A stretch of DNA of 64,000 bases from a bacterium (GTDB taxonomy: Bacteria; Patescibacteriota; Dojkabacteria; JAKAPS01; JAJZLI01): assembly GCA_021810605.1 (NCBI GenBank), contig JAJZIL010000001.1, positions 604-64,603 on the forward strand, written 5' to 3'. Shown one piece after another: positions 1 through 64,000 of this stretch. Every line of letters starts with the position of its first letter. Positions within the stretch are counted from its first letter, which is position 1. The notes below the pieces were generated by a model. That model was not told where the DNA came from, made no database searches, and saw only the letters and a program-made list of their open reading frames with translations. A program made the position numbers and the translations under genes.

Positions 1-154
1 GGACTTGTACCAAAGAGTACGAATCCTCCCAATATATATATAATTTCAATAATTTTCTTAATTTTCATAATAAAAAGCTAGGATACAATAAAAATACCTA
101 TTAGTCAAGTATACTATAAGTTTATTAATGTTTAGTGAAGATATATTTGAGAGA

Positions 155-496
155 TTATATATTTGAGAGATTGAATCTTAATGTAGTACCATTTATGAAG
201 TTTGTTGAAAAACTATTATTTGCAACAAAACTTCCAATAAATACAATTACTATATATGCCATAACTATAACTACTAAACCTAGTACTGCATACATTAATC
301 CCTGTTGTGCTTTCTGTTTTAATTCAGGATTGACACCACTAAATAAATACCTAATACCATTCCAGATTATCACTATAAATAAGACTAAAGTAATAAAATC
401 ATAAAGAAGACCTATTACTATTCCGAAATATCCTACTAATTGATATAAATGTGGAGTAGATGCTTGATTAATAGGAATATTATTATTTGCTGACAT
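155..496 (-). CDS. small membrane protein with VirB2/TrbC-like two-helix pilin module (paralog 1 of 5)
   Basis: 113 aa. Hydrophobic helix, then a short loop (SGVNPELKQKAQQ), then a second hydrophobic helix. The motif [IV]SGI[RK]x(5-8)EKxxKAQxx[LI]xxAIxGLxxI is shared with the four ORFs downstream. Confidence 0.45.
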   Translation of the reverse strand: MSANNNIPINQASTPHLYQLVGYFGIVIGLLYDFITLVLFIVIIWNGIRYLFSGVNPELKQKAQQGLMYAVLGLVVIVMAYIVIVFIGSFVANNSFSTNFINGTTLRFNLSNI

Positions 497-498
497 AA

Positions 499-1011
499 TT
501 ATTTAATACTACAATTAGAGCTTATTGGATTACTTGTAAATAGGGATCCTCCTACACCTAAAACACTTGTAACTATCTCAACTATCAAAAATGATCCAGC
601 TACAATGACAATCCCAAGTATTGCATGAATTATTGCAGTTTGAGCAGATGCGATTTTTTCTTTATCTCCTCCTGCAGTAATAATTTTAATTCCAGATAAG
701 ATTAGCATTACAAAAAAGGCTAATCCAGCTACAGAAAATAAGCCTACTATTATAGTACTTATAGTAGTTGATATTGAAGAACAACTACTAGGGATATTAC
801 TTGATGGTAAAAAATTACAATTACCTCCGCTAGGATTTCCTCCTAAAATAGTACAAGAACTTCCTCCTACAGATGTAGTAGATATAGTTTGTCTTGAAGA
901 TTGTATTCCTGTCTCAACTTTAGAGACTGCCATTGCATAATTAGGAGTTTTTAGGATAAAAACAAAAGTGAATAGGATCGCAAATACAAATAAAAAATTT
1001 TTTATCTTCAT
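499..1011 (-). CDS. secreted/membrane VirB2/TrbC-like pilin-family protein (paralog 2)
   Basis: 170 aa. N-terminal signal-like segment and a Cys/Ser/Thr-rich variable region. C-terminal TM - AGGDKEKIASAQTAI - TM module. Confidence 0.5.
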   Translation of the reverse strand: MKIKNFLFVFAILFTFVFILKTPNYAMAVSKVETGIQSSRQTISTTSVGGSSCTILGGNPSGGNCNFLPSSNIPSSCSSISTTISTIIVGLFSVAGLAFFVMLILSGIKIITAGGDKEKIASAQTAIIHAILGIVIVAGSFLIVEIVTSVLGVGGSLFTSNPISSNCSIK

Positions 1012-1766
1012 AAAGTGTGTATTAAGACTAAACTTATAATATAAGCAAGTATTATTATACTAGCACCGATAATAGCTCCAGTCAATACAGATTTAGCTTT
1101 TTCTACTTTATTACTGTCTCCACTAGAAGTCATAAATAAAAATCCTGCATATGATATTAACCCTAAAACTATAACCCCAATAAGGCCATATAATATTGGT
1201 AAAACTATTCCTAGTAATGTAGAAATTATATTTGAAGTTCCAACTGTCCCTCCTAAAGGATCTGAAATACTCCCAGTAGGAAGAGAAGTTACTCTGTGCT
1301 TACCTGAGCCTGAGGAGGAAGTTGGTAATATAGGATTATAAACCTGATAATAATGGCATCCAATGTGACCTATACAACTAGAAACAAGACCACTTGGTTC
1401 AGTATAAACAATTACAGTTCCTGCAGGTAAATTATAAAAATTAGAATTTAAATTTGGCTGAGTACAATTAATCAAGTTACCTAAAACTCCCTGAGGAGAA
1501 ATAGTTATCCCAATAAAACCTCCTGAATCAGATATAGCTTCTACATAATGAATTTCTCCATTACTTGAAGTACCATGATCTATTCCATATTGTAATTCTC
1601 CACACGAAGTTATTGAAGTTAAATTAGTTGAAGAAGTTGTAATTACACTACTAGCATGAATTAAATTATTCCCTCCTGAAAAAATACTAACTACATAAAA
1701 AAAGATTGATATAATTAGTAAAACTGAGAATAACCTACTTATTAAAAATTTTAATAAACTATTCAT
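1008..1766 (-). CDS. VirB2/TrbC-like pilin-family protein with variable Cys-rich ectodomain (paralog 3)
   Basis: 252 aa. The MNSLLK leader is shared with 2159-3004. C-terminal TM - SSGDSNKVEKAKSVL - TM module. 4-nt overlap with the upstream gene. Confidence 0.5.
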   Translation of the reverse strand: MNSLLKFLISRLFSVLLIISIFFYVVSIFSGGNNLIHASSVITTSSTNLTSITSCGELQYGIDHGTSSNGEIHYVEAISDSGGFIGITISPQGVLGNLINCTQPNLNSNFYNLPAGTVIVYTEPSGLVSSCIGHIGCHYYQVYNPILPTSSSGSGKHRVTSLPTGSISDPLGGTVGTSNIISTLLGIVLPILYGLIGVIVLGLISYAGFLFMTSSGDSNKVEKAKSVLTGAIIGASIIILAYIISLVLIHTL

Positions 1767-1818
1767 AAATATTTATTTTATAAACTAATATATAACATAT
1801 GTTACTTACCTTATTCAT

Positions 1819-2157
1819 TTATAATAATCCATTAAATATAGGTACTGCACTTGATAATACCTTAATTATAATTCCTGCAAAAACTATTAATGTTAGACCT
1901 ATTATTGCATATATAAGAGTACTTTGAGCTTTTGAAACTTTCTCTCTACTCCCATTTGAAGTAATAATTCTTATTCCTGATACTATAATAAGAACAAAGA
2001 ATACTATACCTACTATAAAATAAAATAAATTAAATATTGAACTAAATATATTAGTTAAACTTAAAGCATTACCAAAAGGACTTGTAATAGTAACTGAACA
2101 CTGAGAATTACTACATTGAGCAAAGACAGGGTTTATTATGTTTATATATTTTTCCAT
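1819..2157 (-). CDS. minimal VirB2/TrbC-like pilin-family protein (paralog 4)
   Basis: 112 aa. TM - TSNGSREKVSKAQSTL - TM module, with two N-terminal Cys. Confidence 0.5.
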   Translation of the reverse strand: MEKYINIINPVFAQCSNSQCSVTITSPFGNALSLTNIFSSIFNLFYFIVGIVFFVLIIVSGIRIITSNGSREKVSKAQSTLIYAIIGLTLIVFAGIIIKVLSSAVPIFNGLL

Positions 2158-2158
2158 A

Positions 2159-3004
2159 CTATAAATATTGTAAAAATTGAATATTAAATATTGCTCCTAT
2201 TGATGTAAGTATTATAAATGCAAATATTATAACAAGTAACCCAATTATTGATTTTGTCATAAGACTCTTTCCTCGCCCTAATTTTTCTGGATCTCCTCCA
2301 GATACCATAATTAAGTATCCAGCAAATATTATAACCGCAAATGCAAGCATAAAAGCTAAAGTAAGTACTATTTTATACACAAAATTTATTACCCCATATA
2401 AAGAAGTATCTATACATCCAAAATCAGTATATATATACTGATATGTACTTCCTCCCTTACTTACACAAGATATACATTGTGAATTTCCCCCACATGCAGA
2501 ACTAACTGAATATTTAGATGTTGAATTTGATGTTGAAGTACTAGTAGGTTTATAAAAATAGATAATAAAATTATTAGTTCCTTGAATTAAGGTGGCAAGA
2601 GATTCTACAGATGAAATATTTCCAACATTAATTTGATTAACAGTAGTATTATTTACCTTACAGTAAGAATTTACAACATTAGCAGAACTATTTATTTTTA
2701 GATACACAGTAACAATAAGATTTCCTACTTTACTACTATTAGAAATTTCAGTAACAGGGATAATAAAATTTGATCCTATTCCTGAACTAGAAATTGAGGA
2801 CACATTTAAATTCGAACTATTTGAATTATTAATAAGAGCTGAAGAAACCTGAGCAAAAGATTGACAAGTAACATAATTCTTAGTACTTGCATAAATTTTA
2901 CTAATATTATTATCTATTAATATATTAAACCCAGATAAAAATAATCCTACAGTTAATAAAATTAATAAAAATCTATACCCTATTTTTTTTAATAAACTAT
3001 TCAT
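2159..3004 (-). CDS. VirB2/TrbC-like pilin-family protein with large S/T/N-rich ectodomain (paralog 5)
   Basis: 281 aa. MNSLLK leader plus TM. C-terminal TM - SGGDPEKLGRGKSLM - TM module. Confidence 0.5.
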   Translation of the reverse strand: MNSLLKKIGYRFLLILLTVGLFLSGFNILIDNNISKIYASTKNYVTCQSFAQVSSALINNSNSSNLNVSSISSSGIGSNFIIPVTEISNSSKVGNLIVTVYLKINSSANVVNSYCKVNNTTVNQINVGNISSVESLATLIQGTNNFIIYFYKPTSTSTSNSTSKYSVSSACGGNSQCISCVSKGGSTYQYIYTDFGCIDTSLYGVINFVYKIVLTLAFMLAFAVIIFAGYLIMVSGGDPEKLGRGKSLMTKSIIGLLVIIFAFIILTSIGAIFNIQFLQYL

Positions 3005-3051
3005 AAATAATTGTATAAACGATACATTATACTATAAAATATAACATATGT

Positions 3052-5784
3052 TTATCTTTTATAACATAGACTTCTGTACTCACAATAAGTGCAAGCAAAA
3101 GAAGGTGTAGCTTTTACCTCTAATTCCCTTATCTTTACAATAAGGTCTATGACTTCATTCTTTACCCTATCTATATCAATTTTATCATAATTTATTGTTA
3201 TTTCTTTACCTTCATCTATAAATATAAGTTTTAAATCTTTTATCTCTTTTTTAAATTTCTCTTTTACTAGTATTGAGTAAATTCCAAGTTGCATATTAGA
3301 TGAGCTCGTATCCTGACTAGAAGAGCTTCCAGTTTTATAATCTATAATAGAAACTGTTCCATCTTCTAAAAAATCTAATCTATCTAACCTACCATTAATA
3401 GGATATATTTGATCCATAAATAAATCTATATTCTCTTCATAAGAGTTACTTAACCCTCTAGGTTTAATAAGCTCAATATTATTTTTTATTGATTCCAATC
3501 CTTTTTTCTTATAACTATCAATATGCTCTTTACTTCTAAAAACCGAAAGATTAACTCTTTCCCAACGAGCATTATAAATATTATCTAAAAGATCTATATT
3601 AAGTATATTTCTATCTCTCTGTAAATACTGTTTGAGAGTATCATGTATAAGATTACCATACTCGAATACTAATTTAGGCTGTTTTTTAACTCTTAATATA
3701 TATTCATAATAATACTGCAATGGACATGTTTTAAATAGGTTTAATTGAGAATAAGAATATTTCTGAGGAATAGAATTCTCTGGAATAAAAAAATCTGGAT
3801 CTATATATGTACTCTTTTCACTTTTATTATCTAAATTAATTCTTTCAGTTTTTTTATGAAATCCAGTAAGAAATATACTCTTATCTTTTTTAGTCTTATT
3901 TCCCTCATACATATCTGAATAGCTAAGATATACACTCTTCTTTGCTCTAGTTAATGCCACAAAAAAAAGTCTTTTTTCTTCCTCAATAAATGATTCTTCT
4001 TCTGGAACAGATTCATGTAATAAAGATGAATTTATTCCTATATCTCCACCTCTATTTCTAGTTGGAAACCTATCTTTTACAAGATATGGTATAAATACAT
4101 ATTCAAATTCTAAACCTTTAACTGAATGAATAGTTGATATAGTAACACTATCAAAATTTACATCTTCAGAAATATCATCATCTATAGAAGATATTTTATC
4201 AATATTTTTTATATATTTAGAAAAATACTCTACATTATTCTCTTGCAACTTTTCTATAATAGCAATAAATCTATCTAAATTAGACCTCTTTACTATGGAA
4301 TCATTTTTTTTGTGTAAGAAGTCAAAATAAAAACTAGAATCTAAAAATTCGTTTATCTTATCTAGAATAGCTATATCTTTATCTAAAAGTCTAGATAAGA
4401 TATTATATACGTTTATTATTTTATTAGTTTTAAAAGAATATTCATCAGATTTAGATTCTACAATTTTAGATAATCCTTCAAAATATGATTTTCCCTTAAA
4501 ATTAGTATTTAAAAAATCTATTATACCTGCAAATTCTTCCTTAGAAATGTTGAAACTCTCTATACTAAGAATCCTTAAAAAAGATATATTATCAGAGGAA
4601 TTCTCTGAAAAATATACTACTGAAGATAAATCTTTAAATTCTTGAGACATCTCAAATGTAGAAGATCCTCTAAGATATATTGGGATATTATATTTAATAA
4701 ATAATTCAGCAAAATCATTTATATAAGAATTCGACCTTAGAAGTATTGCTATATCAGAAAATTTTATACCATTGTTATGCATCTTTATAATTTCATCTTT
4801 TATATAATTAACCTCCTGAGTATTTTTATTAAAATTAAGAATTCTAATATCATCTTTATTACTTCCCTTTACTGATTTCAAAGTATTAGAATCTCCTATA
4901 AAAGAATAAGCTTCATCTATAATTTCTTGATATGATCTATAATTATAATCCAAAGTATACTCAATACTATCAGCAAAAAATTTTTTAAATGTATTGAAAT
5001 TTGATAGTGCAGCACCTCTAAATTTATATATAGATTGATTCTTATCTCCTACTACAGTAATATTTGAAGCAAGCTTTAAAATAAGCTGATTTTGTATATA
5101 ATTTGTATCTTGAAATTCATCTACAAGTATATATTTATATCTCTCTTTATATTTTTTTAAAATATTGGGATTTTTTTCAAAAATCTTTAATACAAGATAT
5201 ATCAAATCATTAAATTCTAGCTTTGATTCTTCTATTTTAAGTTGTAAATATTTCTCATATAGATATGATAATTCTTCAAAATATTCATCTTTATTTTTAA
5301 GATTTATAAACTCTTCAGGAGAAATATATTCATCTTCAAGTTTTGAAAAAAATTCTAAGATCTTATCGATCTCTTTATCAGGATTTGAAAGTGGTCTTAA
5401 TATATTAATATCAAAATCAAATATATGATCTGATAGAAAAACGAAACTCTCCATTCTATCCATAACTATAAAATCTTTTTTAAGATCAAAAAACTTATAA
5501 TTTTCTCTAAGTATTTTCTCTGCTAGAGAATGAAAAGTCTCTATATTTACTTCACTAAAAAGACCTAGAGTATCCGAAAGTCTATTTTTTATTTCTTCTG
5601 CAGCTTTCTTTGAAAATGTAACAGCAAGTATACTATTTTCAGTAAAACCCTTAGTGATAAGATATTTTATTTTTTCAATTATAAGAAAAGTTTTCCCAGT
5701 GCCAGGACCAGCATTCACAATAACTGGCGAAGATATGTTACATACAGCTTGTTTTTGAATATCATTTAAATTCATATAATTCAA
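3052..5784 (-). CDS. UvrD/PcrA-type superfamily-1 helicase fused to C-terminal RecB/Cas4-like PD-(D/E)xK nuclease with 4Fe-4S Cys cluster
   Basis: 910 aa. Walker A NAGPGTGKT near the N-terminus. Walker B-like LVDEFQDT. C-terminus has CPLQYYYEY ... DRLD ... IDYKTG ... CTYCEYRSLC, a Cx(n)CxxCx5C cluster typical of AddB/Cas4 nuclease domains. Confidence 0.8.
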   Translation of the reverse strand: MNYMNLNDIQKQAVCNISSPVIVNAGPGTGKTFLIIEKIKYLITKGFTENSILAVTFSKKAAEEIKNRLSDTLGLFSEVNIETFHSLAEKILRENYKFFDLKKDFIVMDRMESFVFLSDHIFDFDINILRPLSNPDKEIDKILEFFSKLEDEYISPEEFINLKNKDEYFEELSYLYEKYLQLKIEESKLEFNDLIYLVLKIFEKNPNILKKYKERYKYILVDEFQDTNYIQNQLILKLASNITVVGDKNQSIYKFRGAALSNFNTFKKFFADSIEYTLDYNYRSYQEIIDEAYSFIGDSNTLKSVKGSNKDDIRILNFNKNTQEVNYIKDEIIKMHNNGIKFSDIAILLRSNSYINDFAELFIKYNIPIYLRGSSTFEMSQEFKDLSSVVYFSENSSDNISFLRILSIESFNISKEEFAGIIDFLNTNFKGKSYFEGLSKIVESKSDEYSFKTNKIINVYNILSRLLDKDIAILDKINEFLDSSFYFDFLHKKNDSIVKRSNLDRFIAIIEKLQENNVEYFSKYIKNIDKISSIDDDISEDVNFDSVTISTIHSVKGLEFEYVFIPYLVKDRFPTRNRGGDIGINSSLLHESVPEEESFIEEEKRLFFVALTRAKKSVYLSYSDMYEGNKTKKDKSIFLTGFHKKTERINLDNKSEKSTYIDPDFFIPENSIPQKYSYSQLNLFKTCPLQYYYEYILRVKKQPKLVFEYGNLIHDTLKQYLQRDRNILNIDLLDNIYNARWERVNLSVFRSKEHIDSYKKKGLESIKNNIELIKPRGLSNSYEENIDLFMDQIYPINGRLDRLDFLEDGTVSIIDYKTGSSSSQDTSSSNMQLGIYSILVKEKFKKEIKDLKLIFIDEGKEITINYDKIDIDRVKNEVIDLIVKIRELEVKATPSFACTYCEYRSLCYKR

Positions 5785-6023
5785 AATTATATTATAAAAT
5801 CAAGATAATTTTCTTTTATTATAATATCTAGATTAATATTAAGATACATAGAAAACATCCTCTTCGATATTGTAGTTAAAATAGTAGATTTTGGATATAT
5901 ATTAGATTTTTTTGAATTTTCTGAACTCATTAAATCTTTTAATAAATAAGATCCTTTAGAATCAATTATATTAAAAGTAATAACTGTCTTGATATGAAGG
6001 ATAAATATATCTATATATTCCAT

Positions 6024-6049
6024 AATACTGCCAGATAACTGACAGTATT
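6024..6049 (-). terminator. stem-loop 38 nt downstream of groEL stop (AATACTGCCAG-ATAA-CTGACAGTATT)
   Basis: 11-bp imperfect inverted repeat with a 4-nt loop, directly after the groESL operon. The U-tract is weak. Confidence 0.3.
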
Positions 6050-6087
6050 ATGTGCAATATATTTACTTATTTCAAGTTGTAGATGTT

Positions 6088-7749
6088 TTACATCATACCA
6101 CCCATTCCTCCCATTCCACCCATATCAGGTGATGCAGGAGATTCTGGTTGAGGAATATCAACTATCACAGCATCTATTGTAAGATACATTGAAGCTACTG
6201 ATGCAGCATTCTCAATTGCAAGTCTAGTTACTTTTACAGGATCAATAATACCAGCTTTAATCATATCCAATTGATCCTCACCTGTAAAAACATTATAACC
6301 TTTTCCATTCCCAACAGATGATCTTACAATAGCTTGTCCAGATACATCTGGAGATCCTGCATTATCAATAATTTGTATTGCAGGATATTCTAATGCTCTT
6401 TTTACTATATCTACTCCAACCATCTCCTCAATAGATAAATCTTTTAATTTTGCCTTACCTTCTGCACTATTTAGATAAATTTTTGCATTAACTAAAGCTA
6501 CTCCACCTCCAGCAACAATACCTTCTTTAACTGCAGCTCTTGTAGCTGATAAAGCATCTTCTATCCTATCTTTCTTCTCTTTTAACTCAACTTCAGTAGC
6601 TGCTCCAACTTTTAATACTGCAACTCCTCCTACAAACTTAGCAACTCTCTCTTGTAATTTTTCTTTATCATAATCTGAAGTTGTATCATCAATCTGTTTT
6701 CTTAAACTTTCAACTCTATTTTCTATATCAGCTTTCTTTCCAGCTCCATCTATTATAGTTGTATCATCTTTAGTTATAACTACCTTTTTACATCTACCTA
6801 AATCTTCAATTTCAGTAGTATCCAATTTTAAACCAATCTCTTCAGAAATTAATTTTCCTCCAGTTAAAATAGCTATATCTTCTAACATAGCTTTCTTTCT
6901 ATCACCAAAACCAGGAGCTTTTACTGCAGCAACATTTATAATACCTCTAAGTTTATTAACTATTAAAGTAGCTAGAGCTTCTCCTTCTAGATCTTCAGTA
7001 ATAATAAGTAAATCCTTTTTACCAGACTGAACTAATTTTTCAATAATAGGTAGTAAATCTTTTATTGCTGAAATTTTAATATCTGTTATAAGTATATATG
7101 GATCTTCTAATACAGATTCTTGTCTTTCAGAATCTGTTACAAAATATGGAGATACATAACCTCTATCGAAATTCATACCTTCAACATGCTCAATTGCATT
7201 CTCTATTGTTCTAGAATCTTCAACAGTTATAACTCCATCCTCTCCAACTTTTTCCATTGTCTCACCAATAAGTTTTCCTATCTCACTATCATTATTAGCA
7301 GAAACAGTAGCAACTTGAACTTTCTCCTCTAGAGAAGATATTTGTTTTGCTTGTTTCTTTAAGTTTTCAACAACAATCTCAACAGCTCTATCTATTCCTC
7401 TTTTAATTGACATCGGATTAGTTCCTGCAGCAACATTTTTAACTCCTTCAGTAATTATAGCTTGAGCTAGAATTGTAGCTGTAGTAGTTCCATCTCCTGC
7501 AAGATCTGCAGTCTTTACAGCAGCCTCTTTTATAAGTGATGCACCAACATTTTCAATTGGATCTTCTAATTCAATTTCTTTAGCTACACTAACTCCATCT
7601 TTAGTAACGTGTGGAGATCCATAACTTTTTCCAATAGCAACTAATCTGCCTTTTGGACCTAATGTTATTTTTACAGAATCAGCAAGTGTATCTATACCAA
7701 CTTTTATTTTTGCTCTTGCTTCTTCGTTTAATACTACTTTTTTTGCCAT
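6088..7749 (-). CDS. groL: chaperonin GroEL (Cpn60)
   Basis: 553 aa. [12 protein letters not shown]..., [15 protein letters not shown]-type segment, and the C-terminal [10 protein letters not shown] tail diagnostic of bacterial GroEL. Confidence 0.97.
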
Positions 7750-7774
7750 AATAAAAATTTATCTAAAATAATAA

Positions 7775-8089
7775 TTATTGAATAATACCTAATACATCAT
7801 CTTCTGAAAGTATTAAATACTCTTCTTCATCTAAACTAAATTCAGTAGGAGAATATTTTTTAAATAAAATTTGATCTCCAATCTTGACTGTAAAAGGAAT
7901 TTTTTCTCCTTTTTTATTCTTTCTTCCCTCCCCTAAAGCAATTACTGTTCCTCTTTGAGGAGATTCTTTTGACACAGTATCAGGAATAAAAATTCCTGTC
8001 TTTGTTTTATTTTCTTCAACAATAGGCTTTACAACAATCTTATCTCCTATTGGTTTAATATTTAAACTGTTTGACATATTTTTGTACAA
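7775..8089 (-). CDS. groS: co-chaperonin GroES (Cpn10)
   Basis: 104 aa. KPIGDKIVVKP ... mobile-loop region, immediately upstream of groEL. Confidence 0.95.
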   Translation of the reverse strand: MYKNMSNSLNIKPIGDKIVVKPIVEENKTKTGIFIPDTVSKESPQRGTVIALGEGRKNKKGEKIPFTVKIGDQILFKKYSPTEFSLDEEEYLILSEDDVLGIIQ

Positions 8090-8181
8090 GATAATATAAA
8101 TTTAGCAATATAATAATTTGTTTGCTAGAGTAATATTAGCAGATGTACAAAGCCCTTGTCAATATACATCTATACTAGAAT

Positions 8182-9990
8182 TTAGATCTCAGGAGAATTA
8201 GATATACTATCATCTACACCTGAACCTCCCTTAAATCTCTTTCCATATATAAAATCTCTAAATGTATATACTGTACGAGTTAATAAATCCATATCTGGAT
8301 CGTTTAGTACAAAGGATGAAATTATATATGCAGATAATCCAATATATACTGTTATTAAGAATAGGAATATGATATCTACTGTTTTAGCTGTATTAAATAT
8401 TGTTGAAAGTAATTTATATACTGAATACATTATTATAGACATAAAAAACCCACTAAAAAGTTTTTTTATAGCAGGAGAATAAAAATCTTTAAAAGAAAAT
8501 CCTTTTAATTTCTTTGATAATAGATATACTAATACTAATACATTTAATGTTACTGCTATAGCAGATGCAAACCCTAATCCTCCTATAGCCTTCCAAGTAA
8601 ATTTACTATTAAAATGAATATAGTTATTAATATTAAATAGATTCCCTATTGTAGAAGATACTACTGGGAAATTTCCAAATACTCTAACAAAATATAGAGC
8701 TAGTACAACATTCAAAAGAAATGTAACAATCTCAACTATTACTGGAGTTTTCGTATCTTTTAGAGAATAAAAAGCCCTTATAAGTATAGATAATACAGAT
8801 TGTCCAATTATAGAAAGTGATAAGAATAAGAGTATCCAAGACGTAAGGATTGTATCATTCCAACCAAACTTACTATTCGAACCTGGCCCTAAAATTAACC
8901 TTACTATTGGAAGCCTTAGTACAAGAATCATAACAAATATCGGGATTACAAAAAATAATGTTTGATTTATAGTTTTTGAAACAGTTTTTTTAAAAGTATC
9001 TATCATATTTCCAGATGACTCTTCTGCAAGTGTAGGAAAAGATGCTTGAGCAAAACTCCAACCTACTACTGCCACAGGAAAGAGATATAAACTAGATGCC
9101 CAATTAAATGCAGTTAGAGATCCAGGAACTAATGCAAAAGCAACAAAAGATTCTACAAAATATGCTAATTGAGAAAAAGCTATTCCTATGAATCTTGGAA
9201 AAGATAGTACAAATAACTCTTTAACATATTTATTTTTTAATTTTAGTATCTCAGATTTATAATTAAATCCAAGATATTTTGCCACAGGAAATTGAACTAA
9301 TAAATGAAAAATACTCCCTAAAACTATACCCCAACATAATCCATAAATACCTAAAAATGGGGTAAAAAATAATATTCCTATAATAAAACCCAGATTATAT
9401 AATACTGTAGCAATTTGAGTTACAAGAAATCTTTTATATACCTGAAGAAGAGAACTGAAAATAAAAGATACCCCTAATATTATAGGGGATATAAATAAAA
9501 TCTGCATAAGAGATGCTATCAAAGAGATATCTGAATTTGAAAAACTTGGAATTGCAGAAGATCTATATGTAAATGCAAAATATACGAATAACTCTGCTAT
9601 TTCTTTTGCAAATATTATTCCTAATATACCCACAATAAGTAAAACTAAAGCAAATATATTTAAAAACGAATTAAATACTTTCCACATTGTTTTACTTTTC
9701 TTCTTATATACAAGTTCTCCTATAACTGGAATAAGAGCTGTGTTAAAAGATCCAAGTACTAAAATATTAAAAAATATTTGAGGAATTGAGTCTGCTGCAT
9801 AAAATATATCTAGACTACGTGATAAACCAAATATATTTGCAAGTAATGTAAGTTTGAAAAGACCTAAAATCTTAGATATAGCAGTTACAGCCATTATAAT
9901 AAAAGCTGCTGAAACTATTGTATTCTGTCTTTTAACAAAAAAAGACGTACTATTTTTCTGAATACTGCTAAAAAGATTTCTTATTGTCAT
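8182..9990 (-). CDS. murJ: lipid II flippase MurJ/MviN family
   Basis: 602 aa, polytopic. The N-terminal region ILGLFKLTLLANIFGLSRSLDIFYAADSIPQIFFNILVLGSFNTALIPV matches the MurJ signature. Confidence 0.85.
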   Translation of the reverse strand: MTIRNLFSSIQKNSTSFFVKRQNTIVSAAFIIMAVTAISKILGLFKLTLLANIFGLSRSLDIFYAADSIPQIFFNILVLGSFNTALIPVIGELVYKKKSKTMWKVFNSFLNIFALVLLIVGILGIIFAKEIAELFVYFAFTYRSSAIPSFSNSDISLIASLMQILFISPIILGVSFIFSSLLQVYKRFLVTQIATVLYNLGFIIGILFFTPFLGIYGLCWGIVLGSIFHLLVQFPVAKYLGFNYKSEILKLKNKYVKELFVLSFPRFIGIAFSQLAYFVESFVAFALVPGSLTAFNWASSLYLFPVAVVGWSFAQASFPTLAEESSGNMIDTFKKTVSKTINQTLFFVIPIFVMILVLRLPIVRLILGPGSNSKFGWNDTILTSWILLFLSLSIIGQSVLSILIRAFYSLKDTKTPVIVEIVTFLLNVVLALYFVRVFGNFPVVSSTIGNLFNINNYIHFNSKFTWKAIGGLGFASAIAVTLNVLVLVYLLSKKLKGFSFKDFYSPAIKKLFSGFFMSIIMYSVYKLLSTIFNTAKTVDIIFLFLITVYIGLSAYIISSFVLNDPDMDLLTRTVYTFRDFIYGKRFKGGSGVDDSISNSPEI

Positions 9991-10119
9991 AATTATTAAA
10001 GAATTTTAACAAAGTATAGCATTAAAATTTTTATTCTAAAAGTTATATTTTTATATCAAAAATTTGCAAAAATAAACAATAAAAATGATATAATAATAAA
10101 ATCATGTTTTAACAATTTA

Positions 10120-10836
10120 ATGAAGTACTTAATAATAATACCCACATACAATGAAAGATTGAATATAGAAAAATTAATAAAAAAGATTTTTGCTACTAAA
10201 ATTGATCTTAATATACTCTTTGTAGATGATAAATCCCCTGACAAAACTGGAGATTATATAAAAAAAATTCAAAAAAGAAATTCTCATATATATCTAATAG
10301 AGGGAGATAAAAAGGGATTAGGAGATGCCTATAAAAGGGGGTTTCTTTATGCTATTGATAAATTACATCCTCAATATATAATTCAGATGGATGCAGATCT
10401 TTCACATGATCCTAAATATATCGTAAATCTTATAAAAGAATCAAAAAATAATGATGTTGTTATAGGATCAAGATATATAGAAGGAGGAAGTATTCCTAAT
10501 GAATGGAGTTTTACAAGAAAAATGAATTCCAAATTTGGAAATGTGTTTACAAAAAGTATATTAAAATTTCCATATAATGACTGCACATCTGGATTCAAAA
10601 TAATAAAATCCAGTGTATTTGATAAAGATATTATAAGATCAATAAATTCAAATGGGTATTTATTTCAAGTTGAAATACTTTACTATTTTTATAAAAAACA
10701 TTTAAAAATAAAGGAAATTCCTATTAATTTTAAAGATAGATCTCTAGGATTCTCGAAACTATCATTAAAAGATATATTTGAATATTTCTCTAAAATTAAT
10801 AAGATTAAGAATAAATATAATAAACTTTATAACTAA
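10120..10836 (+). CDS. GT2 polyprenol-phosphate mannose/glucose synthase (DPM1/Ppm1-like)
   Basis: 238 aa. IIIPTYNERLNIEKL, VDDKSPDKTGD, GLGDAYKRG, MDADLSHDP and VIGSRYIEGG are the motifs of dolichol/polyprenol-phosphate mannosyltransferases. Confidence 0.8.
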   Translation: MKYLIIIPTYNERLNIEKLIKKIFATKIDLNILFVDDKSPDKTGDYIKKIQKRNSHIYLIEGDKKGLGDAYKRGFLYAIDKLHPQYIIQMDADLSHDPKYIVNLIKESKNNDVVIGSRYIEGGSIPNEWSFTRKMNSKFGNVFTKSILKFPYNDCTSGFKIIKSSVFDKDIIRSINSNGYLFQVEILYYFYKKHLKIKEIPINFKDRSLGFSKLSLKDIFEYFSKINKIKNKYNKLYN

Positions 10837-10839
10837 ATT

Positions 10840-11598
10840 ATGGATTTATCTATAATAATAATTAATTGGAATACATATAATCTAACATATAAATGTATAG
10901 ACAGTATAAAAATTTCAAATTATAAGTATGAGATAATTTTAGTCAATAATAGTAGTAATGATGCAATCAAGATTGCTAAATTAAAGAATATATATAACAA
11001 TCTTAAAATTATACAAAATAAAGAAAACATTTATTTTGCTAAAGCTAATAATAGAGCTTACTCTGAAGCAAAAGGTAGATATATATTATTACTTGGATCT
11101 GATACTAGAATTTTAAATGATGCTATAGATCAATTAATTAAATTTTTGGATACGAACTCAAAATACTCAATAGTATCACCTCAACTTATAAATTCTGATG
11201 GTAGTATACAAAGATCTTGTAGAAATTTTCCAACAGTTATAAATGTATTTAAATCATTATTTGATATAAATCAAAAATCTAGATTCTTTGGAGAGTATAA
11301 ATTATCATATTGGGATCATAATGATTCTATGGAAGTTGTTCAGCCTCAAGCTACATGTATTTTAATAAGAAAAGAAATAATAGATAAATATGGTCTTTTT
11401 GATGAAAAATTTCCTCTATATTTTAATGATGTAGATTTTTTCAGAAAAATGAAAAAATTTAATATAAAGACATATTTTTTATCTACAGCAAAAATAATTC
11501 ATTTTTACGGTCAAAGCACTAGAAAATTAAGATGGAAAAGAAAATTACTTTTATATACTGGATATATTAATTATATAAAAAAATGGGGATTAAATTAA
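10840..11598 (+). CDS. glycosyltransferase family 2
   Basis: 252 aa. LSIIIINWNTYNLTYKCIDSI at the N-terminus and LGSDT (DxD-like) are typical of GT2. Confidence 0.7.
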   Translation: MDLSIIIINWNTYNLTYKCIDSIKISNYKYEIILVNNSSNDAIKIAKLKNIYNNLKIIQNKENIYFAKANNRAYSEAKGRYILLLGSDTRILNDAIDQLIKFLDTNSKYSIVSPQLINSDGSIQRSCRNFPTVINVFKSLFDINQKSRFFGEYKLSYWDHNDSMEVVQPQATCILIRKEIIDKYGLFDEKFPLYFNDVDFFRKMKKFNIKTYFLSTAKIIHFYGQSTRKLRWKRKLLLYTGYINYIKKWGLN

Positions 11599-11608
11599 TT
11601 AATGTAAT

Positions 11609-11725
11609 TTATTTACTTTCTTCTTGATTAGCTTGTAATCTCATTTTTTTTCTTTCTCTATTTCTAACTCTCTGCTCTTTAGCTTTAAGTTTTTCTTTTG
11701 TTCTCATTTTTTTTCTTTTACTCAT
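11609..11725 (-). CDS. small (38 aa) highly basic ORF not in supplied track (MSKRKKMRTKEKLKAKEQRVRNRERKKMRLQANQEESK)
   Basis: Hand translation of the minus strand. K/R-rich like small ribosomal or nucleic-acid-binding proteins. It sits between SDR and GT genes. Below the ORF-track length cutoff. Confidence 0.25.
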   Translation of the reverse strand: MSKRKKMRTKEKLKAKEQRVRNRERKKMRLQANQEESK

Positions 11726-11756
11726 GCCAAGAGTATATCTAAAAAACTATAATATT

Positions 11757-12533
11757 TCAATAATTATTAATCCTAGTAATAATTTTTCCTAGTATATTGT
11801 GAGGAACAAATTTAATAATAAATACTGATAATCTATTTAATATTCCTGTTACAACAACTCTTTTTCCTTTCATTAATCCATTATAACCAATTAAAGCTAC
11901 TTGTTTTGCACTCATTGCTGAAGAATCAAAAGATTTTTGATTCTTCAGATGAGCTACAGATGCAAAATTAGTTTTAGTTGAACCTGGACATAAAGCTGTA
12001 ACAGTTATATTATATTTGATATTTTCAAAAAATAAAGCTTCAGAAAAAGATAAAACATAAGCTTTTGTAGCGAAATAGACACTCATATATGGACCTGGTA
12101 AAAATGCTGCAACAGAAGCAAGATTCAATATCTTTCCTCTTTTTCTTTTTTTCATATCAGGAAGTATAAAATACGTGAGCTTAGTTAATGATAGAATATT
12201 AAGATTTATCATATCTTGATATCTATCAATACTACTACTATTAAATTCTCCACCCCAACCAAAACCAGAATTATTCACTAATATGGAAATTTTAAGTTTT
12301 TTAGAAGTTATGAAAGAAAATACTTTCTCTGCTGAATCATATAAAGATAAATCTATAGCTATATATTCTACATTTATTTTATATTTCTTCTCTATATTTA
12401 GCTTTATATCTTTTAATTTTTCTTTATTCCGAGATACTAATAGAAGATTATTTTTACTTTTAGCGAATAAAAGCATCAATTCATATCCTATTCCACTTGT
12501 TGCTCCAGTTATAAGTACATACTCTTTATTCAT
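11757..12533 (-). CDS. short-chain dehydrogenase/reductase (SDR)
   Basis: 258 aa. TGATSGIGYEL cofactor motif, NNSG, and the catalytic YFATK (YxxxK). Confidence 0.85.
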   Translation of the reverse strand: MNKEYVLITGATSGIGYELMLLFAKSKNNLLLVSRNKEKLKDIKLNIEKKYKINVEYIAIDLSLYDSAEKVFSFITSKKLKISILVNNSGFGWGGEFNSSSIDRYQDMINLNILSLTKLTYFILPDMKKRKRGKILNLASVAAFLPGPYMSVYFATKAYVLSFSEALFFENIKYNITVTALCPGSTKTNFASVAHLKNQKSFDSSAMSAKQVALIGYNGLMKGKRVVVTGILNRLSVFIIKFVPHNILGKIITRINNY

Positions 12534-12548
12534 CTACTTTTTAGTATA

Positions 12549-13277
12549 TCATAAATATTTATCCAAATTATTATAAAAATTAGATTTATCATAAAAATTA
12601 AAGAAATTTAATTCTTCTTTATATTTTTTTAATTCTATATAAGATTCTACCTTATTTTTAATAAATTCAGATCTTTGTATATCAGGAAATATAAATATAA
12701 CTTTAGGAAAAACATCAAAATACTTTTTATATTCCATAGATAAATAAAAATTTGAATATACATCTATCTTATTAAGTATTTTAAAAAATGTCTCTGTTGA
12801 TCTATCTAGCTCTAAATAAATATTATTCTTGTTAAATATACAAAACCCATCTGGAATAATCTTATATGCTTTACCTTCATATTTAAAATATTTTGCAGTA
12901 TTAATATCAGAAACCCAATCAGAAAAAATATAATTATTTCTTAATGCATATTGTTTAAGATTTATAAAAAAAATATTAGATTCTAATATATGAGGAAGAA
13001 AAAATTGTTTATATGTGTCTTGTATATAGCTAAAAGTTTTCAGATTATTCCCTATAATTTTATTACCTTTTTTAGTAGAAAAATAATATCTAAAACCTCT
13101 ACGATTAGACACCCTCAAAAAAGAAATCAATTTATACTCATAAAGGAGATTTATTCTTTTTCTTAATGTACTAAGTTTTATGTCAAAAAATAAATTAATA
13201 TCTTTTACAGATAGACATGGATGTTGATCAATAAAGCTAAGAATCTGAATGTCTTTTTCTTTAATTTCCGTGTACAT
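12549..13277 (-). CDS. winged-helix protein, replication-relaxation-family-like with possible PD-(D/E)xK-like core
   Basis: 242 aa. N-terminal MarR-like wHTH (ILSFIDQHPCLSVKDINLFFDIKLSTLRKRINLLYEYKLI). Downstream IIPDGFCIF ... YLELDRSTE resembles the PDG...E.DrgTE motif of replication-relaxation proteins. Confidence 0.4.
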   Translation of the reverse strand: MYTEIKEKDIQILSFIDQHPCLSVKDINLFFDIKLSTLRKRINLLYEYKLISFLRVSNRRGFRYYFSTKKGNKIIGNNLKTFSYIQDTYKQFFLPHILESNIFFINLKQYALRNNYIFSDWVSDINTAKYFKYEGKAYKIIPDGFCIFNKNNIYLELDRSTETFFKILNKIDVYSNFYLSMEYKKYFDVFPKVIFIFPDIQRSEFIKNKVESYIELKKYKEELNFFNFYDKSNFYNNLDKYL

Positions 13278-13279
13278 AT

Positions 13280-13726
13280 CTAAAACAGATAATTCCGAAT
13301 CCTCTCTAATTCACCTTTTAAATATATGACTCCCAAACGAGTAAAGTCTCTTTTAATATTTTGTTGATTAGAAGATAAATCATTAAGAACAAATATTTTC
13401 TTCCCTAAAATATATGCAAAGCCTATATCCATATACATATTATAACCAATATATCCTAAGATATTATTCCAATCATAATTTAATATTAGAATTGAATCTG
13501 AACTTTGTATAAAATTATACTCTATATCAAAAGAGTCCTTTCTAAGCTTTAACAATGAAGTATTTTTAGCATCAGAATAACGACTTTTACTTGATTCTAA
13601 AAGATTATACTCTTCAAAAAATGGTAAATTGCAATCATATCCATACTCTTGTAATAATAACATAACCTTTTTAGATTCAATATAATTTTCTATTTTAGAA
13701 CAAATTAATATTTTTTTTCTATCCAT
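13280..13726 (-). CDS. nucleoside 2-deoxyribosyltransferase-like (NDT/SLOG-fold) small protein
   Basis: 148 aa. YMDIGFAYILGKKIFVL matches the NDT active-site region (FElGyAyAlGKPv) with Asp in place of the catalytic Glu. 8-nt overlap with the ATPase upstream. Confidence 0.4.
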   Translation of the reverse strand: MDRKKILICSKIENYIESKKVMLLLQEYGYDCNLPFFEEYNLLESSKSRYSDAKNTSLLKLRKDSFDIEYNFIQSSDSILILNYDWNNILGYIGYNMYMDIGFAYILGKKIFVLNDLSSNQQNIKRDFTRLGVIYLKGELERIRNYLF

Positions 13727-15719
13727 AAGTATTTAATAATCTAGAATAAATTGTATATACAGCATTATTATCATTTTTAGAGTAAATAAGATATCTATTT
13801 ATATTTGAAGGAATTTCAAAGTTTATAATATTAGAAAGATATTTCCTGGAACTCTCCCCAGTATCCATTATATAAAAATTTGAACAATTCTCTATGATAC
13901 TAGATAAATATTTTTTATCTATCTGATCTATATATTGATTCGCAACAAATACTGATAAATTGTACTTACGAGATTCTGAAAAGATAAATAGGACATTCTC
14001 GGATATAAAATTTTGAAATTCATCAATATACAAATATACATGATTCTTACTTTTTTTCTGAATAATAGTATTTCTTATCTGATTTATTATTAAAGATCCT
14101 AAAAATTTAGAATTCTCTTCCCCTACTACATTTTTTGGTATAGAAAATATTATACTTTTACCTTTATCAACAATAGAATTTAAATCTAAATTCTTATTTT
14201 CTCCAGATACAAACTTAGAAATAAACTTATCTGATTTGAGTCTACCTATCTTATTTATTATTGGAGAAATTCTATCCATCCTTGACCTATTATCCCACTT
14301 AGAAAAAATACTATCAAAGTAATCTAGTGTATCTTTATCTTTTAGAGTTAAAAGAACCTTTAATCTAAAGTGTTCATCTGTCAAAAATTCTTCTAAATCT
14401 AAAATATTATACTTATTTTCAGAAAATATTAAAGCTGAAAGACTTCTTCTTAAAATATCATCACTCTGAGGACCCCAAAACTCAGGATAAAGATCTTTAA
14501 ATATAGAAACAATATTATCAATTAAAAGATATTTATTCATATTTGGATCTAGATTTAAAGGATTAATAGAATATTTAATATCAGAAAAATCTACCAATAC
14601 ACAATTTTTTCTATCTTTTAAAGAGAGTTCTGATACTATCAAATCAGATAAATTATGGGGATCTATAACTATAGTAGATTTACAATTTTTAATATTCTGT
14701 ACAATTATATTTTTCATAAAAAGACTCTTCCCTGATCCAGTTTTTCCTATAAGATAACTATGTGATTTTAAGTATATATCCTTTATTCTAACCTTTTTCC
14801 CATTATTAAATCCTATAAATACACCTTTATTTTTATCCAATACTCTAGAGGGTATATTTAACTCTAAACTGTGCTTGACTAGATTTAAAGAATTATTACT
14901 ACTGACAATAGGTCTGAATATATGAGATAAATTTTTATTATAAAATAATATAGATTTAGCCTTATTATTAGATAATAATAGTGATACTCTATTTAGAATC
15001 TTCTTATCATTAGATTCAACTTTTAGAATAACTAGAGATAAATCCTTGAATCTATATGGATTTCTTAAAATAAAGCTAAAAGATACGCTTTTATTGTCTT
15101 TCAATATATTTAATATATCTTCATAGTAGTTATAAGAAGAATCTAATAACAAATATTTCTTATATAATTTTATCTCTCTTTTCTTAATAGTTGAGATAAT
15201 AATATCTGGGTAATTTAAATGTACAACATCTTTTATATGGTCTATATTTGCTTTACTAATTTGAACCGAATTATATACTTCTCCCCTTACATATTCATAA
15301 GAAATATTTAAAGGTAGTCCTAAAAAAATATCCTCTAGACTCTTATAATGGGGTGTTCTCGTGGAAGATAATTTTAAATTTACTTTTTTAACTATAAATA
15401 AAGATTTTATGAAGAAAAATAGATAATTTAATAGTATCAAAATAGACAACAAATATAGTTCCCAATATATATATTTATATGAATAAGCTAAAAAAATTAA
15501 TACTGGAATAAATGTTGCAAAAAATGATCTACTTACACTCTGAGAATAAGATGAAATTAAATTTTTTATTTTTGATATTAAAGTTCCTTCTGAATATAAA
15601 ATATGTATAATTATTAAAAGAAAAATAATAAATATTGGAATATAACTTTGAGGAAATAAAAAAATATATACAAAAAGTAATATTATTAGAAATTGGTTTA
15701 GATAAAAATTCTTTTTCAT
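13719..15719 (-). CDS. membrane-anchored FtsK/HerA-superfamily ATPase, TraG/VirD4-like type IV coupling protein
   Basis: 666 aa. Three to four N-terminal TM helices. Walker A LIGKTGSGKSLF followed by IVIDPHNLSD. Walker B VYLYIDEFQNF. ANQYIDQI resembles the QSxxQL motif of T4CPs. Confidence 0.6.
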   Translation of the reverse strand: MKKNFYLNQFLIILLFVYIFLFPQSYIPIFIIFLLIIIHILYSEGTLISKIKNLISSYSQSVSRSFFATFIPVLIFLAYSYKYIYWELYLLSILILLNYLFFFIKSLFIVKKVNLKLSSTRTPHYKSLEDIFLGLPLNISYEYVRGEVYNSVQISKANIDHIKDVVHLNYPDIIISTIKKREIKLYKKYLLLDSSYNYYEDILNILKDNKSVSFSFILRNPYRFKDLSLVILKVESNDKKILNRVSLLLSNNKAKSILFYNKNLSHIFRPIVSSNNSLNLVKHSLELNIPSRVLDKNKGVFIGFNNGKKVRIKDIYLKSHSYLIGKTGSGKSLFMKNIIVQNIKNCKSTIVIDPHNLSDLIVSELSLKDRKNCVLVDFSDIKYSINPLNLDPNMNKYLLIDNIVSIFKDLYPEFWGPQSDDILRRSLSALIFSENKYNILDLEEFLTDEHFRLKVLLTLKDKDTLDYFDSIFSKWDNRSRMDRISPIINKIGRLKSDKFISKFVSGENKNLDLNSIVDKGKSIIFSIPKNVVGEENSKFLGSLIINQIRNTIIQKKSKNHVYLYIDEFQNFISENVLFIFSESRKYNLSVFVANQYIDQIDKKYLSSIIENCSNFYIMDTGESSRKYLSNIINFEIPSNINRYLIYSKNDNNAVYTIYSRLLNTYG

Positions 15720-16450
15720 TTAATACTAAAAGTTTCTAAATTTTTATAAAATTCAAATATATTATAATTTTTTATTAAATAGACCTTACCTACTCCATAT
15801 ACAGTATAATTAATTTTATTTGTAGTAAATATAACAGTATCCTCATCAATACCAATAATTAAAGAATCTTTTGGAAAACTATTGAAAAATTGCTTATTTA
15901 GATATTTTAAATTAATCAATTTAGAAAATTTATTGAAATGAGGTATCACACTAAAATTAACTATTCCAGATAATCTAGAAATTTCCAAACCATCTTCTCT
16001 TTTCTTCTTAAAAATACTTTTAAAAATATTATTAGGTAAAAATTCCCCCATTATCATAGCACCTGCTGATGACCCAGCAAGAATAAAACCTTTGTCATTA
16101 TTAACCCTCTGTATAATCTTTTCTAAAAATAAAGTATTTTCTAAACATGAAAAAAGATATTCAGGATCTCCTCCAGAAAAATATATAACATTACATTGAT
16201 CAATAAGATTAATATTACTACTTTCAAAAAAATCTTTTCTTGACACTATATCAGCTCCAAATGAATCTATTCCAATTTTTTCAAAATGACTAATCCCATC
16301 ATCAATCCATTTATGATAATCAGATTCTTTCCCTGCAGCTGCTGGAATTATCATGACTCTAGGATTATCTATTACACCTATAATATCTTCATCTATTTGA
16401 TTCATAGAATCAGTGAATTCTCCAGAACCCGCTAATAATAACTTTCCCAT
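15716..16450 (-). CDS. peptidase family S51 (dipeptidase E/cyanophycinase-like)
   Basis: 244 aa. IYFSGGDPEYL and ILAGSSAGAMIMG (GxSAG nucleophile elbow) are characteristic of S51. 4-nt overlap with the downstream ATPase. Confidence 0.75.
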   Translation of the reverse strand: MGKLLLAGSGEFTDSMNQIDEDIIGVIDNPRVMIIPAAAGKESDYHKWIDDGISHFEKIGIDSFGADIVSRKDFFESSNINLIDQCNVIYFSGGDPEYLFSCLENTLFLEKIIQRVNNDKGFILAGSSAGAMIMGEFLPNNIFKSIFKKKREDGLEISRLSGIVNFSVIPHFNKFSKLINLKYLNKQFFNSFPKDSLIIGIDEDTVIFTTNKINYTVYGVGKVYLIKNYNIFEFYKNLETFSIK

Positions 16451-16468
16451 ATATCATATTATAACACT

Positions 16469-17305
16469 TCAACTCTTCTCAACTAATAGTCTTGCAAACT
16501 CCATACCATTACTATCACTATCTTTTTTCATATAATTCAAAATAGATTCTCCTATTTTAGGAATATTTGATCTCTTAAAAAATATCTGGATATTCTCAAC
16601 AGAGCTTATAGAAAGAATATTATTCCCTAAATTATTCTCTAAAAGAAAATTAGAATAGTTTTGCATAGACATGTATAGTGAAATTTTTTTTAACTGAGAT
16701 ATAAATGCTTTTGAAAAAAAACTATTACTACTTATATTCTCAATATCATTTATATTATACCCTCTAAAATATGCTTGTATAAAAATTCTAATTGTATCTT
16801 TTTCCCAACCAAGAGATTGTAAATGTGAATATATCAATGATATAGAATTTATTTCTCCTAATCCAGATAGAAATGTAAATTTCTTAGATAAAAAATCTAT
16901 CATACTAGAGGAAAATGGAGATATAAAAGGATCAAATATAGGGATATTCTGTATTCTTGATAATTTATTAGCAATCCTAACTTGAGGAAGAAAATCTAGA
17001 TTACTATTTTCAAGTATGATAAAACTGTACTCATAATTAAAATCTTTATATTGTAACCAAATATCTTTTGTAGCAGAAAAAGAAGATATACCATTCAATA
17101 TTATTAAAGTTTTACCAGTTGGAAATTTTAAAACAGAGTGAGTTGAATCTGGAAGATAAAGACTCTTACTCTGTTCTCTATTAATAACTCTAATATTATC
17201 AAAAGAAATAATTTCAGCTAAATCCCCATTAGTTTCAGTATTAGAATTATCATTGGATCTATTTAAATAGAAAATATTTCCTGAATTATTAAATTTATTC
17301 TCCAT
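16469..17305 (-). CDS. hypothetical protein
   Basis: 278 aa ORF, first gene of the minus-strand run ending at the SDR. No recognisable motifs. Confidence 0.5.
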   Translation of the reverse strand: MENKFNNSGNIFYLNRSNDNSNTETNGDLAEIISFDNIRVINREQSKSLYLPDSTHSVLKFPTGKTLIILNGISSFSATKDIWLQYKDFNYEYSFIILENSNLDFLPQVRIANKLSRIQNIPIFDPFISPFSSSMIDFLSKKFTFLSGLGEINSISLIYSHLQSLGWEKDTIRIFIQAYFRGYNINDIENISSNSFFSKAFISQLKKISLYMSMQNYSNFLLENNLGNNILSISSVENIQIFFKRSNIPKIGESILNYMKKDSDSNGMEFARLLVEKS

Positions 17306-17413
17306 TCAAATTAGATTGTAACAAATACATATATACTAACTCAACTTAAAGTATATTGACAAAAACTATAAGGTAATCTAGAATAGGTTTAATAATTTAT
17401 TTTAATAAATATT

Positions 17414-18073
17414 ATGAATAAAGAAAGACAAGAACATATAGATGATTTAGTACAGAAAAGTATTCATTCCAGAAGAAAACCAATGAATAGAAGAAAAAAA
17501 CTAGAAAGAACTTTACTTCTTGCAGCAGGACTATTTACTGCTGGTTTGGGAATTGATAAAGCACTTAATTTTACTAATAAAACAGAGGTAGGCAATCCTG
17601 TATCTACAAAATTAGTTAATAGACCTGAAGTTAATGGAGTCCCTGAAGTATCTGAAGGAGAGATTTCTGTTACAAGTGGAGGAAATCTTGTGACTGTTGC
17701 AATAGGAATAGAAGATAACCCAGCTATTAAAAAAGCTTTTCATATACAATCTAATCCAAATTCTAATTACAAAGTTACTCTAGAAGCAAATAATTTTACT
17801 ACAGATAGAGGACAAATATCCTTCCCTAAAATGAATGGATCTATAGGAGAAACAGCTATAATAACCAAAGTTTCTAATGGAACAAGTTCTGAGATAGCAA
17901 GTGATAAGAATAGCTATATATTAGTCTTTACAGGAGAAAATTCACAAAATTCTATAAACTTTCAAAGCGAAGTACAAAATACTGGGATATCAGGAGAATA
18001 TGCTATTAGAATTACAAATAATGTAACTGGTAATTCTAAAAATTTAATGAAAACATCTTTCCAAACTAGTTAA
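17414..18073 (+). CDS. membrane-anchored hypothetical protein (basic N-terminus, one TM, extracytoplasmic S/T/N-rich domain)
   Basis: 219 aa. RRKPMNRRKKLERTLLLAAGLFTAGLGI is a TM anchor. Confidence 0.5.
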   Translation: MNKERQEHIDDLVQKSIHSRRKPMNRRKKLERTLLLAAGLFTAGLGIDKALNFTNKTEVGNPVSTKLVNRPEVNGVPEVSEGEISVTSGGNLVTVAIGIEDNPAIKKAFHIQSNPNSNYKVTLEANNFTTDRGQISFPKMNGSIGETAIITKVSNGTSSEIASDKNSYILVFTGENSQNSINFQSEVQNTGISGEYAIRITNNVTGNSKNLMKTSFQTS

Positions 18074-18078
18074 ATATA

Positions 18079-18984
18079 CTAGTCAGTAAATTCACTATAC
18101 ATATGATCAGAAGATCTTGACATATAATGAGGAACTGCTGAATAAGGATTGTTAGAATGAATTACACATGCAGCAATAATATATGCTGGTGCATTCATAT
18201 ATATATCAGCAACATCTAATATAGTTTTTCTAGTTGATTCTGTTTTTTCAATAAGATCTTCCCCTTCTCCAGAGTATATTAAAATATTTTTTAATATCGA
18301 ATCTGAAAAAAAATATCTCTCACTCGAATCCATCCTATTACGATAATCCATCATCTTACTATATATAGATAACTTATTTTTAATAAAATCAATATTCTCA
18401 CTATCTCTATAAAATAAAAGACTTTCTAATATTTCTCTTTCTGGAAGATTATTAAAAAATTTTTTTATATATTCATATTCATTATATATCTCTACAGATT
18501 CTTCAATAATCTTACCTTTAGAAGAAGCAATATACCCAGAAACCATTTTTAAAAAATATGAATCCAATTGATTTTCAAAAGAAGACTTCATGTCCTTAAT
18601 ATATTTTTTAGAATTAGTAGAAATAGTTTCAAATTCTTTTTGAAAAAAATAATTACTATCTAAACCAAATTGAGTGTAATTTATAAGTCTCTGATTTTTA
18701 GAATTATTAATATGATCTAATTTTTGAATAATATTATAATTATTAAAAATAGATTTATATTTATACAATGAAATAGAAGGAAGATAACTTTCATCCTGAA
18801 TACGTTCTAATTCACTTTTATGTATGGTCCTTTCTTGCTTCTTATAACTACTTGTCATTGTTATTGTAGTTTCATTAATCTCTATGTCGTTAATCTCTAC
18901 TAAATTCATGTTCTTAAATAATGATAAAAATATTAAGTATTGAATTATACTACAATTTATTATTAAAAACCAAATGTTTATCAT
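18079..18984 (-). CDS. hypothetical protein
   Basis: 301 aa ORF with no recognisable motifs. Confidence 0.5.
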   Translation of the reverse strand: MINIWFLIINCSIIQYLIFLSLFKNMNLVEINDIEINETTITMTSSYKKQERTIHKSELERIQDESYLPSISLYKYKSIFNNYNIIQKLDHINNSKNQRLINYTQFGLDSNYFFQKEFETISTNSKKYIKDMKSSFENQLDSYFLKMVSGYIASSKGKIIEESVEIYNEYEYIKKFFNNLPEREILESLLFYRDSENIDFIKNKLSIYSKMMDYRNRMDSSERYFFSDSILKNILIYSGEGEDLIEKTESTRKTILDVADIYMNAPAYIIAACVIHSNNPYSAVPHYMSRSSDHMYSEFTD

Positions 18985-19040
18985 ATAGCAACAGCAAAAA
19001 TCAGCATAATTCAGAAAATATATGTTATAATCCTATAAAT

Positions 19041-20177
19041 ATGGATAAAAGTATAGAACTTTCTATTATAATGCCTTGCTACAATGAAGAAGACACTGTT
19101 GCTATTTGTATAAAAAAAGCTAAATCAGCAATTAAAGATCTAAAAATAAAAGGAGAAGTTATTGTTATAGATAATAACTCAAAAGATAACTCCTTTAATG
19201 TGGCAAAAAAAGCTGGAGCTATAGTATTTAAAGAAAGACTTAAAGGTTACGGAAATGCTTTAAGAAAAGGTTTTAAAGAAGCAAGTGGAAAATATATAAT
19301 AATGGCTGATTCTGATGATACATATGATTTTTATGAATCAAAAAAAATATATAATAGACTTAAAAAAGGTTACGATTTTGTTATAGGTGATAGATATAAA
19401 AAAGGGAAAATAGAAAAGGGAGCAACTCCATTCTCTCATAGATTAGGAGCTCCTCTATTAACATTTATATTAAATGTATTTTATGGAACAAATATATCTG
19501 ATGCTCATTGTGGAATGAGAGGAATAGAGAGAAATGCTTATAAAAGACTTAATCTTCAAACTGAAGGAATGGAATTTGCATCTGAAATGATTGTTAAAGC
19601 AGGGAAACTAAAACTTAAAATATCAGAAGTCCCAATTACTCTATCTAAAAGAAAAGGATCTGAAGCAAAACTTTCTACATTTAAAGATGGATGGAGACAT
19701 CTATCTTTTCTATTAACTCAGGGAACTAATTTTACATTTATATATCCAGGAACATTACTCCTTATCCTAGGTATTATTATGTTTATACTACTCTCACCTG
19801 GACATTTCACTATATTTGGACGAACATTTTATTACCATATTCTATATATAGCATCTCTCCTATCAATACTTGGTTATAATATTTTAATTTTCGGAGTACT
19901 TACTAAACAATATTCCTCCAAAGAAAAATTTACACCCATTGATAAAATAACTGAACTTATACAACAAATTGATATGAATAAAATTCTTATATTCGGATTA
20001 CTTTTAATACTTCTAAGTATACTTATATTAATTGATGCTTATATAATTTGGGCACAAAATCATTTTGGAGTTCTATTAAGCTCAGGGAAAGTCATTGCAG
20101 GAATCACTATATTTATATTAGGAACACAAACAATATTTGCAGGACTATTTTCAAAAATAATTGAACTTAAAAACTAA
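19041..20177 (+). CDS. GT2 polyisoprenyl-phosphate glycosyltransferase (GtrB/ArnC-like) with C-terminal TM helices
   Basis: Start moved to the internal ATG at 19041 (MDKSIELSIIMPCYNEEDTV) to avoid overlap with the divergent gene. VIDNNSKDNS, MADSDDTYD (DxD) and GDRY are present. The C-terminal 130 aa form about 4 TM helices. Confidence 0.75.
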   Translation: MDKSIELSIIMPCYNEEDTVAICIKKAKSAIKDLKIKGEVIVIDNNSKDNSFNVAKKAGAIVFKERLKGYGNALRKGFKEASGKYIIMADSDDTYDFYESKKIYNRLKKGYDFVIGDRYKKGKIEKGATPFSHRLGAPLLTFILNVFYGTNISDAHCGMRGIERNAYKRLNLQTEGMEFASEMIVKAGKLKLKISEVPITLSKRKGSEAKLSTFKDGWRHLSFLLTQGTNFTFIYPGTLLLILGIIMFILLSPGHFTIFGRTFYYHILYIASLLSILGYNILIFGVLTKQYSSKEKFTPIDKITELIQQIDMNKILIFGLLLILLSILILIDAYIIWAQNHFGVLLSSGKVIAGITIFILGTQTIFAGLFSKIIELKN

Positions 20178-21063
20178 CAGATAAAACTGTTTTCATATTA
20201 GATATTAATTTATCTTCAAAATCTTTATCTAATTTTACTCCCATATACATCAAAGATATAATATATGGTTCTATAATAAGATATTTAAACATATTCCAAG
20301 AACTAATACTTTTTCCCTTAAAAAGACTATTAGTTGCATTTTCATATAGACCTATACAAGACTTGTATAATATAGATAAGTCTTTTACAGCTAATTCTTC
20401 TATATTCATATTTCTACGAAAAACAGAAGCCTCCCAATCAACTATTTTAACTTTACCTTTTAAATCAACAACAAAATTTTTTAACTGTGAATCTCCATGA
20501 CATATTTTTAAAGAATGTATTTTTGAAAGAGATTTAGCTATACCTTCAAGCATAGCTTTTGATGTATCATGGTTATTACTTGATTCATCATATAAATCAC
20601 CCCAATTATATCTATCTAAGGATACTACAGAAAAATTTGTTTTTGTAAATAAATAAGCATGATCTTGATACTTTAAAAACATTAAAGGAGGAAATACAGA
20701 TATTCCTAATGAACTAACTTTTCTCATCTTCAAAAGTTCTTTTGCTCCACTTTGATTTTGTGAATAAAATTTAGATGCTACAGGAATTGAATATTCTCCA
20801 TTATGATTTCTATAATATAAGTTTAAAAAAGAAACTTTATGAGCAGAACCTCCAGATAAAACAACTTGGCTTGATCTATCTACTCGTATTTCTTCTAAAT
20901 CTCTAATTCTGTCTAATGAGGGATCAACATATATCCCATCAGGGAGATATATCTTATTTACAGAAGATTCTAGTACTTTGTTAATACTTGAAAATTCACC
21001 AGACTTAAATAATAATAAATCCTCAATAGGACTAGGTTTTGATATATCTTGCTCAAGATTCAT
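20167..21063 (-). CDS. protein-kinase-like fold protein (Kdo/WaaP/RIO-like lipopolysaccharide kinase family)
   Basis: 298 aa. VLSGGSAHKV (Gly-rich loop), IPVASKF (VAIK-like), ICHGDSQLKNFVV (catalytic loop HGDxxxxN) and KIVDWEAS (DFG-equivalent). Confidence 0.55.
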   Translation of the reverse strand: MNLEQDISKPSPIEDLLLFKSGEFSSINKVLESSVNKIYLPDGIYVDPSLDRIRDLEEIRVDRSSQVVLSGGSAHKVSFLNLYYRNHNGEYSIPVASKFYSQNQSGAKELLKMRKVSSLGISVFPPLMFLKYQDHAYLFTKTNFSVVSLDRYNWGDLYDESSNNHDTSKAMLEGIAKSLSKIHSLKICHGDSQLKNFVVDLKGKVKIVDWEASVFRRNMNIEELAVKDLSILYKSCIGLYENATNSLFKGKSISSWNMFKYLIIEPYIISLMYMGVKLDKDFEDKLISNMKTVLSVSF

Positions 21064-21607
21064 TTAAATATTTTATATATTGAGATTTAAAAAAACTTTT
21101 TAATTTTTCATGATTATTCTGGGGATCATACTTATCTAAATCATCTAGTAAAAACGAATAATCTTTTATACTAGAGTCACTTTCCTCTAAAGAAAATGTA
21201 GATGGAATAAACTGTAACCACTCCCTCTCTCCAGGACACAAAGCAATAGAAGATAAATCCAATTTATTGAACTTATATCCTTCTTTATTAACTTTTGCAA
21301 ATATTTTTGCTAGTACATCAAAAATTTCATAAGAACCAATATAATTTTCTTCTCTATCTCCTTCAACAAAAGTAAAAATCTTCATAGGAATTGCATTAAT
21401 AGGAACTTCAAATAAATCATCATTTACTCTTCTGAAAACAGGTAAACTTTCAGGATAATCTTCCAATAAAAAATCATATTTAATATATCTATATCTTCTA
21501 CCTTCTTCTATTACAATATAATCTCGACCTTTAACTAAATTATGGAAGGTATGTAAACCATCTGTCTCTACTATTTTTGATTTTGAACGTTCTTCTTCAA
21601 CATCCAT
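21053..21607 (-). CDS. hypothetical protein, translationally coupled to the kinase-like gene
   Basis: 184 aa. 11-nt overlap with the downstream kinase-like ORF. Confidence 0.5.
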   Translation of the reverse strand: MDVEEERSKSKIVETDGLHTFHNLVKGRDYIVIEEGRRYRYIKYDFLLEDYPESLPVFRRVNDDLFEVPINAIPMKIFTFVEGDREENYIGSYEIFDVLAKIFAKVNKEGYKFNKLDLSSIALCPGEREWLQFIPSTFSLEESDSSIKDYSFLLDDLDKYDPQNNHEKLKSFFKSQYIKYLNES

Positions 21608-21690
21608 TAATACATAGATTAATATTATAAGATGTGTATTATACTCTTTAAATATTATTATTTCAATAGAATATTATATATAATATACAT

Positions 21691-22794
21691 ATGAAAAAGA
21701 TTTTATTTGTATATGATGTCATATACCCATATCAATTAGGTGGTGCTGAAAAAAGAATACATTCTATATCAAAATATATAAAGAAAGATTTTGATGTAAG
21801 TATTATAGGTATGAGGAAAAATGGAATGGTAGATCATTTTGATAAAAATAAAATACATTACTATACACTTACAAAATATAGTAATTTATATGACTCAAAA
21901 GGAAAAAGAAAGATTTATTTAAGTATAAGATTTGCAATTGATCTATATTTTTTCCTTTTAAAAAATAACTTCGATATAATCGATGCTACAGCAAATCCAT
22001 ATTTCCATATATTTGCAATAAAATTAGCACTCATCAATAAAAGAAACTCAAAATTCTTTGTAACCTGGCATGAATACTGGGATAAAAAATATTGGATACA
22101 ATACTCTTCCCCAATTGTAGGAAGAATCGGTTTTATAATTCAAAATCTAGCATTAAAATTTTCAGAAAATATCATCTCTGGAAGTAATTTTACAAAAAAA
22201 AAATTAGAAAAAAAAACAAAAAAGAATATTCAACTAATTTCAAATGGAATTGAAGATATAAAAATAAATAAAAGTAAAAAAATTTATGATATTGTTTATA
22301 CAGGAAGAATAATTGATTTTAAAAATATTGATAAAATATTAAAACTTTTGAATATTTCCCCAAATCTAAATATATTAATTATAGGAGATGGCCCAGAATT
22401 AAAAAAATATAAAGAAGAATATAACAATAAAAATATAACATATACAGGATTTCTAAAAAAAGATATTGAAGTATATAGATATTTATCTCAATCTAAAATA
22501 TTCATGATACTTTCTGAAAGAGAAGGATTCTCAATATCAACCATAGAAGCAATGAATATTGGACTTCCTGTTATATGTTATAAAGGAGAGAATAATGCTG
22601 CAAAAGAGCTTATTGATAATAATAAAAATGGTATATTAGTAAATCTTAATTTAGAAGATATAAATAAATCTATTATTGATATAAATAATAACTATAAATT
22701 TTATTCCCAAAATGCAAAAAAAACTTCAAATAAATATTTATATTCAAATATTAGTAAAGACTATATTGATTTTATAAATACTAATTCAAAATAA
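21691..22794 (+). CDS. glycosyltransferase family 1 (GT4)
   Basis: 367 aa. YPYQLGGAEKRI at the N-terminus. C-terminal EREGFSISTIEAMNIGLPVI ... NGILVN matches the E-x7-E region of GT4. Confidence 0.75.
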   Translation: MKKILFVYDVIYPYQLGGAEKRIHSISKYIKKDFDVSIIGMRKNGMVDHFDKNKIHYYTLTKYSNLYDSKGKRKIYLSIRFAIDLYFFLLKNNFDIIDATANPYFHIFAIKLALINKRNSKFFVTWHEYWDKKYWIQYSSPIVGRIGFIIQNLALKFSENIISGSNFTKKKLEKKTKKNIQLISNGIEDIKINKSKKIYDIVYTGRIIDFKNIDKILKLLNISPNLNILIIGDGPELKKYKEEYNNKNITYTGFLKKDIEVYRYLSQSKIFMILSEREGFSISTIEAMNIGLPVICYKGENNAAKELIDNNKNGILVNLNLEDINKSIIDINNNYKFYSQNAKKTSNKYLYSNISKDYIDFINTNSK

Positions 22795-23152
22795 ATGAAT
22801 AAAAGATATTATCCCTAATATAAAAATAAAGATAATAAATAATACTATCAAAAAACAAGAAAAGCACCCTAAAAACCCATATGAAGAATATATTTTTTTA
22901 GTATTACCTATTGTATATACCTGTACATTCTGACTATTTATCATGATATATCAAGACAATAATCTATTATACTATAAAATTCTTTTAATTTTAGGAATAT
23001 ATATAAATATCAATAACTTCCATATTCAAAAGTTCAACCTGAATTATAATAGTAACATTAAATATTTATAAAGAAATTTTATCTAATTATTAATATTTTC
23101 TATACTGTAGATCTTATTTATAAAAAATAATATATGTTTTATAATCAAGAGA

Positions 23153-24067
23153 ATGGAAAATCAGGCAAAATATAAAAAGTTTATAGAGAGAATAAATTCA
23201 AATTGGGCTAATTTCACAGAAAAAAGAAAATCTCTTCTCATACAACAAGAAAGATTTGGAAAAGTTCCTGAGAAAATTACAGAAAATATTATATTTCATC
23301 TATTTACAGAAGTACTAGATTGGAACATTAAAGATATTAACTATCAGATAGATTATGCTGATATAGAAATAACAAAATTAGGTATAAAAAGAATATTAAT
23401 AGAAACAAAAAGACCTGGAGGAATAATATGGGATCAGTTCAAAATAGAAAAACATATTAATCAAGCACTCAGATATGCATATGCACAAAAAGTATCAGTT
23501 ATAGGTATATCTGATGGAGAGAAGCTATATATTCTAAATGTTAAAGGAGGGTTAATTGAACCTCGCATATTTATATCTCTAGACACAGAGACTCCTAATG
23601 AAGATTTATATTATATAAGTGTAAATGGAATAGATAAAAAGAAAAATATAGATATAGATTTAAAAAATAATCAAAAAGAAAGTCTCATAAAAGATACAGA
23701 AAAAGTTATTAATAATGAGCTTCTAAATACTCAATATAATCTCCCAGCACGTTGTTTTGCATACATAGGAAATCCTAATAAACCTACAACATGGAAACTT
23801 CCTTATTTATTGGAAGATGGATCAGTAAATATTAAAAGATTACCTGGAGCAGTACAATGTGTAGTTACAAATTTTAGAGGTCTACAAGTAAAAACTATAC
23901 CCGAGAAGGATATTCCTTCAGTTTTATTGAAATTAGGAAAAGCAGCAAAAAGTGTTGGGAAATTAGATCCAGAAAATCCGAAAATGGCAAATTGCTACAA
24001 ACAATTGTATAATGCTGTAGTTCAACTAGGATATTTAAAATATGAAGAAAATAGCAATATATCATAA
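23153..24067 (+). CDS. stand-alone HsdR-N-like / PD-(D/E)xK nuclease-fold protein
   Basis: 304 aa. IDYADIEI...(13 aa)...ILIETKRPGG matches the D-x(n)-(D/E)xK core and the 'vvEaKrp' signature of the type I restriction enzyme R N-terminal domain. Its end overlaps the next GT gene by 26 nt. Confidence 0.45.
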   Translation: MENQAKYKKFIERINSNWANFTEKRKSLLIQQERFGKVPEKITENIIFHLFTEVLDWNIKDINYQIDYADIEITKLGIKRILIETKRPGGIIWDQFKIEKHINQALRYAYAQKVSVIGISDGEKLYILNVKGGLIEPRIFISLDTETPNEDLYYISVNGIDKKKNIDIDLKNNQKESLIKDTEKVINNELLNTQYNLPARCFAYIGNPNKPTTWKLPYLLEDGSVNIKRLPGAVQCVVTNFRGLQVKTIPEKDIPSVLLKLGKAAKSVGKLDPENPKMANCYKQLYNAVVQLGYLKYEENSNIS

Positions 24068-25184
24068 TTTACCTTCTGGTGGGGCAAAAAGAGCTTTATA
24101 TGAGTATGTGAAGAAATTACATAAAGATTATTATATTGATCTATATACATTATCAACTACTAATGAAGATTTTCTTCCATTAAAATCATTTGTAAATAAT
24201 ATTTTTATATATAAATATAGACACTCTGATGGAATAAAAAGTAGTATTTCAATATTAACAAAATTAAAATTTGTAAATAAAAAAATAGCAAAAAATATTG
24301 ATAGTAACTCATATGAATTTGTATATGTAAATCACTGTCAGTATACTCAATCTCCATATATACTCAGATATCTTAAAACAAAAACTGTATACTATATACA
24401 AGAACCTTTAAGATTAGCTTATGAATTTAATATAAAATATTATCAATATGCAATACTAAAAAAACTTCTCACATATTCAGCTATTAAAGTATTAAAAAAT
24501 ATTGACTTAAAAAATGCAAGGAGTGCAGATAAAGTATTATCTAATTCTTATTATTCATATGAAAGTATTTATAAGGCATATGGGATTGTTAGTAATATAT
24601 GTTATCTAGGAGTAGATACATCACTGTTTAAATTTCTAAATCTAAACCAAAAAAATCAGATAATAATGGTTGGTGCATTATCTCAAGAAAAAGGGCAATT
24701 GTATGTACTAGAAAGTCTTTCATTATTAAAAAAAGAAGAGAGACCATTAATGATAATGGTCGCTAATAGACATAATAAACAATATTATTACGAAATTATA
24801 AAAATTGCAAAAGAATTAGATATAAAAATTAAAATATTAAAAAATATCCCTGATAAAAAGCTTGTAGAATTGTATAATGAATCTATTGCAACAATATGTT
24901 TTGCAAAAGTAGAACCTTTGGGATTAACAGTATTAGAATCTTTTGCATGTGGAACCCCTGTTATTGCTGTAAAGGAAGGAGGCTATAGAGAAACGGTCTT
25001 AAACAATAAAAATGGATACTTAGTAAATAGAAACAGAAAAGAGTTATCTATAGTAATACGAAAATTAGCTAATAATCCTTCACAAAGAAAAAAATTTAGT
25101 AATTATTCAATAGAATATATTAAAAAATATTGGACATGGGATAAAAGCTTTAAAAATTTTAAAAAACTTATTAATGAAAAATAA
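24042..25184 (+). CDS. glycosyltransferase family 1 (GT4)
   Basis: 380 aa. KVEPLGLTVLESFACGTPVIAVKEGG ... NGYLVN. Confidence 0.75.
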   Translation: MKKIAIYHNLPSGGAKRALYEYVKKLHKDYYIDLYTLSTTNEDFLPLKSFVNNIFIYKYRHSDGIKSSISILTKLKFVNKKIAKNIDSNSYEFVYVNHCQYTQSPYILRYLKTKTVYYIQEPLRLAYEFNIKYYQYAILKKLLTYSAIKVLKNIDLKNARSADKVLSNSYYSYESIYKAYGIVSNICYLGVDTSLFKFLNLNQKNQIIMVGALSQEKGQLYVLESLSLLKKEERPLMIMVANRHNKQYYYEIIKIAKELDIKIKILKNIPDKKLVELYNESIATICFAKVEPLGLTVLESFACGTPVIAVKEGGYRETVLNNKNGYLVNRNRKELSIVIRKLANNPSQRKKFSNYSIEYIKKYWTWDKSFKNFKKLINEK

Positions 25185-25191
25185 ATATTCT

Positions 25192-26184
25192 TTATTTTTT
25201 TAAAATCCACTTAATAGGAAATATAGATTTTTCAAAATATTTTAATAGATTTTTATTTTTTACTTTAGAATTTTTCAATATAAATATTCTTTTTTTATAG
25301 ATAAGAGGGATCATCGAAAAAAATCCAATATATGATTTCATTAAAATTCCTAATTTCCACCTTTTTGTATATAAAATACTTAATCCAAATTGCATAATTA
25401 CTATTGGAATAAAATATTTAAACAAAAGATATGTTGGATAATTTTTATATATTGTTAATAAAACATTTCTTGAATGATAGTATCTCGCGAAATCACTTTC
25501 TTCTCCAGCAGTAGTTCCTCTTTTATGGTAAATTATAGATTTTATTTCAAATTTTGGTATATATCCTTTATGTATCAATCTAAATCCTATATCTAGATCT
25601 TCTGAGTACATAAAAAAATCTTCATCAAAATATTCATTATTACAAGAGATATTTTTTAAAGCTTCTGCTCTATACAAAGAACATACCCCTTCAGAACTAA
25701 ATAAATTTTCTTTAAAAATTTTATTTTTTTCCTTATTAAGATTGAGTATTAATGCTATTCCAGATTTATAATAATATATTCCACAACTATCTATTACATT
25801 TCTATTTTTATATTGTAATACTTGTGGCATTATTGATCCTATTTTTTCATTCTTTTCAGCACTATCTACTAGATATTCTAAAAAGCTTCTATCTACTACA
25901 GTATCATTGTTCAATAACAGTACATATTTAGATGTATTTTCCTTTATAATTTCTCTAATAGCAAGATTATTTCCACCTGAAAATCCTAAATTTTTATCAC
26001 TCTGAATTAAATGAATATACTTTCTAAATTTCTTTTTTAATCTCTCTCCTTCATTATTTTTTGAGGCATTATCCACTACAAAAACATCATAATTAGGGTA
26101 TTTTATTTTTTTTAGAGAGTCCAAACATTCGATAGTATCTTCAATACCATTATAATTGATTGTTATTATTGATACTTTAGGCAT
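25192..26184 (-). CDS. glycosyltransferase family 2
   Basis: 330 aa. VSIITINYNGIEDTIECLDSL, NNDT, and C-terminal hydrophobic helices. Confidence 0.8.
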   Translation of the reverse strand: MPKVSIITINYNGIEDTIECLDSLKKIKYPNYDVFVVDNASKNNEGERLKKKFRKYIHLIQSDKNLGFSGGNNLAIREIIKENTSKYVLLLNNDTVVDRSFLEYLVDSAEKNEKIGSIMPQVLQYKNRNVIDSCGIYYYKSGIALILNLNKEKNKIFKENLFSSEGVCSLYRAEALKNISCNNEYFDEDFFMYSEDLDIGFRLIHKGYIPKFEIKSIIYHKRGTTAGEESDFARYYHSRNVLLTIYKNYPTYLLFKYFIPIVIMQFGLSILYTKRWKLGILMKSYIGFFSMIPLIYKKRIFILKNSKVKNKNLLKYFEKSIFPIKWILKK

Positions 26185-27217
26185 GATTTTTATTTAAATT
26201 ATAATACTTTTCAAATGATTCTATAAATTTACCTTTTGTATCAGGATATTCTATTAAATCTCCATTTTTTAATACCTCTTTGTGTGAACATAGATTAAAT
26301 GCTATTGAAGGTTTTCCACAGAACTCAGCTTCAACTATAGGTAAATCAAATCCTTCCCATATACTACACGTTGCATAAAGATTACTCCCTTTATAATAAT
26401 TTGGCAAATCATCATCTTTTATAAACCCAGTAAATATAACATTTTTATTTGCAAGTTTCTGTAATTTTTTAAAATATTCTTGAAATGTTGGTTTTCCAAC
26501 TATTATTAAATATGAGTTTATATATTTTTTATTAAAATTTTTAAAATATTTTATTAATAAATCTACTTTCTTATGAGGAGAGATTCTTCCTACATATAGT
26601 ATAATAAAACTATCTTTTGGTAAGTTGTATTTTTTTCTTATATCTAAATTAGAAGGTTTTTTATTATATCTATCCTTATCTATTTTATCATATATAATTT
26701 TACTACTTCTCCCTGTTTCTTTCTTCAGAATATTTCCTAAATATTTAGAAATTGATATTACTTCATCTGTATTTCCAATACTTATATTATTTAGTATTTT
26801 TATTACTTTTATATATATCTTTTCATAAAATTTTGAGAATGTAATAGTATCTGCAACTCCATGGTTATAATAAATATATTTTAAATTAGGATTTCTCTTT
26901 TTTGCAAAATAAGCAATAACATTCATTGGATAAAAATGACTATATACAATATCATAAGATGATATAATTTTTGAATACTTAGAAATTGTAAAAATATCTA
27001 GAAAAAATAAAAGTCTATATATTCTTTCAAATAAAAGATTCTTAAAAATTTTTATTTCATATATCTTTATCTGTGTATCTTCTAATTTTATATCTCCATA
27101 TAAACAATAGATATTTACATCACTACCTTTTTTACTTAATTCTAAAGCTTGAGTCTCTACAACTCTATCAATTCCACTAAATTTAGAAAAAGTTGGAGTT
27201 AATATTGCTATTTTCAT
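26177..27217 (-). CDS. glycosyltransferase family 1 (GT4)
   Basis: 346 aa. MKIAILTPTFSKFSGIDRV and EGFDLPIVEAEFCGKPSIA. Confidence 0.75.
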   Translation of the reverse strand: MKIAILTPTFSKFSGIDRVVETQALELSKKGSDVNIYCLYGDIKLEDTQIKIYEIKIFKNLLFERIYRLLFFLDIFTISKYSKIISSYDIVYSHFYPMNVIAYFAKKRNPNLKYIYYNHGVADTITFSKFYEKIYIKVIKILNNISIGNTDEVISISKYLGNILKKETGRSSKIIYDKIDKDRYNKKPSNLDIRKKYNLPKDSFIILYVGRISPHKKVDLLIKYFKNFNKKYINSYLIIVGKPTFQEYFKKLQKLANKNVIFTGFIKDDDLPNYYKGSNLYATCSIWEGFDLPIVEAEFCGKPSIAFNLCSHKEVLKNGDLIEYPDTKGKFIESFEKYYNLNKNHA

Positions 27218-27285
27218 ATAATAATTATTATATCATTATATTGACTCTAGGTGTCAAAGGAATTATATTAATATTTTATATAGAA

Positions 27286-29832
27286 TTATATATTCCATGA
27301 TATAAACCATTTTATTAAATTCTTCTTATTAAAAGTTAGAGAGTTATCTTCTTTTAATATTTTTTCTGCTAAATTATTTAAAATTTCCTTATCAAAAATT
27401 TCATTATTTTTTAAATTATTTTCTAAATAATTATCCTTCTTTAAAAATTCTATTAGTTTAATTAAACTTTTTTTATCTATAACAAATTTATGTATATATT
27501 TTTTTATATAAATTGAGTTATTTTCTTTCTCTTTTATATCTATAGTAGTAGAATTACCTAACCATAAATATAATGCATAAAAGAAATCTTTAGAATTGTT
27601 ATTTTTAAATGCATTATATTTAGTCTTATCAATAAATGTATTTACTATTTTATTTATTTCTATTCTCATTTCTGGTTTATATAAAAATTGACCACCATTA
27701 TATAAATTAAGGTTATTATATAAAGAAACCATAAAGTAAAAATTATCCTTATTTATAATAGAATAAATATTTTTAAATATATTTATAATTTCATTTTCAC
27801 TAAACATATTTAAAAGATTCTTAATAAAAAATATATATATATTATTATCTTTAGCACTCTCCTGTAATTTCAAAATATTATTACAAATCATTTTGATTAG
27901 ATTTACAGATCCTTCCTTAGTTAACCCCCATTCTGGTATCGCCAACTTATCCATAAAAAGACTTCTATCTTGAAATTTTAGAAAAATATTAAAAATATCT
28001 TTTTCATCACCATTATTTATTAATTCTATATTATATCTAATTTCTCTATTATGTATATCTTTTTTACTTATCTTCATAGTGAAATATCTGTAAAGACTAT
28101 CTTCACTACAGATTCTAGAATTAATACTATCTTTATCTGTATTCTCACTATTAAAAGGAATCAAACCTATATAAATATTAGAATATTCTTTATTTATTAA
28201 AGCTCTATTTTTATCTGCTAAATCGTATATATTCGGGAATAAAAGACAAATTATAGAGAATACATATTCCTTATATTTAATATCAATACTTTCTAATAAA
28301 TGATTTAAATGATCTAATGTTGTTCTCTCAATAAGAGACTTATCTATACCAATAACAGAATAAAGACCTTTTTTATCAATATTTATATAAATATTAGAAT
28401 TCAAATATATATCATCATAAATAGTAAGAAAGAAAGTTTTAAGTATTTCAAGTATAAGGAAATCTGTTAAATAAATATCTTTATTATTAATTCTATTGTC
28501 ATTCTTTTTAGATATTCCAGAAATATCGAAATTCACAAGATTAATATATTTTTTAACTTTCCTCAAATCAGTAAAATAAGATCCAAAATAATTAAAATAT
28601 GCAAAAGAATAATCATCTATTTTCTCATCAAAATATTCATATATTTTTATTAAATTTTTTTCTATATAATCTAATATATATTCAGGAAGAAATTTTGGGA
28701 CAGATTGATCAAATTGAATAAATTTTTCAAGATATAAGGAATCTTTAACTATATCTTGTATTTTTTTATTTACAACATCTTTGTCAAAAGAAAGTATGAA
28801 TAATAATTTTTTAAAATTACTTACAGAGTTTACTAATTTAAAAACATACAGGATATCTTCAGGAGATAATCTATCTATATTATCAATAATAATAATTATC
28901 TTTTGATCTGTTTGTTTAATAATATCACTAATGCTATTTTTTACATTTTGAAAACTTAGATTATTCAATGAAATTTTAATGAAACCAAAAATATTCAATC
29001 CGAGTGAAGATAATGTAGTATATTTAGACAATAATGATTTTAAATTTCTTATAAAATATTTTTCATTAAGAGTAACCTCTATTTCATTATACAGACCATT
29101 TAATATTGCAGTTTTATTCTCATAATTCCATGGATTAAAATCTATAACACTAATATTTTTTTCTTTTTTTTCATTAATTTTCTCTTTTAATAGATTTAGA
29201 ATAGAAGTCTTTCCAGAACCCCATTCTCCATATAAACCGAAAACAAAACTTTCTTCAAATTTAATATTCTTAATTTTATTAAAAATATCCTCAACAAAAT
29301 TTTCTCTTTCAAAAATATCTTTTTTCTTACTCTTAATTGGGTCATCTGATTTAAAGTCAAATAGATTTTCTCTTCTATTTTTATCTTTTTTCTTTTTCCC
29401 CATAATAAGAGGAACCATAAGTCTTATTATAAGTACATATAAAATAATAATATTCTTCTTATATAAAATATATAACAGAATTAATAAACCTCCTCCTAAA
29501 ACATAATCCAACCAATTTATTGGGAAAAAATGTATTATTGATTCCAAATATTTTTTAAAGAAACGCTTAATGCTTATAAAATTATGAATAATAAATAGTA
29601 TGCAACCAAAAATAAAAATTATTATATAAATGTAATATGGGAAAGTAAAAATATATTGATGTATAACTTTACATAACCAATTATAATAAACTTTTCCAAA
29701 CCTATTAGAAATAAATTCAATAATATAAAATAAAAGTACTAAATATATTAAATATACTGTAGAAATATATACGATAAGTTTAATTATATCTTCTTTAAAA
29801 TCCAAATTATTTATAATTCTCCTAATTTTCAT
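27286..29832 (-). CDS. KAP-family P-loop NTPase with N-terminal TM helices
   Basis: 848 aa. FGLYGEWGSGKTSILNLL is the KAP Walker A (GxWGxGKT/S). IIIIIDNIDRLSPEDILYVFKLV is the KAP Walker B/hhhhDDlDR motif. Four TM helices precede the P-loop. Confidence 0.75.
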   Translation of the reverse strand: MKIRRIINNLDFKEDIIKLIVYISTVYLIYLVLLFYIIEFISNRFGKVYYNWLCKVIHQYIFTFPYYIYIIIFIFGCILFIIHNFISIKRFFKKYLESIIHFFPINWLDYVLGGGLLILLYILYKKNIIILYVLIIRLMVPLIMGKKKKDKNRRENLFDFKSDDPIKSKKKDIFERENFVEDIFNKIKNIKFEESFVFGLYGEWGSGKTSILNLLKEKINEKKEKNISVIDFNPWNYENKTAILNGLYNEIEVTLNEKYFIRNLKSLLSKYTTLSSLGLNIFGFIKISLNNLSFQNVKNSISDIIKQTDQKIIIIIDNIDRLSPEDILYVFKLVNSVSNFKKLLFILSFDKDVVNKKIQDIVKDSLYLEKFIQFDQSVPKFLPEYILDYIEKNLIKIYEYFDEKIDDYSFAYFNYFGSYFTDLRKVKKYINLVNFDISGISKKNDNRINNKDIYLTDFLILEILKTFFLTIYDDIYLNSNIYINIDKKGLYSVIGIDKSLIERTTLDHLNHLLESIDIKYKEYVFSIICLLFPNIYDLADKNRALINKEYSNIYIGLIPFNSENTDKDSINSRICSEDSLYRYFTMKISKKDIHNREIRYNIELINNGDEKDIFNIFLKFQDRSLFMDKLAIPEWGLTKEGSVNLIKMICNNILKLQESAKDNNIYIFFIKNLLNMFSENEIINIFKNIYSIINKDNFYFMVSLYNNLNLYNGGQFLYKPEMRIEINKIVNTFIDKTKYNAFKNNNSKDFFYALYLWLGNSTTIDIKEKENNSIYIKKYIHKFVIDKKSLIKLIEFLKKDNYLENNLKNNEIFDKEILNNLAEKILKEDNSLTFNKKNLIKWFISWNI

Positions 29833-29837
29833 ATCTA

Positions 29838-30224
29838 TTAAAATATCCCCTCTAACTTATAATCTAATGTCAGAAATTTATCTGCTATATCTATTAAATA
29901 TGGTGAAATCATTTGTTTTGAATCTAAAGCTGTAAGATAAACATTTCCTCCTTGTTCTTCAATTGCTTCAAATAGGGGGATATAATCTCTATCATTTACC
30001 AGGAATACTGTATTTTGGATTCTATTATTTACTATAGATAATAATGCATCATAGAATAATTTAATATATAATCCTTTTTCTCTTTTTTGAAAATAATACC
30101 TATATTTAGAGTCTAGTTTTTCAAGTTCTGAACCAGGAAACCCTTTCTTAATATTAATCCTATACTCTAGAATTTCCCAATAATCTTTATATCTCGAGGT
30201 TCTAGAGTCTAATATATTAATCAT
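29838..30224 (-). CDS. NYN/LabA-like nuclease domain, C-terminal portion
   Basis: 128 aa. TVFLVNDRDYIPLFEAIEEQGGNVYLTAL aligns to the NYN 'vlvSgDsDfvplv..lre.GkkVivv' block, with the DxD retained. Confidence 0.45.
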   Translation of the reverse strand: MINILDSRTSRYKDYWEILEYRINIKKGFPGSELEKLDSKYRYYFQKREKGLYIKLFYDALLSIVNNRIQNTVFLVNDRDYIPLFEAIEEQGGNVYLTALDSKQMISPYLIDIADKFLTLDYKLEGIF

Positions 30225-30427
30225 AAGATGGATCCTATCATCTCCTTTTTAAAGTAGAAATTTGCCCTTATAGATTGATAAATATTCTCCAGCCAAATCT
30301 CAAATAAAGCATTAATTAATTTTGTTATATCTATTTTTTTATTCTTTAACTGTAGTCTTAATTTATAAAGATCATTAATACTTGCACATAAGTGAGGCTC
30401 ATCAATCATTATATATCCTGTATCCAT
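30221..30427 (-). CDS. possible N-terminal portion of the same NYN/LabA-like protein (split by frameshift, or a separate coupled gene)
   Basis: 68 aa. YIMIDEPHL resembles the NYN N-terminal 'vfIDgeNl' strand. ATGA overlap with 29838-30224. Confidence 0.3.
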   Translation of the reverse strand: MDTGYIMIDEPHLCASINDLYKLRLQLKNKKIDITKLINALFEIWLENIYQSIRANFYFKKEMIGSIL

Positions 30428-30696
30428 ATTTTGATTATATTATATAGCTAAAAAAACTGGAACATATAAATATGACTACTCTAATGTAGGAAAAGTACAT
30501 GTAGAAGCCATGCAAAAATTAGCCCAACAAGGATCTGGATTAAATACCTATATCAATGACTATTTAAATGACTATTTAAAAGATAAAAAGGTTTTTCGAA
30601 TAAATTAGCACATAACCAAAACATATATTCAAAGAATAAAAATTCATTTCATATATTTACATATAAATAACTAATTCTCAATTTTATAGATATTTA

Positions 30697-31953
30697 GTGC
30701 AACAAAACTCAAAAAAAGATATAATATTGAGTATGCAAAATATATACACTCTTATAAAAAAATATAAATATCTAGCAATAATTATATTTATATTCATAAT
30801 AATAGAATCTATATGGATAATAACCATACCAACTTTATCAACACCAGATTCCCCATATAAGTTAGATAATATTCAGAATTATGCAAAAGGTATAAAAGCT
30901 CCAATAATTCAAGAGCCATCACCTTTATACTATACAATCACTGGAAATATTGATAAATTATTCATACATACAAGAATCTCTTCACAAGTAAAATTTCTAG
31001 AATTTATATCAGCACTATTTTCTATAATCACTGTAATATTTGCATATAAAATATCTGAGCTATTATTTAATGATAAAAAAATTACAATTATAAATACATT
31101 AACATTAATATTATTCCCTATGTTCTCATATGTAGGAATAATGATTGATTTAGATGCTCTTTTAATATGCCTATATACTGCATTTATATATTATTCGTTG
31201 AAAATTCTAAAAGAAGGTTTAAATAAGAAAAACTTTATAATTATAACGATAATATTATTCCTTGGACTTTTAACAAAACAGAATATGTTTCTAAATATAT
31301 TATTCTATATTGGTATAATATTCTATGAATTATATAGAAAAAGATTGTTAAAATTTTATGTAAAATACATAATAGGTGGAGCATTTATTACATTGTTATT
31401 TTTAATATTTTTCAATACTGGATTTAAGAGTATTGTTATTCCAAGGTTAGAATTATTATTAAATCAAAATAATAGCTACTCCATATTAGATTACACTACT
31501 TATAATTTTCATAGATTTTATAATGGGCTAATTTTCAAATCATTCTGGGGAATTTATGGATATATATTCTATCCTTTACAAAATAGTATATATTTTTTAT
31601 TAGAAATCCTATCTATAGTATCGATTATTGGAATAGTTATAAAAATATATAACTATATAAAAGAAAGAAATATTAATAAATATATAATATATATTATTTT
31701 ACAATTTATTATTACATTCATATTTTTATATTTACTAGATTTCACAAGTGTAAAAGGATATGGAGGTTACTTTGTTCAAGGTAGATATTTTTTTCCTATA
31801 ATATCATTACTAATCATAGGATTTATTTCAGGATTAAAAATGTTTATACCAAAGAGATATTATGACCAATTCTACTTTATACTTATAGCATTAATGCTCT
31901 TGTTTAATGCATATTCTATATTTATGATAAATTACAAATTTTTTGCAATATGA
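30697..31953 (+). CDS. polytopic membrane protein, GT-C-fold glycosyltransferase-like (PMT_2/ArnT-like)
   Basis: 418 aa with about 11 TM helices. First extracytoplasmic loop is LSTPDSPYKLDNIQNYAKG. Sits in the GT island alongside two polyprenyl-P-sugar synthases. Confidence 0.45.
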   Translation: MQQNSKKDIILSMQNIYTLIKKYKYLAIIIFIFIIIESIWIITIPTLSTPDSPYKLDNIQNYAKGIKAPIIQEPSPLYYTITGNIDKLFIHTRISSQVKFLEFISALFSIITVIFAYKISELLFNDKKITIINTLTLILFPMFSYVGIMIDLDALLICLYTAFIYYSLKILKEGLNKKNFIIITIILFLGLLTKQNMFLNILFYIGIIFYELYRKRLLKFYVKYIIGGAFITLLFLIFFNTGFKSIVIPRLELLLNQNNSYSILDYTTYNFHRFYNGLIFKSFWGIYGYIFYPLQNSIYFLLEILSIVSIIGIVIKIYNYIKERNINKYIIYIILQFIITFIFLYLLDFTSVKGYGGYFVQGRYFFPIISLLIIGFISGLKMFIPKRYYDQFYFILIALMLLFNAYSIFMINYKFFAI

Positions 31954-33248
31954 TTAAAGATAGAATAAAAACAATTATAATATTAATATTTACTATAATA
32001 ATAGGAGTTATTATATATTATATGTCTTTAGGATATATCATAAATCTAACTAATCTCACTACCACTAAGGTATTCTCTCAAAATAAAATAACATTAAGTC
32101 CTTTTGGCCCAATTACAAATACTGAAAGAGTAAATCAATATTTTAAAGCAGAACATAATAATCTTTCATCTCTAGGAGTTGATATAGGAACATATAATAA
32201 GAAACTTCTAGGAGTTAGTTGTTTTACCATTCGAAATATTACAAAAAATGTCACTTTTTATAATAAATGTTTATTGAATACAACATTTGTAAATGATAAA
32301 TATTATACATTAAATTTCCCAATACAAAAGGAAATCAAAGGGAATAATATTTTACTTTCAATTACATCTCCAACAAAATCATCTAAAAAAGCGATTGCTC
32401 TATTTACATATAATACGAGTTTAATATCAGGATATAAGTTATATGTAAATCATAAACTACAGAATCAAAATATAGCATTTACTCAAATATATAAAATTAA
32501 TAATAATCTTGTAATCGATGGACTTTCTAATTTAGGTCAAAGAGTTCCATATAATCCTATATTAAAAGGGACTACTTTAAAACAGTATTTTATAACTAAC
32601 CATTCTAATCTTAATTCAATACAAATAGCTATAGGTAATTATGACAGGATAAATAATAGTCTTTTCTGTATTAAATTAAAAAATATTACACAAAATAATA
32701 TTTTCTATAATAAGTGTATAATCTCTACTAATTTCATCAATAATCAAAATTACACTGTTCAGTTCCCTGAACAGAAAAATATAAAAAATAATAAAATATT
32801 AATAAGTATATTTTCACCTAATGCAACAGCTAATAATGCTGTTACTGTCTTTATGTATAATAATTATTTACCTGGATACCAACTATATTTAAATAATACA
32901 AGACTAAACTATAATATAGATTTTACTCAAGAATATAATCTTAATTATGGATTTTTAAAATCTATTAATATTATATATCATAATCTAGATTCACAAAATC
33001 CATATATTATAAAAGGATATTATATTTATATATTTCTTTTTATCTATCCTATTGTCTTTACAATATTAATATTTTTACTCGAATCTTATCTTTTAAAAGA
33101 TAAGAGTATTAAAAATATTATTTTGACAAATATTGTTTTATTACTTATATTTTGGATGATCATATACTACAATAATAATCTTCAAGACTTAATAATTGGG
33201 TGTTACAATTCTCAATGTGTTGGAACAACTATATCTTCAGGATTTTAG
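31950..33248 (+). CDS. membrane protein with N-terminal anchor, internally duplicated ~120-aa extracytoplasmic domain and C-terminal TM helices
   Basis: 432 aa. KQYFKAEHNNLSSLGVDIGTYNKK...FYNKCLLNTTF... aligns to KQYFITNHSNLNSIQIAIGNYDRI...FYNKCIISTNF... ATGA overlap with the upstream GT-C-like gene. Confidence 0.5.
   Translation: MIKDRIKTIIILIFTIIIGVIIYYMSLGYIINLTNLTTTKVFSQNKITLSPFGPITNTERVNQYFKAEHNNLSSLGVDIGTYNKKLLGVSCFTIRNITKNVTFYNKCLLNTTFVNDKYYTLNFPIQKEIKGNNILLSITSPTKSSKKAIALFTYNTSLISGYKLYVNHKLQNQNIAFTQIYKINNNLVIDGLSNLGQRVPYNPILKGTTLKQYFITNHSNLNSIQIAIGNYDRINNSLFCIKLKNITQNNIFYNKCIISTNFINNQNYTVQFPEQKNIKNNKILISIFSPNATANNAVTVFMYNNYLPGYQLYLNNTRLNYNIDFTQEYNLNYGFLKSINIIYHNLDSQNPYIIKGYYIYIFLFIYPIVFTILIFLLESYLLKDKSIKNIILTNIVLLLIFWMIIYYNNNLQDLIIGCYNSQCVGTTISSGF
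32130..32940 (+). repeat. intragenic tandem duplication (~360-nt unit, protein-level ~35-40% identity) inside 31950-33248
   Basis: Two about 120-aa segments, each with the conserved blocks KQYF..H.NL.S, FYNKC, and N..L.S...SP. Confidence 0.5.
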
Positions 33249-33378
33249 ATAATATATTAAGGCTTAGAAAAGAAAAAATTCAGTTATATTTTATATAGAA
33301 TCTCATTAGTATTTTTATATTTTATTAGAAATTAGATTGATAATTTTATCTAAAAATCATAAATAAATATATATACTT

Positions 33379-35523
33379 TTAACCATGAAAGGTTTTCTTT
33401 ATCTCTAAAAGTATTTCTGATAATTTTTTTGATCTCTCTTCTATAGTATATCTATTGATTACATCTATATAAGCATTTTCCCCCATTTTTTTCCTCAATC
33501 TTGCATCTAAAATTAATTTTTCTAAAGCATTACTCCAATCTTCTGTATTTTTTGCTAAAAATCCTGTTTTCCCTTGTTTTATTGCATATCTAAAAGATGG
33601 TAATTCTGAAGCTATTGTTGGAACCCTGACTAAAGCTGATTCGAAATATTTTAATTCTGATTTTGCTTCACAAAAAATATTATTTTCTAGAGGGGATAAA
33701 TTAATATCAAATCTTGCCAACCAGAAAGGAAGTTCTTTCCAACTTAAAAATGGAACTTTTATTATTCTTTTATTATATTTTTCTAATTCACTACTTATAT
33801 CTAATTCTCCAATTATTACTAAATGAACATTTTTATATTTTTTAAAAATATAAAAAAGACTTTCATTAATTACAGAGAAATCCTCATTATGAGTTTTACT
33901 ACCACTTGCATAACCTATTATTATATATTCATTTGATCTTTTATAGGAAGATATTTCTTTAAAAGCTTTCTCTGAATAAAATATAATTTCTTCTCCTATT
34001 GCGTTTCTATTAATAAATACTTTCTTTTGAGGAAAATTTTTAAGTATTTGGTCTTTTAAAGAATCTGTTGAAGTTAATATATAATCAGATTGATTCATAA
34101 CATATCTATATCTATTATATAACTCTATATCATAAAAACGGGTTAAATTATCTAAAACAGAAAGCCCTTTCCTATGAGATATATATTTTGTATTAAAAAT
34201 TAAATCATCTATATCATAAATTATAGGAATCTTACCTTTAACCTTATCTAAAAGTAAATTAATTTTTTCATTTATTGGAACCCTTTGAAGTACAATAAAA
34301 TCATATTTATAAATATCATCTTCTAATTTTTCAGAAAGTATTTCATTTTCAAAAAAAATTATTTGACAATTATACTCTAATTTTTCAAACTGTTCTTTGA
34401 GAAAAAGTGCTCTATACCTATATGTATCTCCATATCCTCCATTTATTATTAAACATGAACCTATATATTTTTTTTCTGAAGGTTTATCTAAAATGTTAAA
34501 TATATTCTTAACTGCATTATATTTTAAATATAGTTTCCAAGTTAAGGAAGATTGTATATTTTTTAAATGATTAGTTTGAATATTTAAAGATTTATTTAGA
34601 TCAGTAATATAATCTTCTTTATCTTTAAGTACTAATTTTAAGTTTCTATTTTCATTAATACTACCTATCAAAGAAAGATTTAGAGTACTTACTTTTTTAT
34701 TAATTTCATTAATGATATCTATTTCTTCATTCTTCAAATTTTCTACAGAAAGAATATTTAAAATTAGATTATAGAGAATTTTATTGAAATCTTTATCTTT
34801 ATTGTTTAAAAATTTTTTTAGATTAAAATTATCTCCATACATCATACTTAATCTATCTTTAAAAGGTTTAAATTTTAAAGCTTTATTCAATATAATATCA
34901 ATATTCGAAAAATTTAAAGCATGAGGAATAATATTAGATAAATTTAGGAAAGGATCTATATAATAATTATATTCATTAAAAATTGAAATCCAATATTCTG
35001 GATTTTGTACATTTACATGAGTCTTTTCTGTATAATCATCAGGAGTTGATGAGAAGAATATATTGCCAGCTAATTTAGTAAGATTCAGAACAGCTTTTTT
35101 TGAAAATTCTTGAGGAATATGCTCTAAAACCTCTATACAGCTAACACAATCATATTTCCCTAATTTTTCAATTTGAATATCTTCGAGAATAGATATATTC
35201 TTACAATATTGTTTTATATCAGATCTAATTGTAGAAAGTGCATATTTTGAAACCTCTATTCCATAAGCTTCAATACCTTTATCTCGTAGCATTTCTACCA
35301 AAAAACCTTTCGCACAACCTACATCTATAGTTTTTTGTGGATTAAAATTATTAATTATTTCATCAGAAAGGGTATCAAAATATGAAAACCAATTTTTATT
35401 CTGTAATGAATATTTTTTATCATATCCATTTTTTTTATCAACACTACATCCTCCTCCATCATAATACTCTTTATCATATTCCTGAGTATATTCATCTAAA
35501 TTTTTATAGGTATCTTTTGACAT
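33379..35523 (-). CDS. bifunctional class I SAM-dependent methyltransferase / GT4 glycosyltransferase
   Basis: 714 aa. N-terminal DVGCAKGFLVEML (motif I) and DCVSCIEVLEHI (motif II-III). C-terminal EAKSELKYFESALVRVPTIASE...GKTGFL is GT4-like. Confidence 0.75.
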   Translation of the reverse strand: MSKDTYKNLDEYTQEYDKEYYDGGGCSVDKKNGYDKKYSLQNKNWFSYFDTLSDEIINNFNPQKTIDVGCAKGFLVEMLRDKGIEAYGIEVSKYALSTIRSDIKQYCKNISILEDIQIEKLGKYDCVSCIEVLEHIPQEFSKKAVLNLTKLAGNIFFSSTPDDYTEKTHVNVQNPEYWISIFNEYNYYIDPFLNLSNIIPHALNFSNIDIILNKALKFKPFKDRLSMMYGDNFNLKKFLNNKDKDFNKILYNLILNILSVENLKNEEIDIINEINKKVSTLNLSLIGSINENRNLKLVLKDKEDYITDLNKSLNIQTNHLKNIQSSLTWKLYLKYNAVKNIFNILDKPSEKKYIGSCLIINGGYGDTYRYRALFLKEQFEKLEYNCQIIFFENEILSEKLEDDIYKYDFIVLQRVPINEKINLLLDKVKGKIPIIYDIDDLIFNTKYISHRKGLSVLDNLTRFYDIELYNRYRYVMNQSDYILTSTDSLKDQILKNFPQKKVFINRNAIGEEIIFYSEKAFKEISSYKRSNEYIIIGYASGSKTHNEDFSVINESLFYIFKKYKNVHLVIIGELDISSELEKYNKRIIKVPFLSWKELPFWLARFDINLSPLENNIFCEAKSELKYFESALVRVPTIASELPSFRYAIKQGKTGFLAKNTEDWSNALEKLILDARLRKKMGENAYIDVINRYTIEERSKKLSEILLEIKKTFHG

Positions 35524-35759
35524 ATATTTTGAGATAATTACCTTATTAATATATAGTTACGATTAAAACTAAATCTTATAAAATTAAATCAACATCATTA
35601 TAAGCTATTTTTTAAATTTCATCAAAAAATATTATATATTATTTGATAAGAATAATATATAATACAATGAAAATCTAAAACAAAATTTTTGTGGAGTAAT
35701 TTTTAAAAAATTAATTTATCAATAAATATAAATATTTAATAGCAATATTGTGTGTATTT

Positions 35760-35960
35760 TTTATTATTAAACTCCTCTGGATTATAATAAGTCCTATATA
35801 CCCACCTTTATCTACACCAGATGAAATAACCAGATTTACTAGGATTCAAAATTATGTAAAAGGAGAACATCTCCTTTATACTATTTTGTTATATCAAATA
35901 TAGATAAATTATTTATACATACTAGGGTATATTCCCAATTTAAAATATTAGAATACTCTG
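35760..35960 (+). pseudogene. decayed N-terminal fragment of a paralog of the GT-C-like gene at 30697
   Basis: Translates to FIIKLLWIIISPIYPPLSTPDEITRFTRIQNYVKGEHLLYTILLYQI-stop, then DKLFIHTR in another frame. This parallels IIESIWIITIPTLSTPDSPYKLDNIQNYAKG...LYYTITGNIDKLFIHTR of 30697. A stop and a frameshift are present. Confidence 0.5.
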
Positions 35961-36022
35961 GAAAAATGAGTCAGAAAGTTAATACCAGAACTTCATATAT
36001 AACTACAGTTATAAAATAGTAT

Positions 36023-37816
36023 TTATATTTTTCTAAAAGAATAGTCTTCTTTAGATAAAGTAAAGTTAGGATTATAAAAAGGATCTCCTTTTTTTATAAG
36101 ATATTTCCATTTTTTTATAAAGATACCTGTATCAATAGTATTTTCACCTACTGTTTTACCCCTAGTTTTACTTTCATAGTGGTAAATTTTCATATATGGA
36201 GTATATATATTTTTCAAACCTATTTTTTGTAATCTTAAACATAGATCAACATCGTTGTATGCTATTTTTAAGTTTGCATCGAAACCTTTAATTTTCAAGA
36301 ATTTAGATTTCTCTATCATTAAGCAAGCAGCAGTTACTGCTGAAACATCCCTTGTGAGGGTTAAAAGACCTCCATGACCATTAGACATTGAATCAAAACC
36401 TCGATGTGAATGTGCTGCTACTCCACCTAAACCAACTATTATTCCTGCATGCTGAATAGTATCATCTTTATATAAAAGTAAACCTCCAACTGCACCAATA
36501 TCTTTTCTTTGGGCAATTGAGAGCATTTCTTCTATCCATTGTGGTGTTATAATTTTTGTATCATTATTGAGAAATACAATAAAATCACTTTGAATTTTTT
36601 TAACAGCAAAATTATTGATTAAGGAATAATTAAAAGGTTTATTATAATTTAGTATTTCAATAGATTTATCATTTTTTAATGTTTCTAGATATTTTAGAGT
36701 ATCTTCTTTAGAACTTTGGTTATTTACTAATATAATTTTATAGTTTTTATATGTACTTTTCTCTTTTATAGAATTAATACAATCTTTAAGATAATTTAAT
36801 TGATCCTTAAATGGAATTATTATAGCAACAGAAGGATTTCCATCAATTTTTCTTTCTATTTTATAGGAACCTCTCCAGTAACCTTCTTCTATTCTAGCTT
36901 TTATTTCTTGTCTTTCTAAATGAGCTTGTAATAATTCTTTTTGTCTTTTATATGCATATGATTTTGCACCAGAGGATTCATTTGCAGTTGATTGATCAGT
37001 TTTTCTCCAATGGTACAGAACTTTTGGGATATGATAAAAAGAACCTTTTTTCTCATATAGATGTAGAGCGAAATCCCAATCCTGTGCCCCATCATACTTA
37101 GGATTTAATCCTTTTAATTTTAAAAATGTAGATTTTTTGACAACTCTTATATGAGTAATATACATGCAAGATAGAAGCATATCATATGAAAAATCTGGCT
37201 TAAAAAATGGGTCTTCTCTTTGACCTTTTTTTGATAATTTATCTTCATCTGAATATATATAGTCTATCTGTTTATTTTTATTTAAAACTTTTACAACCTC
37301 ATATAAAGCATTAGGGGAAAGTGTGTCATCATGATCTAGAAAAACTAAATATTCTCCTGATGATTTATCTACAGCTTTATTAGAAGTGATAGAAATTCCA
37401 CTATTTTTAGTATTAAAGAATACTTTTATATTTTTATTTTTTAAGTTATCAAGAGTTTTTATAAAAATAATAGTATCTTTATTGTTTGATTTATCATCAT
37501 AAATTATAATCTCCCAATTTGTATAAAATTGTTGTTTCACACTTTCTATTGCTTCTTTTAAAAATTTTGTAGGAGTATTATATGTGGGGATTATTATAGA
37601 GATTAAGGGATTAAATTTTAAATTATCAATTTCCTTTTTTATTGATGAAACTTTAAAGACTTGATCTTTCTTTATAAATTCTTCATATGAAATACTCTCT
37701 TTACTATTGAATAATCTATCCTTTATATATACTTTTGATTTTTTTAAAAAAGATTTTATTCCAAAATGCTTTATATACCTTATACTTTTATTTATGAGTG
37801 TAAAAATTCTTTGCAT
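36023..37816 (-). CDS. tandem double-GT2-domain glycosyltransferase
   Basis: 597 aa. Two GT2 N-terminal signatures, ISIIIPTYNTPTKFLKEAIESV and VAIIIPFKDQLNYLKDCINSI, plus DHDD and NND motifs. Confidence 0.75.
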   Translation of the reverse strand: MQRIFTLINKSIRYIKHFGIKSFLKKSKVYIKDRLFNSKESISYEEFIKKDQVFKVSSIKKEIDNLKFNPLISIIIPTYNTPTKFLKEAIESVKQQFYTNWEIIIYDDKSNNKDTIIFIKTLDNLKNKNIKVFFNTKNSGISITSNKAVDKSSGEYLVFLDHDDTLSPNALYEVVKVLNKNKQIDYIYSDEDKLSKKGQREDPFFKPDFSYDMLLSCMYITHIRVVKKSTFLKLKGLNPKYDGAQDWDFALHLYEKKGSFYHIPKVLYHWRKTDQSTANESSGAKSYAYKRQKELLQAHLERQEIKARIEEGYWRGSYKIERKIDGNPSVAIIIPFKDQLNYLKDCINSIKEKSTYKNYKIILVNNQSSKEDTLKYLETLKNDKSIEILNYNKPFNYSLINNFAVKKIQSDFIVFLNNDTKIITPQWIEEMLSIAQRKDIGAVGGLLLYKDDTIQHAGIIVGLGGVAAHSHRGFDSMSNGHGGLLTLTRDVSAVTAACLMIEKSKFLKIKGFDANLKIAYNDVDLCLRLQKIGLKNIYTPYMKIYHYESKTRGKTVGENTIDTGIFIKKWKYLIKKGDPFYNPNFTLSKEDYSFRKI

Positions 37817-37961
37817 AGATAAAGCATTATATTACATATAAAGGTTAATTATCAATAAAATTAAATCATTCGAAAAAAAATATATTAAAAAAAAGGCGTC
37901 AGACCTATAGAAAATTACATACTATTGACTAAAAATAATAAAAATTATATATTAAGATCTA

Positions 37962-39281
37962 ATGAAAATAATAAGACTTTTTACTTTTATATCTGTTATT
38001 GCAATTATATTTGCGTTAACACCTGGAAGAACTTTTGCTGCATCAGCTCAATTATCTCCATATTCTTGGGATCCTGGATTATATGCTACAACATCCACTT
38101 ATGGAAGTACTGTACATGCATGGGGAATGAGGAAGAACCCAGGTGCTTGGGGTACAGGCCCTGTAAATTATCAATCAGGAGCTACAACTACATACAGAGG
38201 ATCATCTTCTGGAACATTAAGTGTTGATTTAAACGGAACTTATTGTCCTAATGGAAATTGTGCTTACGGTTCAGGAACTGGATATAAAGGTTTAGTTCAA
38301 TTTTGGAACGATCCAAAAAATTATATAGCTTTTGGATTGATTCATGACCCTGGTGTATCACCTAATGGTATAACTATTATGGTAGAGGGTGCTGCAAATG
38401 GAGTTCCTGTTGGTGGTTATTGGCCAGGGGGTGCAATTACTGGAACATCACATCATTTCCAAATTACTTGGACATCAACAGGAATATCTGTAACTATAGA
38501 TAATCAAGTAACTTTAGGGGTTTACCCTGTAGCAGAAAATAATCCATCTATTTCATTTTTAGCTGCAGCAAGGGAGCCTGGAGATATATGTGATACAACT
38601 TTTACAGGAATATCATTTACACCAGGATCAATAGTATCAAACCCAGTAGTTATACCTCAAGGAAACCCCTACTTCACTTATAGTGACACAATCACAGAAT
38701 CTGGATCTGGAACTGGATATTCTGCATATATAAATGCTCATGATGCATATAATAATGCTATATCTGTAGGTATACAGACAGACTCTACTTCTGCATCTTC
38801 TCATGGACAACCATATTATACATGGGAAAGAGTACAAAATGGACAATTCACATATGAATATTTATCACCTGCATCGAATAATCCTACAAATGTAGAATTA
38901 GCTTGGTGGGCAGGAAGTAATACAGCGGTATTCTATGTAAATGGAACTCCTATTGCAGATATTACAGTAAATTTATCTCCAAGATTATTCTTTAATGTTG
39001 AAGGTAATGCTAGACAAAATGGAGATAGTGTCAATGATACATTTGGTCCTGTACAAATAAATGTGGGAGACTGTCCTTCTACATGTCAACTAAATGGATC
39101 ATGGAACACATCTTCATTTAATTATTATGGATTGAGTGCAATAAATACAAATGGAGATACTCAAAATGGAGCAACATTTACAATACAAGGAACTGTTTCT
39201 GGACTAGCTTCTGGAGAAAATTGGAATTCAAATGAAGTAGCTGGTATTGGAATGATTGCCCAATATTGGTATGGACAATAA
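37962..39281 (+). CDS. secreted G/T/S/N-rich protein
   Basis: 439 aa. Signal peptide MKIIRLFTFISVIAIIFALTPGRTFAASA. No catalytic motif recognised. Confidence 0.55.
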   Translation: MKIIRLFTFISVIAIIFALTPGRTFAASAQLSPYSWDPGLYATTSTYGSTVHAWGMRKNPGAWGTGPVNYQSGATTTYRGSSSGTLSVDLNGTYCPNGNCAYGSGTGYKGLVQFWNDPKNYIAFGLIHDPGVSPNGITIMVEGAANGVPVGGYWPGGAITGTSHHFQITWTSTGISVTIDNQVTLGVYPVAENNPSISFLAAAREPGDICDTTFTGISFTPGSIVSNPVVIPQGNPYFTYSDTITESGSGTGYSAYINAHDAYNNAISVGIQTDSTSASSHGQPYYTWERVQNGQFTYEYLSPASNNPTNVELAWWAGSNTAVFYVNGTPIADITVNLSPRLFFNVEGNARQNGDSVNDTFGPVQINVGDCPSTCQLNGSWNTSSFNYYGLSAINTNGDTQNGATFTIQGTVSGLASGENWNSNEVAGIGMIAQYWYGQ

Positions 39282-39348
39282 TTCTCCAATAAAATAAGAT
39301 ATCTTTACTCTAATTGATTCTCTATGTAAAAATATGCTAGATTAAGTT

Positions 39349-41448
39349 ATGTATAGAAAACTTTTATCCTTTGCATCATTATTATTTATTCTTTTTTTTA
39401 TTACAGGAAAGGTATTTGCAAGTACTACACCTCCCCTATCTGCTTATGAAGGAAATAGTTATCTAAATTCTTTATATAGTAATAAAAAATTTTCATTTAT
39501 AAAAGCTACTGTAAAACCTAATCCATATAAATCTTTTGCAAGTTATGGTCCTCAAGGACTTCAGAAAGAAGTTATGGGTTTTGCTCCATATTGGGATCTA
39601 ACAGATAATGCCTATCTCAATTATCCATATAGCAATCTTACTACAATTGATTACTTTGGAATAACATCTGATGGTAATGGTAATTTTGGAACTAATGCAG
39701 GAGGAGGAGATGGTTATGCAGGATTACAGTCATCACAATTTGTAAATATGGTAAATATTGCTCACAATAACAATATTAGAGTAATCATTACTGCAAAAAT
39801 TTTTAACCTTACTGATATTGAAAGTGTAGTTAACTCTACTACTAACTCTCAGAATTTTATTAATAATATAATATCTATTGCAAAACAATACAGTTTACAA
39901 GGAGTAAATATAGATTTTGAATATCAACCATCTCAGGGAACACCTGATACAACAACAATAAATAACTTTACTACCTTTGTAGGAAATCTCACAACACAGA
40001 CACATAATGCTATTCCAGGATCATTTGTAACAGTTGATGTATTTGCATCTTCGGTTCGATGGCCAGGATCTTTATTTAATGTTCCTGCTCTTGCTAATGT
40101 AACAGATGCTCTTAATGTTATGGCTTATGATTACTACACACCTTCCTCTTCTGTAGCAGAGCCTGTAAATCCATTTACAGGATATAATGATGGAGCAGGA
40201 CCTTTATGGTATGACGTTAGACGTACAATATTAGATTATGCAGCAGCAATTAATCCAAATAAGATAATTCTTGGTATTCCATATTATGGAAATGATTATC
40301 AAACAACAAATGATTCTCAGAATGCCCCTACAGTCTCAGGGACTGGAATAAATGAGCCTTATGGTCAGACAAATGACCAATATAAGAATCAGAATACTAA
40401 ACATTGGGATTCTCAAAGTTCTACCCCGTGGTATGCATATTGTTATACTTCAAATAATACTCCTCCTAATTGTGCTTCAGGAGACCAGTTAAGAGAGGGA
40501 TATTATTCTAATTCTACTTCACTAGGATTAGTTTACTCACAAGTACTACAGTCTAATCTTAGAGGTGTAAGTATTTGGACCTTAGGTTATGAACAACCAT
40601 CGAGTAGTCTTACTGATGTAATAAATAATTATTTTACTGATAACTCTATTTTTTCAAAAATCAATAGTGCCTATTACATACTCTCTTCAAATGGACAAGT
40701 TCTTCCATTTGGAAATGCTAATTATTATGGTGATATGTCATATATAAGTGGAGCACCTAACAGTAATGCTGTAGCAATGGCTACTCTTCCATCTGATACA
40801 GGATATTATATATTAACTCAAGATAGTGGAATATATACATTTGGTTCAGCTAATTTTTATGGTAGTGTATATAATATTCCAAATGCCCCAGTGAAAACTC
40901 CAGTTACTATAGCTACAACACCTAGTGGAAATGGTTATTATGTGTTAACTGCGGATGGAGGGGTATATACGTTTGGAGATGCTCAATTCTTTGGATCATT
41001 ATACAACATACCTTCCTCTGCTGTTCCTGATAGAACCCCTATAGCTTTTGCAGTAACTCCAGATGGAGGAGGTTATTATATAATGACTTCAAATGGTGCT
41101 ATATATACATTTGGGGATGCTCAATTCCATGGATCAGTTTTTAATATTCCTGCAGCACCGAATAAAAATGCTGTTAACTTTGCACTCACTCCTAGTGGAA
41201 ATGGATATTATATTACAACTCAAGATGGAGGGGTATATACATTTGGGGATGCTCAATTCTTCGGTTCTATGTATAATATAAATGGTGCTCCTAATAGAGT
41301 TCCTGTATCATTTTCTGTTACATCTAATAATCTTGGATACTATATAGTAACTGCTGACGGAGGTGTATATACTTTTGGAAATGCAACCTATGATGGAACA
41401 GCAATAGGTATATTTGCAAAAACAATCGGTCTTAATCTTTCTCCTTAA
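39349..41448 (+). CDS. secreted GH18-family glycoside hydrolase-like domain + 6x ~44-aa C-terminal repeats
   Basis: 699 aa. Signal peptide. GFAPYWD, SLQGVNIDFEYQP (the DxxDxDxE region with D-F-E retained), LNVMAYDYY, KIILGIPYYGNDY and GVSIWTLGYEQ follow the GH18 blocks. The C-terminal repeats have consensus YYILTxDGGVYTFGDAQFFGSxYNIP. Confidence 0.65.
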   Translation: MYRKLLSFASLLFILFFITGKVFASTTPPLSAYEGNSYLNSLYSNKKFSFIKATVKPNPYKSFASYGPQGLQKEVMGFAPYWDLTDNAYLNYPYSNLTTIDYFGITSDGNGNFGTNAGGGDGYAGLQSSQFVNMVNIAHNNNIRVIITAKIFNLTDIESVVNSTTNSQNFINNIISIAKQYSLQGVNIDFEYQPSQGTPDTTTINNFTTFVGNLTTQTHNAIPGSFVTVDVFASSVRWPGSLFNVPALANVTDALNVMAYDYYTPSSSVAEPVNPFTGYNDGAGPLWYDVRRTILDYAAAINPNKIILGIPYYGNDYQTTNDSQNAPTVSGTGINEPYGQTNDQYKNQNTKHWDSQSSTPWYAYCYTSNNTPPNCASGDQLREGYYSNSTSLGLVYSQVLQSNLRGVSIWTLGYEQPSSSLTDVINNYFTDNSIFSKINSAYYILSSNGQVLPFGNANYYGDMSYISGAPNSNAVAMATLPSDTGYYILTQDSGIYTFGSANFYGSVYNIPNAPVKTPVTIATTPSGNGYYVLTADGGVYTFGDAQFFGSLYNIPSSAVPDRTPIAFAVTPDGGGYYIMTSNGAIYTFGDAQFHGSVFNIPAAPNKNAVNFALTPSGNGYYITTQDGGVYTFGDAQFFGSMYNINGAPNRVPVSFSVTSNNLGYYIVTADGGVYTFGNATYDGTAIGIFAKTIGLNLSP
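40668..41445 (+). repeat. six tandem ~44-aa repeats (YY[IV]LTxDGG[VI]YTFGDAQF[FH]GS) forming the C-terminal domain of the GH18-like protein
   Basis: Repeats read directly from the translation. The same module is present in the next gene. Confidence 0.8.
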
Positions 41449-41451
41449 ATT

Positions 41452-43566
41452 ATGAAAAAATTTGTATTTATATCTATTATTATCTCTATTTTTGGAATAT
41501 CTATTATTAAAATTTATGCTTCTAGTATAAGTGTTAATAATAGTACTATTAATGAATACAACAAACTTACCCTTAACAGAAAATATACTACTAATTCAGC
41601 CATAGTTGAGACTAATAATAATAAAATAGGTTACTCAAATATTGTAAATGTTAATCAAAAAATAAAAATAATAAAGAAGCCTAATAATGAAAGTTATAAA
41701 AGTTTTATGACTAATCTTATATCTAATAAGAATATTGTAAGTGTATCACCAAATTATACGAGAAATTTCTCTTCTCTTCCTAATAATATAGATATAAATC
41801 TTCAAAAAAATTTATTTGATATTAATGCTCCTGTAGTTGATAATTCAGGGTTTACAACATCTTTAGGAGGAAGTACTAATATAAAAATAGCAGTACTAGA
41901 TTCTGGAGCTGAGTATCAAAATTTTACAAACACATTAGACTCAAATACTTATGCACAAGCACCTGCATTATCTAATATTAATATAGTTGATCCCTATAAT
42001 GCTTTAGCTGTATATGATGGACAAACAATAAATGAATACAATCCTTATGATAGTCTAGGACATGGAACATATGTTACTGGAATAATAAATTCTAGTACTA
42101 ATAATGATTCGAATGGATCTCAGCAGTATGGTGTTGCAGGAATCGCATTCAATACTAGTATTATGCCTATAAAGATAGGAAACAGTAGTGGTATTCCACT
42201 AGGAGCAGAACTATTAGGAATTCAATGGGCTATTAATAATGGCGCTAATATAATTAATTTAAGTATAGCTGGTAATACTCCTTACAGTACAGAAGAAAAT
42301 TTAATAGAGCAGGCAATATCAGATGGAATAATAGTTGTAGCATCTTCTGGAAATGAAGGTGTTTCTTCTATTGATTATCCTGCAGGGTATCCAAATGTTA
42401 TAGCTGTAGGAGCATCAAATTCACAGAATGCTTTAGCTGGATATTCAAATTATGGATGTAGTAGTGACAATAATTGTCAGACATTAGTTGCTCCAGTTGG
42501 ATATAATAATCCTTTAACTTTTCAACAAAGTTATACTGGATTTAACAGTGGAACAGTATCTAGCTTCTCTAGTTTTTCTAATCAGAGTGCGATTGGAACA
42601 TCATTTTCTGCCCCTCAAGTTACAGCTGCAATAGCTTTATATGAGTCAAAATATGGAATACAACCACTTAGTGTAATACAGAGTGTTTTAGAAAAAAGTT
42701 CTACAAATATAGGAAGTCAATTTCAATTTGGAGATGGGCTTTTAAATATTAATTCAATGCTAAGTAACGCTCCTACAAATAGTAGTAATACCTCATCATA
42801 TAATATTCTCTCTCAAAGTGGATCTGTTTATGCAGAAGGTAATGCTCCTAATTACGGAGGGATTAATAATATAAACCAAAATTATGGAAAAGCAGTTGAT
42901 ATAGTCAATACCTATAATAATCAAGGTTATTATATACTGACATCTTCAGGATCAGTTTATACATTTGGGAATGCTCAATTCTTTGGTTCTATGTATAACA
43001 TAGTAAATCCTCCAGATAGAACTTCAATAAAACTCATTCCTACTTTAAATGATAAAGGTTATTACATATTAACTGCAGATGGAGGTGTCTATACATTTGG
43101 AGATGCTCAATTCTTCGGGTCATTATATAATATTCCTTCCTCTGCTATACCAGATAGATCCCCAGTAACATTTTCTTTAACATCAGATAATCTAGGTTAT
43201 TATATTATTACAGCAAATGGAGCTGTTTATACATTCGGCAATGCTCAGTTCTTTGGTTCTGTGTTCAATATACCTAATGCTCCAGTAAAAACAGCAGTTG
43301 ATTTTCAAATTACAAATAATAATCAAGGTTATTATCTACTAACAGCTGATGGTGCAATCTATACATTTGGAAATGCTCAGTTCTTTGGTTCTATGTACAA
43401 TATATCTAAAAGCTCAATTCCATCAAACATACCACAAAGTTTACTTATTACAAATAATAATCAAGGTTATTATATTTTAGAGCAAGATGGTGCAGTTTAT
43501 ACATTTGGAAATGCTCAATATGAAGGGAGCATTTATGGTATAATATCCTCATCAATAACATATTAA
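41452..43566 (+). CDS. secreted subtilisin-like serine protease (S8) + 6x ~44-aa C-terminal repeats
   Basis: 704 aa. Signal/TM at the N-terminus. Catalytic triad contexts IAVLDSGAEY (Asp), HGTYVTGII (His) and GTSFSAPQVTAAIAL (Ser). C-terminal repeats YYILTADGGVYTFGDAQFFGSLYNIPSSAIPDR. Confidence 0.8.
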   Translation: MKKFVFISIIISIFGISIIKIYASSISVNNSTINEYNKLTLNRKYTTNSAIVETNNNKIGYSNIVNVNQKIKIIKKPNNESYKSFMTNLISNKNIVSVSPNYTRNFSSLPNNIDINLQKNLFDINAPVVDNSGFTTSLGGSTNIKIAVLDSGAEYQNFTNTLDSNTYAQAPALSNINIVDPYNALAVYDGQTINEYNPYDSLGHGTYVTGIINSSTNNDSNGSQQYGVAGIAFNTSIMPIKIGNSSGIPLGAELLGIQWAINNGANIINLSIAGNTPYSTEENLIEQAISDGIIVVASSGNEGVSSIDYPAGYPNVIAVGASNSQNALAGYSNYGCSSDNNCQTLVAPVGYNNPLTFQQSYTGFNSGTVSSFSSFSNQSAIGTSFSAPQVTAAIALYESKYGIQPLSVIQSVLEKSSTNIGSQFQFGDGLLNINSMLSNAPTNSSNTSSYNILSQSGSVYAEGNAPNYGGINNINQNYGKAVDIVNTYNNQGYYILTSSGSVYTFGNAQFFGSMYNIVNPPDRTSIKLIPTLNDKGYYILTADGGVYTFGDAQFFGSLYNIPSSAIPDRSPVTFSLTSDNLGYYIITANGAVYTFGNAQFFGSVFNIPNAPVKTAVDFQITNNNQGYYLLTADGAIYTFGNAQFFGSMYNISKSSIPSNIPQSLLITNNNQGYYILEQDGAVYTFGNAQYEGSIYGIISSSITY
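42795..43563 (+). repeat. six tandem ~44-aa repeats, same family as 40668-41445, forming the C-terminal domain of the S8 protease
   Basis: Protein-level identity to the GH18-gene repeats is high. The nucleotide sequences have diverged. Confidence 0.8.
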
Positions 43567-43576
43567 TAATAAGTTT

Positions 43577-44107
43577 ATGAATAAGAATAGGGACTTTATA
43601 ATAATAATACTTGTAATAATTATAATAGTACTTTCTATAGTAATATATAGCCAAGATAAGAAGTCCGCAACATTAAAGACAAGTAATTCTAGTACAATTA
43701 ATACTCCTGCAACAATAAATAAAGGGATAACATCTAAAACAGAATCATTTCCAAATCAAAACCCTACAACAGTAATACAATATATAATAGGACACTATAA
43801 TAGTTGTATTGATAGTAGTATATGTCCAATATCATCTAATTTCAGAACAATATCTAAAAAATATATTAAGAATAAAGGAAAATTAAATCCAATAACCAGA
43901 CTTACTGGAAACTTTCTAACACCTACCTACTCTATAGTTACTGAACTTCCAACTATATCTATAATAAAAGTTTCTAATTTTAATGGAAGTAATTCAATTG
44001 AATATGATCTTTCAAATATAAATAATAAATGGGTACTGACAAATTCTTACTGTTTTAATAATCCAGATTCTAAGATAACAGCTACAAATATAATATCTTG
44101 TAACTAG
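43577..44107 (+). CDS. membrane-anchored hypothetical protein
   Basis: 176 aa. N-terminal TM FIIIILVIIIIVLSIVIY, then an S/T/N-rich domain with 4 Cys. Confidence 0.5.
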   Translation: MNKNRDFIIIILVIIIIVLSIVIYSQDKKSATLKTSNSSTINTPATINKGITSKTESFPNQNPTTVIQYIIGHYNSCIDSSICPISSNFRTISKKYIKNKGKLNPITRLTGNFLTPTYSIVTELPTISIIKVSNFNGSNSIEYDLSNINNKWVLTNSYCFNNPDSKITATNIISCN

Positions 44108-44199
44108 ATAATTTTTATTATTCACTTTATAACTAAGTAGAATATAGAATTATTTTTCCTACTCCCTACCACTTGCAATATGATATATAATGCTTTTAT

Positions 44200-45006
44200 A
44201 TGGTCAGTGTAATCTTAGTAACATACAACAGCGAAAAATTTATAAAAGAAACTTTTGTTCGTCTTTTAAAGCAGACATATAAAAATATAGAAATCATAAT
44301 AATTGATAATAATTCAAAAGATAACACTATAAAATCAATAAAAGAGATAAAAAAAGATCAAAAAATAATTAAGAATGATAGGAATATTGGTTTTGCTAGA
44401 GCAAATAATCAAGGATTAAAAATTTCCAAAGGAGAATACATACTTACTCTAAATCATGATCTTTACCTAACTCCATCTTATATTCAAAAAATTGTAGAGA
44501 TCATGGATAGAGATCTTACAATAGGATCTGCTCAAGGAATATATTACAATAACCTAGCCAAAACCAAAGTTGATAGTTGTGGAATATATCTTAATATAGG
44601 ATACAGTGGTAATGATATAAAAAAGATACCAAAAGAGAATAAAAGTATACTTGCTTGCTGTGCTGCAGCTGCAATATATAGAAAATCTGCATTAATAGAT
44701 ATAGGTTTTTTTGATATAAGATTTGTATCATATTATGAAGACTTAGATTTAGGAATAAGACTTAAAAAAGAAGGGTATACTAACTTGCTTGTTAAAAATG
44801 CATACTGTATACATCTTAGAGGAACAACTGACAGTTATAAAAATCTAAAATATTCATTAATTAATAAATATAGAATTTTAAAGAAGTATAAAATGACAAG
44901 GGAGATTAAGATTGCTAAAATATATGATCTAGCTAAATTTCCTATATATTACAAAAAAAATAGAGATTTTATACCCGAATATTTCAAAATAATGAAAAAT
45001 ATATAA
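44200..45006 (+). CDS. glycosyltransferase family 2
   Basis: 268 aa. VSVILVTYNSEKFIKE and IIIDNNSKDNT. Confidence 0.75.
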   Translation: MVSVILVTYNSEKFIKETFVRLLKQTYKNIEIIIIDNNSKDNTIKSIKEIKKDQKIIKNDRNIGFARANNQGLKISKGEYILTLNHDLYLTPSYIQKIVEIMDRDLTIGSAQGIYYNNLAKTKVDSCGIYLNIGYSGNDIKKIPKENKSILACCAAAAIYRKSALIDIGFFDIRFVSYYEDLDLGIRLKKEGYTNLLVKNAYCIHLRGTTDSYKNLKYSLINKYRILKKYKMTREIKIAKIYDLAKFPIYYKKNRDFIPEYFKIMKNI

Positions 45007-45158
45007 AAACTAATACTATAAAATGATATCTCTATTCCATTTTATTTTTTAACTATATATATTGCATAATAGATTTGAATTTATAACTGTTACATGAGAT
45101 ACTTTAATAGATTTTTAATTAAACTATATTACCTTAAGGTTAATTATTCTCATATAAC

Positions 45159-45614
45159 ATGCATTTTAGTATACTAACTTATATAGCTTCTACGGGCATA
45201 TTAGCCGTTTTTTTTCTAGGTCTTCTTCTTATTACAGCATTAATTAAAAAGCTTAATTTAAAAATTTGGATAAAATATCAGGTTCCTGCAACAAAAATTC
45301 ATATAACATTAGGTTGGCTAAGTTTTATATTTGTAGTAATACATATAAGTCTTGCTTTAACTATATTTCAAATTGGAGATATAGTTTTTTGGGCAGGATT
45401 AGTTGCAGCTTTCTTTTTCTTCCTTGCCTTTATTACTGGTGTTGTAAAGAAGTTTAATTTTAAATTATTTCATAGATATCAAATTCCTTCATCAAGATAC
45501 CATTATATATTAGGTTTTACAGCATTATTTTTTATATTAATACATATGATACTAGGACTTTTAATTTTTCATTATACTTTTGTTTTAACAATTTTAAGGA
45601 TATTACATGTTTAA
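45159..45614 (+). CDS. 4-TM membrane protein with two His-x13-His helices (putative di-heme b, ferric-reductase/NOX-TM-like)
   Basis: 151 aa. An internally duplicated 2-TM unit. KIHITLGWLSFIFVVIHISLAL and RYHYILGFTALFFILIHMILGL each carry two His spaced 14 residues apart. Confidence 0.5.
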   Translation: MHFSILTYIASTGILAVFFLGLLLITALIKKLNLKIWIKYQVPATKIHITLGWLSFIFVVIHISLALTIFQIGDIVFWAGLVAAFFFFLAFITGVVKKFNFKLFHRYQIPSSRYHYILGFTALFFILIHMILGLLIFHYTFVLTILRILHV

Positions 45615-46293
45615 AAAACTAATACATACAAAGAGAAAAGCTACAATTATAAATAAAGAACATATATCAGGAAATCTTATAAAAATTGATTTTAGAACAG
45701 ATCATATAGATTACATTCCTGGCCAATATATAACTTTATATATTGGGAATTTAATCCCTAGAAATTATTCTATTTATAGAGTCTCTGAAGATGGAAAAGT
45801 ATTTTCTATAATAGTAAATATTAATGGTAATGGTGTTGGAAGAAGAACAATAAAAGAATTTATTGTCTACGAACAAGTATATTTTATTGGACCAATTGGA
45901 GATTTTAGATTTAATAGAAATGATAATACTCATAATAAATGGTTTATTGCAACTGGAAGTGGGATATCTCCTTTAATTCCAATGATACTTGAAAATAGAT
46001 ATAAATATAAAATCAAGTTTTTTTTCTCTGCAAGATACAAAGAAGATATTTTTAATATGAAGATAAATGGAATTGACACCATAATATCTCTCACCCAAGA
46101 GAATAGCAATTGGAATGGCAAATTTGGAAGAGTTACTGACACACTTTTAGATGAACTTAAAAAGATAGATAACAGAGATGATATATCTTTTTATATATGT
46201 GGAAATCCTAAGATGGTAACTGATACAAAAAATTTTCTTATTAATCAAAATATAGATTTATCAAAAATATATTTTGAAAAATTTGGATTTTAA
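45607..46293 (+). CDS. FNR-family FAD/NAD(P)-binding oxidoreductase (ferric reductase/NOX dehydrogenase-domain-like)
   Basis: 228 aa. RNYSIYR (RxYS FAD motif), FIATGSGISP (GTGxAP-like NAD(P) motif) and YICGNPKMV (CG motif). 8-nt overlap with the upstream membrane protein. Confidence 0.7.
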   Translation: MFKKLIHTKRKATIINKEHISGNLIKIDFRTDHIDYIPGQYITLYIGNLIPRNYSIYRVSEDGKVFSIIVNINGNGVGRRTIKEFIVYEQVYFIGPIGDFRFNRNDNTHNKWFIATGSGISPLIPMILENRYKYKIKFFFSARYKEDIFNMKINGIDTIISLTQENSNWNGKFGRVTDTLLDELKKIDNRDDISFYICGNPKMVTDTKNFLINQNIDLSKIYFEKFGF

Positions 46294-46334
46294 TCTATAT
46301 TATAGTCATAATCCTATTATATAAAAAAATATAC

Positions 46335-46363
46335 TTGACATAATTCTATAGGTTTTATATAAT
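46335..46363 (+). promoter_or_regulatory. consensus sigma70-type promoter TTGACA-N17-TATAAT upstream of 46395 gene
   Basis: TTGACA at 46335-46340 and TATAAT at 46358-46363 with a 17-nt spacer. The gene start is 32 nt downstream. Confidence 0.4.
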
Positions 46364-46394
46364 ATGTATATTAATTTATTATGGGTTCAAACAT

Positions 46395-46883
46395 ATGAAT
46401 AACATAGAACAATATTTAAACCAAGTTCCTTTTGATCAAGATAATCCTGATCATAATAAAATTACATATCCAGAAAGAAAAGAAAAAATTACACAGAATA
46501 AATATTCAAACCAAGTTCCTTTTGACCAAGATAATCCTGATCATAATAAAATTACATATCAAGAGAGATTTGATAAAGAAAAAATTACACCAAATATTGA
46601 GGTATTACCTAGTAATCAAATAAAACCTACTGTTCTTTTTGATCAAGATGCACAAGATTTAAAAGAAACAAAATTGTTTGATCAAGATAATCCTGATCAA
46701 AATAATATAGCTTCTTCAAGGAGAATTAATAAAGAAAAAATTCCACAAAATATTATATTATTACCTACTAATCGACCAAGACCTATGGGTCTTTTTGATC
46801 AAGATGCACAAGATTTAAAAGAAACAAAATTGTCTAATAAGGTAAGAAAAACTCTTTCATTAAGGATAAAAAGAAATAAATAA
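46395..46883 (+). CDS. repeat-containing acidic hypothetical protein (FDQD-motif repeats), no signal peptide
   Basis: 162 aa. QVPFDQDNPDHNKITY occurs twice and LFDQDAQDLKETKL twice. Six FDQD(N/A) motifs in total. Confidence 0.5.
   Translation: MNNIEQYLNQVPFDQDNPDHNKITYPERKEKITQNKYSNQVPFDQDNPDHNKITYQERFDKEKITPNIEVLPSNQIKPTVLFDQDAQDLKETKLFDQDNPDQNNIASSRRINKEKIPQNIILLPTNRPRPMGLFDQDAQDLKETKLSNKVRKTLSLRIKRNK
46416..46834 (+). repeat. intragenic near-identical nucleotide repeats (copies at ~46416-46470 and ~46506-46560; second pair at ~46631-46678 and ~46787-46834)
   Basis: The first pair differs by 1 nt over about 55 nt. The second pair is identical over about 45 nt. Confidence 0.7.
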
Positions 46884-47090
46884 GAGATATTTTAATATCT
46901 TAAGAGTTCAATTCTAGTTTGGAAGTAACTATTGTTAAAGAAACTGTGTTCTATGAAACTCTTCTCCATAAACAATGTAGGAAGAGTTTCAAAAACTGCA
47001 AGATTTAAGATTTGTATGCCTTGGATTGCTTGATAATAATGAAAATATAGTCTATTTATTAAAATCCAAAAAAAGAAATAGATGATATAG

Positions 47091-48260
47091 TTAAATATTA
47101 CTCCATTTACCTGCAATTTCAAAAAATCCTTTTATATTATTATTTGAAGAGAAAACTTTAAAGTTTTTTATTCTTTCAATAGAGACTATCTGTTCTGTTA
47201 AATCCTTATTATATATAACTAAAGATATAAAATATTCAGAAGATATGAAATTTATAGAATCTATTTCAAATTGAATTTTACCTAAATTTTCTAATTGATC
47301 TACATTAAACTTATTATAACTAGAAATAGAAGTTATAACAGTACCATCATCTCTTGTAATAATAAATTCTATATTAGGGTTTTGTATTTTTCTTTCTAAT
47401 TTGTAATCTAGGACTATCCTCATAATCTCAGAGGACTTAAATATAGAAATTTCTTCATTTTTAGAATTAAAAAGTTTTATTTTAAATTTATCATTACTTT
47501 TAACTTCATCTTTTTTTTCTATCCTATGAAAAGATATTTCATTATACTTTTGCAATACCCCAAAGGCTTTTCCTTCATCTTTAATTGAACCTTTCTCAAG
47601 AAGTATTACTCTGTCACAAAACTCTTCAATAGCACCCATTGAATGAGATACAAAGACTATTGTTTTTCCATCTTTTTTTAATTTTCTAAACATATCAAAA
47701 CATTTTTGTTGGAAGGATAAATCTCCTACTGCAAGTACTTCATCTAAAAGATAAATATCTCCCTCTGCCTGTATTGCAATTGAAAAAGCTAGTCTTACTT
47801 GCATTCCAGAAGAAAAATTTTTAAGCTGAGTTTCTTCAAAACCTTGCAATTCTGAAAATTCGATAATAGAGTTATATTTATTTTTTATCTGATCCCTAGT
47901 AAGCCCAAGTATTACTCCATTAAGATATATATTATCTTTTGCAGTAAGTTCAGGATTAAAACCTACTCCTAGCTCTAGGAAAGGTATAAGTTTTCCATTA
48001 ACAGTTACCTCACCTTTATTAGGTAAATATATATTTGATATTATTTTTAAAAGAGTACTTTTCCCAGAACCATTTCTACCTATTATTCCTACGAATTCTC
48101 CCTCTGTAATAGAAAAAGATACATCTTTCAAAGCAACAAAAGACCTATACTTAGCTTTTCTTAAAGGATGTATAAAATAATCCTTAAGCTGAGTTCTCCT
48201 CTCTATAGGTATTTTAAAATTTTTTGTTATATTGTTAACTTCTATTACTTTTTTAGCCAT
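47091..48260 (-). CDS. ABC transporter ATP-binding protein, Wzt/TagH-type polysaccharide exporter with C-terminal extension
   Basis: 389 aa. GIIGRNGSGKSTLLK (Walker A), LSSGMQVRLAF (signature-like) and LLDEVLAVGD (Walker B). An extra C-terminal domain of about 140 aa follows. Confidence 0.8.
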   Translation of the reverse strand: MAKKVIEVNNITKNFKIPIERRTQLKDYFIHPLRKAKYRSFVALKDVSFSITEGEFVGIIGRNGSGKSTLLKIISNIYLPNKGEVTVNGKLIPFLELGVGFNPELTAKDNIYLNGVILGLTRDQIKNKYNSIIEFSELQGFEETQLKNFSSGMQVRLAFSIAIQAEGDIYLLDEVLAVGDLSFQQKCFDMFRKLKKDGKTIVFVSHSMGAIEEFCDRVILLEKGSIKDEGKAFGVLQKYNEISFHRIEKKDEVKSNDKFKIKLFNSKNEEISIFKSSEIMRIVLDYKLERKIQNPNIEFIITRDDGTVITSISSYNKFNVDQLENLGKIQFEIDSINFISSEYFISLVIYNKDLTEQIVSIERIKNFKVFSSNNNIKGFFEIAGKWSNI

Positions 48261-48264
48261 ATAT

Positions 48265-49026
48265 TTAAAAATCTTCTGCTATCTTCATTATTTTTTTACT
48301 AAAAAATCTATAACTTATATACAAGAATATTAGAGATAGTACAAAAATCACTAAAGTTGAATAAAAAGATTCTATTTTATTATAAATTAAAGCTTCTCTT
48401 GTAAAATTAAATATATGTGTAAGAGGATTAGCATCAATAAGATATAAAGTCTTTCCTTTTATGAGAGAAAGAGGATAAACTATTGGAGTTAGATAGAATA
48501 GAACTAACATAAAAATATCCCAAATATGTTGAAGGTCTCTAAATAATACATGTAGAATACTTATAAAAAAGGATATTCCCAAACCAAGTATATATAAAAT
48601 AAAAATCCCAAATATAAAAATTAGAACATCTAGAGGAGAAGGAAGGATTTTATTAAATGCAAAAAATATTATTATCACTACTAAGTTAAATGTAAGATTA
48701 ATTACAGCTATAAGAGTTGATCCTACTACTGCTAGATATCTTTTGAAATTAACTTTTAACATCATATCTTTTTTCTGAAGTAGTGAATTCAGACCATTTA
48801 TTGTTATCTCTTGAAAAAAGGTATACATTATTGTTCCTAAAAGAAGGTATAGTGCATAAAATTTAACACTACCTCCTAAAAGAAGAGAGAATACTACATA
48901 CATTACAGTAAAAGTTAAAAGTGGCTTTATAACAACCCAAAGGAAACCCAAAATTGAGTTATTATATCTTAATGTAAAATCAGTTTTTACAAATTCTAAT
49001 AATAGATCTTTATCTGTTTTAGTCAT
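48265..49026 (-). CDS. ABC-2 type transporter permease (Wzm/TagG-like)
   Basis: 253 aa with about 6 TM helices. Immediately upstream of the Wzt-like NBD gene. Confidence 0.75.
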   Translation of the reverse strand: MTKTDKDLLLEFVKTDFTLRYNNSILGFLWVVIKPLLTFTVMYVVFSLLLGGSVKFYALYLLLGTIMYTFFQEITINGLNSLLQKKDMMLKVNFKRYLAVVGSTLIAVINLTFNLVVIIIFFAFNKILPSPLDVLIFIFGIFILYILGLGISFFISILHVLFRDLQHIWDIFMLVLFYLTPIVYPLSLIKGKTLYLIDANPLTHIFNFTREALIYNKIESFYSTLVIFVLSLIFLYISYRFFSKKIMKIAEDF

Positions 49027-49172
49027 ATATATATTATTATACCTTCTATTACAAATTTTTAATAATTATAGAATCTATTAAATTTTAAATCTATCTATAT
49101 CTTCACTTTACCATTTTTCAAAATATCATTAAATGTATACAAGTATATTTATGATATAATCTATATACATAT

Positions 49173-50084
49173 ATGAAGAAAATAGACTTATCCATAATAA
49201 TAGTTACATATAATGTCAAAAAGCTTTTAATTGATTGTTTGAAATCAATAGATAAAAATAAGGATATACTAACAAAAGAAATATTCATAGTTGATAACGG
49301 AAATGATGATACTTATAAAATTTTTGAAAATAATAAAGAATATATATATATAAAAAGTAAATCAAATATTGGATTTTCTAAAGCTAATAATATAGCGCTA
49401 AAACAAGCAAAAGGGGAATATATATTAATACTCAATCCCGATACCAAACTAAAAAAAGATACTCTTTTTACAATGTATAAATTTATGGAAGACAATAAAG
49501 ACATAGGTCTATCTACTTGTCCTCTATATCTTCCAGACAAAAGTTTAGATAAAGCATGTCGAAGACACTTCCCTACTATTAAGAGTGCTTTTGGAAAGAT
49601 ATTTAAATTCTCCTCAATATCATCCAAATTTAGAGGATATAACATCGAGATTGATAATGATCTACAAACTGAAATTGATGCATGTTCAGGAGCATTTATG
49701 TTTATACGCACAACTGTATTCAAAGGAGATAGAAAACATAGAAAAGTTGCATTTTTTGATGAAGCATTTTGGGCTATGGGAGAAGATCTTGATTTATGTT
49801 ATAGAATAAAAAAATCTCAATGGAGAATAACATTCTATCCCAAAACATCTATACTACACTACAAAGGAGCATCTGGAGGATTAAAAAAATCTAGTAGTAA
49901 ACTTAGTAGTGCCGATATGAAAACAAAAAAAAGATGGATAAAGGCATACTCTGATGCTATGTATATATTTTATAAAAAGCATTATCTAAAAAAACATACA
50001 CAATTTATAAATTTCTTGGTTATATTAGGAATCAAAATATATTATTTTACAAGTATAGTAAAATTGTCTCTTACTGGGAAATAG
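49173..50084 (+). CDS. glycosyltransferase family 2
   Basis: 303 aa. LSIIIVTYNVKKLLIDCLKSI, LNPDT and GAFMFIR. Confidence 0.8.
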   Translation: MKKIDLSIIIVTYNVKKLLIDCLKSIDKNKDILTKEIFIVDNGNDDTYKIFENNKEYIYIKSKSNIGFSKANNIALKQAKGEYILILNPDTKLKKDTLFTMYKFMEDNKDIGLSTCPLYLPDKSLDKACRRHFPTIKSAFGKIFKFSSISSKFRGYNIEIDNDLQTEIDACSGAFMFIRTTVFKGDRKHRKVAFFDEAFWAMGEDLDLCYRIKKSQWRITFYPKTSILHYKGASGGLKKSSSKLSSADMKTKKRWIKAYSDAMYIFYKKHYLKKHTQFINFLVILGIKIYYFTSIVKLSLTGK

Positions 50085-50167
50085 TATACATAAGAGAATA
50101 ATATTATATTTCTCACGGACCTATTGTACTAGATAATATTAAAGAAAATGTTTATATTAGAAATTTC

Positions 50168-50476
50168 TTAAAATTTTGAAGCAGAAGATTCATTTTGAGA
50201 AAGAAGGTTATTCAAAGATGAGAAACTTGTAGTATTAATATAATTGATAGCGCTATTTAAGCTTGAAGATGAAGTAATACTAGGAACATTAGAATTACTT
50301 GTCTGTGTCTTCATAATAATACTATTATCTAAAGATGATTGATAGTTTGCAGCATTAACTAACTCTATTAGAGATAATCCAAATAGTAATAATAGAATAA
50401 CTGCCAAAACCCTATATATGTTAATATCTCTTTTTAATGTTTTTATTGTTTCAAATTCACTTTTTTCCTCTACCAT
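50168..50476 (-). CDS. small membrane-anchored S/N-rich hypothetical protein
   Basis: 102 aa. TM VLAVILLLLFGLSLIELV. Confidence 0.35.
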   Translation of the reverse strand: MVEEKSEFETIKTLKRDINIYRVLAVILLLLFGLSLIELVNAANYQSSLDNSIIMKTQTSNSNVPSITSSSSLNSAINYINTTSFSSLNNLLSQNESSASKF

Positions 50477-50478
50477 AA

Positions 50479-51102
50479 TTATTTAGATGATGTATTAGTA
50501 CTAGGTATAGTTCCTACTGCACTTTTAACTGCAAATAAAAGATTTACAACAGCTGTTTTATATAAATTTAGATCATTAATTTCTATCTTCATATCAGAAT
50601 TAAAAGCTAAAATTTGAGCCTGAGGATTAGCACTAGTACAAGAGAAATTAGCATAATCCAGATTAAATTGATTTAGTTGACCTTGAGCTGTATCTTGAGC
50701 ATTGAGTACGGTATTCAAAAGTGAAGAATAATTTATAATAACTATTCCTTTTGGAATAACTGTTCTATTATAGTAACTTTCTACATTTGAAGTTATAACT
50801 GAAAATCTATTAATTATATTATTAGAAAGATTATACATTTGACTGTCTCTTTTCTTTATATTATTTTTATGTACAAGACAAGCTTGTTGCATACCTACAG
50901 CAGAGTGAGTTACTACATTAGTATTTTTTGCTTTTGAACTTATTGCCTGAGAAGAGTTATTAGTTACAGAAACTTTTGAACTTGTTTTATTTACAGGAGG
51001 AGTAGTCTTATAATTAACACTTGAAGGAACACTTGCATAAACATAATTAGCAGAAAAAACTGCTACCAAAAATGCTACTGGTAATAAATATCTTAATTTC
51101 AT
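50479..51102 (-). CDS. secreted hypothetical protein
   Basis: 207 aa. Signal peptide MKLRYLLPVAFLVAVFSANYVYAS. Confidence 0.45.
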   Translation of the reverse strand: MKLRYLLPVAFLVAVFSANYVYASVPSSVNYKTTPPVNKTSSKVSVTNNSSQAISSKAKNTNVVTHSAVGMQQACLVHKNNIKKRDSQMYNLSNNIINRFSVITSNVESYYNRTVIPKGIVIINYSSLLNTVLNAQDTAQGQLNQFNLDYANFSCTSANPQAQILAFNSDMKIEINDLNLYKTAVVNLLFAVKSAVGTIPSTNTSSK

Positions 51103-51409
51103 ACAAATAAAGAATATAACTATTAAAAAACTTTTTCAACTATCTTTTAAATTAACTATTGTAACAATAAAAAATAATAGTATAATGGATTGAGTATATG
51201 GATAAAAAGTTTAAAATTACATTTAAAGATATATTAATAATAATCCTTTTTATAATAATACTCTACCTTGTCTATAGGGATTATTCTATTAATTCAAAAT
51301 ATATAAATTTACAAAATAAGCTTCAAACTAACTCAAATAGCATAATTCCAAAACTTTAATTTATTTTTAAAGATATAAAATTATTTTATTTATATGATAT
51401 AATTTTTCC

Positions 51410-53611
51410 ATGAATATAGAGGAGAAAGCATATAATCCAAAATCTGTTGAAGAAAATATTCTAAATTTTTGGCAAGATAATAATCTGTATTCACCAGAAT
51501 ATAAATCTAATAAAAATAGAAAAAAAACTTTTTCGATAATATTACCTCCTCCTAATGCTAATAGTTCTCTTCACTTAGGAACAATGAGTGGAAATACTAT
51601 TCAAGATATTCTAGGAAGATATCACAGGATGATTGGTGATAAGGTATTACTTATTCCTGGAAAGGATCATGCTGCAATTCAAACTGAAGTTGTATTTGAA
51701 AAAATATTAGAGAAAAAAGGTATAAAAAAAAGAGATCTTACCAGAGAAGATTTTTATACTCAATGCTATGAATTTTGTATGCAAAACAGAAAAATAGCAA
51801 AGACTCAAGAGCTGAATATAGGTCTTAGTGCTGACTATTCTAGAGAAAGATTTACACTTGATAACGATATCACCAATATGGTTTATGATACATTCATAAG
51901 AATGTTTAATGAAGGATATATATATAGAGGAAAAAGAATTATTAATTGGTGCATTAAAGATCAAACAGCACTAGCAGATATTGATACTGAGTATAGAGAA
52001 GAGGAAGGAAAATTATACTATATAAAATATGGGGATCTTACTGTAGCAACTACAAGACCAGAGACAAAAATGGCTGATGTTGCATTAGCAGTAAATCCAA
52101 AAGATAAGAGATATAAACATCTTATAGGAAAAAGCATACAGATAGTATCAATAGAAGGAGAAAGATCATTGCCTATAATAGGAGATAGAGGAGTAGATCC
52201 TGAATTTGGAACAGGAGTTTTAAAAGTAACTCCTGGACACTCAAAGGAGGATTTTAAAATTGGAGAGAATAATAATCTTCCTATAATTAGTGTTATTGAT
52301 ACAAGAGGAAGAATAACTTATGGAAAATATAAAGATTTAAAAATAAAAGAAGGAAGAGAAAAAATAGTTGAGGATCTTCAAAAATTAGGTTTGATTGAAA
52401 AAATTGAAGATATAAAACATAACATACAAATATGTGAGCGATGTAAGCAAGAGATAGAACCATTAATATCTTATCAATGGTTTATAAGAACAAAAGATTT
52501 TGCAAAAGAAGCCATTAAAGCTAGTGAGAATAATGAGATACATTTTTATCCTAAAAGACAAGAAAACAATTATATGAGATTTTTGGAAAATATTGAAGAT
52601 TGGTGTATCTCTAGACAACAATGGTGGGGACAAAGAATCCCTGCATATTACTGTGGAGGAAAAGAGACAATCATTGATAGTAAGGGTGATATAACTGAAA
52701 AGATCTTAGGCTGTGGAGAAATAATAGTTTCTAAAGATAAGCCAAACGAATGTCCTAAATGTGGAAATAAAAATATTGTACAAGATGAAGATATCTTTGA
52801 CACGTGGTTTTCCTCTACTCAATGGCCTTACTCTGTACTTGGAGGAGTTGGAAGTAAGGATTATAAAGAATTTTATCCAACAAATGTTATGGAGACAGGA
52901 AGAGACATACTGTTTTTCTGGGTAGCAAGAATGGTTATGATGTGTATTTATACAACTGGAAAGGTACCTTTTTCAAAAGTTTATCTGCATGGGCTAGTTC
53001 TAGACAAAGAAGGTCAAAAACAATCAAAATCAAAGGGTAATGGTATTGATCCAAAAGATATGATTGATAAATATGGAACGGATGCATTAAGACTTTCATT
53101 AGTATCCTCCATATCCCCAGATCAAGATTTTAGATTATATGATGAAAAGGTTAAAGGTTTTAGAAATTTTATAAATAAAATATATAATTCTTCTAGATTT
53201 ATATTTTTAAAAATAGGAGACCTAACAGAGGATGAGAAATCAAAGCTTAAAAAACTTATAGCTTCAGGGAATATTCATACTAAAACAAATATAAAAATAC
53301 ATGCAGAAATGCATGATCATATTTCTAATATAAATAGATTTATGAAAAATTTTGAGATAGGATTAGCAGCATTTCAAATTCAAAATTTCTATCACCATAC
53401 ATTTTGCGATATATACTTAGAAGAGATGAAAGCACATAATAGTATTGAAGCTAAGGCTGATCTTATAAATATATTCTTACAAAATATTCTACTTATGCAT
53501 CCTTTTATCCCTTTTATAACTGAAAATATATATCAAATATTAAAAGAAGAAAACCTCATTGACAGTAGTGAAGATTCAATAATGTATGAGAAATATCCTG
53601 GGATAAAATAG
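51410..53611 (+). CDS. valS: valyl-tRNA synthetase (compact form lacking C-terminal coiled-coil)
   Basis: 733 aa. PPPNANSSLHLGT (HIGH-region with Thr in place of the last His), TTRPETKMADVALAVNPKDKRY (CP1 editing block), WCISRQQWWGQRIP and KQSKSKGNGIDP (KMSKS variant). Confidence 0.9.
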   Translation: MNIEEKAYNPKSVEENILNFWQDNNLYSPEYKSNKNRKKTFSIILPPPNANSSLHLGTMSGNTIQDILGRYHRMIGDKVLLIPGKDHAAIQTEVVFEKILEKKGIKKRDLTREDFYTQCYEFCMQNRKIAKTQELNIGLSADYSRERFTLDNDITNMVYDTFIRMFNEGYIYRGKRIINWCIKDQTALADIDTEYREEEGKLYYIKYGDLTVATTRPETKMADVALAVNPKDKRYKHLIGKSIQIVSIEGERSLPIIGDRGVDPEFGTGVLKVTPGHSKEDFKIGENNNLPIISVIDTRGRITYGKYKDLKIKEGREKIVEDLQKLGLIEKIEDIKHNIQICERCKQEIEPLISYQWFIRTKDFAKEAIKASENNEIHFYPKRQENNYMRFLENIEDWCISRQQWWGQRIPAYYCGGKETIIDSKGDITEKILGCGEIIVSKDKPNECPKCGNKNIVQDEDIFDTWFSSTQWPYSVLGGVGSKDYKEFYPTNVMETGRDILFFWVARMVMMCIYTTGKVPFSKVYLHGLVLDKEGQKQSKSKGNGIDPKDMIDKYGTDALRLSLVSSISPDQDFRLYDEKVKGFRNFINKIYNSSRFIFLKIGDLTEDEKSKLKKLIASGNIHTKTNIKIHAEMHDHISNINRFMKNFEIGLAAFQIQNFYHHTFCDIYLEEMKAHNSIEAKADLINIFLQNILLMHPFIPFITENIYQILKEENLIDSSEDSIMYEKYPGIK

Positions 53612-53651
53612 ATTAAATTGATAAATTAGATATAAATATGATATTATTCTT

Positions 53652-54311
53652 TTGTTTATGAAAGATAACATACAGCTAGAAGCTCAAAAAAGAACAATAA
53701 AAGGAAAAGAAGTAGCAGTTCTAAGAAAAGAAGGACTACTTCCTGCTGCTATTTTTGGAATCAATGGAAACCTAAATATCTCTTTAAATAAAAAGGTTTT
53801 CTTGAAAATTTTTGAAAAGTCTCAATATACATCAATAATAGAAATAAAATTGAAAGATGAAACTCATAATGTACTTACATCTGAAATTCAAGTTCATCCA
53901 GTCACAAATGAAGTATTAAATGTTACTTTCCATGAAGTTTCACTAACTGAAAAAGTTAATACAGATGTTCCTATTGAACTTATTGGAGAAGCTCCAGCTA
54001 TAAAAACATATAATGGAATATTAATACACTCTATACAAGAAATTGAAATAGAAGCTCTTCCAAAGAATATTCCTCAAAGTATTGATATTGATATATCTGG
54101 ATTAATAGATATAGGAGATTCAATTCTTGTAAAGGATATACAATTACCAGAAGGAGTTGAATTAGTATCAAAAGAAGAAGATGATCTAGATGTTGCTATA
54201 GTAACAATATCTCCTCCTACAGAAGAAAGTGTAGAAGAAGACGTAGAGATATCTCCAGAGGATGTAGAGATAATCAACGAAAAGAAAGAAGATAAATCTG
54301 AAGAAGAATAA
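53652..54311 (+). CDS. rplY: 50S ribosomal protein bL25 / general stress protein Ctc
   Basis: 219 aa. L25/Ctc N-terminal domain (LEAQKRTIKGKEVAVLRKEGLLPAAIFG), second beta-barrel, and an acidic C-terminal tail. Confidence 0.8.
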   Translation: MFMKDNIQLEAQKRTIKGKEVAVLRKEGLLPAAIFGINGNLNISLNKKVFLKIFEKSQYTSIIEIKLKDETHNVLTSEIQVHPVTNEVLNVTFHEVSLTEKVNTDVPIELIGEAPAIKTYNGILIHSIQEIEIEALPKNIPQSIDIDISGLIDIGDSILVKDIQLPEGVELVSKEEDDLDVAIVTISPPTEESVEEDVEISPEDVEIINEKKEDKSEEE

Positions 54312-54373
54312 TCCTATCGGTCAATAATTGGATAAGAATTTTAAATATAAATCTTATTTAGTTTTAATAATAA

Positions 54374-54784
54374 TCAATAAGTATAAATAATATTTTTACT
54401 TTTGGGATTTATTCCATGGTTTAATAAAAACTTCTTAGCTTCATTTGTTTTACTGTGCACTTGAGATAAGACAGTTTTAGGATCTAGAAAGTTTATACCT
54501 ATGATATGGACATACACTTTATCACCTTTAATATTACCACTTGAATTGCTTCCTGAAACATAATGAATTGAGAAATTTTCACCACTATAATTAAGTGCTC
54601 CTAAGCTAAACTTAGATTTATTTATTACTGGAACTCCTTTTGGTATATTTATATTATTTGATATCCCAGATGAAGGATTTAAATCAAAAGCTCCTTGTAA
54701 TAAAGAAATGATTATTATAATTACTATAATAGATATTAATAAATAAATAATTTTTCTATTTTTTTGTATAAATGTTAAATTCAT
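54374..54784 (-). CDS. small N-terminally anchored protein, paralog of 55551-55949
   Basis: 136 aa. MNLT..., TM, then PKGVPVINKSKF...HYV...GKNIIYTY, alignable to the 132-aa paralog. Confidence 0.45.
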   Translation of the reverse strand: MNLTFIQKNRKIIYLLISIIVIIIIISLLQGAFDLNPSSGISNNINIPKGVPVINKSKFSLGALNYSGENFSIHYVSGSNSSGNIKGDKVYVHIIGINFLDPKTVLSQVHSKTNEAKKFLLNHGINPKSKNIIYTY

Positions 54785-55542
54785 CCGCTTATTATAATCT
54801 GTGGACCTATAAATGTACTTAAAAATTCTTTTAAACTAGATCTTTGAGAACTATTTGATACTCCAGCAGAACCCACTATAGGAGTATATTCCTCCATCAT
54901 ATATGTAAATAGATCAGTAGTTTTACATTCTGAGTTAGTACCACTACCAGCAACTGCATATCCTGTAGATTTCATTTCTTGTTCAAAAGTAGTTTTATAA
55001 CTAATAAAACTTTGAATAACACAACTTAATCCTGATTGAAATGGTTCTGGGCCAGGAGGACAATTAAAATTTTCTCCATTAGAACCAGGAGCACTAAAAG
55101 TACTTTCTTGTCCCCAGATAGCTGCAATAAATCTAGGATCACAATAATAATTTCCTGAAGAACTCTGACATTCAGATATTATCTGATTTATATTACTAAA
55201 ATGAGAAAAACCAAGACTTGATAAATAACTCTCCATTAAATTAAAATCTGAATTATTTAAAGAAATATTTCCAGAAATAGATATTAAAGGTTGAGAAGTT
55301 GTCCAAGGCTCAGGACAATACCCTGTTGATACAGGAATCGGGGATGTAATAGTAGAAGAACTAGATCCACTTAATATTATACCCGAAGGATTATTATATT
55401 CAGAAATTGTATTTGTACACCAAGGTTGTAACTCAACTCCAGTAGCATAAAGATTTTTAGGGTGTAGAATAAAAATAGCTAAAACTATAATAAAAGTAAA
55501 TGTAAAGATATTTTTTATATATTTATAGTCCTTGTTTTCCAT
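54781..55542 (-). CDS. secreted Cys-rich protein, possible lytic-transglycosylase (SLT)-like hydrolase
   Basis: 253 aa. N-terminal TM/signal. FIAAIWGQESTFS resembles the SLT 'aIa.qESgfn' catalytic block. The downstream GLMQ-type motif was not found. Confidence 0.35.
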   Translation of the reverse strand: MENKDYKYIKNIFTFTFIIVLAIFILHPKNLYATGVELQPWCTNTISEYNNPSGIILSGSSSSTITSPIPVSTGYCPEPWTTSQPLISISGNISLNNSDFNLMESYLSSLGFSHFSNINQIISECQSSSGNYYCDPRFIAAIWGQESTFSAPGSNGENFNCPPGPEPFQSGLSCVIQSFISYKTTFEQEMKSTGYAVAGSGTNSECKTTDLFTYMMEEYTPIVGSAGVSNSSQRSSLKEFLSTFIGPQIIISG

Positions 55543-55550
55543 TATTTAAC

Positions 55551-55949
55551 CTAATTATATACATATATAATATTTTTTCCTTTTGGATTTATACCGTATT
55601 TTCTTAAATAATTTTGAGCAAGACTAAGATATTCAGATTCCTGACTTTTTAAAAGAGAATTCTGGTAGAAATTAATATTTTTTATATCTACATAAATTTT
55701 TCCTCCTTTTGAAGGATTCTTTGGAACATTTGGAACATAATGAACATCAAAGTTAAAACTATTATAATCTATAGCACTTAGTTTAAAAAGCTTTATATTT
55801 GCAATAGGAACTCCTTTGGGAACTTTTATAGTTTTTTCATTATTATTCTGAAAAAAAAGACTAAATATAATACTTATTATAATAACAATTAGTATTATAG
55901 GAATAACATAATTCAATTTAAACTTTGCTCTTATTTCTGTTAAATTCAT
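55551..55949 (-). CDS. small N-terminally anchored protein, paralog of 54374-54784
   Basis: 132 aa. MNLTEIRAKF..., TM, then KVPKGVPIANIKLFKL...HYV...GKNIIYVYN. Confidence 0.45.
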   Translation of the reverse strand: MNLTEIRAKFKLNYVIPIILIVIIISIIFSLFFQNNNEKTIKVPKGVPIANIKLFKLSAIDYNSFNFDVHYVPNVPKNPSKGGKIYVDIKNINFYQNSLLKSQESEYLSLAQNYLRKYGINPKGKNIIYVYN

Positions 55950-55983
55950 AATTATATTATAATACTGTTTCCAAATTATATCT

Positions 55984-58263
55984 TTAATTCCAAACTGGCC
56001 AATTAGAAGGAATTGTTCCTGGAGAAATATTTGTTCCCTGAACTTTTCCAGGTGGAGCCCCTAATGAAGCAAGTAGTTCACTATAATTTATACCATATGC
56101 AGTAGAATTTCCAACTGTACCGTTAAATTGACTTGCACCAGCTGCTATATCAGAAATACCATTTGCCCAACCAGTTTCTATTCCATACCCACAATTTATC
56201 ATATTACCTATAACAGTATTTGTTGTAACTGTTTCCCCTACAGTAACAGTAGGATTAATACATTCTGCAACATATGAATATAGACCTGCAGCAGGACCAG
56301 AAGTTAACTGTTCTTCTATAAAAATATTATTAGGACCCCATCCACTCCCATTTGGAGCATTTACATATGTTATTCTCCCTGGACCAAGAGCATATACTGG
56401 GCCTGTACCTGAATAATCAACTCCTTGATCAATTCTCTCTGGAGACAAATTTGATACTGATCTTAAAGGATTCTGATATATTCCTGTTGCAGATACAGAT
56501 GTATTTGTATTTGAACTTGTAAGTATATATTTGACAGGAGTAGATTGTGTACAAGCAAAAGGATTATATGAACCTAAATCAGCTGATACAATTGGATCAT
56601 TTGTAGAAAGAGCTCCTACATAAACAAGGTATAATAGTAATGGATCAGGAAATTGAGATCTATCTGTAATATAATACTCCCCTTCAGGCAAAGGAGAACT
56701 TACACCTGAGTTAGAATTAGTATTTGTAGTATTATTTGAAAAATAAGGTTGAAATTTATGTATATCTAGATTTTCTTCTATTATAGGAACATTCCCTAGC
56801 CAAGGGAATTCATAACTTACTGATTGGCTATTTGTACCAGAACCAGTTGAAGTAAGACAAGCTACAGAGCTAGCTGGTTGTAAAGAAACATTTAAAGATA
56901 CATTTATTCCAATTCCTGAGAACAGATTACTCTGTATTTCTGTAGCTGTTTGAACTTGTCCAATATTAGGTCCTTGAGTAACTGTATAAGAAGTATTATT
57001 TTGCAAAGCAGAAAGTACTCCAGGATAAAGAGAACTAGTTTGAGGATTTACATAATCTTGCCAGGCATTAATATTTGTATGACCAATTGGCTGCCCATCA
57101 TCTAAAGATGCCTCCATATACCATTCATCTGCTAATATTCTATTTAAACCTTGTAGATATAAATTTGGAGAAATACTGTAAGTATAGCTACTTTGACAAT
57201 TTACAATTTTACAACTCTCATTAACATTAATAGTAAAAGGACTACTCATATAACTACTATTTGTAACAGAATTTGTATCTGTTGTATTTTGTTGGCTAGA
57301 TAAAGGACAATACCCTTGAGGAAGATTAGTTATAGGAGGAGTTGGTCCAGACCCAAAAAAATTTAGAACACTATTATAGATACCTCCTAAAAAATTACTA
57401 ATACCAGAGAGCAGATTTGAATTAGATCTATAATATCCTCCTATAGTGTCACTTGAGGTTTTAGTTGGATTATATGGATCTCCATAAGGATCAATTAATT
57501 TACAAGTAAAATTTCCATTATTATTTGATGTAAAAGTAGCACAATCACTATTTATATTATTCTGATTAACAGTTCCAAATTGATTTAAAGGACTACTACT
57601 GACAACAGAACTGTTTGGAAGTTGCAAAGGATTATATTGATTATCTAAAATATAAGTACTTCCTAAGGTAAATAAATCTGCAGCATTCCCAAGATAAGGA
57701 ACTGGAAAAAATGCTACTCCAGAAGAAGGATTCAATGTAGATACTGAAATATTTTCTGTCATTGAATTAGAGCTAACTGTTGAATTTATCAGATTAACAT
57801 TATAACCTCCTAATCCAAGAACATTTGTATTCCCTAGTTCAGAAAAATTTACATAAGGATCCATACCCAATTTTTCAACCAGATATCCATATGGAGTATA
57901 TGGATTTCCTTGCCCATTATTATATGCTGTACCATTAGAATTTATAGAGTCAAAATAATTTAATAAACCAAAATTCTGTAATTGTACATCAAAAGCTAAA
58001 GATTGAGTCGCTTTAAGAGTTTCTGTACCCTTAGAATGATTTACACTAACAACTTTTAATGGAATATTATAACTGAAACTAGAAGGGTTTGTATTACAAG
58101 ATGTAGCCATATGATTAGGAAAACTAAATGGATTTGATCCTGCACTAGGACAAACTACTAAAGGCTCACTAGAAGCATATACACTTCCTACTCTTAGAAA
58201 AAAGACTATTATTATTGAAATAATATATATATATTTATAATGCAATTTTAATTTCGGGTACAT
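55984..58263 (-). CDS. large secreted S/T/N/G-rich surface protein (adhesin/fibre-like)
   Basis: 759 aa. Signal/TM YIYIISIIIVFFLRVGSVYAS. Low-complexity Asn/Ser/Thr-rich. Confidence 0.5.
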   Translation of the reverse strand: MYPKLKLHYKYIYIISIIIVFFLRVGSVYASSEPLVVCPSAGSNPFSFPNHMATSCNTNPSSFSYNIPLKVVSVNHSKGTETLKATQSLAFDVQLQNFGLLNYFDSINSNGTAYNNGQGNPYTPYGYLVEKLGMDPYVNFSELGNTNVLGLGGYNVNLINSTVSSNSMTENISVSTLNPSSGVAFFPVPYLGNAADLFTLGSTYILDNQYNPLQLPNSSVVSSSPLNQFGTVNQNNINSDCATFTSNNNGNFTCKLIDPYGDPYNPTKTSSDTIGGYYRSNSNLLSGISNFLGGIYNSVLNFFGSGPTPPITNLPQGYCPLSSQQNTTDTNSVTNSSYMSSPFTINVNESCKIVNCQSSYTYSISPNLYLQGLNRILADEWYMEASLDDGQPIGHTNINAWQDYVNPQTSSLYPGVLSALQNNTSYTVTQGPNIGQVQTATEIQSNLFSGIGINVSLNVSLQPASSVACLTSTGSGTNSQSVSYEFPWLGNVPIIEENLDIHKFQPYFSNNTTNTNSNSGVSSPLPEGEYYITDRSQFPDPLLLYLVYVGALSTNDPIVSADLGSYNPFACTQSTPVKYILTSSNTNTSVSATGIYQNPLRSVSNLSPERIDQGVDYSGTGPVYALGPGRITYVNAPNGSGWGPNNIFIEEQLTSGPAAGLYSYVAECINPTVTVGETVTTNTVIGNMINCGYGIETGWANGISDIAAGASQFNGTVGNSTAYGINYSELLASLGAPPGKVQGTNISPGTIPSNWPVWN

Positions 58264-59101
58264 ATATATACATTGGTAATATGGTATTATTTATTATATC
58301 AGCTTTTGCAGAAAGGATATATATTGGAATTATATTACTATTTTTAAAGTCAATAAAGAAACCTTGCCTCTCAGAGATAAAAGATATATTTTGAATTTGA
58401 AGATTTGTATTAATATATGAAAATGTTTTACTTAAATTACTACCTTTAAGTATAAAATTAGAACTTATAGCTAATCTTTTAGTTAAATTAAAAGGGTATA
58501 TAGAAAAACTTACAAAATTATTACTATCTGTAAAAATAAATTCATCATAAAATTTCATACCGTCTGGTTTATATATATAGCTATTGTTTATTCTTGGATA
58601 ATAATACAGAATTTGATCTAATCCAGAAAATACTAAATTCTTATCAAAATTAATCCCAGAAATCCCAAATGTATTTGAAATAATAGAATTAGAGTAAGAA
58701 TAAATATTTACTTTTTGAGAATCATTTTTAATTGAATAAAAATAGCTATTATTGCTATAAACTAAAGATTGTTCCCCTACATACCATACAGTTTGATTAC
58801 TAGACTCTGTAGTAGGTGGACTACTTATACCAAGATTTGATGCTATCTGATAATCAGTTTTACTAAAATAGAATGAATAATAATTACTTTGAGATGATTC
58901 TAAATTTAGAGAAAATTTCTGATTAATATTTGATACTGTATCATTTGAGAAATTAACTTTTGGAACACTCTTAGATACGGGTATTGTACTTTTTAAAGAA
59001 CTATTAGTTACAACTTTATTAACATTTGTTCTAAAAGCAAAATATAGATATAAAAGAATTATAAATATTATAAATGGCAAAACTAATCTTAGATATTTCA
59101 T
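58235..59101 (-). CDS. secreted hypothetical protein
   Basis: 288 aa. N-terminal TM LRLVLPFIIFIILLYLYFAF. 29-nt overlap with the downstream gene. Confidence 0.45.
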   Translation of the reverse strand: MKYLRLVLPFIIFIILLYLYFAFRTNVNKVVTNSSLKSTIPVSKSVPKVNFSNDTVSNINQKFSLNLESSQSNYYSFYFSKTDYQIASNLGISSPPTTESSNQTVWYVGEQSLVYSNNSYFYSIKNDSQKVNIYSYSNSIISNTFGISGINFDKNLVFSGLDQILYYYPRINNSYIYKPDGMKFYDEFIFTDSNNFVSFSIYPFNLTKRLAISSNFILKGSNLSKTFSYINTNLQIQNISFISERQGFFIDFKNSNIIPIYILSAKADIINNTILPMYIYVPEIKIAL

Positions 59102-59103
59102 AT

Positions 59104-62100
59104 TTATTCTCCTAAATATTCCCCTTTATACAAAGTCTCACCTTTGTACAGATATGGATTTGTTGTATTTATTTTTAATATACCAGAAGAAGTTTTTACA
59201 AAAATAGTATCAGCAGTAATACTTCCTGGATTATTTTCTATATTTATAATTTTACCAGAAGTATTTAGAAAAGATGAGGCAGGAGTTGAATTATGATTTA
59301 CTGTATTTGATGTATTATTATTATTTCCTCCAGAAGTTGTTCCTCCTCCTATCAGTGAAGCCATTAACCCCCAACCCAGAACCATTATAAATATTGTACG
59401 TAGAAAATCATCTATATCAAATTCTGTTTTAAATAAAAGAGCTAGTATTCCTATTAGTATATCGAACCCTAAAGATGCAACAGCTGCAGCTTGTCCGAAC
59501 CAACTTCCTATTGTACTTACTACTTTTTTGAAAAAATCTCCTACATAAAAAAATATACCGTGTCCAAAAACTCCTTCTAAAAAGAAATTAATTCCAATGA
59601 CTCCAATTCCAACAACACCAAGACCTGCGAGGGTAGCAACATATCCTCCAACTCCAAAAATTCCAGCACCAAGAGCTCCGAAAACTCCAGCACCACTAAG
59701 AGCTGCTGCCAAACCTCCTGAAATCCCTACTGCAGAAGCTATACCAAAACCTGCAGTCAAAGCACTTCCTAAAAAGCCTCCTATTCCTCTTTGAAAAAAT
59801 AATCCTTTCCAAAAATCTAAAGTTGCTAACTGAGTATCAAAATATACAAGAAAAGCAGGATCAAATATTTTATCTCCAATAAAATTCATAAATCTTGCAG
59901 CTAATCCTTTAACTCCTTCAACTGCTGGATTTAAAAGACGATAGACCCCCCAAGCAGCCCCCACTCCAGCACCAAATAATATTCCAGGAATAGTACCAAA
60001 GAAATAACTAGCTACTAATCCTGCTACTAAACCTGGAGTAGCTCCACTATCAATAAATTTAGAGGTTTTAATTATAGTATCTTTAGACAGAATATTGCCA
60101 ACCACAGCAGTACTTGGATCCATTTTTGAAAGAATTGTCAAACCTGTTTTTAATCCAATATATCCAGCAGTAATTCCCATTAAAATAAGAGGATTTGTAA
60201 CACCCAAAAATACTGAAATTATAACTCCTCCAAAGACTCCAGAACTGAAGTTTTTAAACAAATCTTCTGTCGTTATATTAAACTTAGGATAAAGATTAAG
60301 ATTTATTGTTGTACTAATCTTTCCTAATGCACCTAATCCTGAATTTTTTAAAGCTATAAGAATAGGTTCTTTTAGCTCAATACCCACAATAGATTTTATA
60401 ATAGATTCTGAATCGAAAAGCCTTGCAAAAGCATCCTGGTCTTTCATCTCCATAAATAACTCTCTAAAAGATAAAGAATTATCAGCTCCTTTGAAAAGAT
60501 CTGGGAATACACTACCTACTGAAATATTTATATTTGTTAAAAATTTATAAAAATCAGAGCCCACAAATGAAACACCTAAATCAAAACCTCTAAATTCTTC
60601 CACACTTCCAAATTTTTCAACAAATTCTGGATATTTAAGATCTAAATTTAAACCATGCTCTGATAAAAATGTTCTTATATCAGTGTTTGAAAGACTATTA
60701 TATAGATCCATCTCTCCTCTAGAATTAAAAAAATCTAGTAATTTTCCTTTTAAAATTTCTGGATCTATAAAATTTTTTGCAAGAGGGTCTTTTAATATAT
60801 CTGATATTTTATAATATGAACTCATTTCTCTAGAAACCAATTTGGTTCCAAACTTAGATCCATCTCGAATATTTTGGAGAGATTTTTCAAATCTAGACAT
60901 TATTTCCTCATCTTGTGACCATCCAGCTAGATCTTTTATATCTTCTCTGTATATATTTTTCATCAAAGAATCAAATCTCTCTGAATTATCTAAATTTTCA
61001 TATATATTTTGGATATTAGAATCAGCTGATAATTTATCTATCAATTCTGGACTAAGATTTCTCCCAAAAGGATCTCTTAGTGACCTTAAGAAATCTTCTA
61101 GATTAGTAGCACTCATATTTATACTCTCTCCATAGAAATTGAAAGCATTAGAAGGATCATATCCTCTCAAAACTTCCTGATGTAACAAAGAAGAATCTTC
61201 TCTTATTGTTTTAAGTTCATCTACTATATATCTAGCATCTGGAATGAATATTTTTGGGTCATGAAAATATTCATAAATTCCTTTATCAGAATAGAATCTG
61301 TCTAACATATCACTTGTATATCCACTTTTATAAAATTCTCTATACAAAGATTCTTTTTCTAGTGCTTTTAGGAAATCTAATCTTTCGGAAGTAAGCCTAA
61401 GATCTCCTTCAAGAAGTGTTCTTTCAGCTAAAGGTTTAGAATCAATTATAAATCTTGATCCTCTTTTTCCTATATAAGTAACTATAGATGAAATTCCACC
61501 TGAAACTACAGCTCCTATAACTGCCCCTACTGGTCCTCCAAAAGCAAAACCTATTAAAGCAGCTCCTCCTGTAAAACCAACACCAATATGAACTACATCA
61601 TATGCAGTTATGCCTGATATATTGTGTAGAACTGTATCCTCAAATAAAGATGATTTAAAGAAATCTGCAACCCCTCCAGAAACCAAACCTGCACCTGCTA
61701 GACTTAAGAATAAAGGATTTCCTGTAAAAAGAGCTAGTCCTATACCTACTAGACTTCCAGCTCCTCCAAACTCAATAAGATATTCTGATTTAAATAAAAA
61801 AGAAGATCCTGAATCTAGTGCTGCAGAATAGCTACCTATAGTCCTACCTACAAAAGATAGATCTACTGCTTTCAAAGCAGAACCTACTCCAAATAATCCT
61901 ACTCCTACAGCCACAAGAGGAAGTCCAGTTACCCCAAAAAGTGCTGCTGCAATAGTACCTACAACTGCAGTTGTTACTCCAAAAGTTCCTGATTTAAAAA
62001 TAATCTCAGGAAGAGAAAGCGCTCTGTCTGTCATTGTTGAAGCTATTCTTTCAATAATATTTGAAACTAATGGATTTTGTACAGAAAAATAATTTGCAAA

Positions 62101-63669
62101 ATCTAGAGAAAACTTAGGGACAAAATATGCCAAACCAAAACCTACACCTAAAATTGGATTTGATAAAGTTAATCCAACAATAAGTCCTGGAACTAAGGCT
62201 TCTATTCCATCCTTTGCAATAAGTTTTGCTACTCCAAAACTAAATCTAAAACTATCTAATGAAGTTAGAACTCTCCCCATTAATCCTTCCCCAGTAACAT
62301 TTCTCAAAAGTGAAAATGTTAATTCTTGCCTTTCTCCAACATACTCTGCAAGCTTAAATATAGTTTTATCTATAAGGAATTCTGCTGCTAAAATAATTGC
62401 ACCTGGAAGAAGAGCTAGAAAATCTAAAAACTTTAAAACTCTTCTTTTCTTTATTTTAGGACGCCTTTTTGTAGGAGATATAGAACCTACTCCTCTTAAT
62501 CTTTTCGAAATTTTTGAATTATTTATTTTTCTTCTTAAAAAATCTATTCTTGTTATTCTTCCTGTTGAAGGATTTCCTTCTATATTTTCTAATCTTTCCT
62601 TAAAAGCAGTTTCAAAATTTTCTGAGAATTTTTTTCCTTCAGTATTAATAAAAGAATTTGATAACTCAGACCAAATATATCCAGACCTATATTGAGAATG
62701 AAGATTCTTTTTTTCTGGATATAAAAATTTATTTACCCGTCTATATTTTAAAAGAGATATAGAATCTGAAGAACGTACTCTTCCTATATTTTTTTCATTT
62801 ACAAGTTTATTTAAAAGAGATACATACGAATGAGTATTTTCTTTTGCAACCCTTTCTACTATAGGATTTCTTTCTTTTGCAATTTCTGCACTCCATTTAG
62901 AAACCTCTGAACTAGAAGTTGTTCTTGATACAACTAAAGTTTTTTCCCATTGAGACATAAGTTTCCAGGAAGAAGGAAGCGAAAATAATTTAGATTTTTT
63001 AATTTTTCTATGAGAATCATTATCTAAGACAAATTCTAAAAGATGATTAAATTTAAAGGTTTTATCATTAATTGGTGCAGCAGAAATATCAACCCCTTTT
63101 TGATCTTTTAATATCTGAATTCTACCTTCATCTGTCTTTATTGGATTAAGATTTTCATCCAATGCATACATATAACCTTTTGTATATAATGTTTCTATCT
63201 CTTTTTCTATTACAGAAAGCCAAAGATTTCCTCTCCCTGTTAAATCTCTTTGAAATCCATCTAATCCAAATACATATTTTTTACTAGATCTAAGTGCAAA
63301 TTGAGGATAAAAATTCTTTGCTATTGCAGGGACTAAAGCTTGAGCTAAAAGATATGCTTCTCTATCTTTGAAGTTCCTTTTGTAAATAGTTGATAGATGT
63401 TTTGAAAAATCTCTGTATAAATTTTCTGTAATTGTAAGTTGAATAAACTTTTTTGATTGAGAAACTTTTACTATTGGGGAAAGTTTATTTATTAATTCTT
63501 GAGGAATAGTTCTATTATCTATAGACCCAGAATTTCTATATTCGTCTAAATATGAAGATAGATTGATTCTAGATAAAGATATATCTCTAGCAAGATCAAT
63601 ATCTCTATAATAATTATCTGTATATAATAAATTTAATTTACTTCTTAAAGATTCTAAATCAGCATTCAT
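59104..63669 (-). CDS. giant (1521 aa) polytopic membrane protein with two clusters of glycine-zipper TM helices; VirB6/TrbL-like candidate
   Basis: About 430 aa soluble N-terminal region, about 10 Gly-rich TM helices (aa ~430-760), a ~300 aa soluble region, then about 10 more TM helices (aa ~1080-1420). C-terminal GGTTSGGNNNNTSNT low-complexity tail. Confidence 0.55.
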   Translation of the reverse strand: MNADLESLRSKLNLLYTDNYYRDIDLARDISLSRINLSSYLDEYRNSGSIDNRTIPQELINKLSPIVKVSQSKKFIQLTITENLYRDFSKHLSTIYKRNFKDREAYLLAQALVPAIAKNFYPQFALRSSKKYVFGLDGFQRDLTGRGNLWLSVIEKEIETLYTKGYMYALDENLNPIKTDEGRIQILKDQKGVDISAAPINDKTFKFNHLLEFVLDNDSHRKIKKSKLFSLPSSWKLMSQWEKTLVVSRTTSSSEVSKWSAEIAKERNPIVERVAKENTHSYVSLLNKLVNEKNIGRVRSSDSISLLKYRRVNKFLYPEKKNLHSQYRSGYIWSELSNSFINTEGKKFSENFETAFKERLENIEGNPSTGRITRIDFLRRKINNSKISKRLRGVGSISPTKRRPKIKKRRVLKFLDFLALLPGAIILAAEFLIDKTIFKLAEYVGERQELTFSLLRNVTGEGLMGRVLTSLDSFRFSFGVAKLIAKDGIEALVPGLIVGLTLSNPILGVGFGLAYFVPKFSLDFANYFSVQNPLVSNIIERIASTMTDRALSLPEIIFKSGTFGVTTAVVGTIAAALFGVTGLPLVAVGVGLFGVGSALKAVDLSFVGRTIGSYSAALDSGSSFLFKSEYLIEFGGAGSLVGIGLALFTGNPLFLSLAGAGLVSGGVADFFKSSLFEDTVLHNISGITAYDVVHIGVGFTGGAALIGFAFGGPVGAVIGAVVSGGISSIVTYIGKRGSRFIIDSKPLAERTLLEGDLRLTSERLDFLKALEKESLYREFYKSGYTSDMLDRFYSDKGIYEYFHDPKIFIPDARYIVDELKTIREDSSLLHQEVLRGYDPSNAFNFYGESINMSATNLEDFLRSLRDPFGRNLSPELIDKLSADSNIQNIYENLDNSERFDSLMKNIYREDIKDLAGWSQDEEIMSRFEKSLQNIRDGSKFGTKLVSREMSSYYKISDILKDPLAKNFIDPEILKGKLLDFFNSRGEMDLYNSLSNTDIRTFLSEHGLNLDLKYPEFVEKFGSVEEFRGFDLGVSFVGSDFYKFLTNINISVGSVFPDLFKGADNSLSFRELFMEMKDQDAFARLFDSESIIKSIVGIELKEPILIALKNSGLGALGKISTTINLNLYPKFNITTEDLFKNFSSGVFGGVIISVFLGVTNPLILMGITAGYIGLKTGLTILSKMDPSTAVVGNILSKDTIIKTSKFIDSGATPGLVAGLVASYFFGTIPGILFGAGVGAAWGVYRLLNPAVEGVKGLAARFMNFIGDKIFDPAFLVYFDTQLATLDFWKGLFFQRGIGGFLGSALTAGFGIASAVGISGGLAAALSGAGVFGALGAGIFGVGGYVATLAGLGVVGIGVIGINFFLEGVFGHGIFFYVGDFFKKVVSTIGSWFGQAAAVASLGFDILIGILALLFKTEFDIDDFLRTIFIMVLGWGLMASLIGGGTTSGGNNNNTSNTVNHNSTPASSFLNTSGKIINIENNPGSITADTIFVKTSSGILKINTTNPYLYKGETLYKGEYLGE

Positions 63670-63671
63670 AA

Positions 63672-64000
63672 TTAATCATACTCATAATTAAATAGATTTT
63701 CTACATAAGTTTTATTTGCAAAAAAATTATTAATATCATCTTCACAGAAAGTTCCATTTTGTATTATTTGAAACATACGAAAAACTAAACTATCTTCATC
63801 TGCATCAAGAAAAAAAGAGAATATACCATCTAATTGAATATATTTTCTTATCTTTGATAGAATTATTTCATTTTTTATATATTTAAATCCAGATAAACCT
63901 TTATATTTATCTAAATAACTATAATTCTCATCTTTTGTTATCTCTAATCTTAAGTCTAAATCAGTATATTTTTGTCTTGATATAAAAGATTCTTTTTCTA
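63672..64000 (-). CDS. 3' (C-terminal) fragment of a hypothetical protein whose start lies beyond the window end
   Basis: Hand translation of the minus strand gives an open 108-codon frame (...FRMFQIIQNGTFCEDDINNFFANKTYVENLFNYEYD-stop). The stop is 2 nt before the ATG of the 1521-aa gene. Confidence 0.4.
   Translation of the reverse strand, partial: EKESFISRQKYTDLDLRLEITKDENYSYLDKYKGLSGFKYIKNEIILSKIRKYIQLDGIFSFFLDADEDSLVFRMFQIIQNGTFCEDDINNFFANKTYVENLFNYEYD

Follow-up and report, generated by a model that had tools for sequence, protein, structure and literature searches.

Genomic setting of the array

The window analysed here, a 64-kb stretch of host DNA of about 25% GC, carries five adjacent minus-strand ORFs of 112–281 aa between positions 155 and 3004, exactly as first described. 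They are listed below with their matches to the Pfam family PF18895 (T4SS_pilin), followed by two further genes beyond the window edge.

pil1, 2159..3004, minus strand: 281 aa, gene 1 of the array, from ORF prediction; PF18895 E = 2.8e-8, 34.2 bits
pil2, 1819..2157, minus strand: 112 aa; PF18895 E = 6.6e-11, 42.6 bits
pil3, 1008..1766, minus strand: 252 aa; PF18895 E = 3.1e-5, 24.4 bits; own module HMM E = 6.5e-29
pil4, 499..1011, minus strand: 170 aa; PF18895 E = 2.1e-8, 34.6 bits
pil5, 155..496, minus strand: 113 aa; PF18895 E = 1.8e-7, 31.5 bits
pil6 and pil7, just left of window position 1, outside the window: 141 and 143 aa; PF18895 39.8 and 45.8 bits

The preliminary description counted five genes, a number that holds for the window and not for the array: seven consecutive PF18895 pilin genes are found on the source contig, whose sequence is 100% identical to that of the window in this region, and the window edge cuts the series. 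The window genes are numbers one to five of a seven-gene chromosomal operon of VirB2-like T4SS pilins, which is closed by a strong terminator. Within it, the start of pil4 overlaps the stop of pil3 by 4 nt. The operon is located between a UvrD/PD-(D/E)XK helicase and HSP20/SbcCD, not inside a T4SS cluster. No Rfam matches were found in the 64-kb window. From the names of the homologues and the GC content of about 25%, we infer that the host is probably a patescibacterium. Much of the uncultivated diversity of bacteria belongs to Patescibacteria, which live attached to a host cell.

A shared hairpin module and its family membership

All five window proteins contain a module composed of a hydrophobic helix, a loop of the form G-[IFY]-x(3)-[TSF]-[SAG]-G-[GDNV]-x-[EN]-K-x(2)-[KR]-[AG]-[QK] and a second hydrophobic helix. 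Alignment and an HMM made from the five modules confirmed the common C-terminal two-helix unit noted earlier. Searched against 357 six-frame ORFs of the window, this HMM retrieved exactly these five proteins (E 6e-35 to 6e-29), with the next-best ORF at E = 0.2; the likeness is not due to chance, and identity between the modules of array paralogues is 26–36%.

The module belongs to a recognised pilin family, as had been suspected: PF18895 matches all five window proteins (E 7e-11 to 3e-5), four of them above the curated gathering cut-off of 26.6 bits. The fifth, pil3, falls just below it, and its score with the local HMM and its orthologues clearly indicate that it is a member. With pil6 and pil7, both above the cut-off, all seven array proteins match the family, and the matches are full-length and collinear. 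PF18895 is a family typical of Patescibacteria (CPR). A search with the five-module profile returned 78,209 cluster representatives at E ≤ 1e-3, homologues being named 'pilin [Patescibacteria group bacterium]' and originating from Ca. Saccharibacteria. Besides the TM helices, the hydrophilic loop motif (SGGDxEKxxKAQ) is kept across tens of thousands of these proteins.

A relation to TrbC/VirB2 (PF04956) had also been proposed, and for the window proteins this profile gave nothing significant: the best score was that of pil5 (E = 0.087, 13.5 bits against a cut-off of 27.9), and the other four had no match. Given that 37 of 77 close family members do match PF04956 at E ≤ 0.01 (best 2.2e-8), the relation to VirB2/TrbC is one of superfamily rather than of membership. 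NCBIfam NF045849 aligned with the five proteins collinearly and over its full length (about 70 of 80 profile positions), at sub-threshold scores of 14.8–29.6 bits (E 4e-7 to 0.017; cut-off 40 bits). Comparison of the hairpin with eight plasmid VirB2/TrbC proteins in hhalign yielded a weak signal (P = 0.0017 over 63 collinear columns) that a reversed control equalled, the hairpin against its own reverse giving P = 0.0025. Among solved-structure sequences, the module profile found no solved pilin and only a designed protein (E = 0.34). None of the array proteins matches the type IV pilin motif PF07963, and the G|F/M-T-L-x-E signal is absent from their N-termini. A genuine N_methyl type IV pilin gene is present elsewhere on the contig (L014 6009–6596).

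The family also includes single polypeptides with 2–17 tandem copies of the module, which look like multi-pass membrane proteins. Stop-codon read-through was considered as the source of these chains and discarded, as no internal leaders occur at the junctions and neither Trp nor Gly at the boundaries.

Topology, leaders and cysteines

AF2 predicted a hairpin in pil2 (77-sequence MSA) with helices at residues 33–65 and 70–103 and pLDDT of about 90. In all seven proteins the loop contains 2–4 Lys/Arg, the N-flank none and the C-tail 0–1. Sec-type leaders with AxA-like sites were recognised in five of the proteins, the other two being leaderless with short N-tails. Leaders, confident hairpin and charged loop bear out the pilin-like topology first suggested, and each array protein is shown to end in a membrane hairpin with outward N- and C-termini and a cytoplasmic Lys/Arg loop. 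Cysteine counts are even in 34 of 34 pilins from six arrays, at conserved positions, which supports a placement of the termini outside the cytoplasm. The N-regions had been called Cys-rich; the content is only modest (0–6 per window protein), and what stands out is that the counts are always even. Their length does vary, though over about 20–195 aa and not 0–200 aa. The hairpins map as follows.

pil1 hairpin: aa 205–272, window 2189–2392, minus strand
pil2 hairpin: aa 38–104, window 1846–2046, minus strand
pil3 hairpin: aa 183–249, window 1020–1220, minus strand
pil4 hairpin: aa 84–150, window 562–762, minus strand
pil5 hairpin: aa 24–90, window 227–427, minus strand

The first and third proteins carry the long N-regions. 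pil1 begins with a Sec-type leader (MNSLLK...), for which cleavage is likely after IYA (residue 39), and has a fast-evolving ectodomain of about 160 aa. Its conserved motif C..CxSC..YxYIYTDFGC directly precedes TM1, and the protein contains six Cys. Among pil1 orthologues the module is 47–70% identical as against 17–21% for the N-region, and AF2 models the hairpin at pLDDT of about 77 and the ectodomain at an unreliable <50. In pil3, which has four Cys, the corresponding values are 55–71% and 7–29%; its ectodomain of about 110–140 aa is found only in this species and in L008, being absent from L007 and L009–L011. The MNSLLK leader reported to be common to the 281-aa and 252-aa proteins is real and derives from a 26-nt stretch of DNA that is repeated, with 96% identity, across the start codons of pil1 and pil3.

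The other window members are smaller. pil2 is a minimal pilin: it has a CxxxxC pair and a short degenerate leader (MEKYINIINPVFA|QC), and its orthologues are 52–69% identical. pil4, with the leader AMA|V, has four Cys, three of them N-terminal to TM1 and the fourth in the C-tail, all kept in six of six orthologues; if all of them are paired, the N-region and the C-tail would lie on one side of the membrane. pil5 is leaderless and free of Cys, with a conserved 23-aa C-tail after the hairpin; its orthologues in L009–L011 keep a full signal peptide, which was lost in this lineage.

Conservation of the array in related genomes

Related arrays were searched for with a genome scan seeded with an alignment of pil4, pil6 and pil7. 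The synteny GroEL–helicase–array–HSP20–SbcD–SbcC is kept in four other related MAGs. Arrays contain 6–7 pilin genes in the related MAGs and 4–5 in Saccharibacteria loci, and the copy-number comparison across related arrays found gene order and number stable at 6–7. The identity matrix is diagonal-dominant, that is, orthology is positional and each array position has its own orthologue, among species whose GroEL proteins are only 72–87% identical. In the most distant relative, the modules are 50–58% identical compared with 47% for the helicase and 40% for SbcC; by this measure, the hairpin modules are as conserved as the neighbouring housekeeping genes. At the level of sequence, the comparison shows the seven array proteins to be ancient, individually conserved paralogues.

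The ectodomains at positions 1 and 3 change almost completely between species (7–29% identical, indels >100 aa). The N-regions had been described as hypervariable, which is true between species and not within the sampled population, where they are nearly invariant: in five independent assemblies the array is identical or differs by ≤2 nt, and the only population polymorphisms among contigs are three nonsynonymous changes in pil1. Neither long direct or inverted repeats nor invertible-promoter-like structures were found at the array, only short AT-rich repeats. The leading gene of Saccharibacteria arrays encodes the pilin module joined to Ig-like/fn3 or InlB B-repeat domains; two such arrays were examined, and both, like this one, are surrounded by housekeeping genes.

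Expression signals

A putative promoter lies upstream of the first gene.

Promoter-like 18-mer TATATTTTATAGTATAAT, 3026..3043, minus strand: about 35 nt upstream of pil1; exact direct repeat D10; putative

This element is a sigma-70-like match with TATAAT, and an identical copy is located upstream of pil7, outside the window (L001:12543–12560). It does not recur generally in the window, where 7 matches at ≤3 mismatches were counted against 4.9 expected. A strong Shine-Dalgarno (AAGGAGGTGA) occurs only before the last array gene, in four of five species (L008 is without it); the same gene is preceded by a conserved promoter-like element and, in all five, followed by a hairpin terminator. Since genes 1–5 are translationally coupled or overlapping, they would be co-expressed and not alternatives to one another. 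The last gene alone combines its own promoter-like element with a strong Shine-Dalgarno, which makes pil7 the candidate major pilin, an assignment of major and minor subunits that derives only from transcription and translation signals.

Other T4SS-like components in the window

Two genes about 10 kb from the array encode proteins of possible relevance to a T4SS.

T4CP-like ATPase of the VirB4/VirD4 superfamily, 13719..15719, minus strand: 666 aa; Pfam TraG-D_C E = 4e-7, DUF87 E = 5e-6
Replic_Relax family protein, 12549..13277, minus strand: 242 aa; PF13814 E = 8.8e-16, 59 bits, above cut-off

The ATPase has N-terminal TM segments and a Walker A motif (GKTGSGKS) at residue 325. It matches the NCBIfam TraD coupling protein and the VirB4-like CD1110 at E of about 3e-10, far below their cut-offs, and had no match among PDB sequences. 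Of the T4SS-type parts proposed for the window, it is the only one to be supported (TraG-D_C, DUF87 and Walker A), and it may belong to the same T4SS as the array. The Replic_Relax protein, encoded two genes downstream of the ATPase, is possibly a relaxase-type partner. By comparison, the giant protein at 59104 (1521 aa), described as VirB6-like, has no Pfam or NCBIfam family match at all, and that identification was rejected. In the cluster at 54–64 kb, the Pfam and NCBIfam searches for VirB4 and VirB6 returned nothing at E ≤ 1 except a weak M23 match, and no Walker A motif is present; the 759-aa neighbour was rejected as a VirB4 because it lacks this motif.

A search of the 64-kb window and of 10 kb on each side of it revealed no VirB4, and an association with a VirB4-containing T4SS is not seen locally. 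This is compatible with membership, since in about 40% of the assemblies with both, the pilin gene was reported to lie away from virB4; the two were close together in 1135 of 1948 assemblies (PMC12102498).

Proposed role and alternative explanations

The explanation that we consider probable, with appreciable doubt, is that the operon encodes VirB2-like pilins of a T4SS-assembled surface structure, with pil7 as the major subunit and the ectodomains of pil1 and pil3 on display. A monoderm-type (MPF-FATA-like) T4SS machine with its genes elsewhere in the genome would pull the hairpins out of the membrane and build them into a filament or conduit on the cell surface, where the cell touches its host. 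pil7, with its own promoter-like element, strong Shine-Dalgarno and the operon terminator, is the probable major subunit, and pil1–pil6 would be minor, specialised ones. The N-terminal ectodomains of pil1 and pil3, presumably stabilised by disulfides, would be displayed outside, and their fast evolution between species most likely tracks host-surface specificity. An adhesin role for these two proteins is suggested by their fast ectodomains and, by analogy, by the Ig-like, fn3 and InlB B-repeat fusions of Saccharibacteria.

A bolder version is possible but doubtful, namely a heteropolymeric monoderm VirB2-type pilus organised like a type IV pilus. pil7 would form the shaft, and six minor pilins would prime it, occupy its tip or decorate it, two of them with adhesin ectodomains that set host range. 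A disulfide between the N-region and C-tail at position 4 would replace the head-to-tail cyclisation of T-pilin/TrbC, and the chains of 2–17 modules would be pre-assembled pilus segments.

It is unlikely, if still a serious competitor, that the module is a membrane anchor or channel component of a system with no extended pilus. The hairpin would then remain in the cytoplasmic membrane, possibly as part of a ring or stalk of the T4SS channel, and hold the ectodomains at the cell surface. Gram-positive-type T4SSs are reported generally to lack pili (PMC10633639; PMC12102498), large adhesin-type domains occur as fusions to the module, the multi-module polypeptides resemble multi-pass membrane proteins, the arrays examined here do not adjoin T4SS genes, and the fold search does not separate the module from a generic helical hairpin. 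However, a simple anchor needs neither a loop motif kept so widely nor seven paralogues that are each conserved, three or four of them practically without an ectodomain, and almost half of the close family members tested match the TrbC/VirB2 pilin profile.

The preliminary description suggested antigenic or functional diversification of a surface filament, and the idea that the array supports antigenic or host-range variation is also raised in PMC12102498. The genes would then be interchangeable alternative major pilins, expressed singly or shuffled by recombination, a scheme put forward for the VirB2 paralogues of Bartonella and Anaplasma. Tandem divergent paralogues (average identity of 25% in PMC12102498), the rapid change of ectodomains between species, the confinement of population polymorphism to nonsynonymous changes in pil1, and the repeat at the 5' ends of pil1 and pil3, which could reflect local gene conversion, are what such a system might leave behind. 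Against this, each position keeps its distinct orthologue across species, gene order and number are stable, genes 1–5 appear to be co-expressed, repeats that could serve recombination or inversion were not found at the array, and the sampled population is nearly invariant. Cassette-type variation was rejected as the main reading because only short AT-rich repeats were found, and the near-absence of variation within the population also argues against it; we regard variation of either kind as a poor fit and quite improbable. That these are unrelated small membrane proteins with no role in type IV secretion, their pilin likeness an artefact of hydrophobic composition, is scarcely credible. In its favour, TM-rich queries give spurious matches (21 of 77 family members match DUF350, best E = 9e-5), JGI pipelines label the proteins polyprenyltransferase, FlhB or ABC permease, and the reversed hhalign control is close to the real value. 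Against it, PF18895 gives collinear, full-length matches that exceed the cut-off for four of five window members and both outside ones, conservation extends to the hydrophilic loop and not to TM helices alone, and the family is tied to type IV secretion by published neighbourhood statistics with virB4 (PMC12102498) and by Tn-seq essentiality inside a T4SS cluster (PMC10633639).

The pilin operon is no new kind of system, and its value is that of a clean comparative case: seven individually conserved pilins, of which one only has high-expression signals, with variability concentrated in two outward-facing ectodomains. This combination points to a division of labour among major, minor and adhesin-bearing subunits rather than to antigenic variation. 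The pattern could guide the choice of pilins to tag, deplete and seek in filaments of cultivable Saccharibacteria.

Comparison with known systems

The array is a real feature of a kind already known in ultrasmall Patescibacteria (CPR). It had been called unusual, a view that does not hold: 441 arrays of 2–11 VirB2-like pilin genes were reported from 383 Patescibacteria assemblies, with a mean identity of 25% between array pilins (PMC12102498), and such arrays were first noted in 2018 (bioRxiv 10.1101/258137). The function of the T4SS in Patescibacteria is described as completely unknown and the system as essential in the one species tested (PMC11665869). In Southlakia epibionticum, a pilin series inside the T4SS cluster was reported to be essential by Tn-seq (PMC10633639; PMC12857230). 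No filament of the PF18895 family is known to have been seen, and the literature too uses 'pilus' as an inference (PMC12857230). The portions of the literature on these arrays drawn on here contain no account of positional orthology, Cys parity or major/minor expression signals.

The array shares with other Patescibacteria arrays the PF18895 family, tandem divergent paralogues, a leader followed by a two-helix hairpin, and the context of a low-GC, small-genome MAG. It differs in that two members lost the leader and two carry ectodomains of >100 aa. The essential array of S. epibionticum ML1 consists of six pilins in a T4SS cluster, whereas here seven genes lie outside one; that of Nanosynbacter lyticus TM7x is a signal-peptide array of 4–6 genes from the same family. 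The Mycoplasma ICE pilin-like proteins (NF045849, Mbov_0395/MMCAP2_0565) likewise come from wall-less/monoderm bacteria with FATA-type T4SSs, but they are single genes on mobile ICEs, in contrast to a chromosomal array that scores below their cut-off.

With canonical VirB2/TrbC/TraA (PF04956; Agrobacterium T-pilin, F-pilin), the common points are a long leader, a mature core of about 70 aa with two hydrophobic helices and a short charged loop, and termini on the outer face. Those diderm systems have a single, sometimes cyclised, pilin, whereas the array combines a monoderm host, many paralogues, large N-terminal ectodomains and paired cysteines. The plasmid VirB2/TrbC loci compared have a VirB3 neighbour in eight of eight cases and a VirB1-type one in seven of eight, while the array has no adjacent VirB1, VirB3 or VirB4.

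Tandem amplification and divergence of VirB2 in host-associated bacteria are also known from Bartonella (Trw TrwL) and Anaplasma phagocytophilum, an analogy cited by PMC12102498. Those paralogues are canonical PF04956 proteins of diderm animal pathogens and are thought to vary surface antigens; the ones described here appear to be ancient, position-specific and co-transcribed, and are more like a set of major and minor subunits. Such a set recalls, by functional analogy only, type IV pili and type II pseudopili, in which one abundant subunit is encoded together with conserved low-abundance paralogues, some of which have additional C-terminal domains or disulfide loops. Their fold and biogenesis are unrelated to those of the array proteins, which lack the N-terminal methylation motif.

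Organization of the pilin array

The five minus-strand ORFs with a common C-terminal module that the preliminary description listed were all found at their claimed places, but the window edge cuts the array, whose true gene count is seven. The complete array lies on L001, the longest locus fetched for this species (out of a 243-kb ENA contig), which is 100% identical to the window across the array. It carries seven consecutive genes matching PF18895 (T4SS_pilin), encoding proteins of 281, 112, 252, 170, 113, 141 and 143 aa, here designated pil1 to pil7 in transcription order.

Pilin genes of the array
155–496, minus strand: pil5, 113 aa; ORF with PF18895 match
499–1011, minus strand: pil4, 170 aa; ORF with PF18895 match
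1008–1766, minus strand: pil3, 252 aa; ORF with PF18895 match
1819–2157, minus strand: pil2, 112 aa; ORF with PF18895 match
2159–3004, minus strand: pil1, 281 aa; ORF with PF18895 match
Just left of window position 1: pil6, 141 aa; PF18895 E = 5e-10
Just left of window position 1: pil7, 143 aa; PF18895 E = 7e-12

The common module spans ~70–90 aa and comprises a hydrophobic helix, an SG[IFY]xxx[TS]xGGDxEKxxKAQ loop and a second hydrophobic helix (AIIGLxxIxxA). Run against 357 six-frame window ORFs, a profile of these five modules matched just pil1–pil5 (E 6e-35 to 6e-29; next E = 0.2). Exact copies of the 112-aa pil2 protein are present on 23 public contigs. Upstream of the array lie GroES/GroEL and then a UvrD/PD-(D/E)XK helicase-nuclease, and beyond it come HSP20, encoded on the opposite strand, SbcD, SbcC and a SpoIID-like gene. 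The MNSLLK start ascribed to pil1 (281 aa) and pil3 (252 aa) was confirmed; it is common to both because a 26-nt DNA repeat, 96% identical, at 2987–3012 and 1749–1774 (L001 9146–9171 and 10384–10409), covers positions -8 to +18 of the two genes, taking in their ribosome-loading region and initial six codons. This repeat is not shared by the orthologues, suggesting that a local conversion occurred recently.

Family assignment and membrane topology

All five window proteins matched PF18895 (E = 2.8e-8 for pil1, 6.6e-11 for pil2, 3.1e-5 for pil3, 2.1e-8 for pil4 and 1.8e-7 for pil5), and four of them passed its gathering score of 26.6 bits, pil3 falling below it with 24.4 bits. The proposed VirB2/TrbC-like identity is supported by PF18895; the canonical TrbC/VirB2 profile PF04956 gave no significant match to the five window proteins (best E = 0.087). 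Among 77 homologues, all PF18895-positive, PF04956 was matched at E ≤ 0.01 in 37 (best 2.2e-8); the strongest apparently compositional match in this set, DUF350, reached only 9e-5, which sets the noise level for the PF04956 matches. Using hhalign, the module aligned collinearly over 63 columns with eight canonical VirB2/TrbC genes out of conjugative plasmids (P = 0.0017); two reversed controls gave P of at least 0.29, but the hairpin profile against its own reverse gave a comparable 0.0025. A sequence search of solved structures with the module profile matched no pilin. NF045849, the Mycoplasma ICE Mbov_0395 family pilin-like conjugal transfer protein, gave collinear sub-threshold matches to 5/5 window proteins (E 4e-7 to 0.017), so FATA-type elements of Tenericutes, treated as lacking VirB2 in the published survey (PMC12102498), may have VirB2-like modules as well. 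Some homologues are labelled 'pilin [Patescibacteria group bacterium]' at NCBI or assigned to Ca. Saccharibacteria. Taken with a GC content of ~25%, these names make a patescibacterium the most likely host of the array. Automatic annotations of pil5, pil2 and homologues P0005, P0180, P0204, P0224 and P0227 are misleading; the misnomers include 'heme O synthase-like polyprenyltransferase', 'flagellar biosynthesis protein FlhB', 'ABC-type polysaccharide transport system permease' and 'YuzA (DUF378)'.

The two-helix pilin topology expected earlier was borne out by an AlphaFold2 model of pil2 (77-sequence alignment), with long helices at residues 33–65 and 70–103 and a pLDDT of ~90, and by the charge distribution in all seven array proteins. 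These carry 2–4 Lys/Arg in the inter-helix loop, none in the 20 residues before helix 1 and 0–1 in the C-tail, which under the positive-inside rule places the loop in the cytoplasm and both termini outside (a predicted N-out/C-out hairpin). Cysteines are even in number (0–10) and at conserved positions in 34/34 pilins from six arrays; at array position 4, three precede helix 1 and one is in the C-tail, so that, if all are paired, both termini lie on the same, oxidising side. The signal peptide also proposed for these proteins applies to five of the seven (Sec-type leaders with AxA-like sites in pil1, pil3, pil4, pil6 and pil7), but the leader of pil2 is short and degenerate, and pil5 is leaderless. 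A full leader is kept in the pil5 orthologues of three more distant arrays. The AlphaFold2 model of the pil1 ectodomain, the region N-terminal to the module, was unreliable (pLDDT below 50).

Comparison with related arrays

A genome scan seeded with the pil4/6/7 alignment found orthologous arrays in four related MAGs (loci L007–L011) and distant ones in two Saccharibacteria MAGs (L012 and L013). Pilin gene counts in the relatives are 7, 7, 6 and 6, one more array being cut by a contig end; the size classes follow one another in an unchanged order, and synteny on the flanks is kept. The identity matrix of array positions across species is diagonal-dominant, and each position therefore has its own orthologue; pil6 and pil7 arose through a lineage-specific duplication of one last gene. 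Between this species and the closest relative, L007 (GroEL 87%, helicase 75% and SbcC 69% identical), whole-pilin identity is 52–76% over BLAST-aligned regions, and in the most distant locus with intact flanks, L009 (GroEL 72%, helicase 47%, SbcC 40%), the pilin cores are 44–58% identical. Purifying selection on the modules is therefore no weaker than on the neighbouring genes.

The N-terminal regions had been called hypervariable, and this holds between species but not within the population. Ectodomain identity between species is 17–21% at position 1 and 7–29% at position 3, with indels of >100 aa, and only one relative shares the position 3 ectodomain with this species. Five other contigs from the sampled population carry the array unchanged or with differences of 1–2 nt; the three changes are all nonsynonymous and all within pil1. 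Another very fast-evolving secreted protein is encoded near the array, the SpoIID-domain protein adjoining SbcC (L001 16790–18949, outside the window), with ~27% identity between this species and L007, the pair whose GroEL and helicase are compared above.

Expression signals

The pil1–pil5 genes are packed or overlapping (gaps of 1, 52, -4 and 2 nt), with wider spacing before pil6 (86 nt) and pil7 (76 nt). A strong Shine-Dalgarno sequence, AAGGAGGTGA, is restricted to the last array gene, here and in L007, L010 and, with a corrected start, L009; the last gene of L008 has no such sequence. A promoter-like element of 30 nt, which this species and L007 share without a difference, precedes the last gene, and a terminator hairpin (12–14 bp stem and T-run) comes after that gene in 5/5 species. 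An exact 18-nt repeat, TATATTTTATAGTATAAT, which contains a consensus -10 hexamer, stands upstream of the first and last pilin genes of this species (3026–3043, minus strand, and L001 12543–12560), the latter copy being part of the 30-nt block; across the window, it is not a general motif. The Shine-Dalgarno sequence, promoter-like element and terminator together suggest that the pil7 type would be the abundant subunit.

T4SS context

No VirB4 was found in the window or its 10-kb flanks; the two Saccharibacteria arrays examined also lie among housekeeping genes. Two other regions are listed below.

Candidate transfer and envelope genes
13719–15719, minus strand: T4CP-like ATPase, 666 aa; N-terminal TM segments, Walker A, TraG-D_C; weak TraD and VirB4-like matches
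54374–63669, continuing beyond the right window edge into L014 7744–9998, minus strand: envelope-protein cluster of eight genes (528, 222, 1521, 288, 759, 132, 253 and 136 aa)

The T4CP-like ATPase predicted at 13719 is supported by its TM segments, Walker A motif and TraG-D_C domain. It is grouped at 12549–15719 (minus strand) with a 148-aa protein without a family match and, two genes downstream, a 242-aa Replic_Relax family protein; together they may form a DNA-transfer module. According to two published accounts (PMC12102498, PMC10633639), most patescibacterial T4SS clusters lack coupling proteins and relaxases. For the 1521-aa protein, previously taken as a giant VirB6-like protein, no family match was found; it contains many Gly-rich hydrophobic segments. 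Its 759-aa neighbour is not a VirB4, given that it bears a leader, lacks Walker A and has only a weak Peptidase_M23 match (E = 1.5e-3). The cluster has no usable annotation and no ATPase, its 132-aa and 136-aa proteins are paralogues, and its 528-aa protein has an ectodomain and at least 5 TM segments. Its location ~5 kb from dnaA-dnaN is of note because T4SS genes have been reported close to dnaA in some Patescibacteria, and the cluster may be either a divergent T4SS or another envelope machine. A KAP-family P-loop NTPase (848 aa, 27286–29832, minus strand; Pfam E = 1.9e-36) is encoded where GC falls to ~20%, the minimum of the window (overall ~25%).

Proposed function and relation to described arrays

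The best-supported reading is that seven VirB2-like subunits, inserted N-out/C-out, would be built by a T4SS encoded elsewhere into a filament or conduit on the cell surface where it meets the host. In this model, pil7-type protein would serve as the major subunit and the remaining pilins as specialised minor ones, with the fast-evolving, putatively disulfide-bonded ectodomains of pil1 and pil3 as likely host-binding parts. The main alternative, in which the hairpin remains in the membrane as an anchor or channel element and forms no filament, stays alive because of two architectures in the family. In the Saccharibacteria arrays, the first gene encodes a protein of ~700 aa with Ig-like/fn3 or InlB B-repeat domains, adhesin domains fused to a C-terminal pilin module. 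Many proteins of the family carry 2–17 tandem T4SS_pilin hairpins in a single chain behind one signal peptide, as in P0008 (552 aa), P0010 (1775 aa), P0018 (364 aa) and P0063 (241 aa), all outside the window. The module profile gave 78,209 matches at E ≤ 1e-3 (11,917 at E ≤ 1e-10) among 1.84 billion cluster representatives, and most of the best 150 of the 78,209 are multi-module. Their modules are joined by Gly/Ser/Thr linkers of ~20–30 aa, and the junctions checked lack internal leaders as well as Trp or Gly, which argues against stop-codon read-through as their source; these proteins look like genuine fusions. No mention of such single-chain pilins was found in the literature on patescibacterial pilins, as far as its accessible text goes. 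Cassette-type antigenic variation, in line with the antigenic diversification suggested earlier, is disfavoured by positional orthology across species, the packing of pil1–pil5 and the near-invariance of the array in the population.

The array had been considered unusual, but arrays of the same kind are published. Arrays of 4–6 small VirB2-related signal-peptide proteins were noted in Saccharibacteria in 2018 (bioRxiv 10.1101/258137), and Wang et al. (2023) described a predicted pilin series within the Southlakia T4SS cluster that was essential by Tn-seq (PMC10633639). Quinonero-Coronel et al. (2025) ran PF18895, PF04956 and CONJScan profiles against 3,035 genomes and reported VirB2-like pilins in 1,948 assemblies that contain VirB4, of which 1,135 have them near virB4, as well as 441 arrays of 2–11 pilin genes with a mean within-array identity of 25%, for which antigenic or host-range versatility was proposed (PMC12102498). 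A 2025 review treats these pilins as the sole ones known from monoderm T4SSs and stresses that no pilus has been seen (PMC12857230). We therefore consider the identification sound and the comparative details useful for a phenomenon already published, the present array being a further member of the kind described in Patescibacteria.

Follow-up and report, generated by a model that had tools for sequence, protein, structure and literature searches.

A chromosomal pairing of a coupling protein-like ATPase with a MOBC-family protein in the glycan/MurJ locus of a member of the Patescibacteria

In plasmid CloDF13 the coupling-protein partner of mobC is mobB; neither of the two genes was resolved in the CloDF13 record. 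The operon of the CloDF13 mobC relaxase has been described (PMC3357382). MobC of CloDF13 and TraX of pAD1 are MOBC relaxases, PD-(D/E)xK enzymes with an N-terminal winged helix-turn-helix (wHTH) (PMC12857230, PMC3424549), and PF13814 (Replic_Relax) is the Pfam family of this class (PMC5357655 Table 1; PMC12857230). The mechanism of the prototypes is incomplete because a covalent DNA intermediate has not been demonstrated for MOBC relaxases (PMC12857230), and a role in transcription regulation has also been proposed for Replic_Relax (PMC3424549). On the B. thuringiensis plasmid pBMB53, typed as MOBC, the Tcp-type transfer locus carries the ATPase and then Replic_Relax, followed by a 'conjugal transfer protein' gene, TcpD/TcpE-family genes and an ATP-binding protein; the metagenome locus L108 also has the ATPase followed by Replic_Relax. 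An ATPase/MobC-like relaxase pair likewise makes up the 'DNA translocation operon' of phage 0305phi8-36 (orf200/201; gp27.3/27.4 in SPO1), which is non-essential in the laboratory (PMC3357382). Among Patescibacterial relaxases the MOBC class is the most frequent; a t4cp gene adjoins 39 of the 109 relaxase genes, and the relaxases have been interpreted as acquired mobile elements (PMC12102498). Genes resembling those of type IV coupling proteins (T4CPs) are abundant in the Patescibacteria, mostly lack a relaxase and are possibly exapted (PMC12102498).

The window analysed here, a 64-kb stretch of chromosome, contains four minus-strand open reading frames between positions 12549 and 16450, as the preliminary description had listed them. 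These genes and the features that flank them are the following.

17315-17344, minus strand: promoter-like site, a consensus match only (TTGAGT-18-TACAAT, TG upstream)
16469-17305, minus strand: 278-aa protein without recognisable domain, 18 nt upstream of S51
15716-16450, minus strand: S51 peptidase, 244 aa (PF03575)
13719-15719, minus strand: T4CP-like ATPase, 666 aa (TraG-D_C and DUF87)
13280-13726, minus strand: NDT-fold (nucleoside 2-deoxyribosyltransferase) protein, 148 aa (fold and PF05014 relatives)
12549-13277, minus strand: REL, 242 aa (PF13814)
11757-12533, minus strand: short-chain dehydrogenase (SDR; adh_short), 15 nt downstream of REL

The S51 and ATPase genes overlap by 4 nt and the ATPase and NDT-fold genes by 8 nt, and a 2-nt gap separates the NDT-fold gene from REL. 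These overlaps had been taken as a sign of translational coupling, an argument that loses its force in a genome where gene overlap is usual: of the 28 same-strand neighbour pairs outside the cluster, 8 overlap and 15 are spaced by 20 nt or less. Tight packing is thus ordinary in this compact genome and nothing peculiar to the cluster, whose genes would be co-transcribed.

To judge from its sequence, REL is a member of the Replic_Relax family with an N-terminal winged HTH and a PD-(D/E)xK domain, as first proposed from its PDG...ELDRSTE block. In Pfam scans it matched PF13814 at E=9e-16 (59 bits, cut-off 25.3) and HTH models weakly, and it also matched phrog_9381, 'replication initiation by nicking', at 3e-11. 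Its motif, PDG...E-x-D-R-x-T-E, showed no change in nine orthologues down to 40% identity at P142-D143-G144, E156, D158, R159, T161, E162 and K166. The link to characterised MOBC proteins is suggested by the Pfam profile together with a weak hhalign match (E=0.001). No tblastn match to REL was found in plasmids or phages, nor were relatives found in phage collections by tblastn and pattern scan.

The product of the ATPase gene is predicted to be a membrane-anchored, type IV coupling protein-like member of the FtsK/HerA superfamily. Hydropathy places 3-4 hydrophobic or TM helices at about residues 8-110. Behind them come some 200 aa of middle domain and, at about residues 300-640, the P-loop motor, in which the orthologues share an unchanged Walker A (GKTGSGKS), Walker B (YIDEFQNF) and N594/Q595/Q599. 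Both TraG-D_C (30.4 bits, cut-off 22) and DUF87 (27.3 bits, cut-off 23.2) were matched above cut-off in the Pfam scan, and TrwB_AAD_bind and T4SS-DNA_transf were matched by orthologues. The phage family phrog_5156 was matched by window proteins at 5e-41. FtsK/SpoIIIE and TcpA-type translocases belong to the same superfamily by their P-loop motor and share with this ATPase an anchor of about four TM helices and a linker, but the window protein has no gamma wHTH domain and its profile match to FtsK/SpoIIIE and TcpA is much weaker than to T4CPs. The best PDB match of the family profile was TrwB (1e9r, 5e-8), against 0.12 for TcpA and 0.5 for FtsK, and the FtsK_SpoIIIE Pfam model gave E=0.19. The original assignment to TraG/VirD4-like proteins therefore holds against an FtsK-like SpoIIIE identity.

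Reading the two genes as a coupling protein with its relaxation protein is borne out by the MOBC identity of PF13814 and by the gene order of pBMB53, whose coupling ATPase aligns with that of the window over 387 residues (E=3e-24). Like the window, plasmid MOBC modules (CloDF13, pAD1 TraX, pBMB53-type) place a T4CP-family ATPase before a wHTH plus PD-(D/E)xK Replic_Relax protein, and they share the PDG...E-x-(D/E)-R motif with REL; sequence identity to the plasmid modules is low, about 24%. The plasmid pairs lie beside type IV secretion system (T4SS) genes on a mobile replicon, whereas the window pair is chromosomal, has an NDT-fold gene between its members and S51 upstream, and is accompanied by no detected T4SS gene (VirB4, VirB6, Tcp-like) in the 64-kb window, a search that drew on 18 of its ORFs scanned with Pfam, on precomputed calls across the ±10-kb flank and on an ATPase-family HMM. 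The phage operon offers a pair of this kind away from any plasmid, its MobC-like relaxase adjoining a VirD4/TraG-like ATPase; there, the ATPase lacks a TM anchor, a role for which separate membrane proteins have been proposed (PMC3357382), in contrast to the cellular, TM-anchored ATPase of the window.

Five more lineages have the gene order S51-ATPase-NDT-REL-SDR, at ATPase identities of 82, 67, 47, 45 and 44%, so that the four genes are indeed co-conserved in other genomes. The neighbours are the same in those five: GT2_TM_C on one side and, on the other, SDR, two GT2 genes, MurJ, GroES/GroEL and UvrD. A seventh and most divergent lineage (L008/L009, ATPase 38%) carries the ATPase-REL pair alone, in a GT2-GT2-MurJ context. 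REL thus adjoins the ATPase in seven of seven lineages, save for the NDT-like gene wedged between them where it is present. Values of dN/dS were 0.12 for the ATPase and 0.15 for REL, and 0.10-0.26 over the four genes, compared with 0.07-0.19 for adjacent housekeeping genes; all four are under purifying selection. The preliminary description had spoken of genes inserted into a glycan island and perhaps of a mobilisation relic. The selection on all four genes and the invariant catalytic motifs of REL and S51 argue against a relic, and what had seemed inserted is a chromosomal block of long standing, syntenic and passed on vertically. Its GC content is that of the surroundings, the window holds no tRNA gene, and no flanking repeat pair that could mark integration was reported in 11500-18100.

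A relaxase and a T4CP form the minimal self-encoded mobilisation set, so the locus could also be a still-mobile IME or the edge of an ICE remnant that hitches on a conjugative pore, in keeping with the reading of Patescibacterial relaxases as acquired mobile elements (PMC12102498). We regard this as very improbable. Besides the even GC content and the missing tRNA and repeat borders, no integrase-family match was found among the genes scanned or with precomputed Pfam calls (part of the window ORFs), the flanks stay the same between lineages whose ATPases share just 38-47% identity, and the substitution rates are in line with those of adjacent genes.

Our preferred explanation, which we hold with modest confidence, is that the ATPase and REL form a domesticated module for DNA processing and translocation, with plasmid and phage ancestry, fixed and selected in the cell-envelope glycan/MurJ locus of the chromosome in one Patescibacteria lineage. 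REL would recognise a particular site on the DNA by means of its N-terminal winged helix and cut or nick DNA with its PD-(D/E)xK centre. The membrane-held ATPase, presumably a hexamer, would then take over the REL nucleoprotein substrate and pump the DNA at the membrane or across it, as a feeder of a Patescibacterial T4SS encoded elsewhere or on its own; nicking, pumping and substrate are all inferred here. Against this explanation count the T4SS genes not detected in the search described above, and the cluster and its surroundings yielded neither an oriT-like direct-repeat array nor a conserved candidate for a nic site. The pair itself is of a known kind and its chromosomal, domesticated setting is unusual, in that a lineage of tiny, host-dependent Patescibacteria would keep a plasmid-type DNA-transfer pair as a stable, selected part of the chromosome.

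The Patescibacterial VirD4-like T4CPs (DUF8128 plus ATPase; PMC12102498) belong to the same family as the window ATPase, with 28-35% identity and the IDPH, DEFQNF, SE-RKY and NQ..Q motifs in common, and are chromosomal too, with a possibly exapted function. They differ in that a relaxase lies within 10 kb at only 3 of the 80 metagenome loci and at no genome locus out of 80, where the window clade has an obligate REL and a distinct 4-TM N-terminus, and they are often split or fused to an N-terminal domain of about 440 aa. Because the wider family mostly lacks a relaxase and lies among housekeeping genes (SecA-SecDF, PGK; many members in a SecA-SecD-SecF-sigma70_r4/HARE-HTH context), the ATPase may have a non-conjugative job. 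Those contexts, the abundance of relaxase-free and perhaps exapted T4CP-like genes (PMC12102498) and the regulator role proposed for Replic_Relax (PMC3424549) favour a reading without DNA transfer, in which REL is mainly a wHTH regulator and the ATPase an exapted T4CP for T4SS protein substrates or another membrane role. We consider that reading unlikely, since orthologues as distant as 40% identity keep the full PD-(D/E)xK motif of REL unchanged, which would not be expected if DNA binding alone mattered.

The NDT-like protein scored only 12.7 bits against PF05014 (E=0.15, cut-off 28.8), and yet 51 of 79 of its relatives match that family, 431 relatives being found at E<=1e-3. Its AF2 model (pLDDT 92) was closest in Foldseek to BcmB CMP N-glycosidase (4jen), NDTs and DNPH1, at E=7e-5 to 1e-2 and TM-scores of 0.5-0.6. 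The fold is therefore that of the NDT/DNPH1/BcmB N-glycosidases, and alignment agrees with the Asp noted earlier in place of the catalytic Glu. In six operon-linked orthologues that position holds D, D, Q, C, N and N, while free-standing relatives keep the Glu. Fusions to MazG, ITPase-like NTPase_I-T or alpha/beta hydrolases occur among free-standing members of the NDT family. Since the catalytic Glu is replaced, the protein is probably non-catalytic and, with its nucleophile lost, more likely a ligand-binding protein or adaptor than an enzyme. This argues against the nucleotide-cleaving effector role that had been suggested for it. Its dN/dS was 0.10 against L095 and 0.49 against L010.

The same loss weakens the idea, raised from the outset, of a conflict or defence cassette. 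In such a cassette a HerA/FtsK-type ATPase would sense invading DNA or translocate it, together with REL as PD-(D/E)xK nuclease effector, an NDT/SLOG-like nucleotide-targeting protein and a protease. Defence systems commonly combine an ATPase with a PD-(D/E)xK nuclease. The ATPase domain did give one substantial PADLOC match (mad8, 9e-15), with weak matches to HerA models, and small conflict cassettes have entered the same region in relatives: L007 carries PIN_3 and a partner behind the SDR, and L095 carries AbiEii ahead of MurJ. Against the idea, PADLOC matched neither S51 nor the NDT-like protein and gave a marginal REL-CARF3 match (E=0.008), the ATPase and REL belong to a TM-anchored T4CP family and a relaxase family, 157 of 160 wider ATPase-family loci lack a REL, S51 or NDT partner, and the genes are inherited vertically at one syntenic site across deep divergence and not patchily. 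A defence function is accordingly, in our view, quite unlikely.

The S51 protein is predicted to be a cyanophycinase/PepE-like serine peptidase with intact catalytic residues, which upholds its initial assignment. It matched PF03575 at E=2e-18 and TIGR02069 cyanophycinase at 1e-21, the latter under its cut-off, and its orthologue profile matched PDB 6nqc, a cyanophycinase-like exopeptidase, at 3e-35. The triad (GSSAGA Ser, His171, Glu203) showed no change in six orthologues; dN/dS was 0.26. The gene is present in six of seven lineages.

S51, the NDT-fold protein and the 278-aa protein are lineage-specific additions to the presumed transcription unit of the pair, with which they are possibly integrated in function. 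A doubtful but serious alternative departs from the preferred explanation only in denying them any such link: the functional unit would be ATPase-REL alone, and S51, the NDT-fold, 278-aa and SDR genes would be ordinary salvage or envelope genes sharing a compact operon. Neighbouring genes in this genome usually overlap or lie within 20 nt of each other, the entire region is syntenic so that adjacency is not specific to these genes, and both S51 and the NDT-like gene are missing from L008/L009. The MazG, NTPase_I-T and hydrolase fusions of NDT relatives point to nucleotide house-cleaning, and in the L002 population a 1-nt deletion splits S51 while the remaining 5.8 kb are identical. The site of that deletion, however, is a T7 homopolymer, and a sequencing error may account for it. 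Wherever the NDT-like gene occurs, it is wedged within the pair and overlaps the ATPase stop, and a catalytic Glu lost here and kept in free-standing relatives would be odd for a salvage enzyme.

Whether the SDR belongs to the functional unit is uncertain. It matched adh_short at 3e-42 in the Pfam scan and follows REL in L007, L093, L094 and L095; it is truncated in L010, and an unrelated 229-aa ORF takes its place in L008. At the other end, the 278-aa protein, probably the first gene of the transcription unit, matched nothing in Pfam, NCBIfam, PADLOC or PHROG and has a dN/dS of 0.58. No homologue was found in L007 or L010; those of L095 (53% identity) and L093/L094 (24%, E=4e-8) occupy the same position, and the L093 gene overlaps S51 by 4 nt. 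Promoter-like sites in the 108-nt divergent intergenic region upstream were no more numerous in the consensus scan than expected from shuffled sequence. The site at 17315-17344 is a candidate operon promoter; its hexamer pair is not kept in the other aligned loci, but the site is kept between the window and L095.

The window comes from the chromosome of an uncultured member of the Patescibacteria (CPR) with a GC content of about 25%. In all, 16 contigs encode the same 666-aa ATPase, GCA_027425035.1 and contigs 243-304 kb long among them. The four minus-strand ORFs of the cluster lie exactly where the preliminary description had placed them, and its four domain calls all hold on Pfam, profile and AF2/Foldseek evidence. 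The cluster and its flanks are listed below.

Features of the cluster and its flanks, in window coordinates
17356-17384, plus strand: near-consensus predicted promoter (TTGACA-17-TAGAAT) of the divergent gene for a 219-aa membrane or secreted protein
17344-17315, minus strand: promoter-like site upstream of the 278-aa gene, candidate start of the unit
16469-17305, minus strand: 278-aa protein without recognisable domain
15716-16450, minus strand: S51 peptidase, 244 aa
13719-15719, minus strand: ATPase, 666 aa
13280-13726, minus strand: NDT-like protein (nucleoside 2-deoxyribosyltransferase), 148 aa
12549-13277, minus strand: REL, Replic_Relax protein, 242 aa
11757-12533, minus strand: SDR, short-chain dehydrogenase

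The S51 and ATPase genes overlap by 4 nt, the ATPase and NDT-like genes overlap by 8 nt, and 2 nt separate the NDT-like gene from REL. Since the 278-aa gene and the SDR gene flank the cluster in the same orientation, at 18 nt from S51 and 15 nt from REL, the predicted transcription unit likely extends from the promoter-like site at 17344-17315 to 11757. The terminator scan found no terminator-like site inside this unit, and the Rfam scan of the window gave no match. The overlaps had been read as a sign of translational coupling. Overlaps and short gaps are common outside the cluster as well, where, of 28 pairs of neighbouring genes on the same strand, 8 overlap and 15 are at most 20 nt apart, so the tight packing is no evidence of coupling. 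Between SDR and the convergent GT2 gene, a 38-aa ORF (11609-11725, minus strand) encodes a very basic peptide, MSKRKKMRTKEKLKAKEQRVRNRERKKMRLQANQEESK, and has a promoter-like site of its own (TTGAAA-17-TATACT at 11760-11732). Its counterpart is called as a gene of 36-38 aa in four homologous loci (L001, L093, L094 and L095) with both DNA and peptide conserved, and two 24-nt 'direct repeats' near SDR fall inside it.

The ATPase has features of a type IV coupling protein (T4CP). In Pfam, TraG-D_C matches the window protein with 30.4 bits (cut-off 22) and DUF87 is likewise above its cut-off; among the orthologues, P0013 matches TrwB_AAD_bind with 26.1 bits (cut-off 20.5) and P0009 is annotated with T4SS-DNA_transf. 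When the profile of the family was compared with the PDB, TrwB came first at 5e-8, before HerA and DotL, with TcpA (0.12) and FtsK (0.5) far behind. An assignment to FtsK/SpoIIIE was rejected on these much weaker scores, and the coupling-protein call of the preliminary description stands. Walker A, Walker B (YIDEFQNF) and N594/Q595/Q599 are invariant. The stretch of some 230 residues from Walker A to Walker B may correspond to the all-alpha domain that coupling proteins have inserted in the nucleotide-binding domain; in the orthologues it aligns with positions 9-291 of the TrwB_AAD_bind profile and also with the ATPase of the plasmid pBMB53. Hydropathy indicates three to four hydrophobic helices at the N-terminus (segments at about 8-45 and 84-110, and a weaker one at 66-82), with Lys/Arg residues flanking the N-terminus and also the point where the last hydrophobic helix ends, which points to an N-terminal membrane anchor followed by a cytoplasmic motor. 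Pfam scans of the scanned ORFs of the 64-kb window and the ATPase-family HMM revealed no gene of a type IV secretion system (T4SS).

PF13814 matches REL at 9e-16 (59 bits, cut-off 25.3) over positions 1-190 of the 191 in the profile. The MOBC class of relaxases rests on this Pfam family (PMC5357655, Table 1), and members such as pAD1 TraX and CloDF13 MobC are enzymes of the PD-(D/E)xK type that have a winged helix at the N-terminus (PMC3424549, PMC12857230). The chemistry of the MOBC class is incompletely understood (PMC12857230). Residues 6-57 of REL give weak matches to HTH_24, MarR and TFIIE, and its profile matches the winged helix of Transcription Factor E. The motif P142-D143-G144, E156, D158, R159, T161, E162 and K166 is invariant in nine orthologues, and site-specific nicking is the predicted activity. 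The invariance of this nuclease motif argues against a mainly regulatory REL accompanied by an ATPase exapted for substrates other than DNA, a reading that we hold to be distinctly unlikely. Searches with REL in plasmids, phages and viral contigs gave no usable match.

No candidate nic site or binding site emerged from the repeats or from the alignment of the upstream regions of six lineages. The direct and inverted repeat search of 11500-18100 found no multi-copy family of the kind expected of an oriT with a direct-repeat binding site, as for TraX of pAD1, only two-copy, low-identity repeats as expected of DNA with 22% GC. Near the cluster, the upstream alignment showed conservation of a single non-coding element, the promoter of the divergent gene, its TTGACA-containing motif being kept in five of the six regions.

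A T4CP-like ATPase adjoining a Replic_Relax protein is a known module. The phages 0305phi8-36 and SPO1 carry a 'DNA translocation operon' of a MobC-like relaxase and a VirD4-like ATPase (PMC3357382), and the window proteins match the phage families phrog_5156 (5e-41) and phrog_9381, 'replication initiation by nicking' (3e-11). On plasmids, tblastn with the ATPase returned 167 records, most of which are conjugative plasmids of Bacillus or archaea. In Bacillus thuringiensis pBMB53 (MOB-suite type MOBC) the homologous ATPase (387 aligned residues, E=3e-24) is directly followed by a 'replication-relaxation family protein', and then by a 'conjugal transfer protein' gene, TcpD/TcpE-family genes and an ATP-binding protein. 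REL aligns with that Replic_Relax protein with PDG and E-x-(D/E)-R in register, in a weak match (E=0.001). In Patescibacteria the module has been tallied at survey level as MOBC genes adjoining t4cp: a survey of 2025 counted 5,713 VirD4-like T4CPs and only 109 relaxases, of which MOBC was the commonest class (58); 39 relaxase genes adjoin a t4cp gene, and the authors read the relaxase genes as acquired mobile elements (PMC12102498). As the core is known and its adjacency already surveyed, the locus is an interesting variant and no new class. What is new is its chromosomal domestication under apparent long-term purifying selection, the gene for a nucleophile-less NDT-fold protein that sits between those for T4CP and relaxase, and the association with S51.

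The order S51, ATPase, NDT-like, REL, SDR recurs in five more lineages, so that the four-gene order is indeed co-conserved elsewhere, with ATPase identities to the window of 82% (L095), 67% (L010), 47% (L007), 45% (L094) and 44% (L093). Their common context is a GT2_TM_C gene upstream and two convergent GT2 genes, MurJ, GroES/GroEL and UvrD downstream. In the most divergent lineage (L008/L009, 38% identity) S51, NDT-like and SDR are absent; the ATPase gene and REL nevertheless remain neighbours there, overlapping by 8 nt, and still lie beside GT2-GT2-MurJ. Between the window and L095, dN/dS (Nei-Gojobori) was 0.12 for the ATPase, 0.15 for REL, 0.10 for the NDT-like protein and 0.26 for S51, and 0.12 for SDR and 0.19 and 0.07 for the two GT2 genes among the neighbours, all approximate values because dS is near saturation. 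No GC shift, tRNA genes or repeat borders were seen at the cluster, and no integrase-family match was present among the genes scanned or with precomputed Pfam calls. The conserved synteny, the lack of island signs, the dN/dS values and the invariant REL motif together indicate that the block is old, vertically inherited and under selection.

Recent insertion as a genomic island, as implied by the earlier wording that the genes are 'inserted' in the glycan island, was accordingly rejected on the GC profile, the lack of tRNA genes and flanking repeats and the conserved synteny. Carriage on a plasmid, ICE or IME was also discarded, the chromosomal flanks being conserved across ATPase identities of 38-82%, and synteny likewise contradicts a still-mobile IME, which we regard as very improbable. 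The view of the cluster as the relic of a mobilisation module is right about ancestry, given the T4CP and MOBC pair, and wrong about 'relic', given purifying selection and intact motifs.

The ATPase family is very widespread in Patescibacteria. A control set of 160 loci from the wider family (27-35% identity) was inspected with custom HMMs in fetched flanks of 8-10 kb. REL was found near the ATPase in only 3 of the 160 loci, so the pairing characterises the window clade and a small number of loci elsewhere. Neither S51 nor the NDT-like gene turned up in any of the 160; these two genes thus appear specific to a sub-clade. Scans of genome and metagenome contigs, in which the generic Walker B motif (Y/V/I)DEFQN dominates, gave no further member of the four-gene clade among the matches listed. 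Many loci of the wider family have the order SecA, SecD, SecF, a sigma70_r4/HARE-HTH protein, a protein homologous to the N-terminal domain and the ATPase, then PGK, AlaRS or MnmA. This conserved housekeeping context suggests a non-conjugative role for the abundant family.

This recurrent housekeeping neighbourhood of the family (DUF8128 plus motor) is seen at L082 (51-11151) and also at L078, L064, L081, L035, L086, L044 and others; the protein homologous to the N-terminal part (about 440 aa) precedes an ATPase of about 560 aa, the two being split in some genomes and fused in others (900-1030 aa). An Abawacabacteria MAG has a T4CP-like ATPase flanked by at least nine tandem paralogues, each of about 550-590 aa (L069, 65-17411), and the one representative scanned (2280-3983) had no Pfam match.

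The NDT-like protein alone is below the Pfam cut-off for PF05014 (E=0.15, 12.7 bits, cut-off 28.8). An exhaustive phmmer search gave 431 relatives, and 51 of 79 match PF05014 at E<=0.01. Its AF2 model, unusable with a 3-sequence alignment (pLDDT 49), reached a pLDDT of 92 with a 79-sequence alignment, and Foldseek matched it to the CMP N-glycosidase BcmB, NDTs, DNPH1 and BlsM; by this model the protein has the NDT (flavodoxin-like) fold. The free-standing relatives keep the catalytic Glu, with at least 90% conservation, in a block of the GGNTFLEMGFA type, and their frequent fusions to MazG, ITPase-like NTPase_I-T or alpha/beta hydrolases point to nucleotide house-cleaning enzymes. In the six operon-linked orthologues this position, in an ungapped part of the alignment, is occupied by D, D, Q, C, N and N. 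The NDT-like protein is also the fastest evolving of the four, with 28% identity between the window and L007 versus 45-49% for the others. With the nucleophile lost, a role as a nucleotide-cleaving effector is unlikely, and ligand binding or an adaptor function is the more economical inference. The locus would be an example of an NDT-fold protein that lost its nucleophile after recruitment into a relaxase/T4CP operon.

S51 matches PF03575 at 2e-18 (67 bits, cut-off 23.9). S128 in GSSAGA, H171 and E203, which we take to be the catalytic triad by their spacing in comparison with PepE and cyanophycinase, are invariant in the orthologues, and the enzyme is predicted to be catalytically intact. A profile of six orthologues matched PDB 6nqc ('cyanophycinase-like exopeptidase') at 3e-35 and cyanophycinases at about 1e-13, and S51 reached 77.2 bits against the equivalog model TIGR02069 (cut-off 126.6). 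By these scores S51 is cyanophycinase-like and no cyanophycinase orthologue. Six of the seven lineages have it upstream of the ATPase. The JGI contig 3300033990 (L002) is the same as the window over 5.8 kb except for one base: a 1-nt deletion in a T7 run at about 6540 (about 16232 in the window) splits S51 into ORFs of 102 and 111 aa, which may reflect genuine dispensability, phase variation or a sequencing or assembly error. Positional homologues of the 278-aa protein are found in L095, L093 and L094, and none in L007 or L010. No precedent for S51 with relaxase/T4CP modules was found, nor any sign beyond co-orientation that S51 belongs to the machine.

The best explanation is a module in which REL would find a DNA site through its winged helix and cut or nick it with its PD-(D/E)xK centre; the membrane-anchored ATPase would then accept the REL-DNA complex and translocate the DNA, alone or via a T4SS encoded elsewhere. 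This mechanism is made less certain by the lack of an oriT candidate and of a T4SS gene in the window, by the incomplete MOBC chemistry and by the seemingly non-conjugative wider ATPase family. That only ATPase and REL form a unit, with the other genes as housekeeping neighbours, is compatible with all observations and differs from this explanation in degree only; we consider it possible, though doubtful.

A defence cassette, the second reading offered at the outset, has in its favour only the match of the ATPase to mad8/HerA domains and the toxin-antitoxin and Abi insertions nearby in relatives; set against the vertical inheritance and the dead NDT site, it seems improbable. In PADLOC, mad8 was the only substantial match of the ATPase domain, HerA was weak and REL had a marginal match to CARF3 (E=0.008); S51 and the NDT-like protein had none, and no several components matched one system. 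The mad8 (MADS) lead was dropped, the match reflecting only the shared P-loop domain and the MADS paper offering no informative function for mad8. With one substantial PADLOC match, a lost NDT nucleophile and vertical inheritance, the conflict-cassette interpretation is not supported.

Patescibacteria have thousands of T4CP-like genes and chromosomal T4SS and almost no relaxases (PMC12102498), which puts the DNA-moving ability of that machinery in question. The relaxase/T4CP pair described here appears to be no transient passenger of a plasmid or ICE, being vertically inherited, under purifying selection and intact in its motifs down to 38% ATPase identity. The locus is a concrete candidate for domesticated DNA handling in ultra-small symbionts, and might serve to transfer the chromosome, to export or import DNA, or to clear DNA at the membrane. 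A bolder proposal, to which we give a small chance, is that a relaxase and coupling-protein module made permanently chromosomal in an obligate epibiont might serve Hfr-like nicking and the export or exchange of its own DNA to sister cells or host. The dead NDT-fold protein and S51 would then be novel accessory factors of the relaxosome or coupling complex, the former perhaps an adaptor that binds nucleotides or DNA ends, the latter perhaps a protease for processing.

Other features were noted in the window and its relatives. Small conflict cassettes enter the region of SDR, the GT2 pair and MurJ in relatives: a PIN_3 toxin with a 109-aa partner separates SDR from the GT2 genes in L007 (12044-12834), and an AbiEii protein with a 211-aa partner separates the GT2 genes from MurJ in L095 (8136-10293). 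Both cassettes are absent from the window. ORFs of 759 aa (55984-58263) and 1521 aa (59104-63669) on the minus strand have no Pfam match at E<=1e-4, and an 848-aa KAP-family P-loop NTPase (PF07693, 2e-36; 27286-29832, minus strand) lies among glycosyltransferase genes. Only one stretch of the window is richer in GC (0.29-0.37), and it contains two adjacent plus-strand genes (39349-43566), one for a GH18 chitinase-like protein and one for an S8 subtilase, both with C-terminal RCC1-like repeats. The same gene pair lies directly upstream of ATPase-REL in L008/L009.

What the first reader, a model, noticed from the sequence alone, without database searches (positions are those of the whole stretch)
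27286..30427. KAP-family P-loop NTPase next to a (possibly split) NYN/LabA nuclease: candidate two-component conflict/defence module inserted in the GT cluster
The 848-aa protein has the Walker A GEWGSGKTS and Walker B IIIIIDNIDR of KAP NTPases, a family with membrane-embedded P-loop domains that is enriched in mobile or defence contexts. It follows four TM helices. Directly upstream in the same orientation is a NYN/LabA PIN-like nuclease domain: YIMIDEPHL, then about 135 aa later FLVNDRDY with the DxD retained. It is encoded as two ORFs (68 aa and 128 aa) joined by an ATGA overlap. That may be a frameshift pseudogene, a programmed frameshift, or two coupled genes. NTPase-plus-nuclease pairs are a recurrent architecture of anti-phage systems. 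I am not aware of this specific pairing being described. Its insertion between GT genes and the divergent promoter region 30428-30696 looks like an accessory acquisition.
Basis: partly seen in the sequence, partly recalled or inferred. Interest (0 to 1): 0.8.

Follow-up and report, generated by a model that had tools for sequence, protein, structure and literature searches.

The report
Membrane-anchored PifA-like NTPase beside dead nuclease gene
The window carries an intact, membrane-anchored relative of the classic phage-exclusion protein PifA, but the nuclease gene next to it is a decayed pseudogene, so this is a probable single-gene phage defence beside a relic and not a new two-part system.

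Summary
An 848-aa KAP P-loop NTPase (27286-29832, minus strand) with four N-terminal TM helices lies 5 nt downstream of a NYN-nuclease gene split into 68- and 128-aa ORFs.

The KAP protein is an end-to-end homologue of F-plasmid PifA (hhalign E 2e-40, residues 162-841) with an added membrane anchor. It keeps all conserved family positions, so it looks functional.

The NYN gene is a pseudogene. It has a 1-nt deletion in an A6 run (now A5, 30246-30250), identical in four independent assemblies. It also has 12 substitutions at 61 near-invariant positions, including Asp121 to Tyr, and evolves about 5-fold faster than its intact orthologue (22 vs 4 unique changes, p = 5e-4).

The pairing is not recurrent. 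It occurs only in one small Patescibacteria clade: an intact 190-aa NYN plus KAP in a 51%-identical relative, at the same position in a variable glycosyltransferase locus. None of 80 other KAP loci has this NYN, and none of 11 other NYN loci has a KAP. Elsewhere this NYN subfamily follows a 98-aa GIY-YIG-like gene beside restriction-modification genes. A sister strain also has a stop codon in the KAP Walker A motif.

Verdict: a new member of a known defence family plus a relic.

The parts
27286..29832 (-). Intact 848-aa PifA-family KAP P-loop NTPase gene
   Evidence: Pfam KAP_NTPase 1.9e-36. PADLOC PifA 6.9e-48. hhalign to F-plasmid PifA E 2.2e-40. Deviates at only 6 of 41 conserved columns, all conservatively.
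29392..29790 (-). N-terminal membrane anchor, about four TM helices (residues 15-147)
   Evidence: Kyte-Doolittle segments. AF2 helices 15-44, 46-61, 66-102, 107-124 and 129-144. The same 4-5 TM extension occurs in 13 of 80 KAP relatives. It is absent from PifA, whose alignment starts at PifA residue 13 opposite window residue 162.
29203..29229 (-). Walker A motif GEWGSGKTS (residues 202-210)
   Evidence: G205, G207, K208 and T209 are invariant in alignment A2.
28870..28899 (-). Walker B motif IIIIIDNIDR (residues 312-321)
   Evidence: D317 and R321 are invariant in A2.
27310..29349 (-). Region homologous end-to-end to F-plasmid PifA (residues 162-841): P-loop core plus all-alpha C-terminal region
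   Evidence: hhalign aligns 654 columns, matching PifA 13-734 of 741. AF2 shows an alpha/beta core at 177-440 and helices only at 455-845.
29838..30427 (-). NYN (LabA-like, PIN-fold) nuclease pseudogene, read as 68-aa and 128-aa ORFs
30246..30250 (-). Frameshift site: A5 run, where intact relatives have A6 (TTT AAA AAA GGx GAT)
   Evidence: Codon-level comparison of the window and L007 with L004 and L022.
30066..30077 (-). KGLY in place of the near-invariant KG(L/V)D: loss of Asp121, the predicted active-site Asp at a helix N-terminus
   Evidence: Alignment A1. Position in the model's helix 120-133.
30435..30608 (+). 57-codon stop-to-stop protein-like frame with no start codon: a gene remnant inside the supposed promoter region
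   Evidence: In L007 it is split across two frames. No Pfam hit.

Best explanation
The KAP gene encodes a PifA-family P-loop NTPase that has gained an N-terminal four-helix membrane anchor.

By analogy with PifA and with KAP NTPases that carry TM helices plus a C-terminal region and were experimentally validated as defences, it most likely acts alone as a membrane-located anti-phage protein. In this model the all-alpha C-terminal region senses a phage product. NTP binding and hydrolysis by the Walker A/B core drive a conformational or oligomeric change. The output is at the membrane, either a permeability/energy lesion or exclusion.

The upstream NYN gene was once an active RNase-type nuclease of a subfamily widespread in candidate-phyla-radiation (CPR) bacteria. 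That subfamily normally sits with a small GIY-YIG-like gene beside restriction-modification systems.

In an ancestor of this Patescibacteria clade, the NYN gene and the KAP gene came to lie together as a small two-gene defence islet inside a hypervariable surface-glycan locus. In the window's lineage the NYN gene then died, through an A6-to-A5 frameshift followed by loss of conserved and catalytic residues. In a sister strain the KAP gene is dying too.

Shown: domain identities, PifA homology, TM anchor, frameshift, decay, and distribution of the pairing. Inferred: the anti-phage function and the mechanism.
For: KAP identity:
- Pfam and PADLOC hits.
- BLASTP against authentic F-plasmid PifA gives 3e-26. 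hhalign gives 100% probability over window residues 162-841.

KAP integrity:
- All invariant positions are kept, and the 6 of 41 deviations at conserved columns are conservative.

Defence context of relatives:
- P0003 lies beside a Type ISP restriction-modification enzyme.
- The 62 co-directional neighbours of the 80 KAP relatives are heterogeneous. The most frequent families are FRG, Type I/III R-M, GmrSD and Eco57I, with single cases of a Pycsar-type TIR and a resolvase. No consistent partner emerges.
- KAP NTPases with TM helices and a C-terminal region of unknown function give up to 6-log phage protection that depends on Walker B (PMC13552941).
- PifA causes membrane depolarisation and nucleotide leakage (PMC13001434).

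NYN pseudogene:
- A6-to-A5 deletion.
- 12 of 61 near-invariant columns changed, against 4 of 57 and 5 of 48 in the closest relatives. Nine of those changes are radical, including D111Y and D121Y.
- Relative-rate test: 22 versus 4 unique changes, p = 5e-4.
- L007 has a second frameshift. L022 has GGA-to-TGA at the invariant Gly160.
- The standard genetic code is verified.

Pairing not recurrent:
-. None of the 113 KAP homologues carries a NYN Pfam domain.

Shared ancestry of the pair:
- An intact NYN plus KAP occurs at the same locus position in L004-L006.

KAP dispensable:
- L007 has TGG-to-TGA at Trp204 of Walker A, with dN eight times that of the flanks downstream of the stop.
Against: - No experiment links this protein or any Patescibacteria KAP to phage defence. 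The function is inferred from homology at about 22% identity.
- The gene sits in a glycosyltransferase cluster in both lineages, not in a classical defence island.
- PifA itself lacks TM helices, and its mechanism is unresolved.
- The validated EF_KAP was reported not to act by abortive infection, so the output step is uncertain.
- The tight spacing and co-orientation of NYN and KAP (5 nt here, 27 nt in L004), retained across about 50% protein divergence, could mean a real functional link in the intact lineage.
Confidence: 0.6

Rival explanations
1. A functional two-component NYN-KAP defence system. The PifA-like sensor NTPase activates the NYN RNase. In this window the NYN is still made, either by programmed -1 ribosomal frameshifting on the A-rich site or as two complementing halves.
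For: The two genes are co-oriented and nearly abutting (5-nt gap; 27 nt in L004). A -1 slip on TTT AAA AAG G would regenerate exactly the ancestral ...FYFKKGDDRIH... sequence. The same frameshift persists in two strains. The NYN subfamily lives in defence contexts.
Against: The window NYN has lost near-invariant residues on both sides of the shift, including Asp111 and Asp121, and evolves about 5-fold faster than the intact orthologue. There is no significant downstream RNA structure (z = -1.6). The heptamer is imperfect (T_AAA_AAG). Relatives with A6 need no shift. L007 adds a second frameshift and L022 a nonsense codon. The pairing is absent from 80 other KAP loci and 11 other NYN loci.
Confidence: 0.1
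2. A housekeeping or regulatory role tied to the glycan locus. The membrane-anchored NTPase organises or regulates the envelope glycosylation machinery, and its resemblance to PifA is only a shared fold.
For: The pair lies at the same relative position next to the DUF2142/PMT_2 membrane protein inside a GT cluster in two lineages. In the window the KAP gene is on the same strand as the downstream GT4 and GT2 genes. KAP NTPases were originally proposed to regulate membrane-associated complexes (cited in PMC13552941).
Against: The KAP carries a nonsense codon in Walker A in a strain whose flanking GT genes are 99% identical and intact. In L004 the downstream GT genes are on the opposite strand, so there is no conserved operon. 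Only 3 Pfam matches among the 62 neighbours of KAP relatives are polysaccharide-related, whereas restriction and defence genes dominate. The nearest relatives outside the clade sit beside a Type ISP R-M enzyme.
Confidence: 0.12
3. The whole module is a non-functional relic. The window KAP is also under relaxed selection and simply has not yet acquired a disabling mutation.
For: The NYN is dead, the sister strain's KAP is dead, and omega between the two strains over the KAP C-terminal part is about 1.3. An adjacent ORF remnant shows that the region accumulates decayed genes.
Against: An 848-codon ORF stays open in DNA of about 20% G+C. All invariant motif residues are retained and only conservative changes occur at conserved columns. 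The exact protein is seen on 12 contigs. The excess dN may lie on the L007 branch, after its stop codon.
Confidence: 0.13
4. The NYN split is an assembly or sequencing homopolymer error, and the gene is intact in reality.
For: The lesion lies in a homopolymer run.
Against: Identical A5 sequence occurs in the window, in three contigs from three independent samples, and in L007. The run is only 5 nt. Independent amino-acid decay at conserved sites cannot be an indel artefact.
Confidence: 0.02

Closest known systems
PifA of the E. coli F plasmid (phage T7 exclusion; KAP family)
   Same: Homologous over essentially the whole PifA length: P-loop core plus all-alpha C-terminal region (hhalign E 2e-40; BLASTP 3e-26; PADLOC PifA model 6.9e-48). 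Like PifA, relatives show no consistent partner gene.
   Different: About 22% identity. Has a ~150-aa N-terminal four-TM anchor that PifA lacks (PMC13001434). No pifC-like repressor is present. The host is a Patescibacteria chromosome, not a conjugative plasmid. Triggers and phenotype are untested.
TM-containing KAP NTPase defence proteins with C-terminal regions of unknown function (EF_KAP class, PLoS Biol 2026, PMC13552941)
   Same: Single polypeptide of TM helix or helices, a KAP P-loop domain and a ~300-400-aa C-terminal region without known domains. Defence in that class depends on Walker B and on the C-terminal region.
   Different: EF_KAP is modelled with two TM helices, one of them inside the KAP domain. 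Here about four helices all precede the domain. No direct sequence comparison with EF_KAP was possible. The C-terminal region here is PifA-like.
QatA of the QatABCD system
   Same: KAP-type P-loop. Weak local matches around Walker A (PADLOC QatA 5.9e-13; NCBIfam QatA 41 bits).
   Different: Far below the NCBIfam equivalog cut-off (41 versus 600 bits). The QatA profile matches reach only about residue 280. The neighbouring genes carry glycosyltransferase, methyltransferase, DUF2142/PMT_2 or no Pfam domains, and none is QatB/C/D-like.
LabA-like / MARF1-type NYN domains (PF01936)
   Different: This is a divergent subfamily: only the C-terminal half scores in Pfam, and no solved structure is detectable by sequence. 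It has an inserted region of about 60 residues (residues 60-118). The window copy is frameshifted and lacks Asp121.
[quoted passage not shown]
   Same: A membrane-anchored P-loop NTPase implicated in phage defence with a membrane-level output (PMC13001434).
   Different: YobI proteins have two TM helices inserted within the P-loop domain after Walker A. Here the helices are N-terminal, and the family assignment is KAP/PifA with no PADLOC Tmn hit.

Membership tests
KAP family P-loop NTPase (PF07693) | Profile match above the curated threshold | tested here: met
   126.3 bits against a cut-off of 20, covering profile positions 1-287 of 293.
KAP family P-loop NTPase (PF07693) | Intact Walker A (GxxGxGK[ST]) and Walker B (hhhhDD/NxDR) | tested here: met
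   GEWGSGKT at residue 202 and IIIIIDNIDR at 312-321. The invariant columns G205, G207, K208, T209, D317 and R321 are all kept.
KAP family P-loop NTPase (PF07693) | Transmembrane helices associated with the NTPase | tested here: met
   About four TM helices at residues 15-147. They are N-terminal to the P-loop domain and not inserted within it.
PifA family (F-plasmid phage exclusion) | Full-length homology to authentic PifA | tested here: met
   hhalign 100% probability, E 2.2e-40, window 162-841 against PifA 13-734. BLASTP 3e-26. PADLOC PifA 6.9e-48.
PifA family (F-plasmid phage exclusion) | pif operon organisation with the PifC repressor upstream | tested here: not met
   tblastn of PifC against the window and L004 gives only a chance hit at E 4.8. 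The upstream gene is the NYN gene.
PifA family (F-plasmid phage exclusion) | Soluble or peripheral protein without TM helices | tested here: not met
   The window protein has a ~150-aa TM extension with no PifA counterpart. PifA is stated to lack TM helices in PMC13001434.
PifA family (F-plasmid phage exclusion) | Exclusion of phage triggered by specific phage proteins, with a membrane permeability lesion | not testable with these tools
   Needs expression and phage challenge.
QatA (QatABCD) | Equivalog-level match and QatB/C/D neighbours | tested here: not met
   NCBIfam QatA scores 41 bits against a cut-off of 600. The neighbours carry glycosyltransferase, methyltransferase, DUF2142/PMT_2 or no Pfam domains.
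NYN domain nuclease (PF01936) | Profile match and PIN-like NYN fold | tested here: met
NYN domain nuclease (PF01936) | Uninterrupted ORF and a complete set of conserved acidic active-site residues | tested here: not met
   An A6-to-A5 frameshift is present. D9, D146 and D148 are kept, but D111 and D121 are replaced by Tyr, alongside seven other radical changes at near-invariant sites. The catalytic role of D121 is inferred from its position at a helix N-terminus in the model and from general knowledge of PIN/NYN active sites.
Two-gene NTPase + nuclease defence system | Recurrent, phylogenetically independent co-occurrence of the two genes | tested here: not met
   The pair is seen only in the window/L007 and L004 lineages at a syntenic site. 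0 of 80 KAP loci have this NYN. 0 of 11 other NYN loci have a KAP. None of 113 KAP homologues is fused to NYN.
Programmed -1 ribosomal frameshift | Canonical slippery heptamer, a downstream stimulatory structure, and conservation of the shift among relatives | tested here: not met
   The site is T_AAA_AAG, which is imperfect. The downstream fold has z = -1.6, with 12 of 200 shuffles as stable. Relatives L004 and L022 are in frame with A6.

The most novel reading that the evidence does not exclude
In the lineage where both genes are intact (L004-L006, Patescibacteria GCA_021809565.1), NYN and the TM-anchored PifA homologue form a genuine, so far undescribed two-gene defence system in which a membrane sensor NTPase licenses an RNase. 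The window preserves its degenerating form.

Related and separately testable: the 98-aa GIY-YIG-like plus NYN cassette that follows diverse R-M modules in CPR genomes is an undescribed defence or R-M accessory module.
Probability: 0.15. Interest if true: 0.55.

Novelty: new member of a known kind. Interest (0 to 1): 0.28.

Why it matters
If the KAP protein is active, it extends the PifA/KAP class of phage-defence NTPases to Patescibacteria, ultra-small episymbiotic bacteria whose immune repertoire is poorly known. It also shows a natural PifA variant in which membrane association is hard-wired by a four-helix anchor, which may help in dissecting how PifA-type proteins act at the membrane.

The locus also gives a clear snapshot of defence-gene turnover: the nuclease dies first and the NTPase next, inside a hypervariable surface-glycan locus. 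Both gene classes are plausibly shaped by phage pressure.

It does not reveal a new type of system.

Tried and rejected
- Alternative genetic code (25 or 4) to explain the in-frame TGA codons in L007 and L022: rejected. TGA ends 9 of the 43 long ORFs in the window, and recoding adds only 4% more residues.
- KTSC-domain identity for the + strand fragment at 30435-30608: no Pfam support. It remains an unidentified remnant.
- A profile search of the NYN subfamily against PDB sequences found nothing.
- Flanking direct or inverted repeats as an insertion signature: only AT-rich chance matches.
- Promoter and terminator scans were uninformative in this 20% G+C DNA: fewer promoter-like sites than in shuffles and no terminators.
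- tblastn of the KAP against plasmids did not reach F-plasmid PifA at 1e-5. Direct pairwise and profile comparisons did.
- Rfam and tRNA scans of the window were empty.
- L022, the third NYN lineage of the KAP-linked clade, ends 163 nt after the NYN gene, so KAP presence there could not be determined.
- Literature search for 'KAP NTPase' together with 'NYN': no paper. Two papers that mention both terms do not link them.
Full report
**Observation.** The minus strand carries, in order:
- a 68-aa ORF (30427-30221);
- a 128-aa ORF (30224-29838) that overlaps it by ATGA;
- after a 5-nt gap, an 848-aa ORF (29832-27286).

The 848-aa protein matches Pfam KAP_NTPase at 1.9e-36. Walker A GEWGSGKTS is at residues 202-210 and Walker B IIIIIDNIDR at residues 312-321. 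Hydropathy analysis and an AlphaFold model (pLDDT 79) both place about four long TM helices at residues 15-147. These helices lie in front of the P-loop domain, not within it. The 128-aa ORF matches only the C-terminal half of Pfam NYN (profile positions 71-145, 4e-9). The 68-aa ORF has no Pfam hit on its own.

**The source organism and the reality of the split.** The exact KAP protein is recorded on 12 contigs. The three places shown come from three independent samples, and each carries NYN-region DNA 100% identical to the window, split included. The closest full-length relative, P0002 (51% identity), comes from a Patescibacteria MAG. The window uses TGA as an ordinary stop codon: it ends 9 of 43 long ORFs, and recoding with code 25 or code 4 adds only 4% more residues. 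The standard code therefore applies.

**What the KAP protein is.** Its best match in the defence library is PifA, at 6.9e-48. I fetched authentic PifA from plasmid F and compared the two directly.
- BLASTP gives 3e-26 over the NTPase core.
- A profile of 40 relatives aligns with PifA at 100% probability, E 2e-40, over 654 columns. This pairs window residues 162-841 with PifA residues 13-734 of 741.

The protein is therefore a PifA homologue over the whole PifA length, with about 150 extra N-terminal residues forming a membrane anchor. No pifC-like gene is present. It is not QatA: the NCBIfam equivalog scores 41 bits against a cut-off of 600.

The AlphaFold model shows an alpha/beta P-loop core (residues 177-440) followed by helices only (455-845), with no second enzymatic domain. 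The nearest solved folds are oligomerising AAA+/STAND-type ATPases: Cdc6/Orc1, the RADAR defence ATPase RdrA, CED-4 and SAMD9. All have low TM-scores, and no solved PifA/KAP structure was found.

The window protein retains every invariant family position. It differs at only 6 of 41 strongly conserved columns, always conservatively, which is within the range of its intact relatives. About half of its relatives share the long N-terminal extension. In 13 of 80 metagenomic KAP loci that extension contains 4-5 hydrophobic helices. TM-anchored PifA-like proteins are thus an established architectural class.

Aligning P0114 with the window locates the lesion exactly. Intact genes read TTT AAA AAA GGx GAT (...FKKGDD...). 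The window and its close strain L007 read TTT AAA AAG GAG ATG. This is a one-base deletion that turns an A6 run into A5 at window 30246-30250.

The frame-repaired window protein departs from the subfamily at 12 of 61 columns that are at least 90% conserved. Nine of these changes are radical: G10E, P78S, G79R, H83Y, C89Y, G90R, D111Y, D121Y and C126Y. Its nearest relatives depart at 4 of 57 and 5 of 48. A relative-rate test against the outgroup consensus gives 22 unique changes in the window lineage against 4 in P0114 (p = 5e-4).

Asp121 lies in the KG(L/V)D motif at the N-terminus of helix 120-133 of the model. This is the position expected for one of the acidic active-site residues of PIN/NYN nucleases. 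That assignment is an inference from the model and from general knowledge of the fold.

Other copies in this clade are also damaged. L007 carries a second frameshift in the NYN N-terminal part. L022, a third lineage at 78% identity to P0114, has GGA-to-TGA at the invariant Gly160.

The programmed-frameshift alternative has one point in its favour. A -1 slip on AAA AAG would regenerate the ancestral peptide. Against it, the heptamer is imperfect, the downstream RNA is no more stable than shuffled sequence (z = -1.6), relatives are in frame, and the residue decay is not compatible with a maintained enzyme. The NYN gene is a pseudogene.

**Is NYN+KAP a system?** The NYN belongs to a tight subfamily: 78 cluster representatives, mostly 200-235 aa and mostly 50-58% identical to P0114. 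The sources that name an organism call it a Patescibacteria-group (CPR) lineage in most cases.
- Of nine genome loci found with the subfamily profile, none has a KAP within 8 kb.
- In six of those nine, and in the two loci of the next-closest relative P0185, the NYN gene is instead directly preceded by a conserved 98-aa GIY-YIG-like ORF. Its Pfam GIY-YIG score of 1.3e-4 sits exactly at the cut-off.
- That ORF in turn follows varied restriction-modification genes: N6_N4 methylase with DUF6996/6997, a D12 methylase, TdeIII endonuclease, and a C5 methylase fused to RadC.
- Conversely, none of 80 metagenomic loci encoding KAP relatives contains this NYN, while positive controls score 1e-58 to 1e-116.
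- None of the 113 KAP homologues carries a NYN Pfam domain.
- The 62 co-directional close neighbours of those KAPs share no dominant family. The most frequent are FRG, Type I/III R-M, GmrSD and Eco57I, with single cases of a Pycsar-type TIR and a resolvase. P0003 lies next to a Type ISP enzyme.

Both genes therefore have defence-island affinities of their own. Their adjacency is restricted to one small Patescibacteria clade and is most simply a single historical juxtaposition. The window keeps the KAP intact while the NYN has decayed, which argues that the KAP does not depend on the NYN.

**Insertion or resident?** Window and L004 share the outer GT2 gene at 80% identity. The inner genes are only 25-48% identical or are not orthologous. 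NYN (71%) and KAP (51%) occupy the same position next to the DUF2142/PMT_2 membrane protein. No flanking repeats or compositional break mark an insertion. The pair is thus an old resident of a hypervariable glycan locus.

It is nevertheless accessory. In strain L007 the flanking GT genes are 99% identical to the window (dN 0.004-0.005). Its KAP, however, has TGG-to-TGA at Trp204 of Walker A. Downstream of that stop, dN is 0.036 with omega about 1.3, whereas the 203 codons upstream differ at only two residues.

The supposed divergent promoter region contains a 57-codon protein-like frame on the + strand with no start codon. In L007 it is broken across two frames, which marks it as another gene remnant.

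**Mechanism (inferred).** PifA excludes phage T7 through membrane depolarisation and nucleotide leakage (PMC13001434). In 2026, KAP NTPases with TM helices and a C-terminal region of unknown function were shown to give up to six logs of phage protection. That protection required both the Walker B motif and the C-terminal region (PMC13552941).

On that basis, the window protein most likely acts as a single-chain sensor-effector at the membrane. The all-alpha PifA-like C-terminal region would recognise a phage cue. The P-loop would drive a nucleotide-dependent switch or oligomerisation. The four-helix anchor would deliver or mediate the membrane output.

Nothing here tests that function. The glycan-locus setting and the low identity to PifA are the main caveats.

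**Comparison and novelty.** The protein passes the sequence tests for KAP membership and for PifA-family homology. It differs from PifA by the TM anchor, the absence of pifC, and its host. It resembles the validated TM-KAP class in layout. No paper I could search links KAP with NYN, but the evidence here does not support that link as a system.

I classify the finding as a new member of a known kind (a PifA/KAP defence NTPase) plus a nuclease pseudogene. The more novel lead lies outside the window: the GIY-YIG-like + NYN cassette beside R-M systems in CPR genomes.

Noticed in passing
L014:7694-8675; also L015-L019, L104, L105: The NYN subfamily is usually preceded directly by a conserved 98-aa GIY-YIG-like ORF (64-75% identity between the two pairs of copies compared). 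Pfam GIY-YIG scores 1.3e-4, exactly at the cut-off. The pair lies downstream of varied restriction-modification genes. PADLOC gives only weak matches to either gene. It may be an undescribed two-gene accessory or defence cassette in CPR bacteria.
   Followed up: partly
window 30435-30608 (+): A 57-codon stop-to-stop frame with protein-like sequence (…GTYKYDYSNVGKVHVEAMQKLAQQGSGLNTYINDYL…) and no start codon, inside the 'divergent promoter' region. It looks KTSC-like by eye but has no Pfam hit. In L007 it is split across two frames, so it is probably a gene remnant.
   Followed up: partly
L007:1310-3886: A sister strain whose flanking GT genes are 99% identical has TGG-to-TGA at the Walker A tryptophan of the KAP gene. 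It has 51 amino-acid differences downstream of that stop (omega about 1.3) but only 2 in the 203 codons upstream. This fits either relaxed selection after the stop or diversifying selection or recombination in the sensor part.
   Followed up: partly
L022:6432-7077: A third NYN lineage of the KAP-linked clade has GGA-to-TGA at the invariant Gly160. It sits next to aminotransferase, methyltransferase and NUDIX genes rather than the GT cluster. The contig ends before any KAP gene could be seen.
   Followed up: partly
window 23153-24067 (+): A 304-aa ORF inside the GT cluster has no significant Pfam, PADLOC or NCBIfam match (only a sub-threshold HTH_56 hit at E 0.077). No counterpart was found in the 22.6 kb of L004 examined. 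The motif …DIEITK…ILIETKRP… looks PD-(D/E)xK-nuclease-like by eye. It may be another accessory or conflict gene in the locus.
   Followed up: no
window 21691-37816 vs L004: The glycosyltransferase locus is hypervariable. The outer GT2 gene is 80% identical between lineages, while the inner GT genes are 25-48% identical or not orthologous. Some L004 GT4 genes hit the Pfam 'GT4-conflict' family. This pattern is reminiscent of surface-glycan diversification under phage pressure.
   Followed up: no
window 31950-33248 (+): A 432-aa ORF downstream of the DUF2142/PMT_2 gene has two similar internal halves by eye (…FTQIYKINNN… / …FTQEYNLNYG…) and a C-terminal TM segment. It has no Pfam or NCBIfam match.
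   Followed up: no
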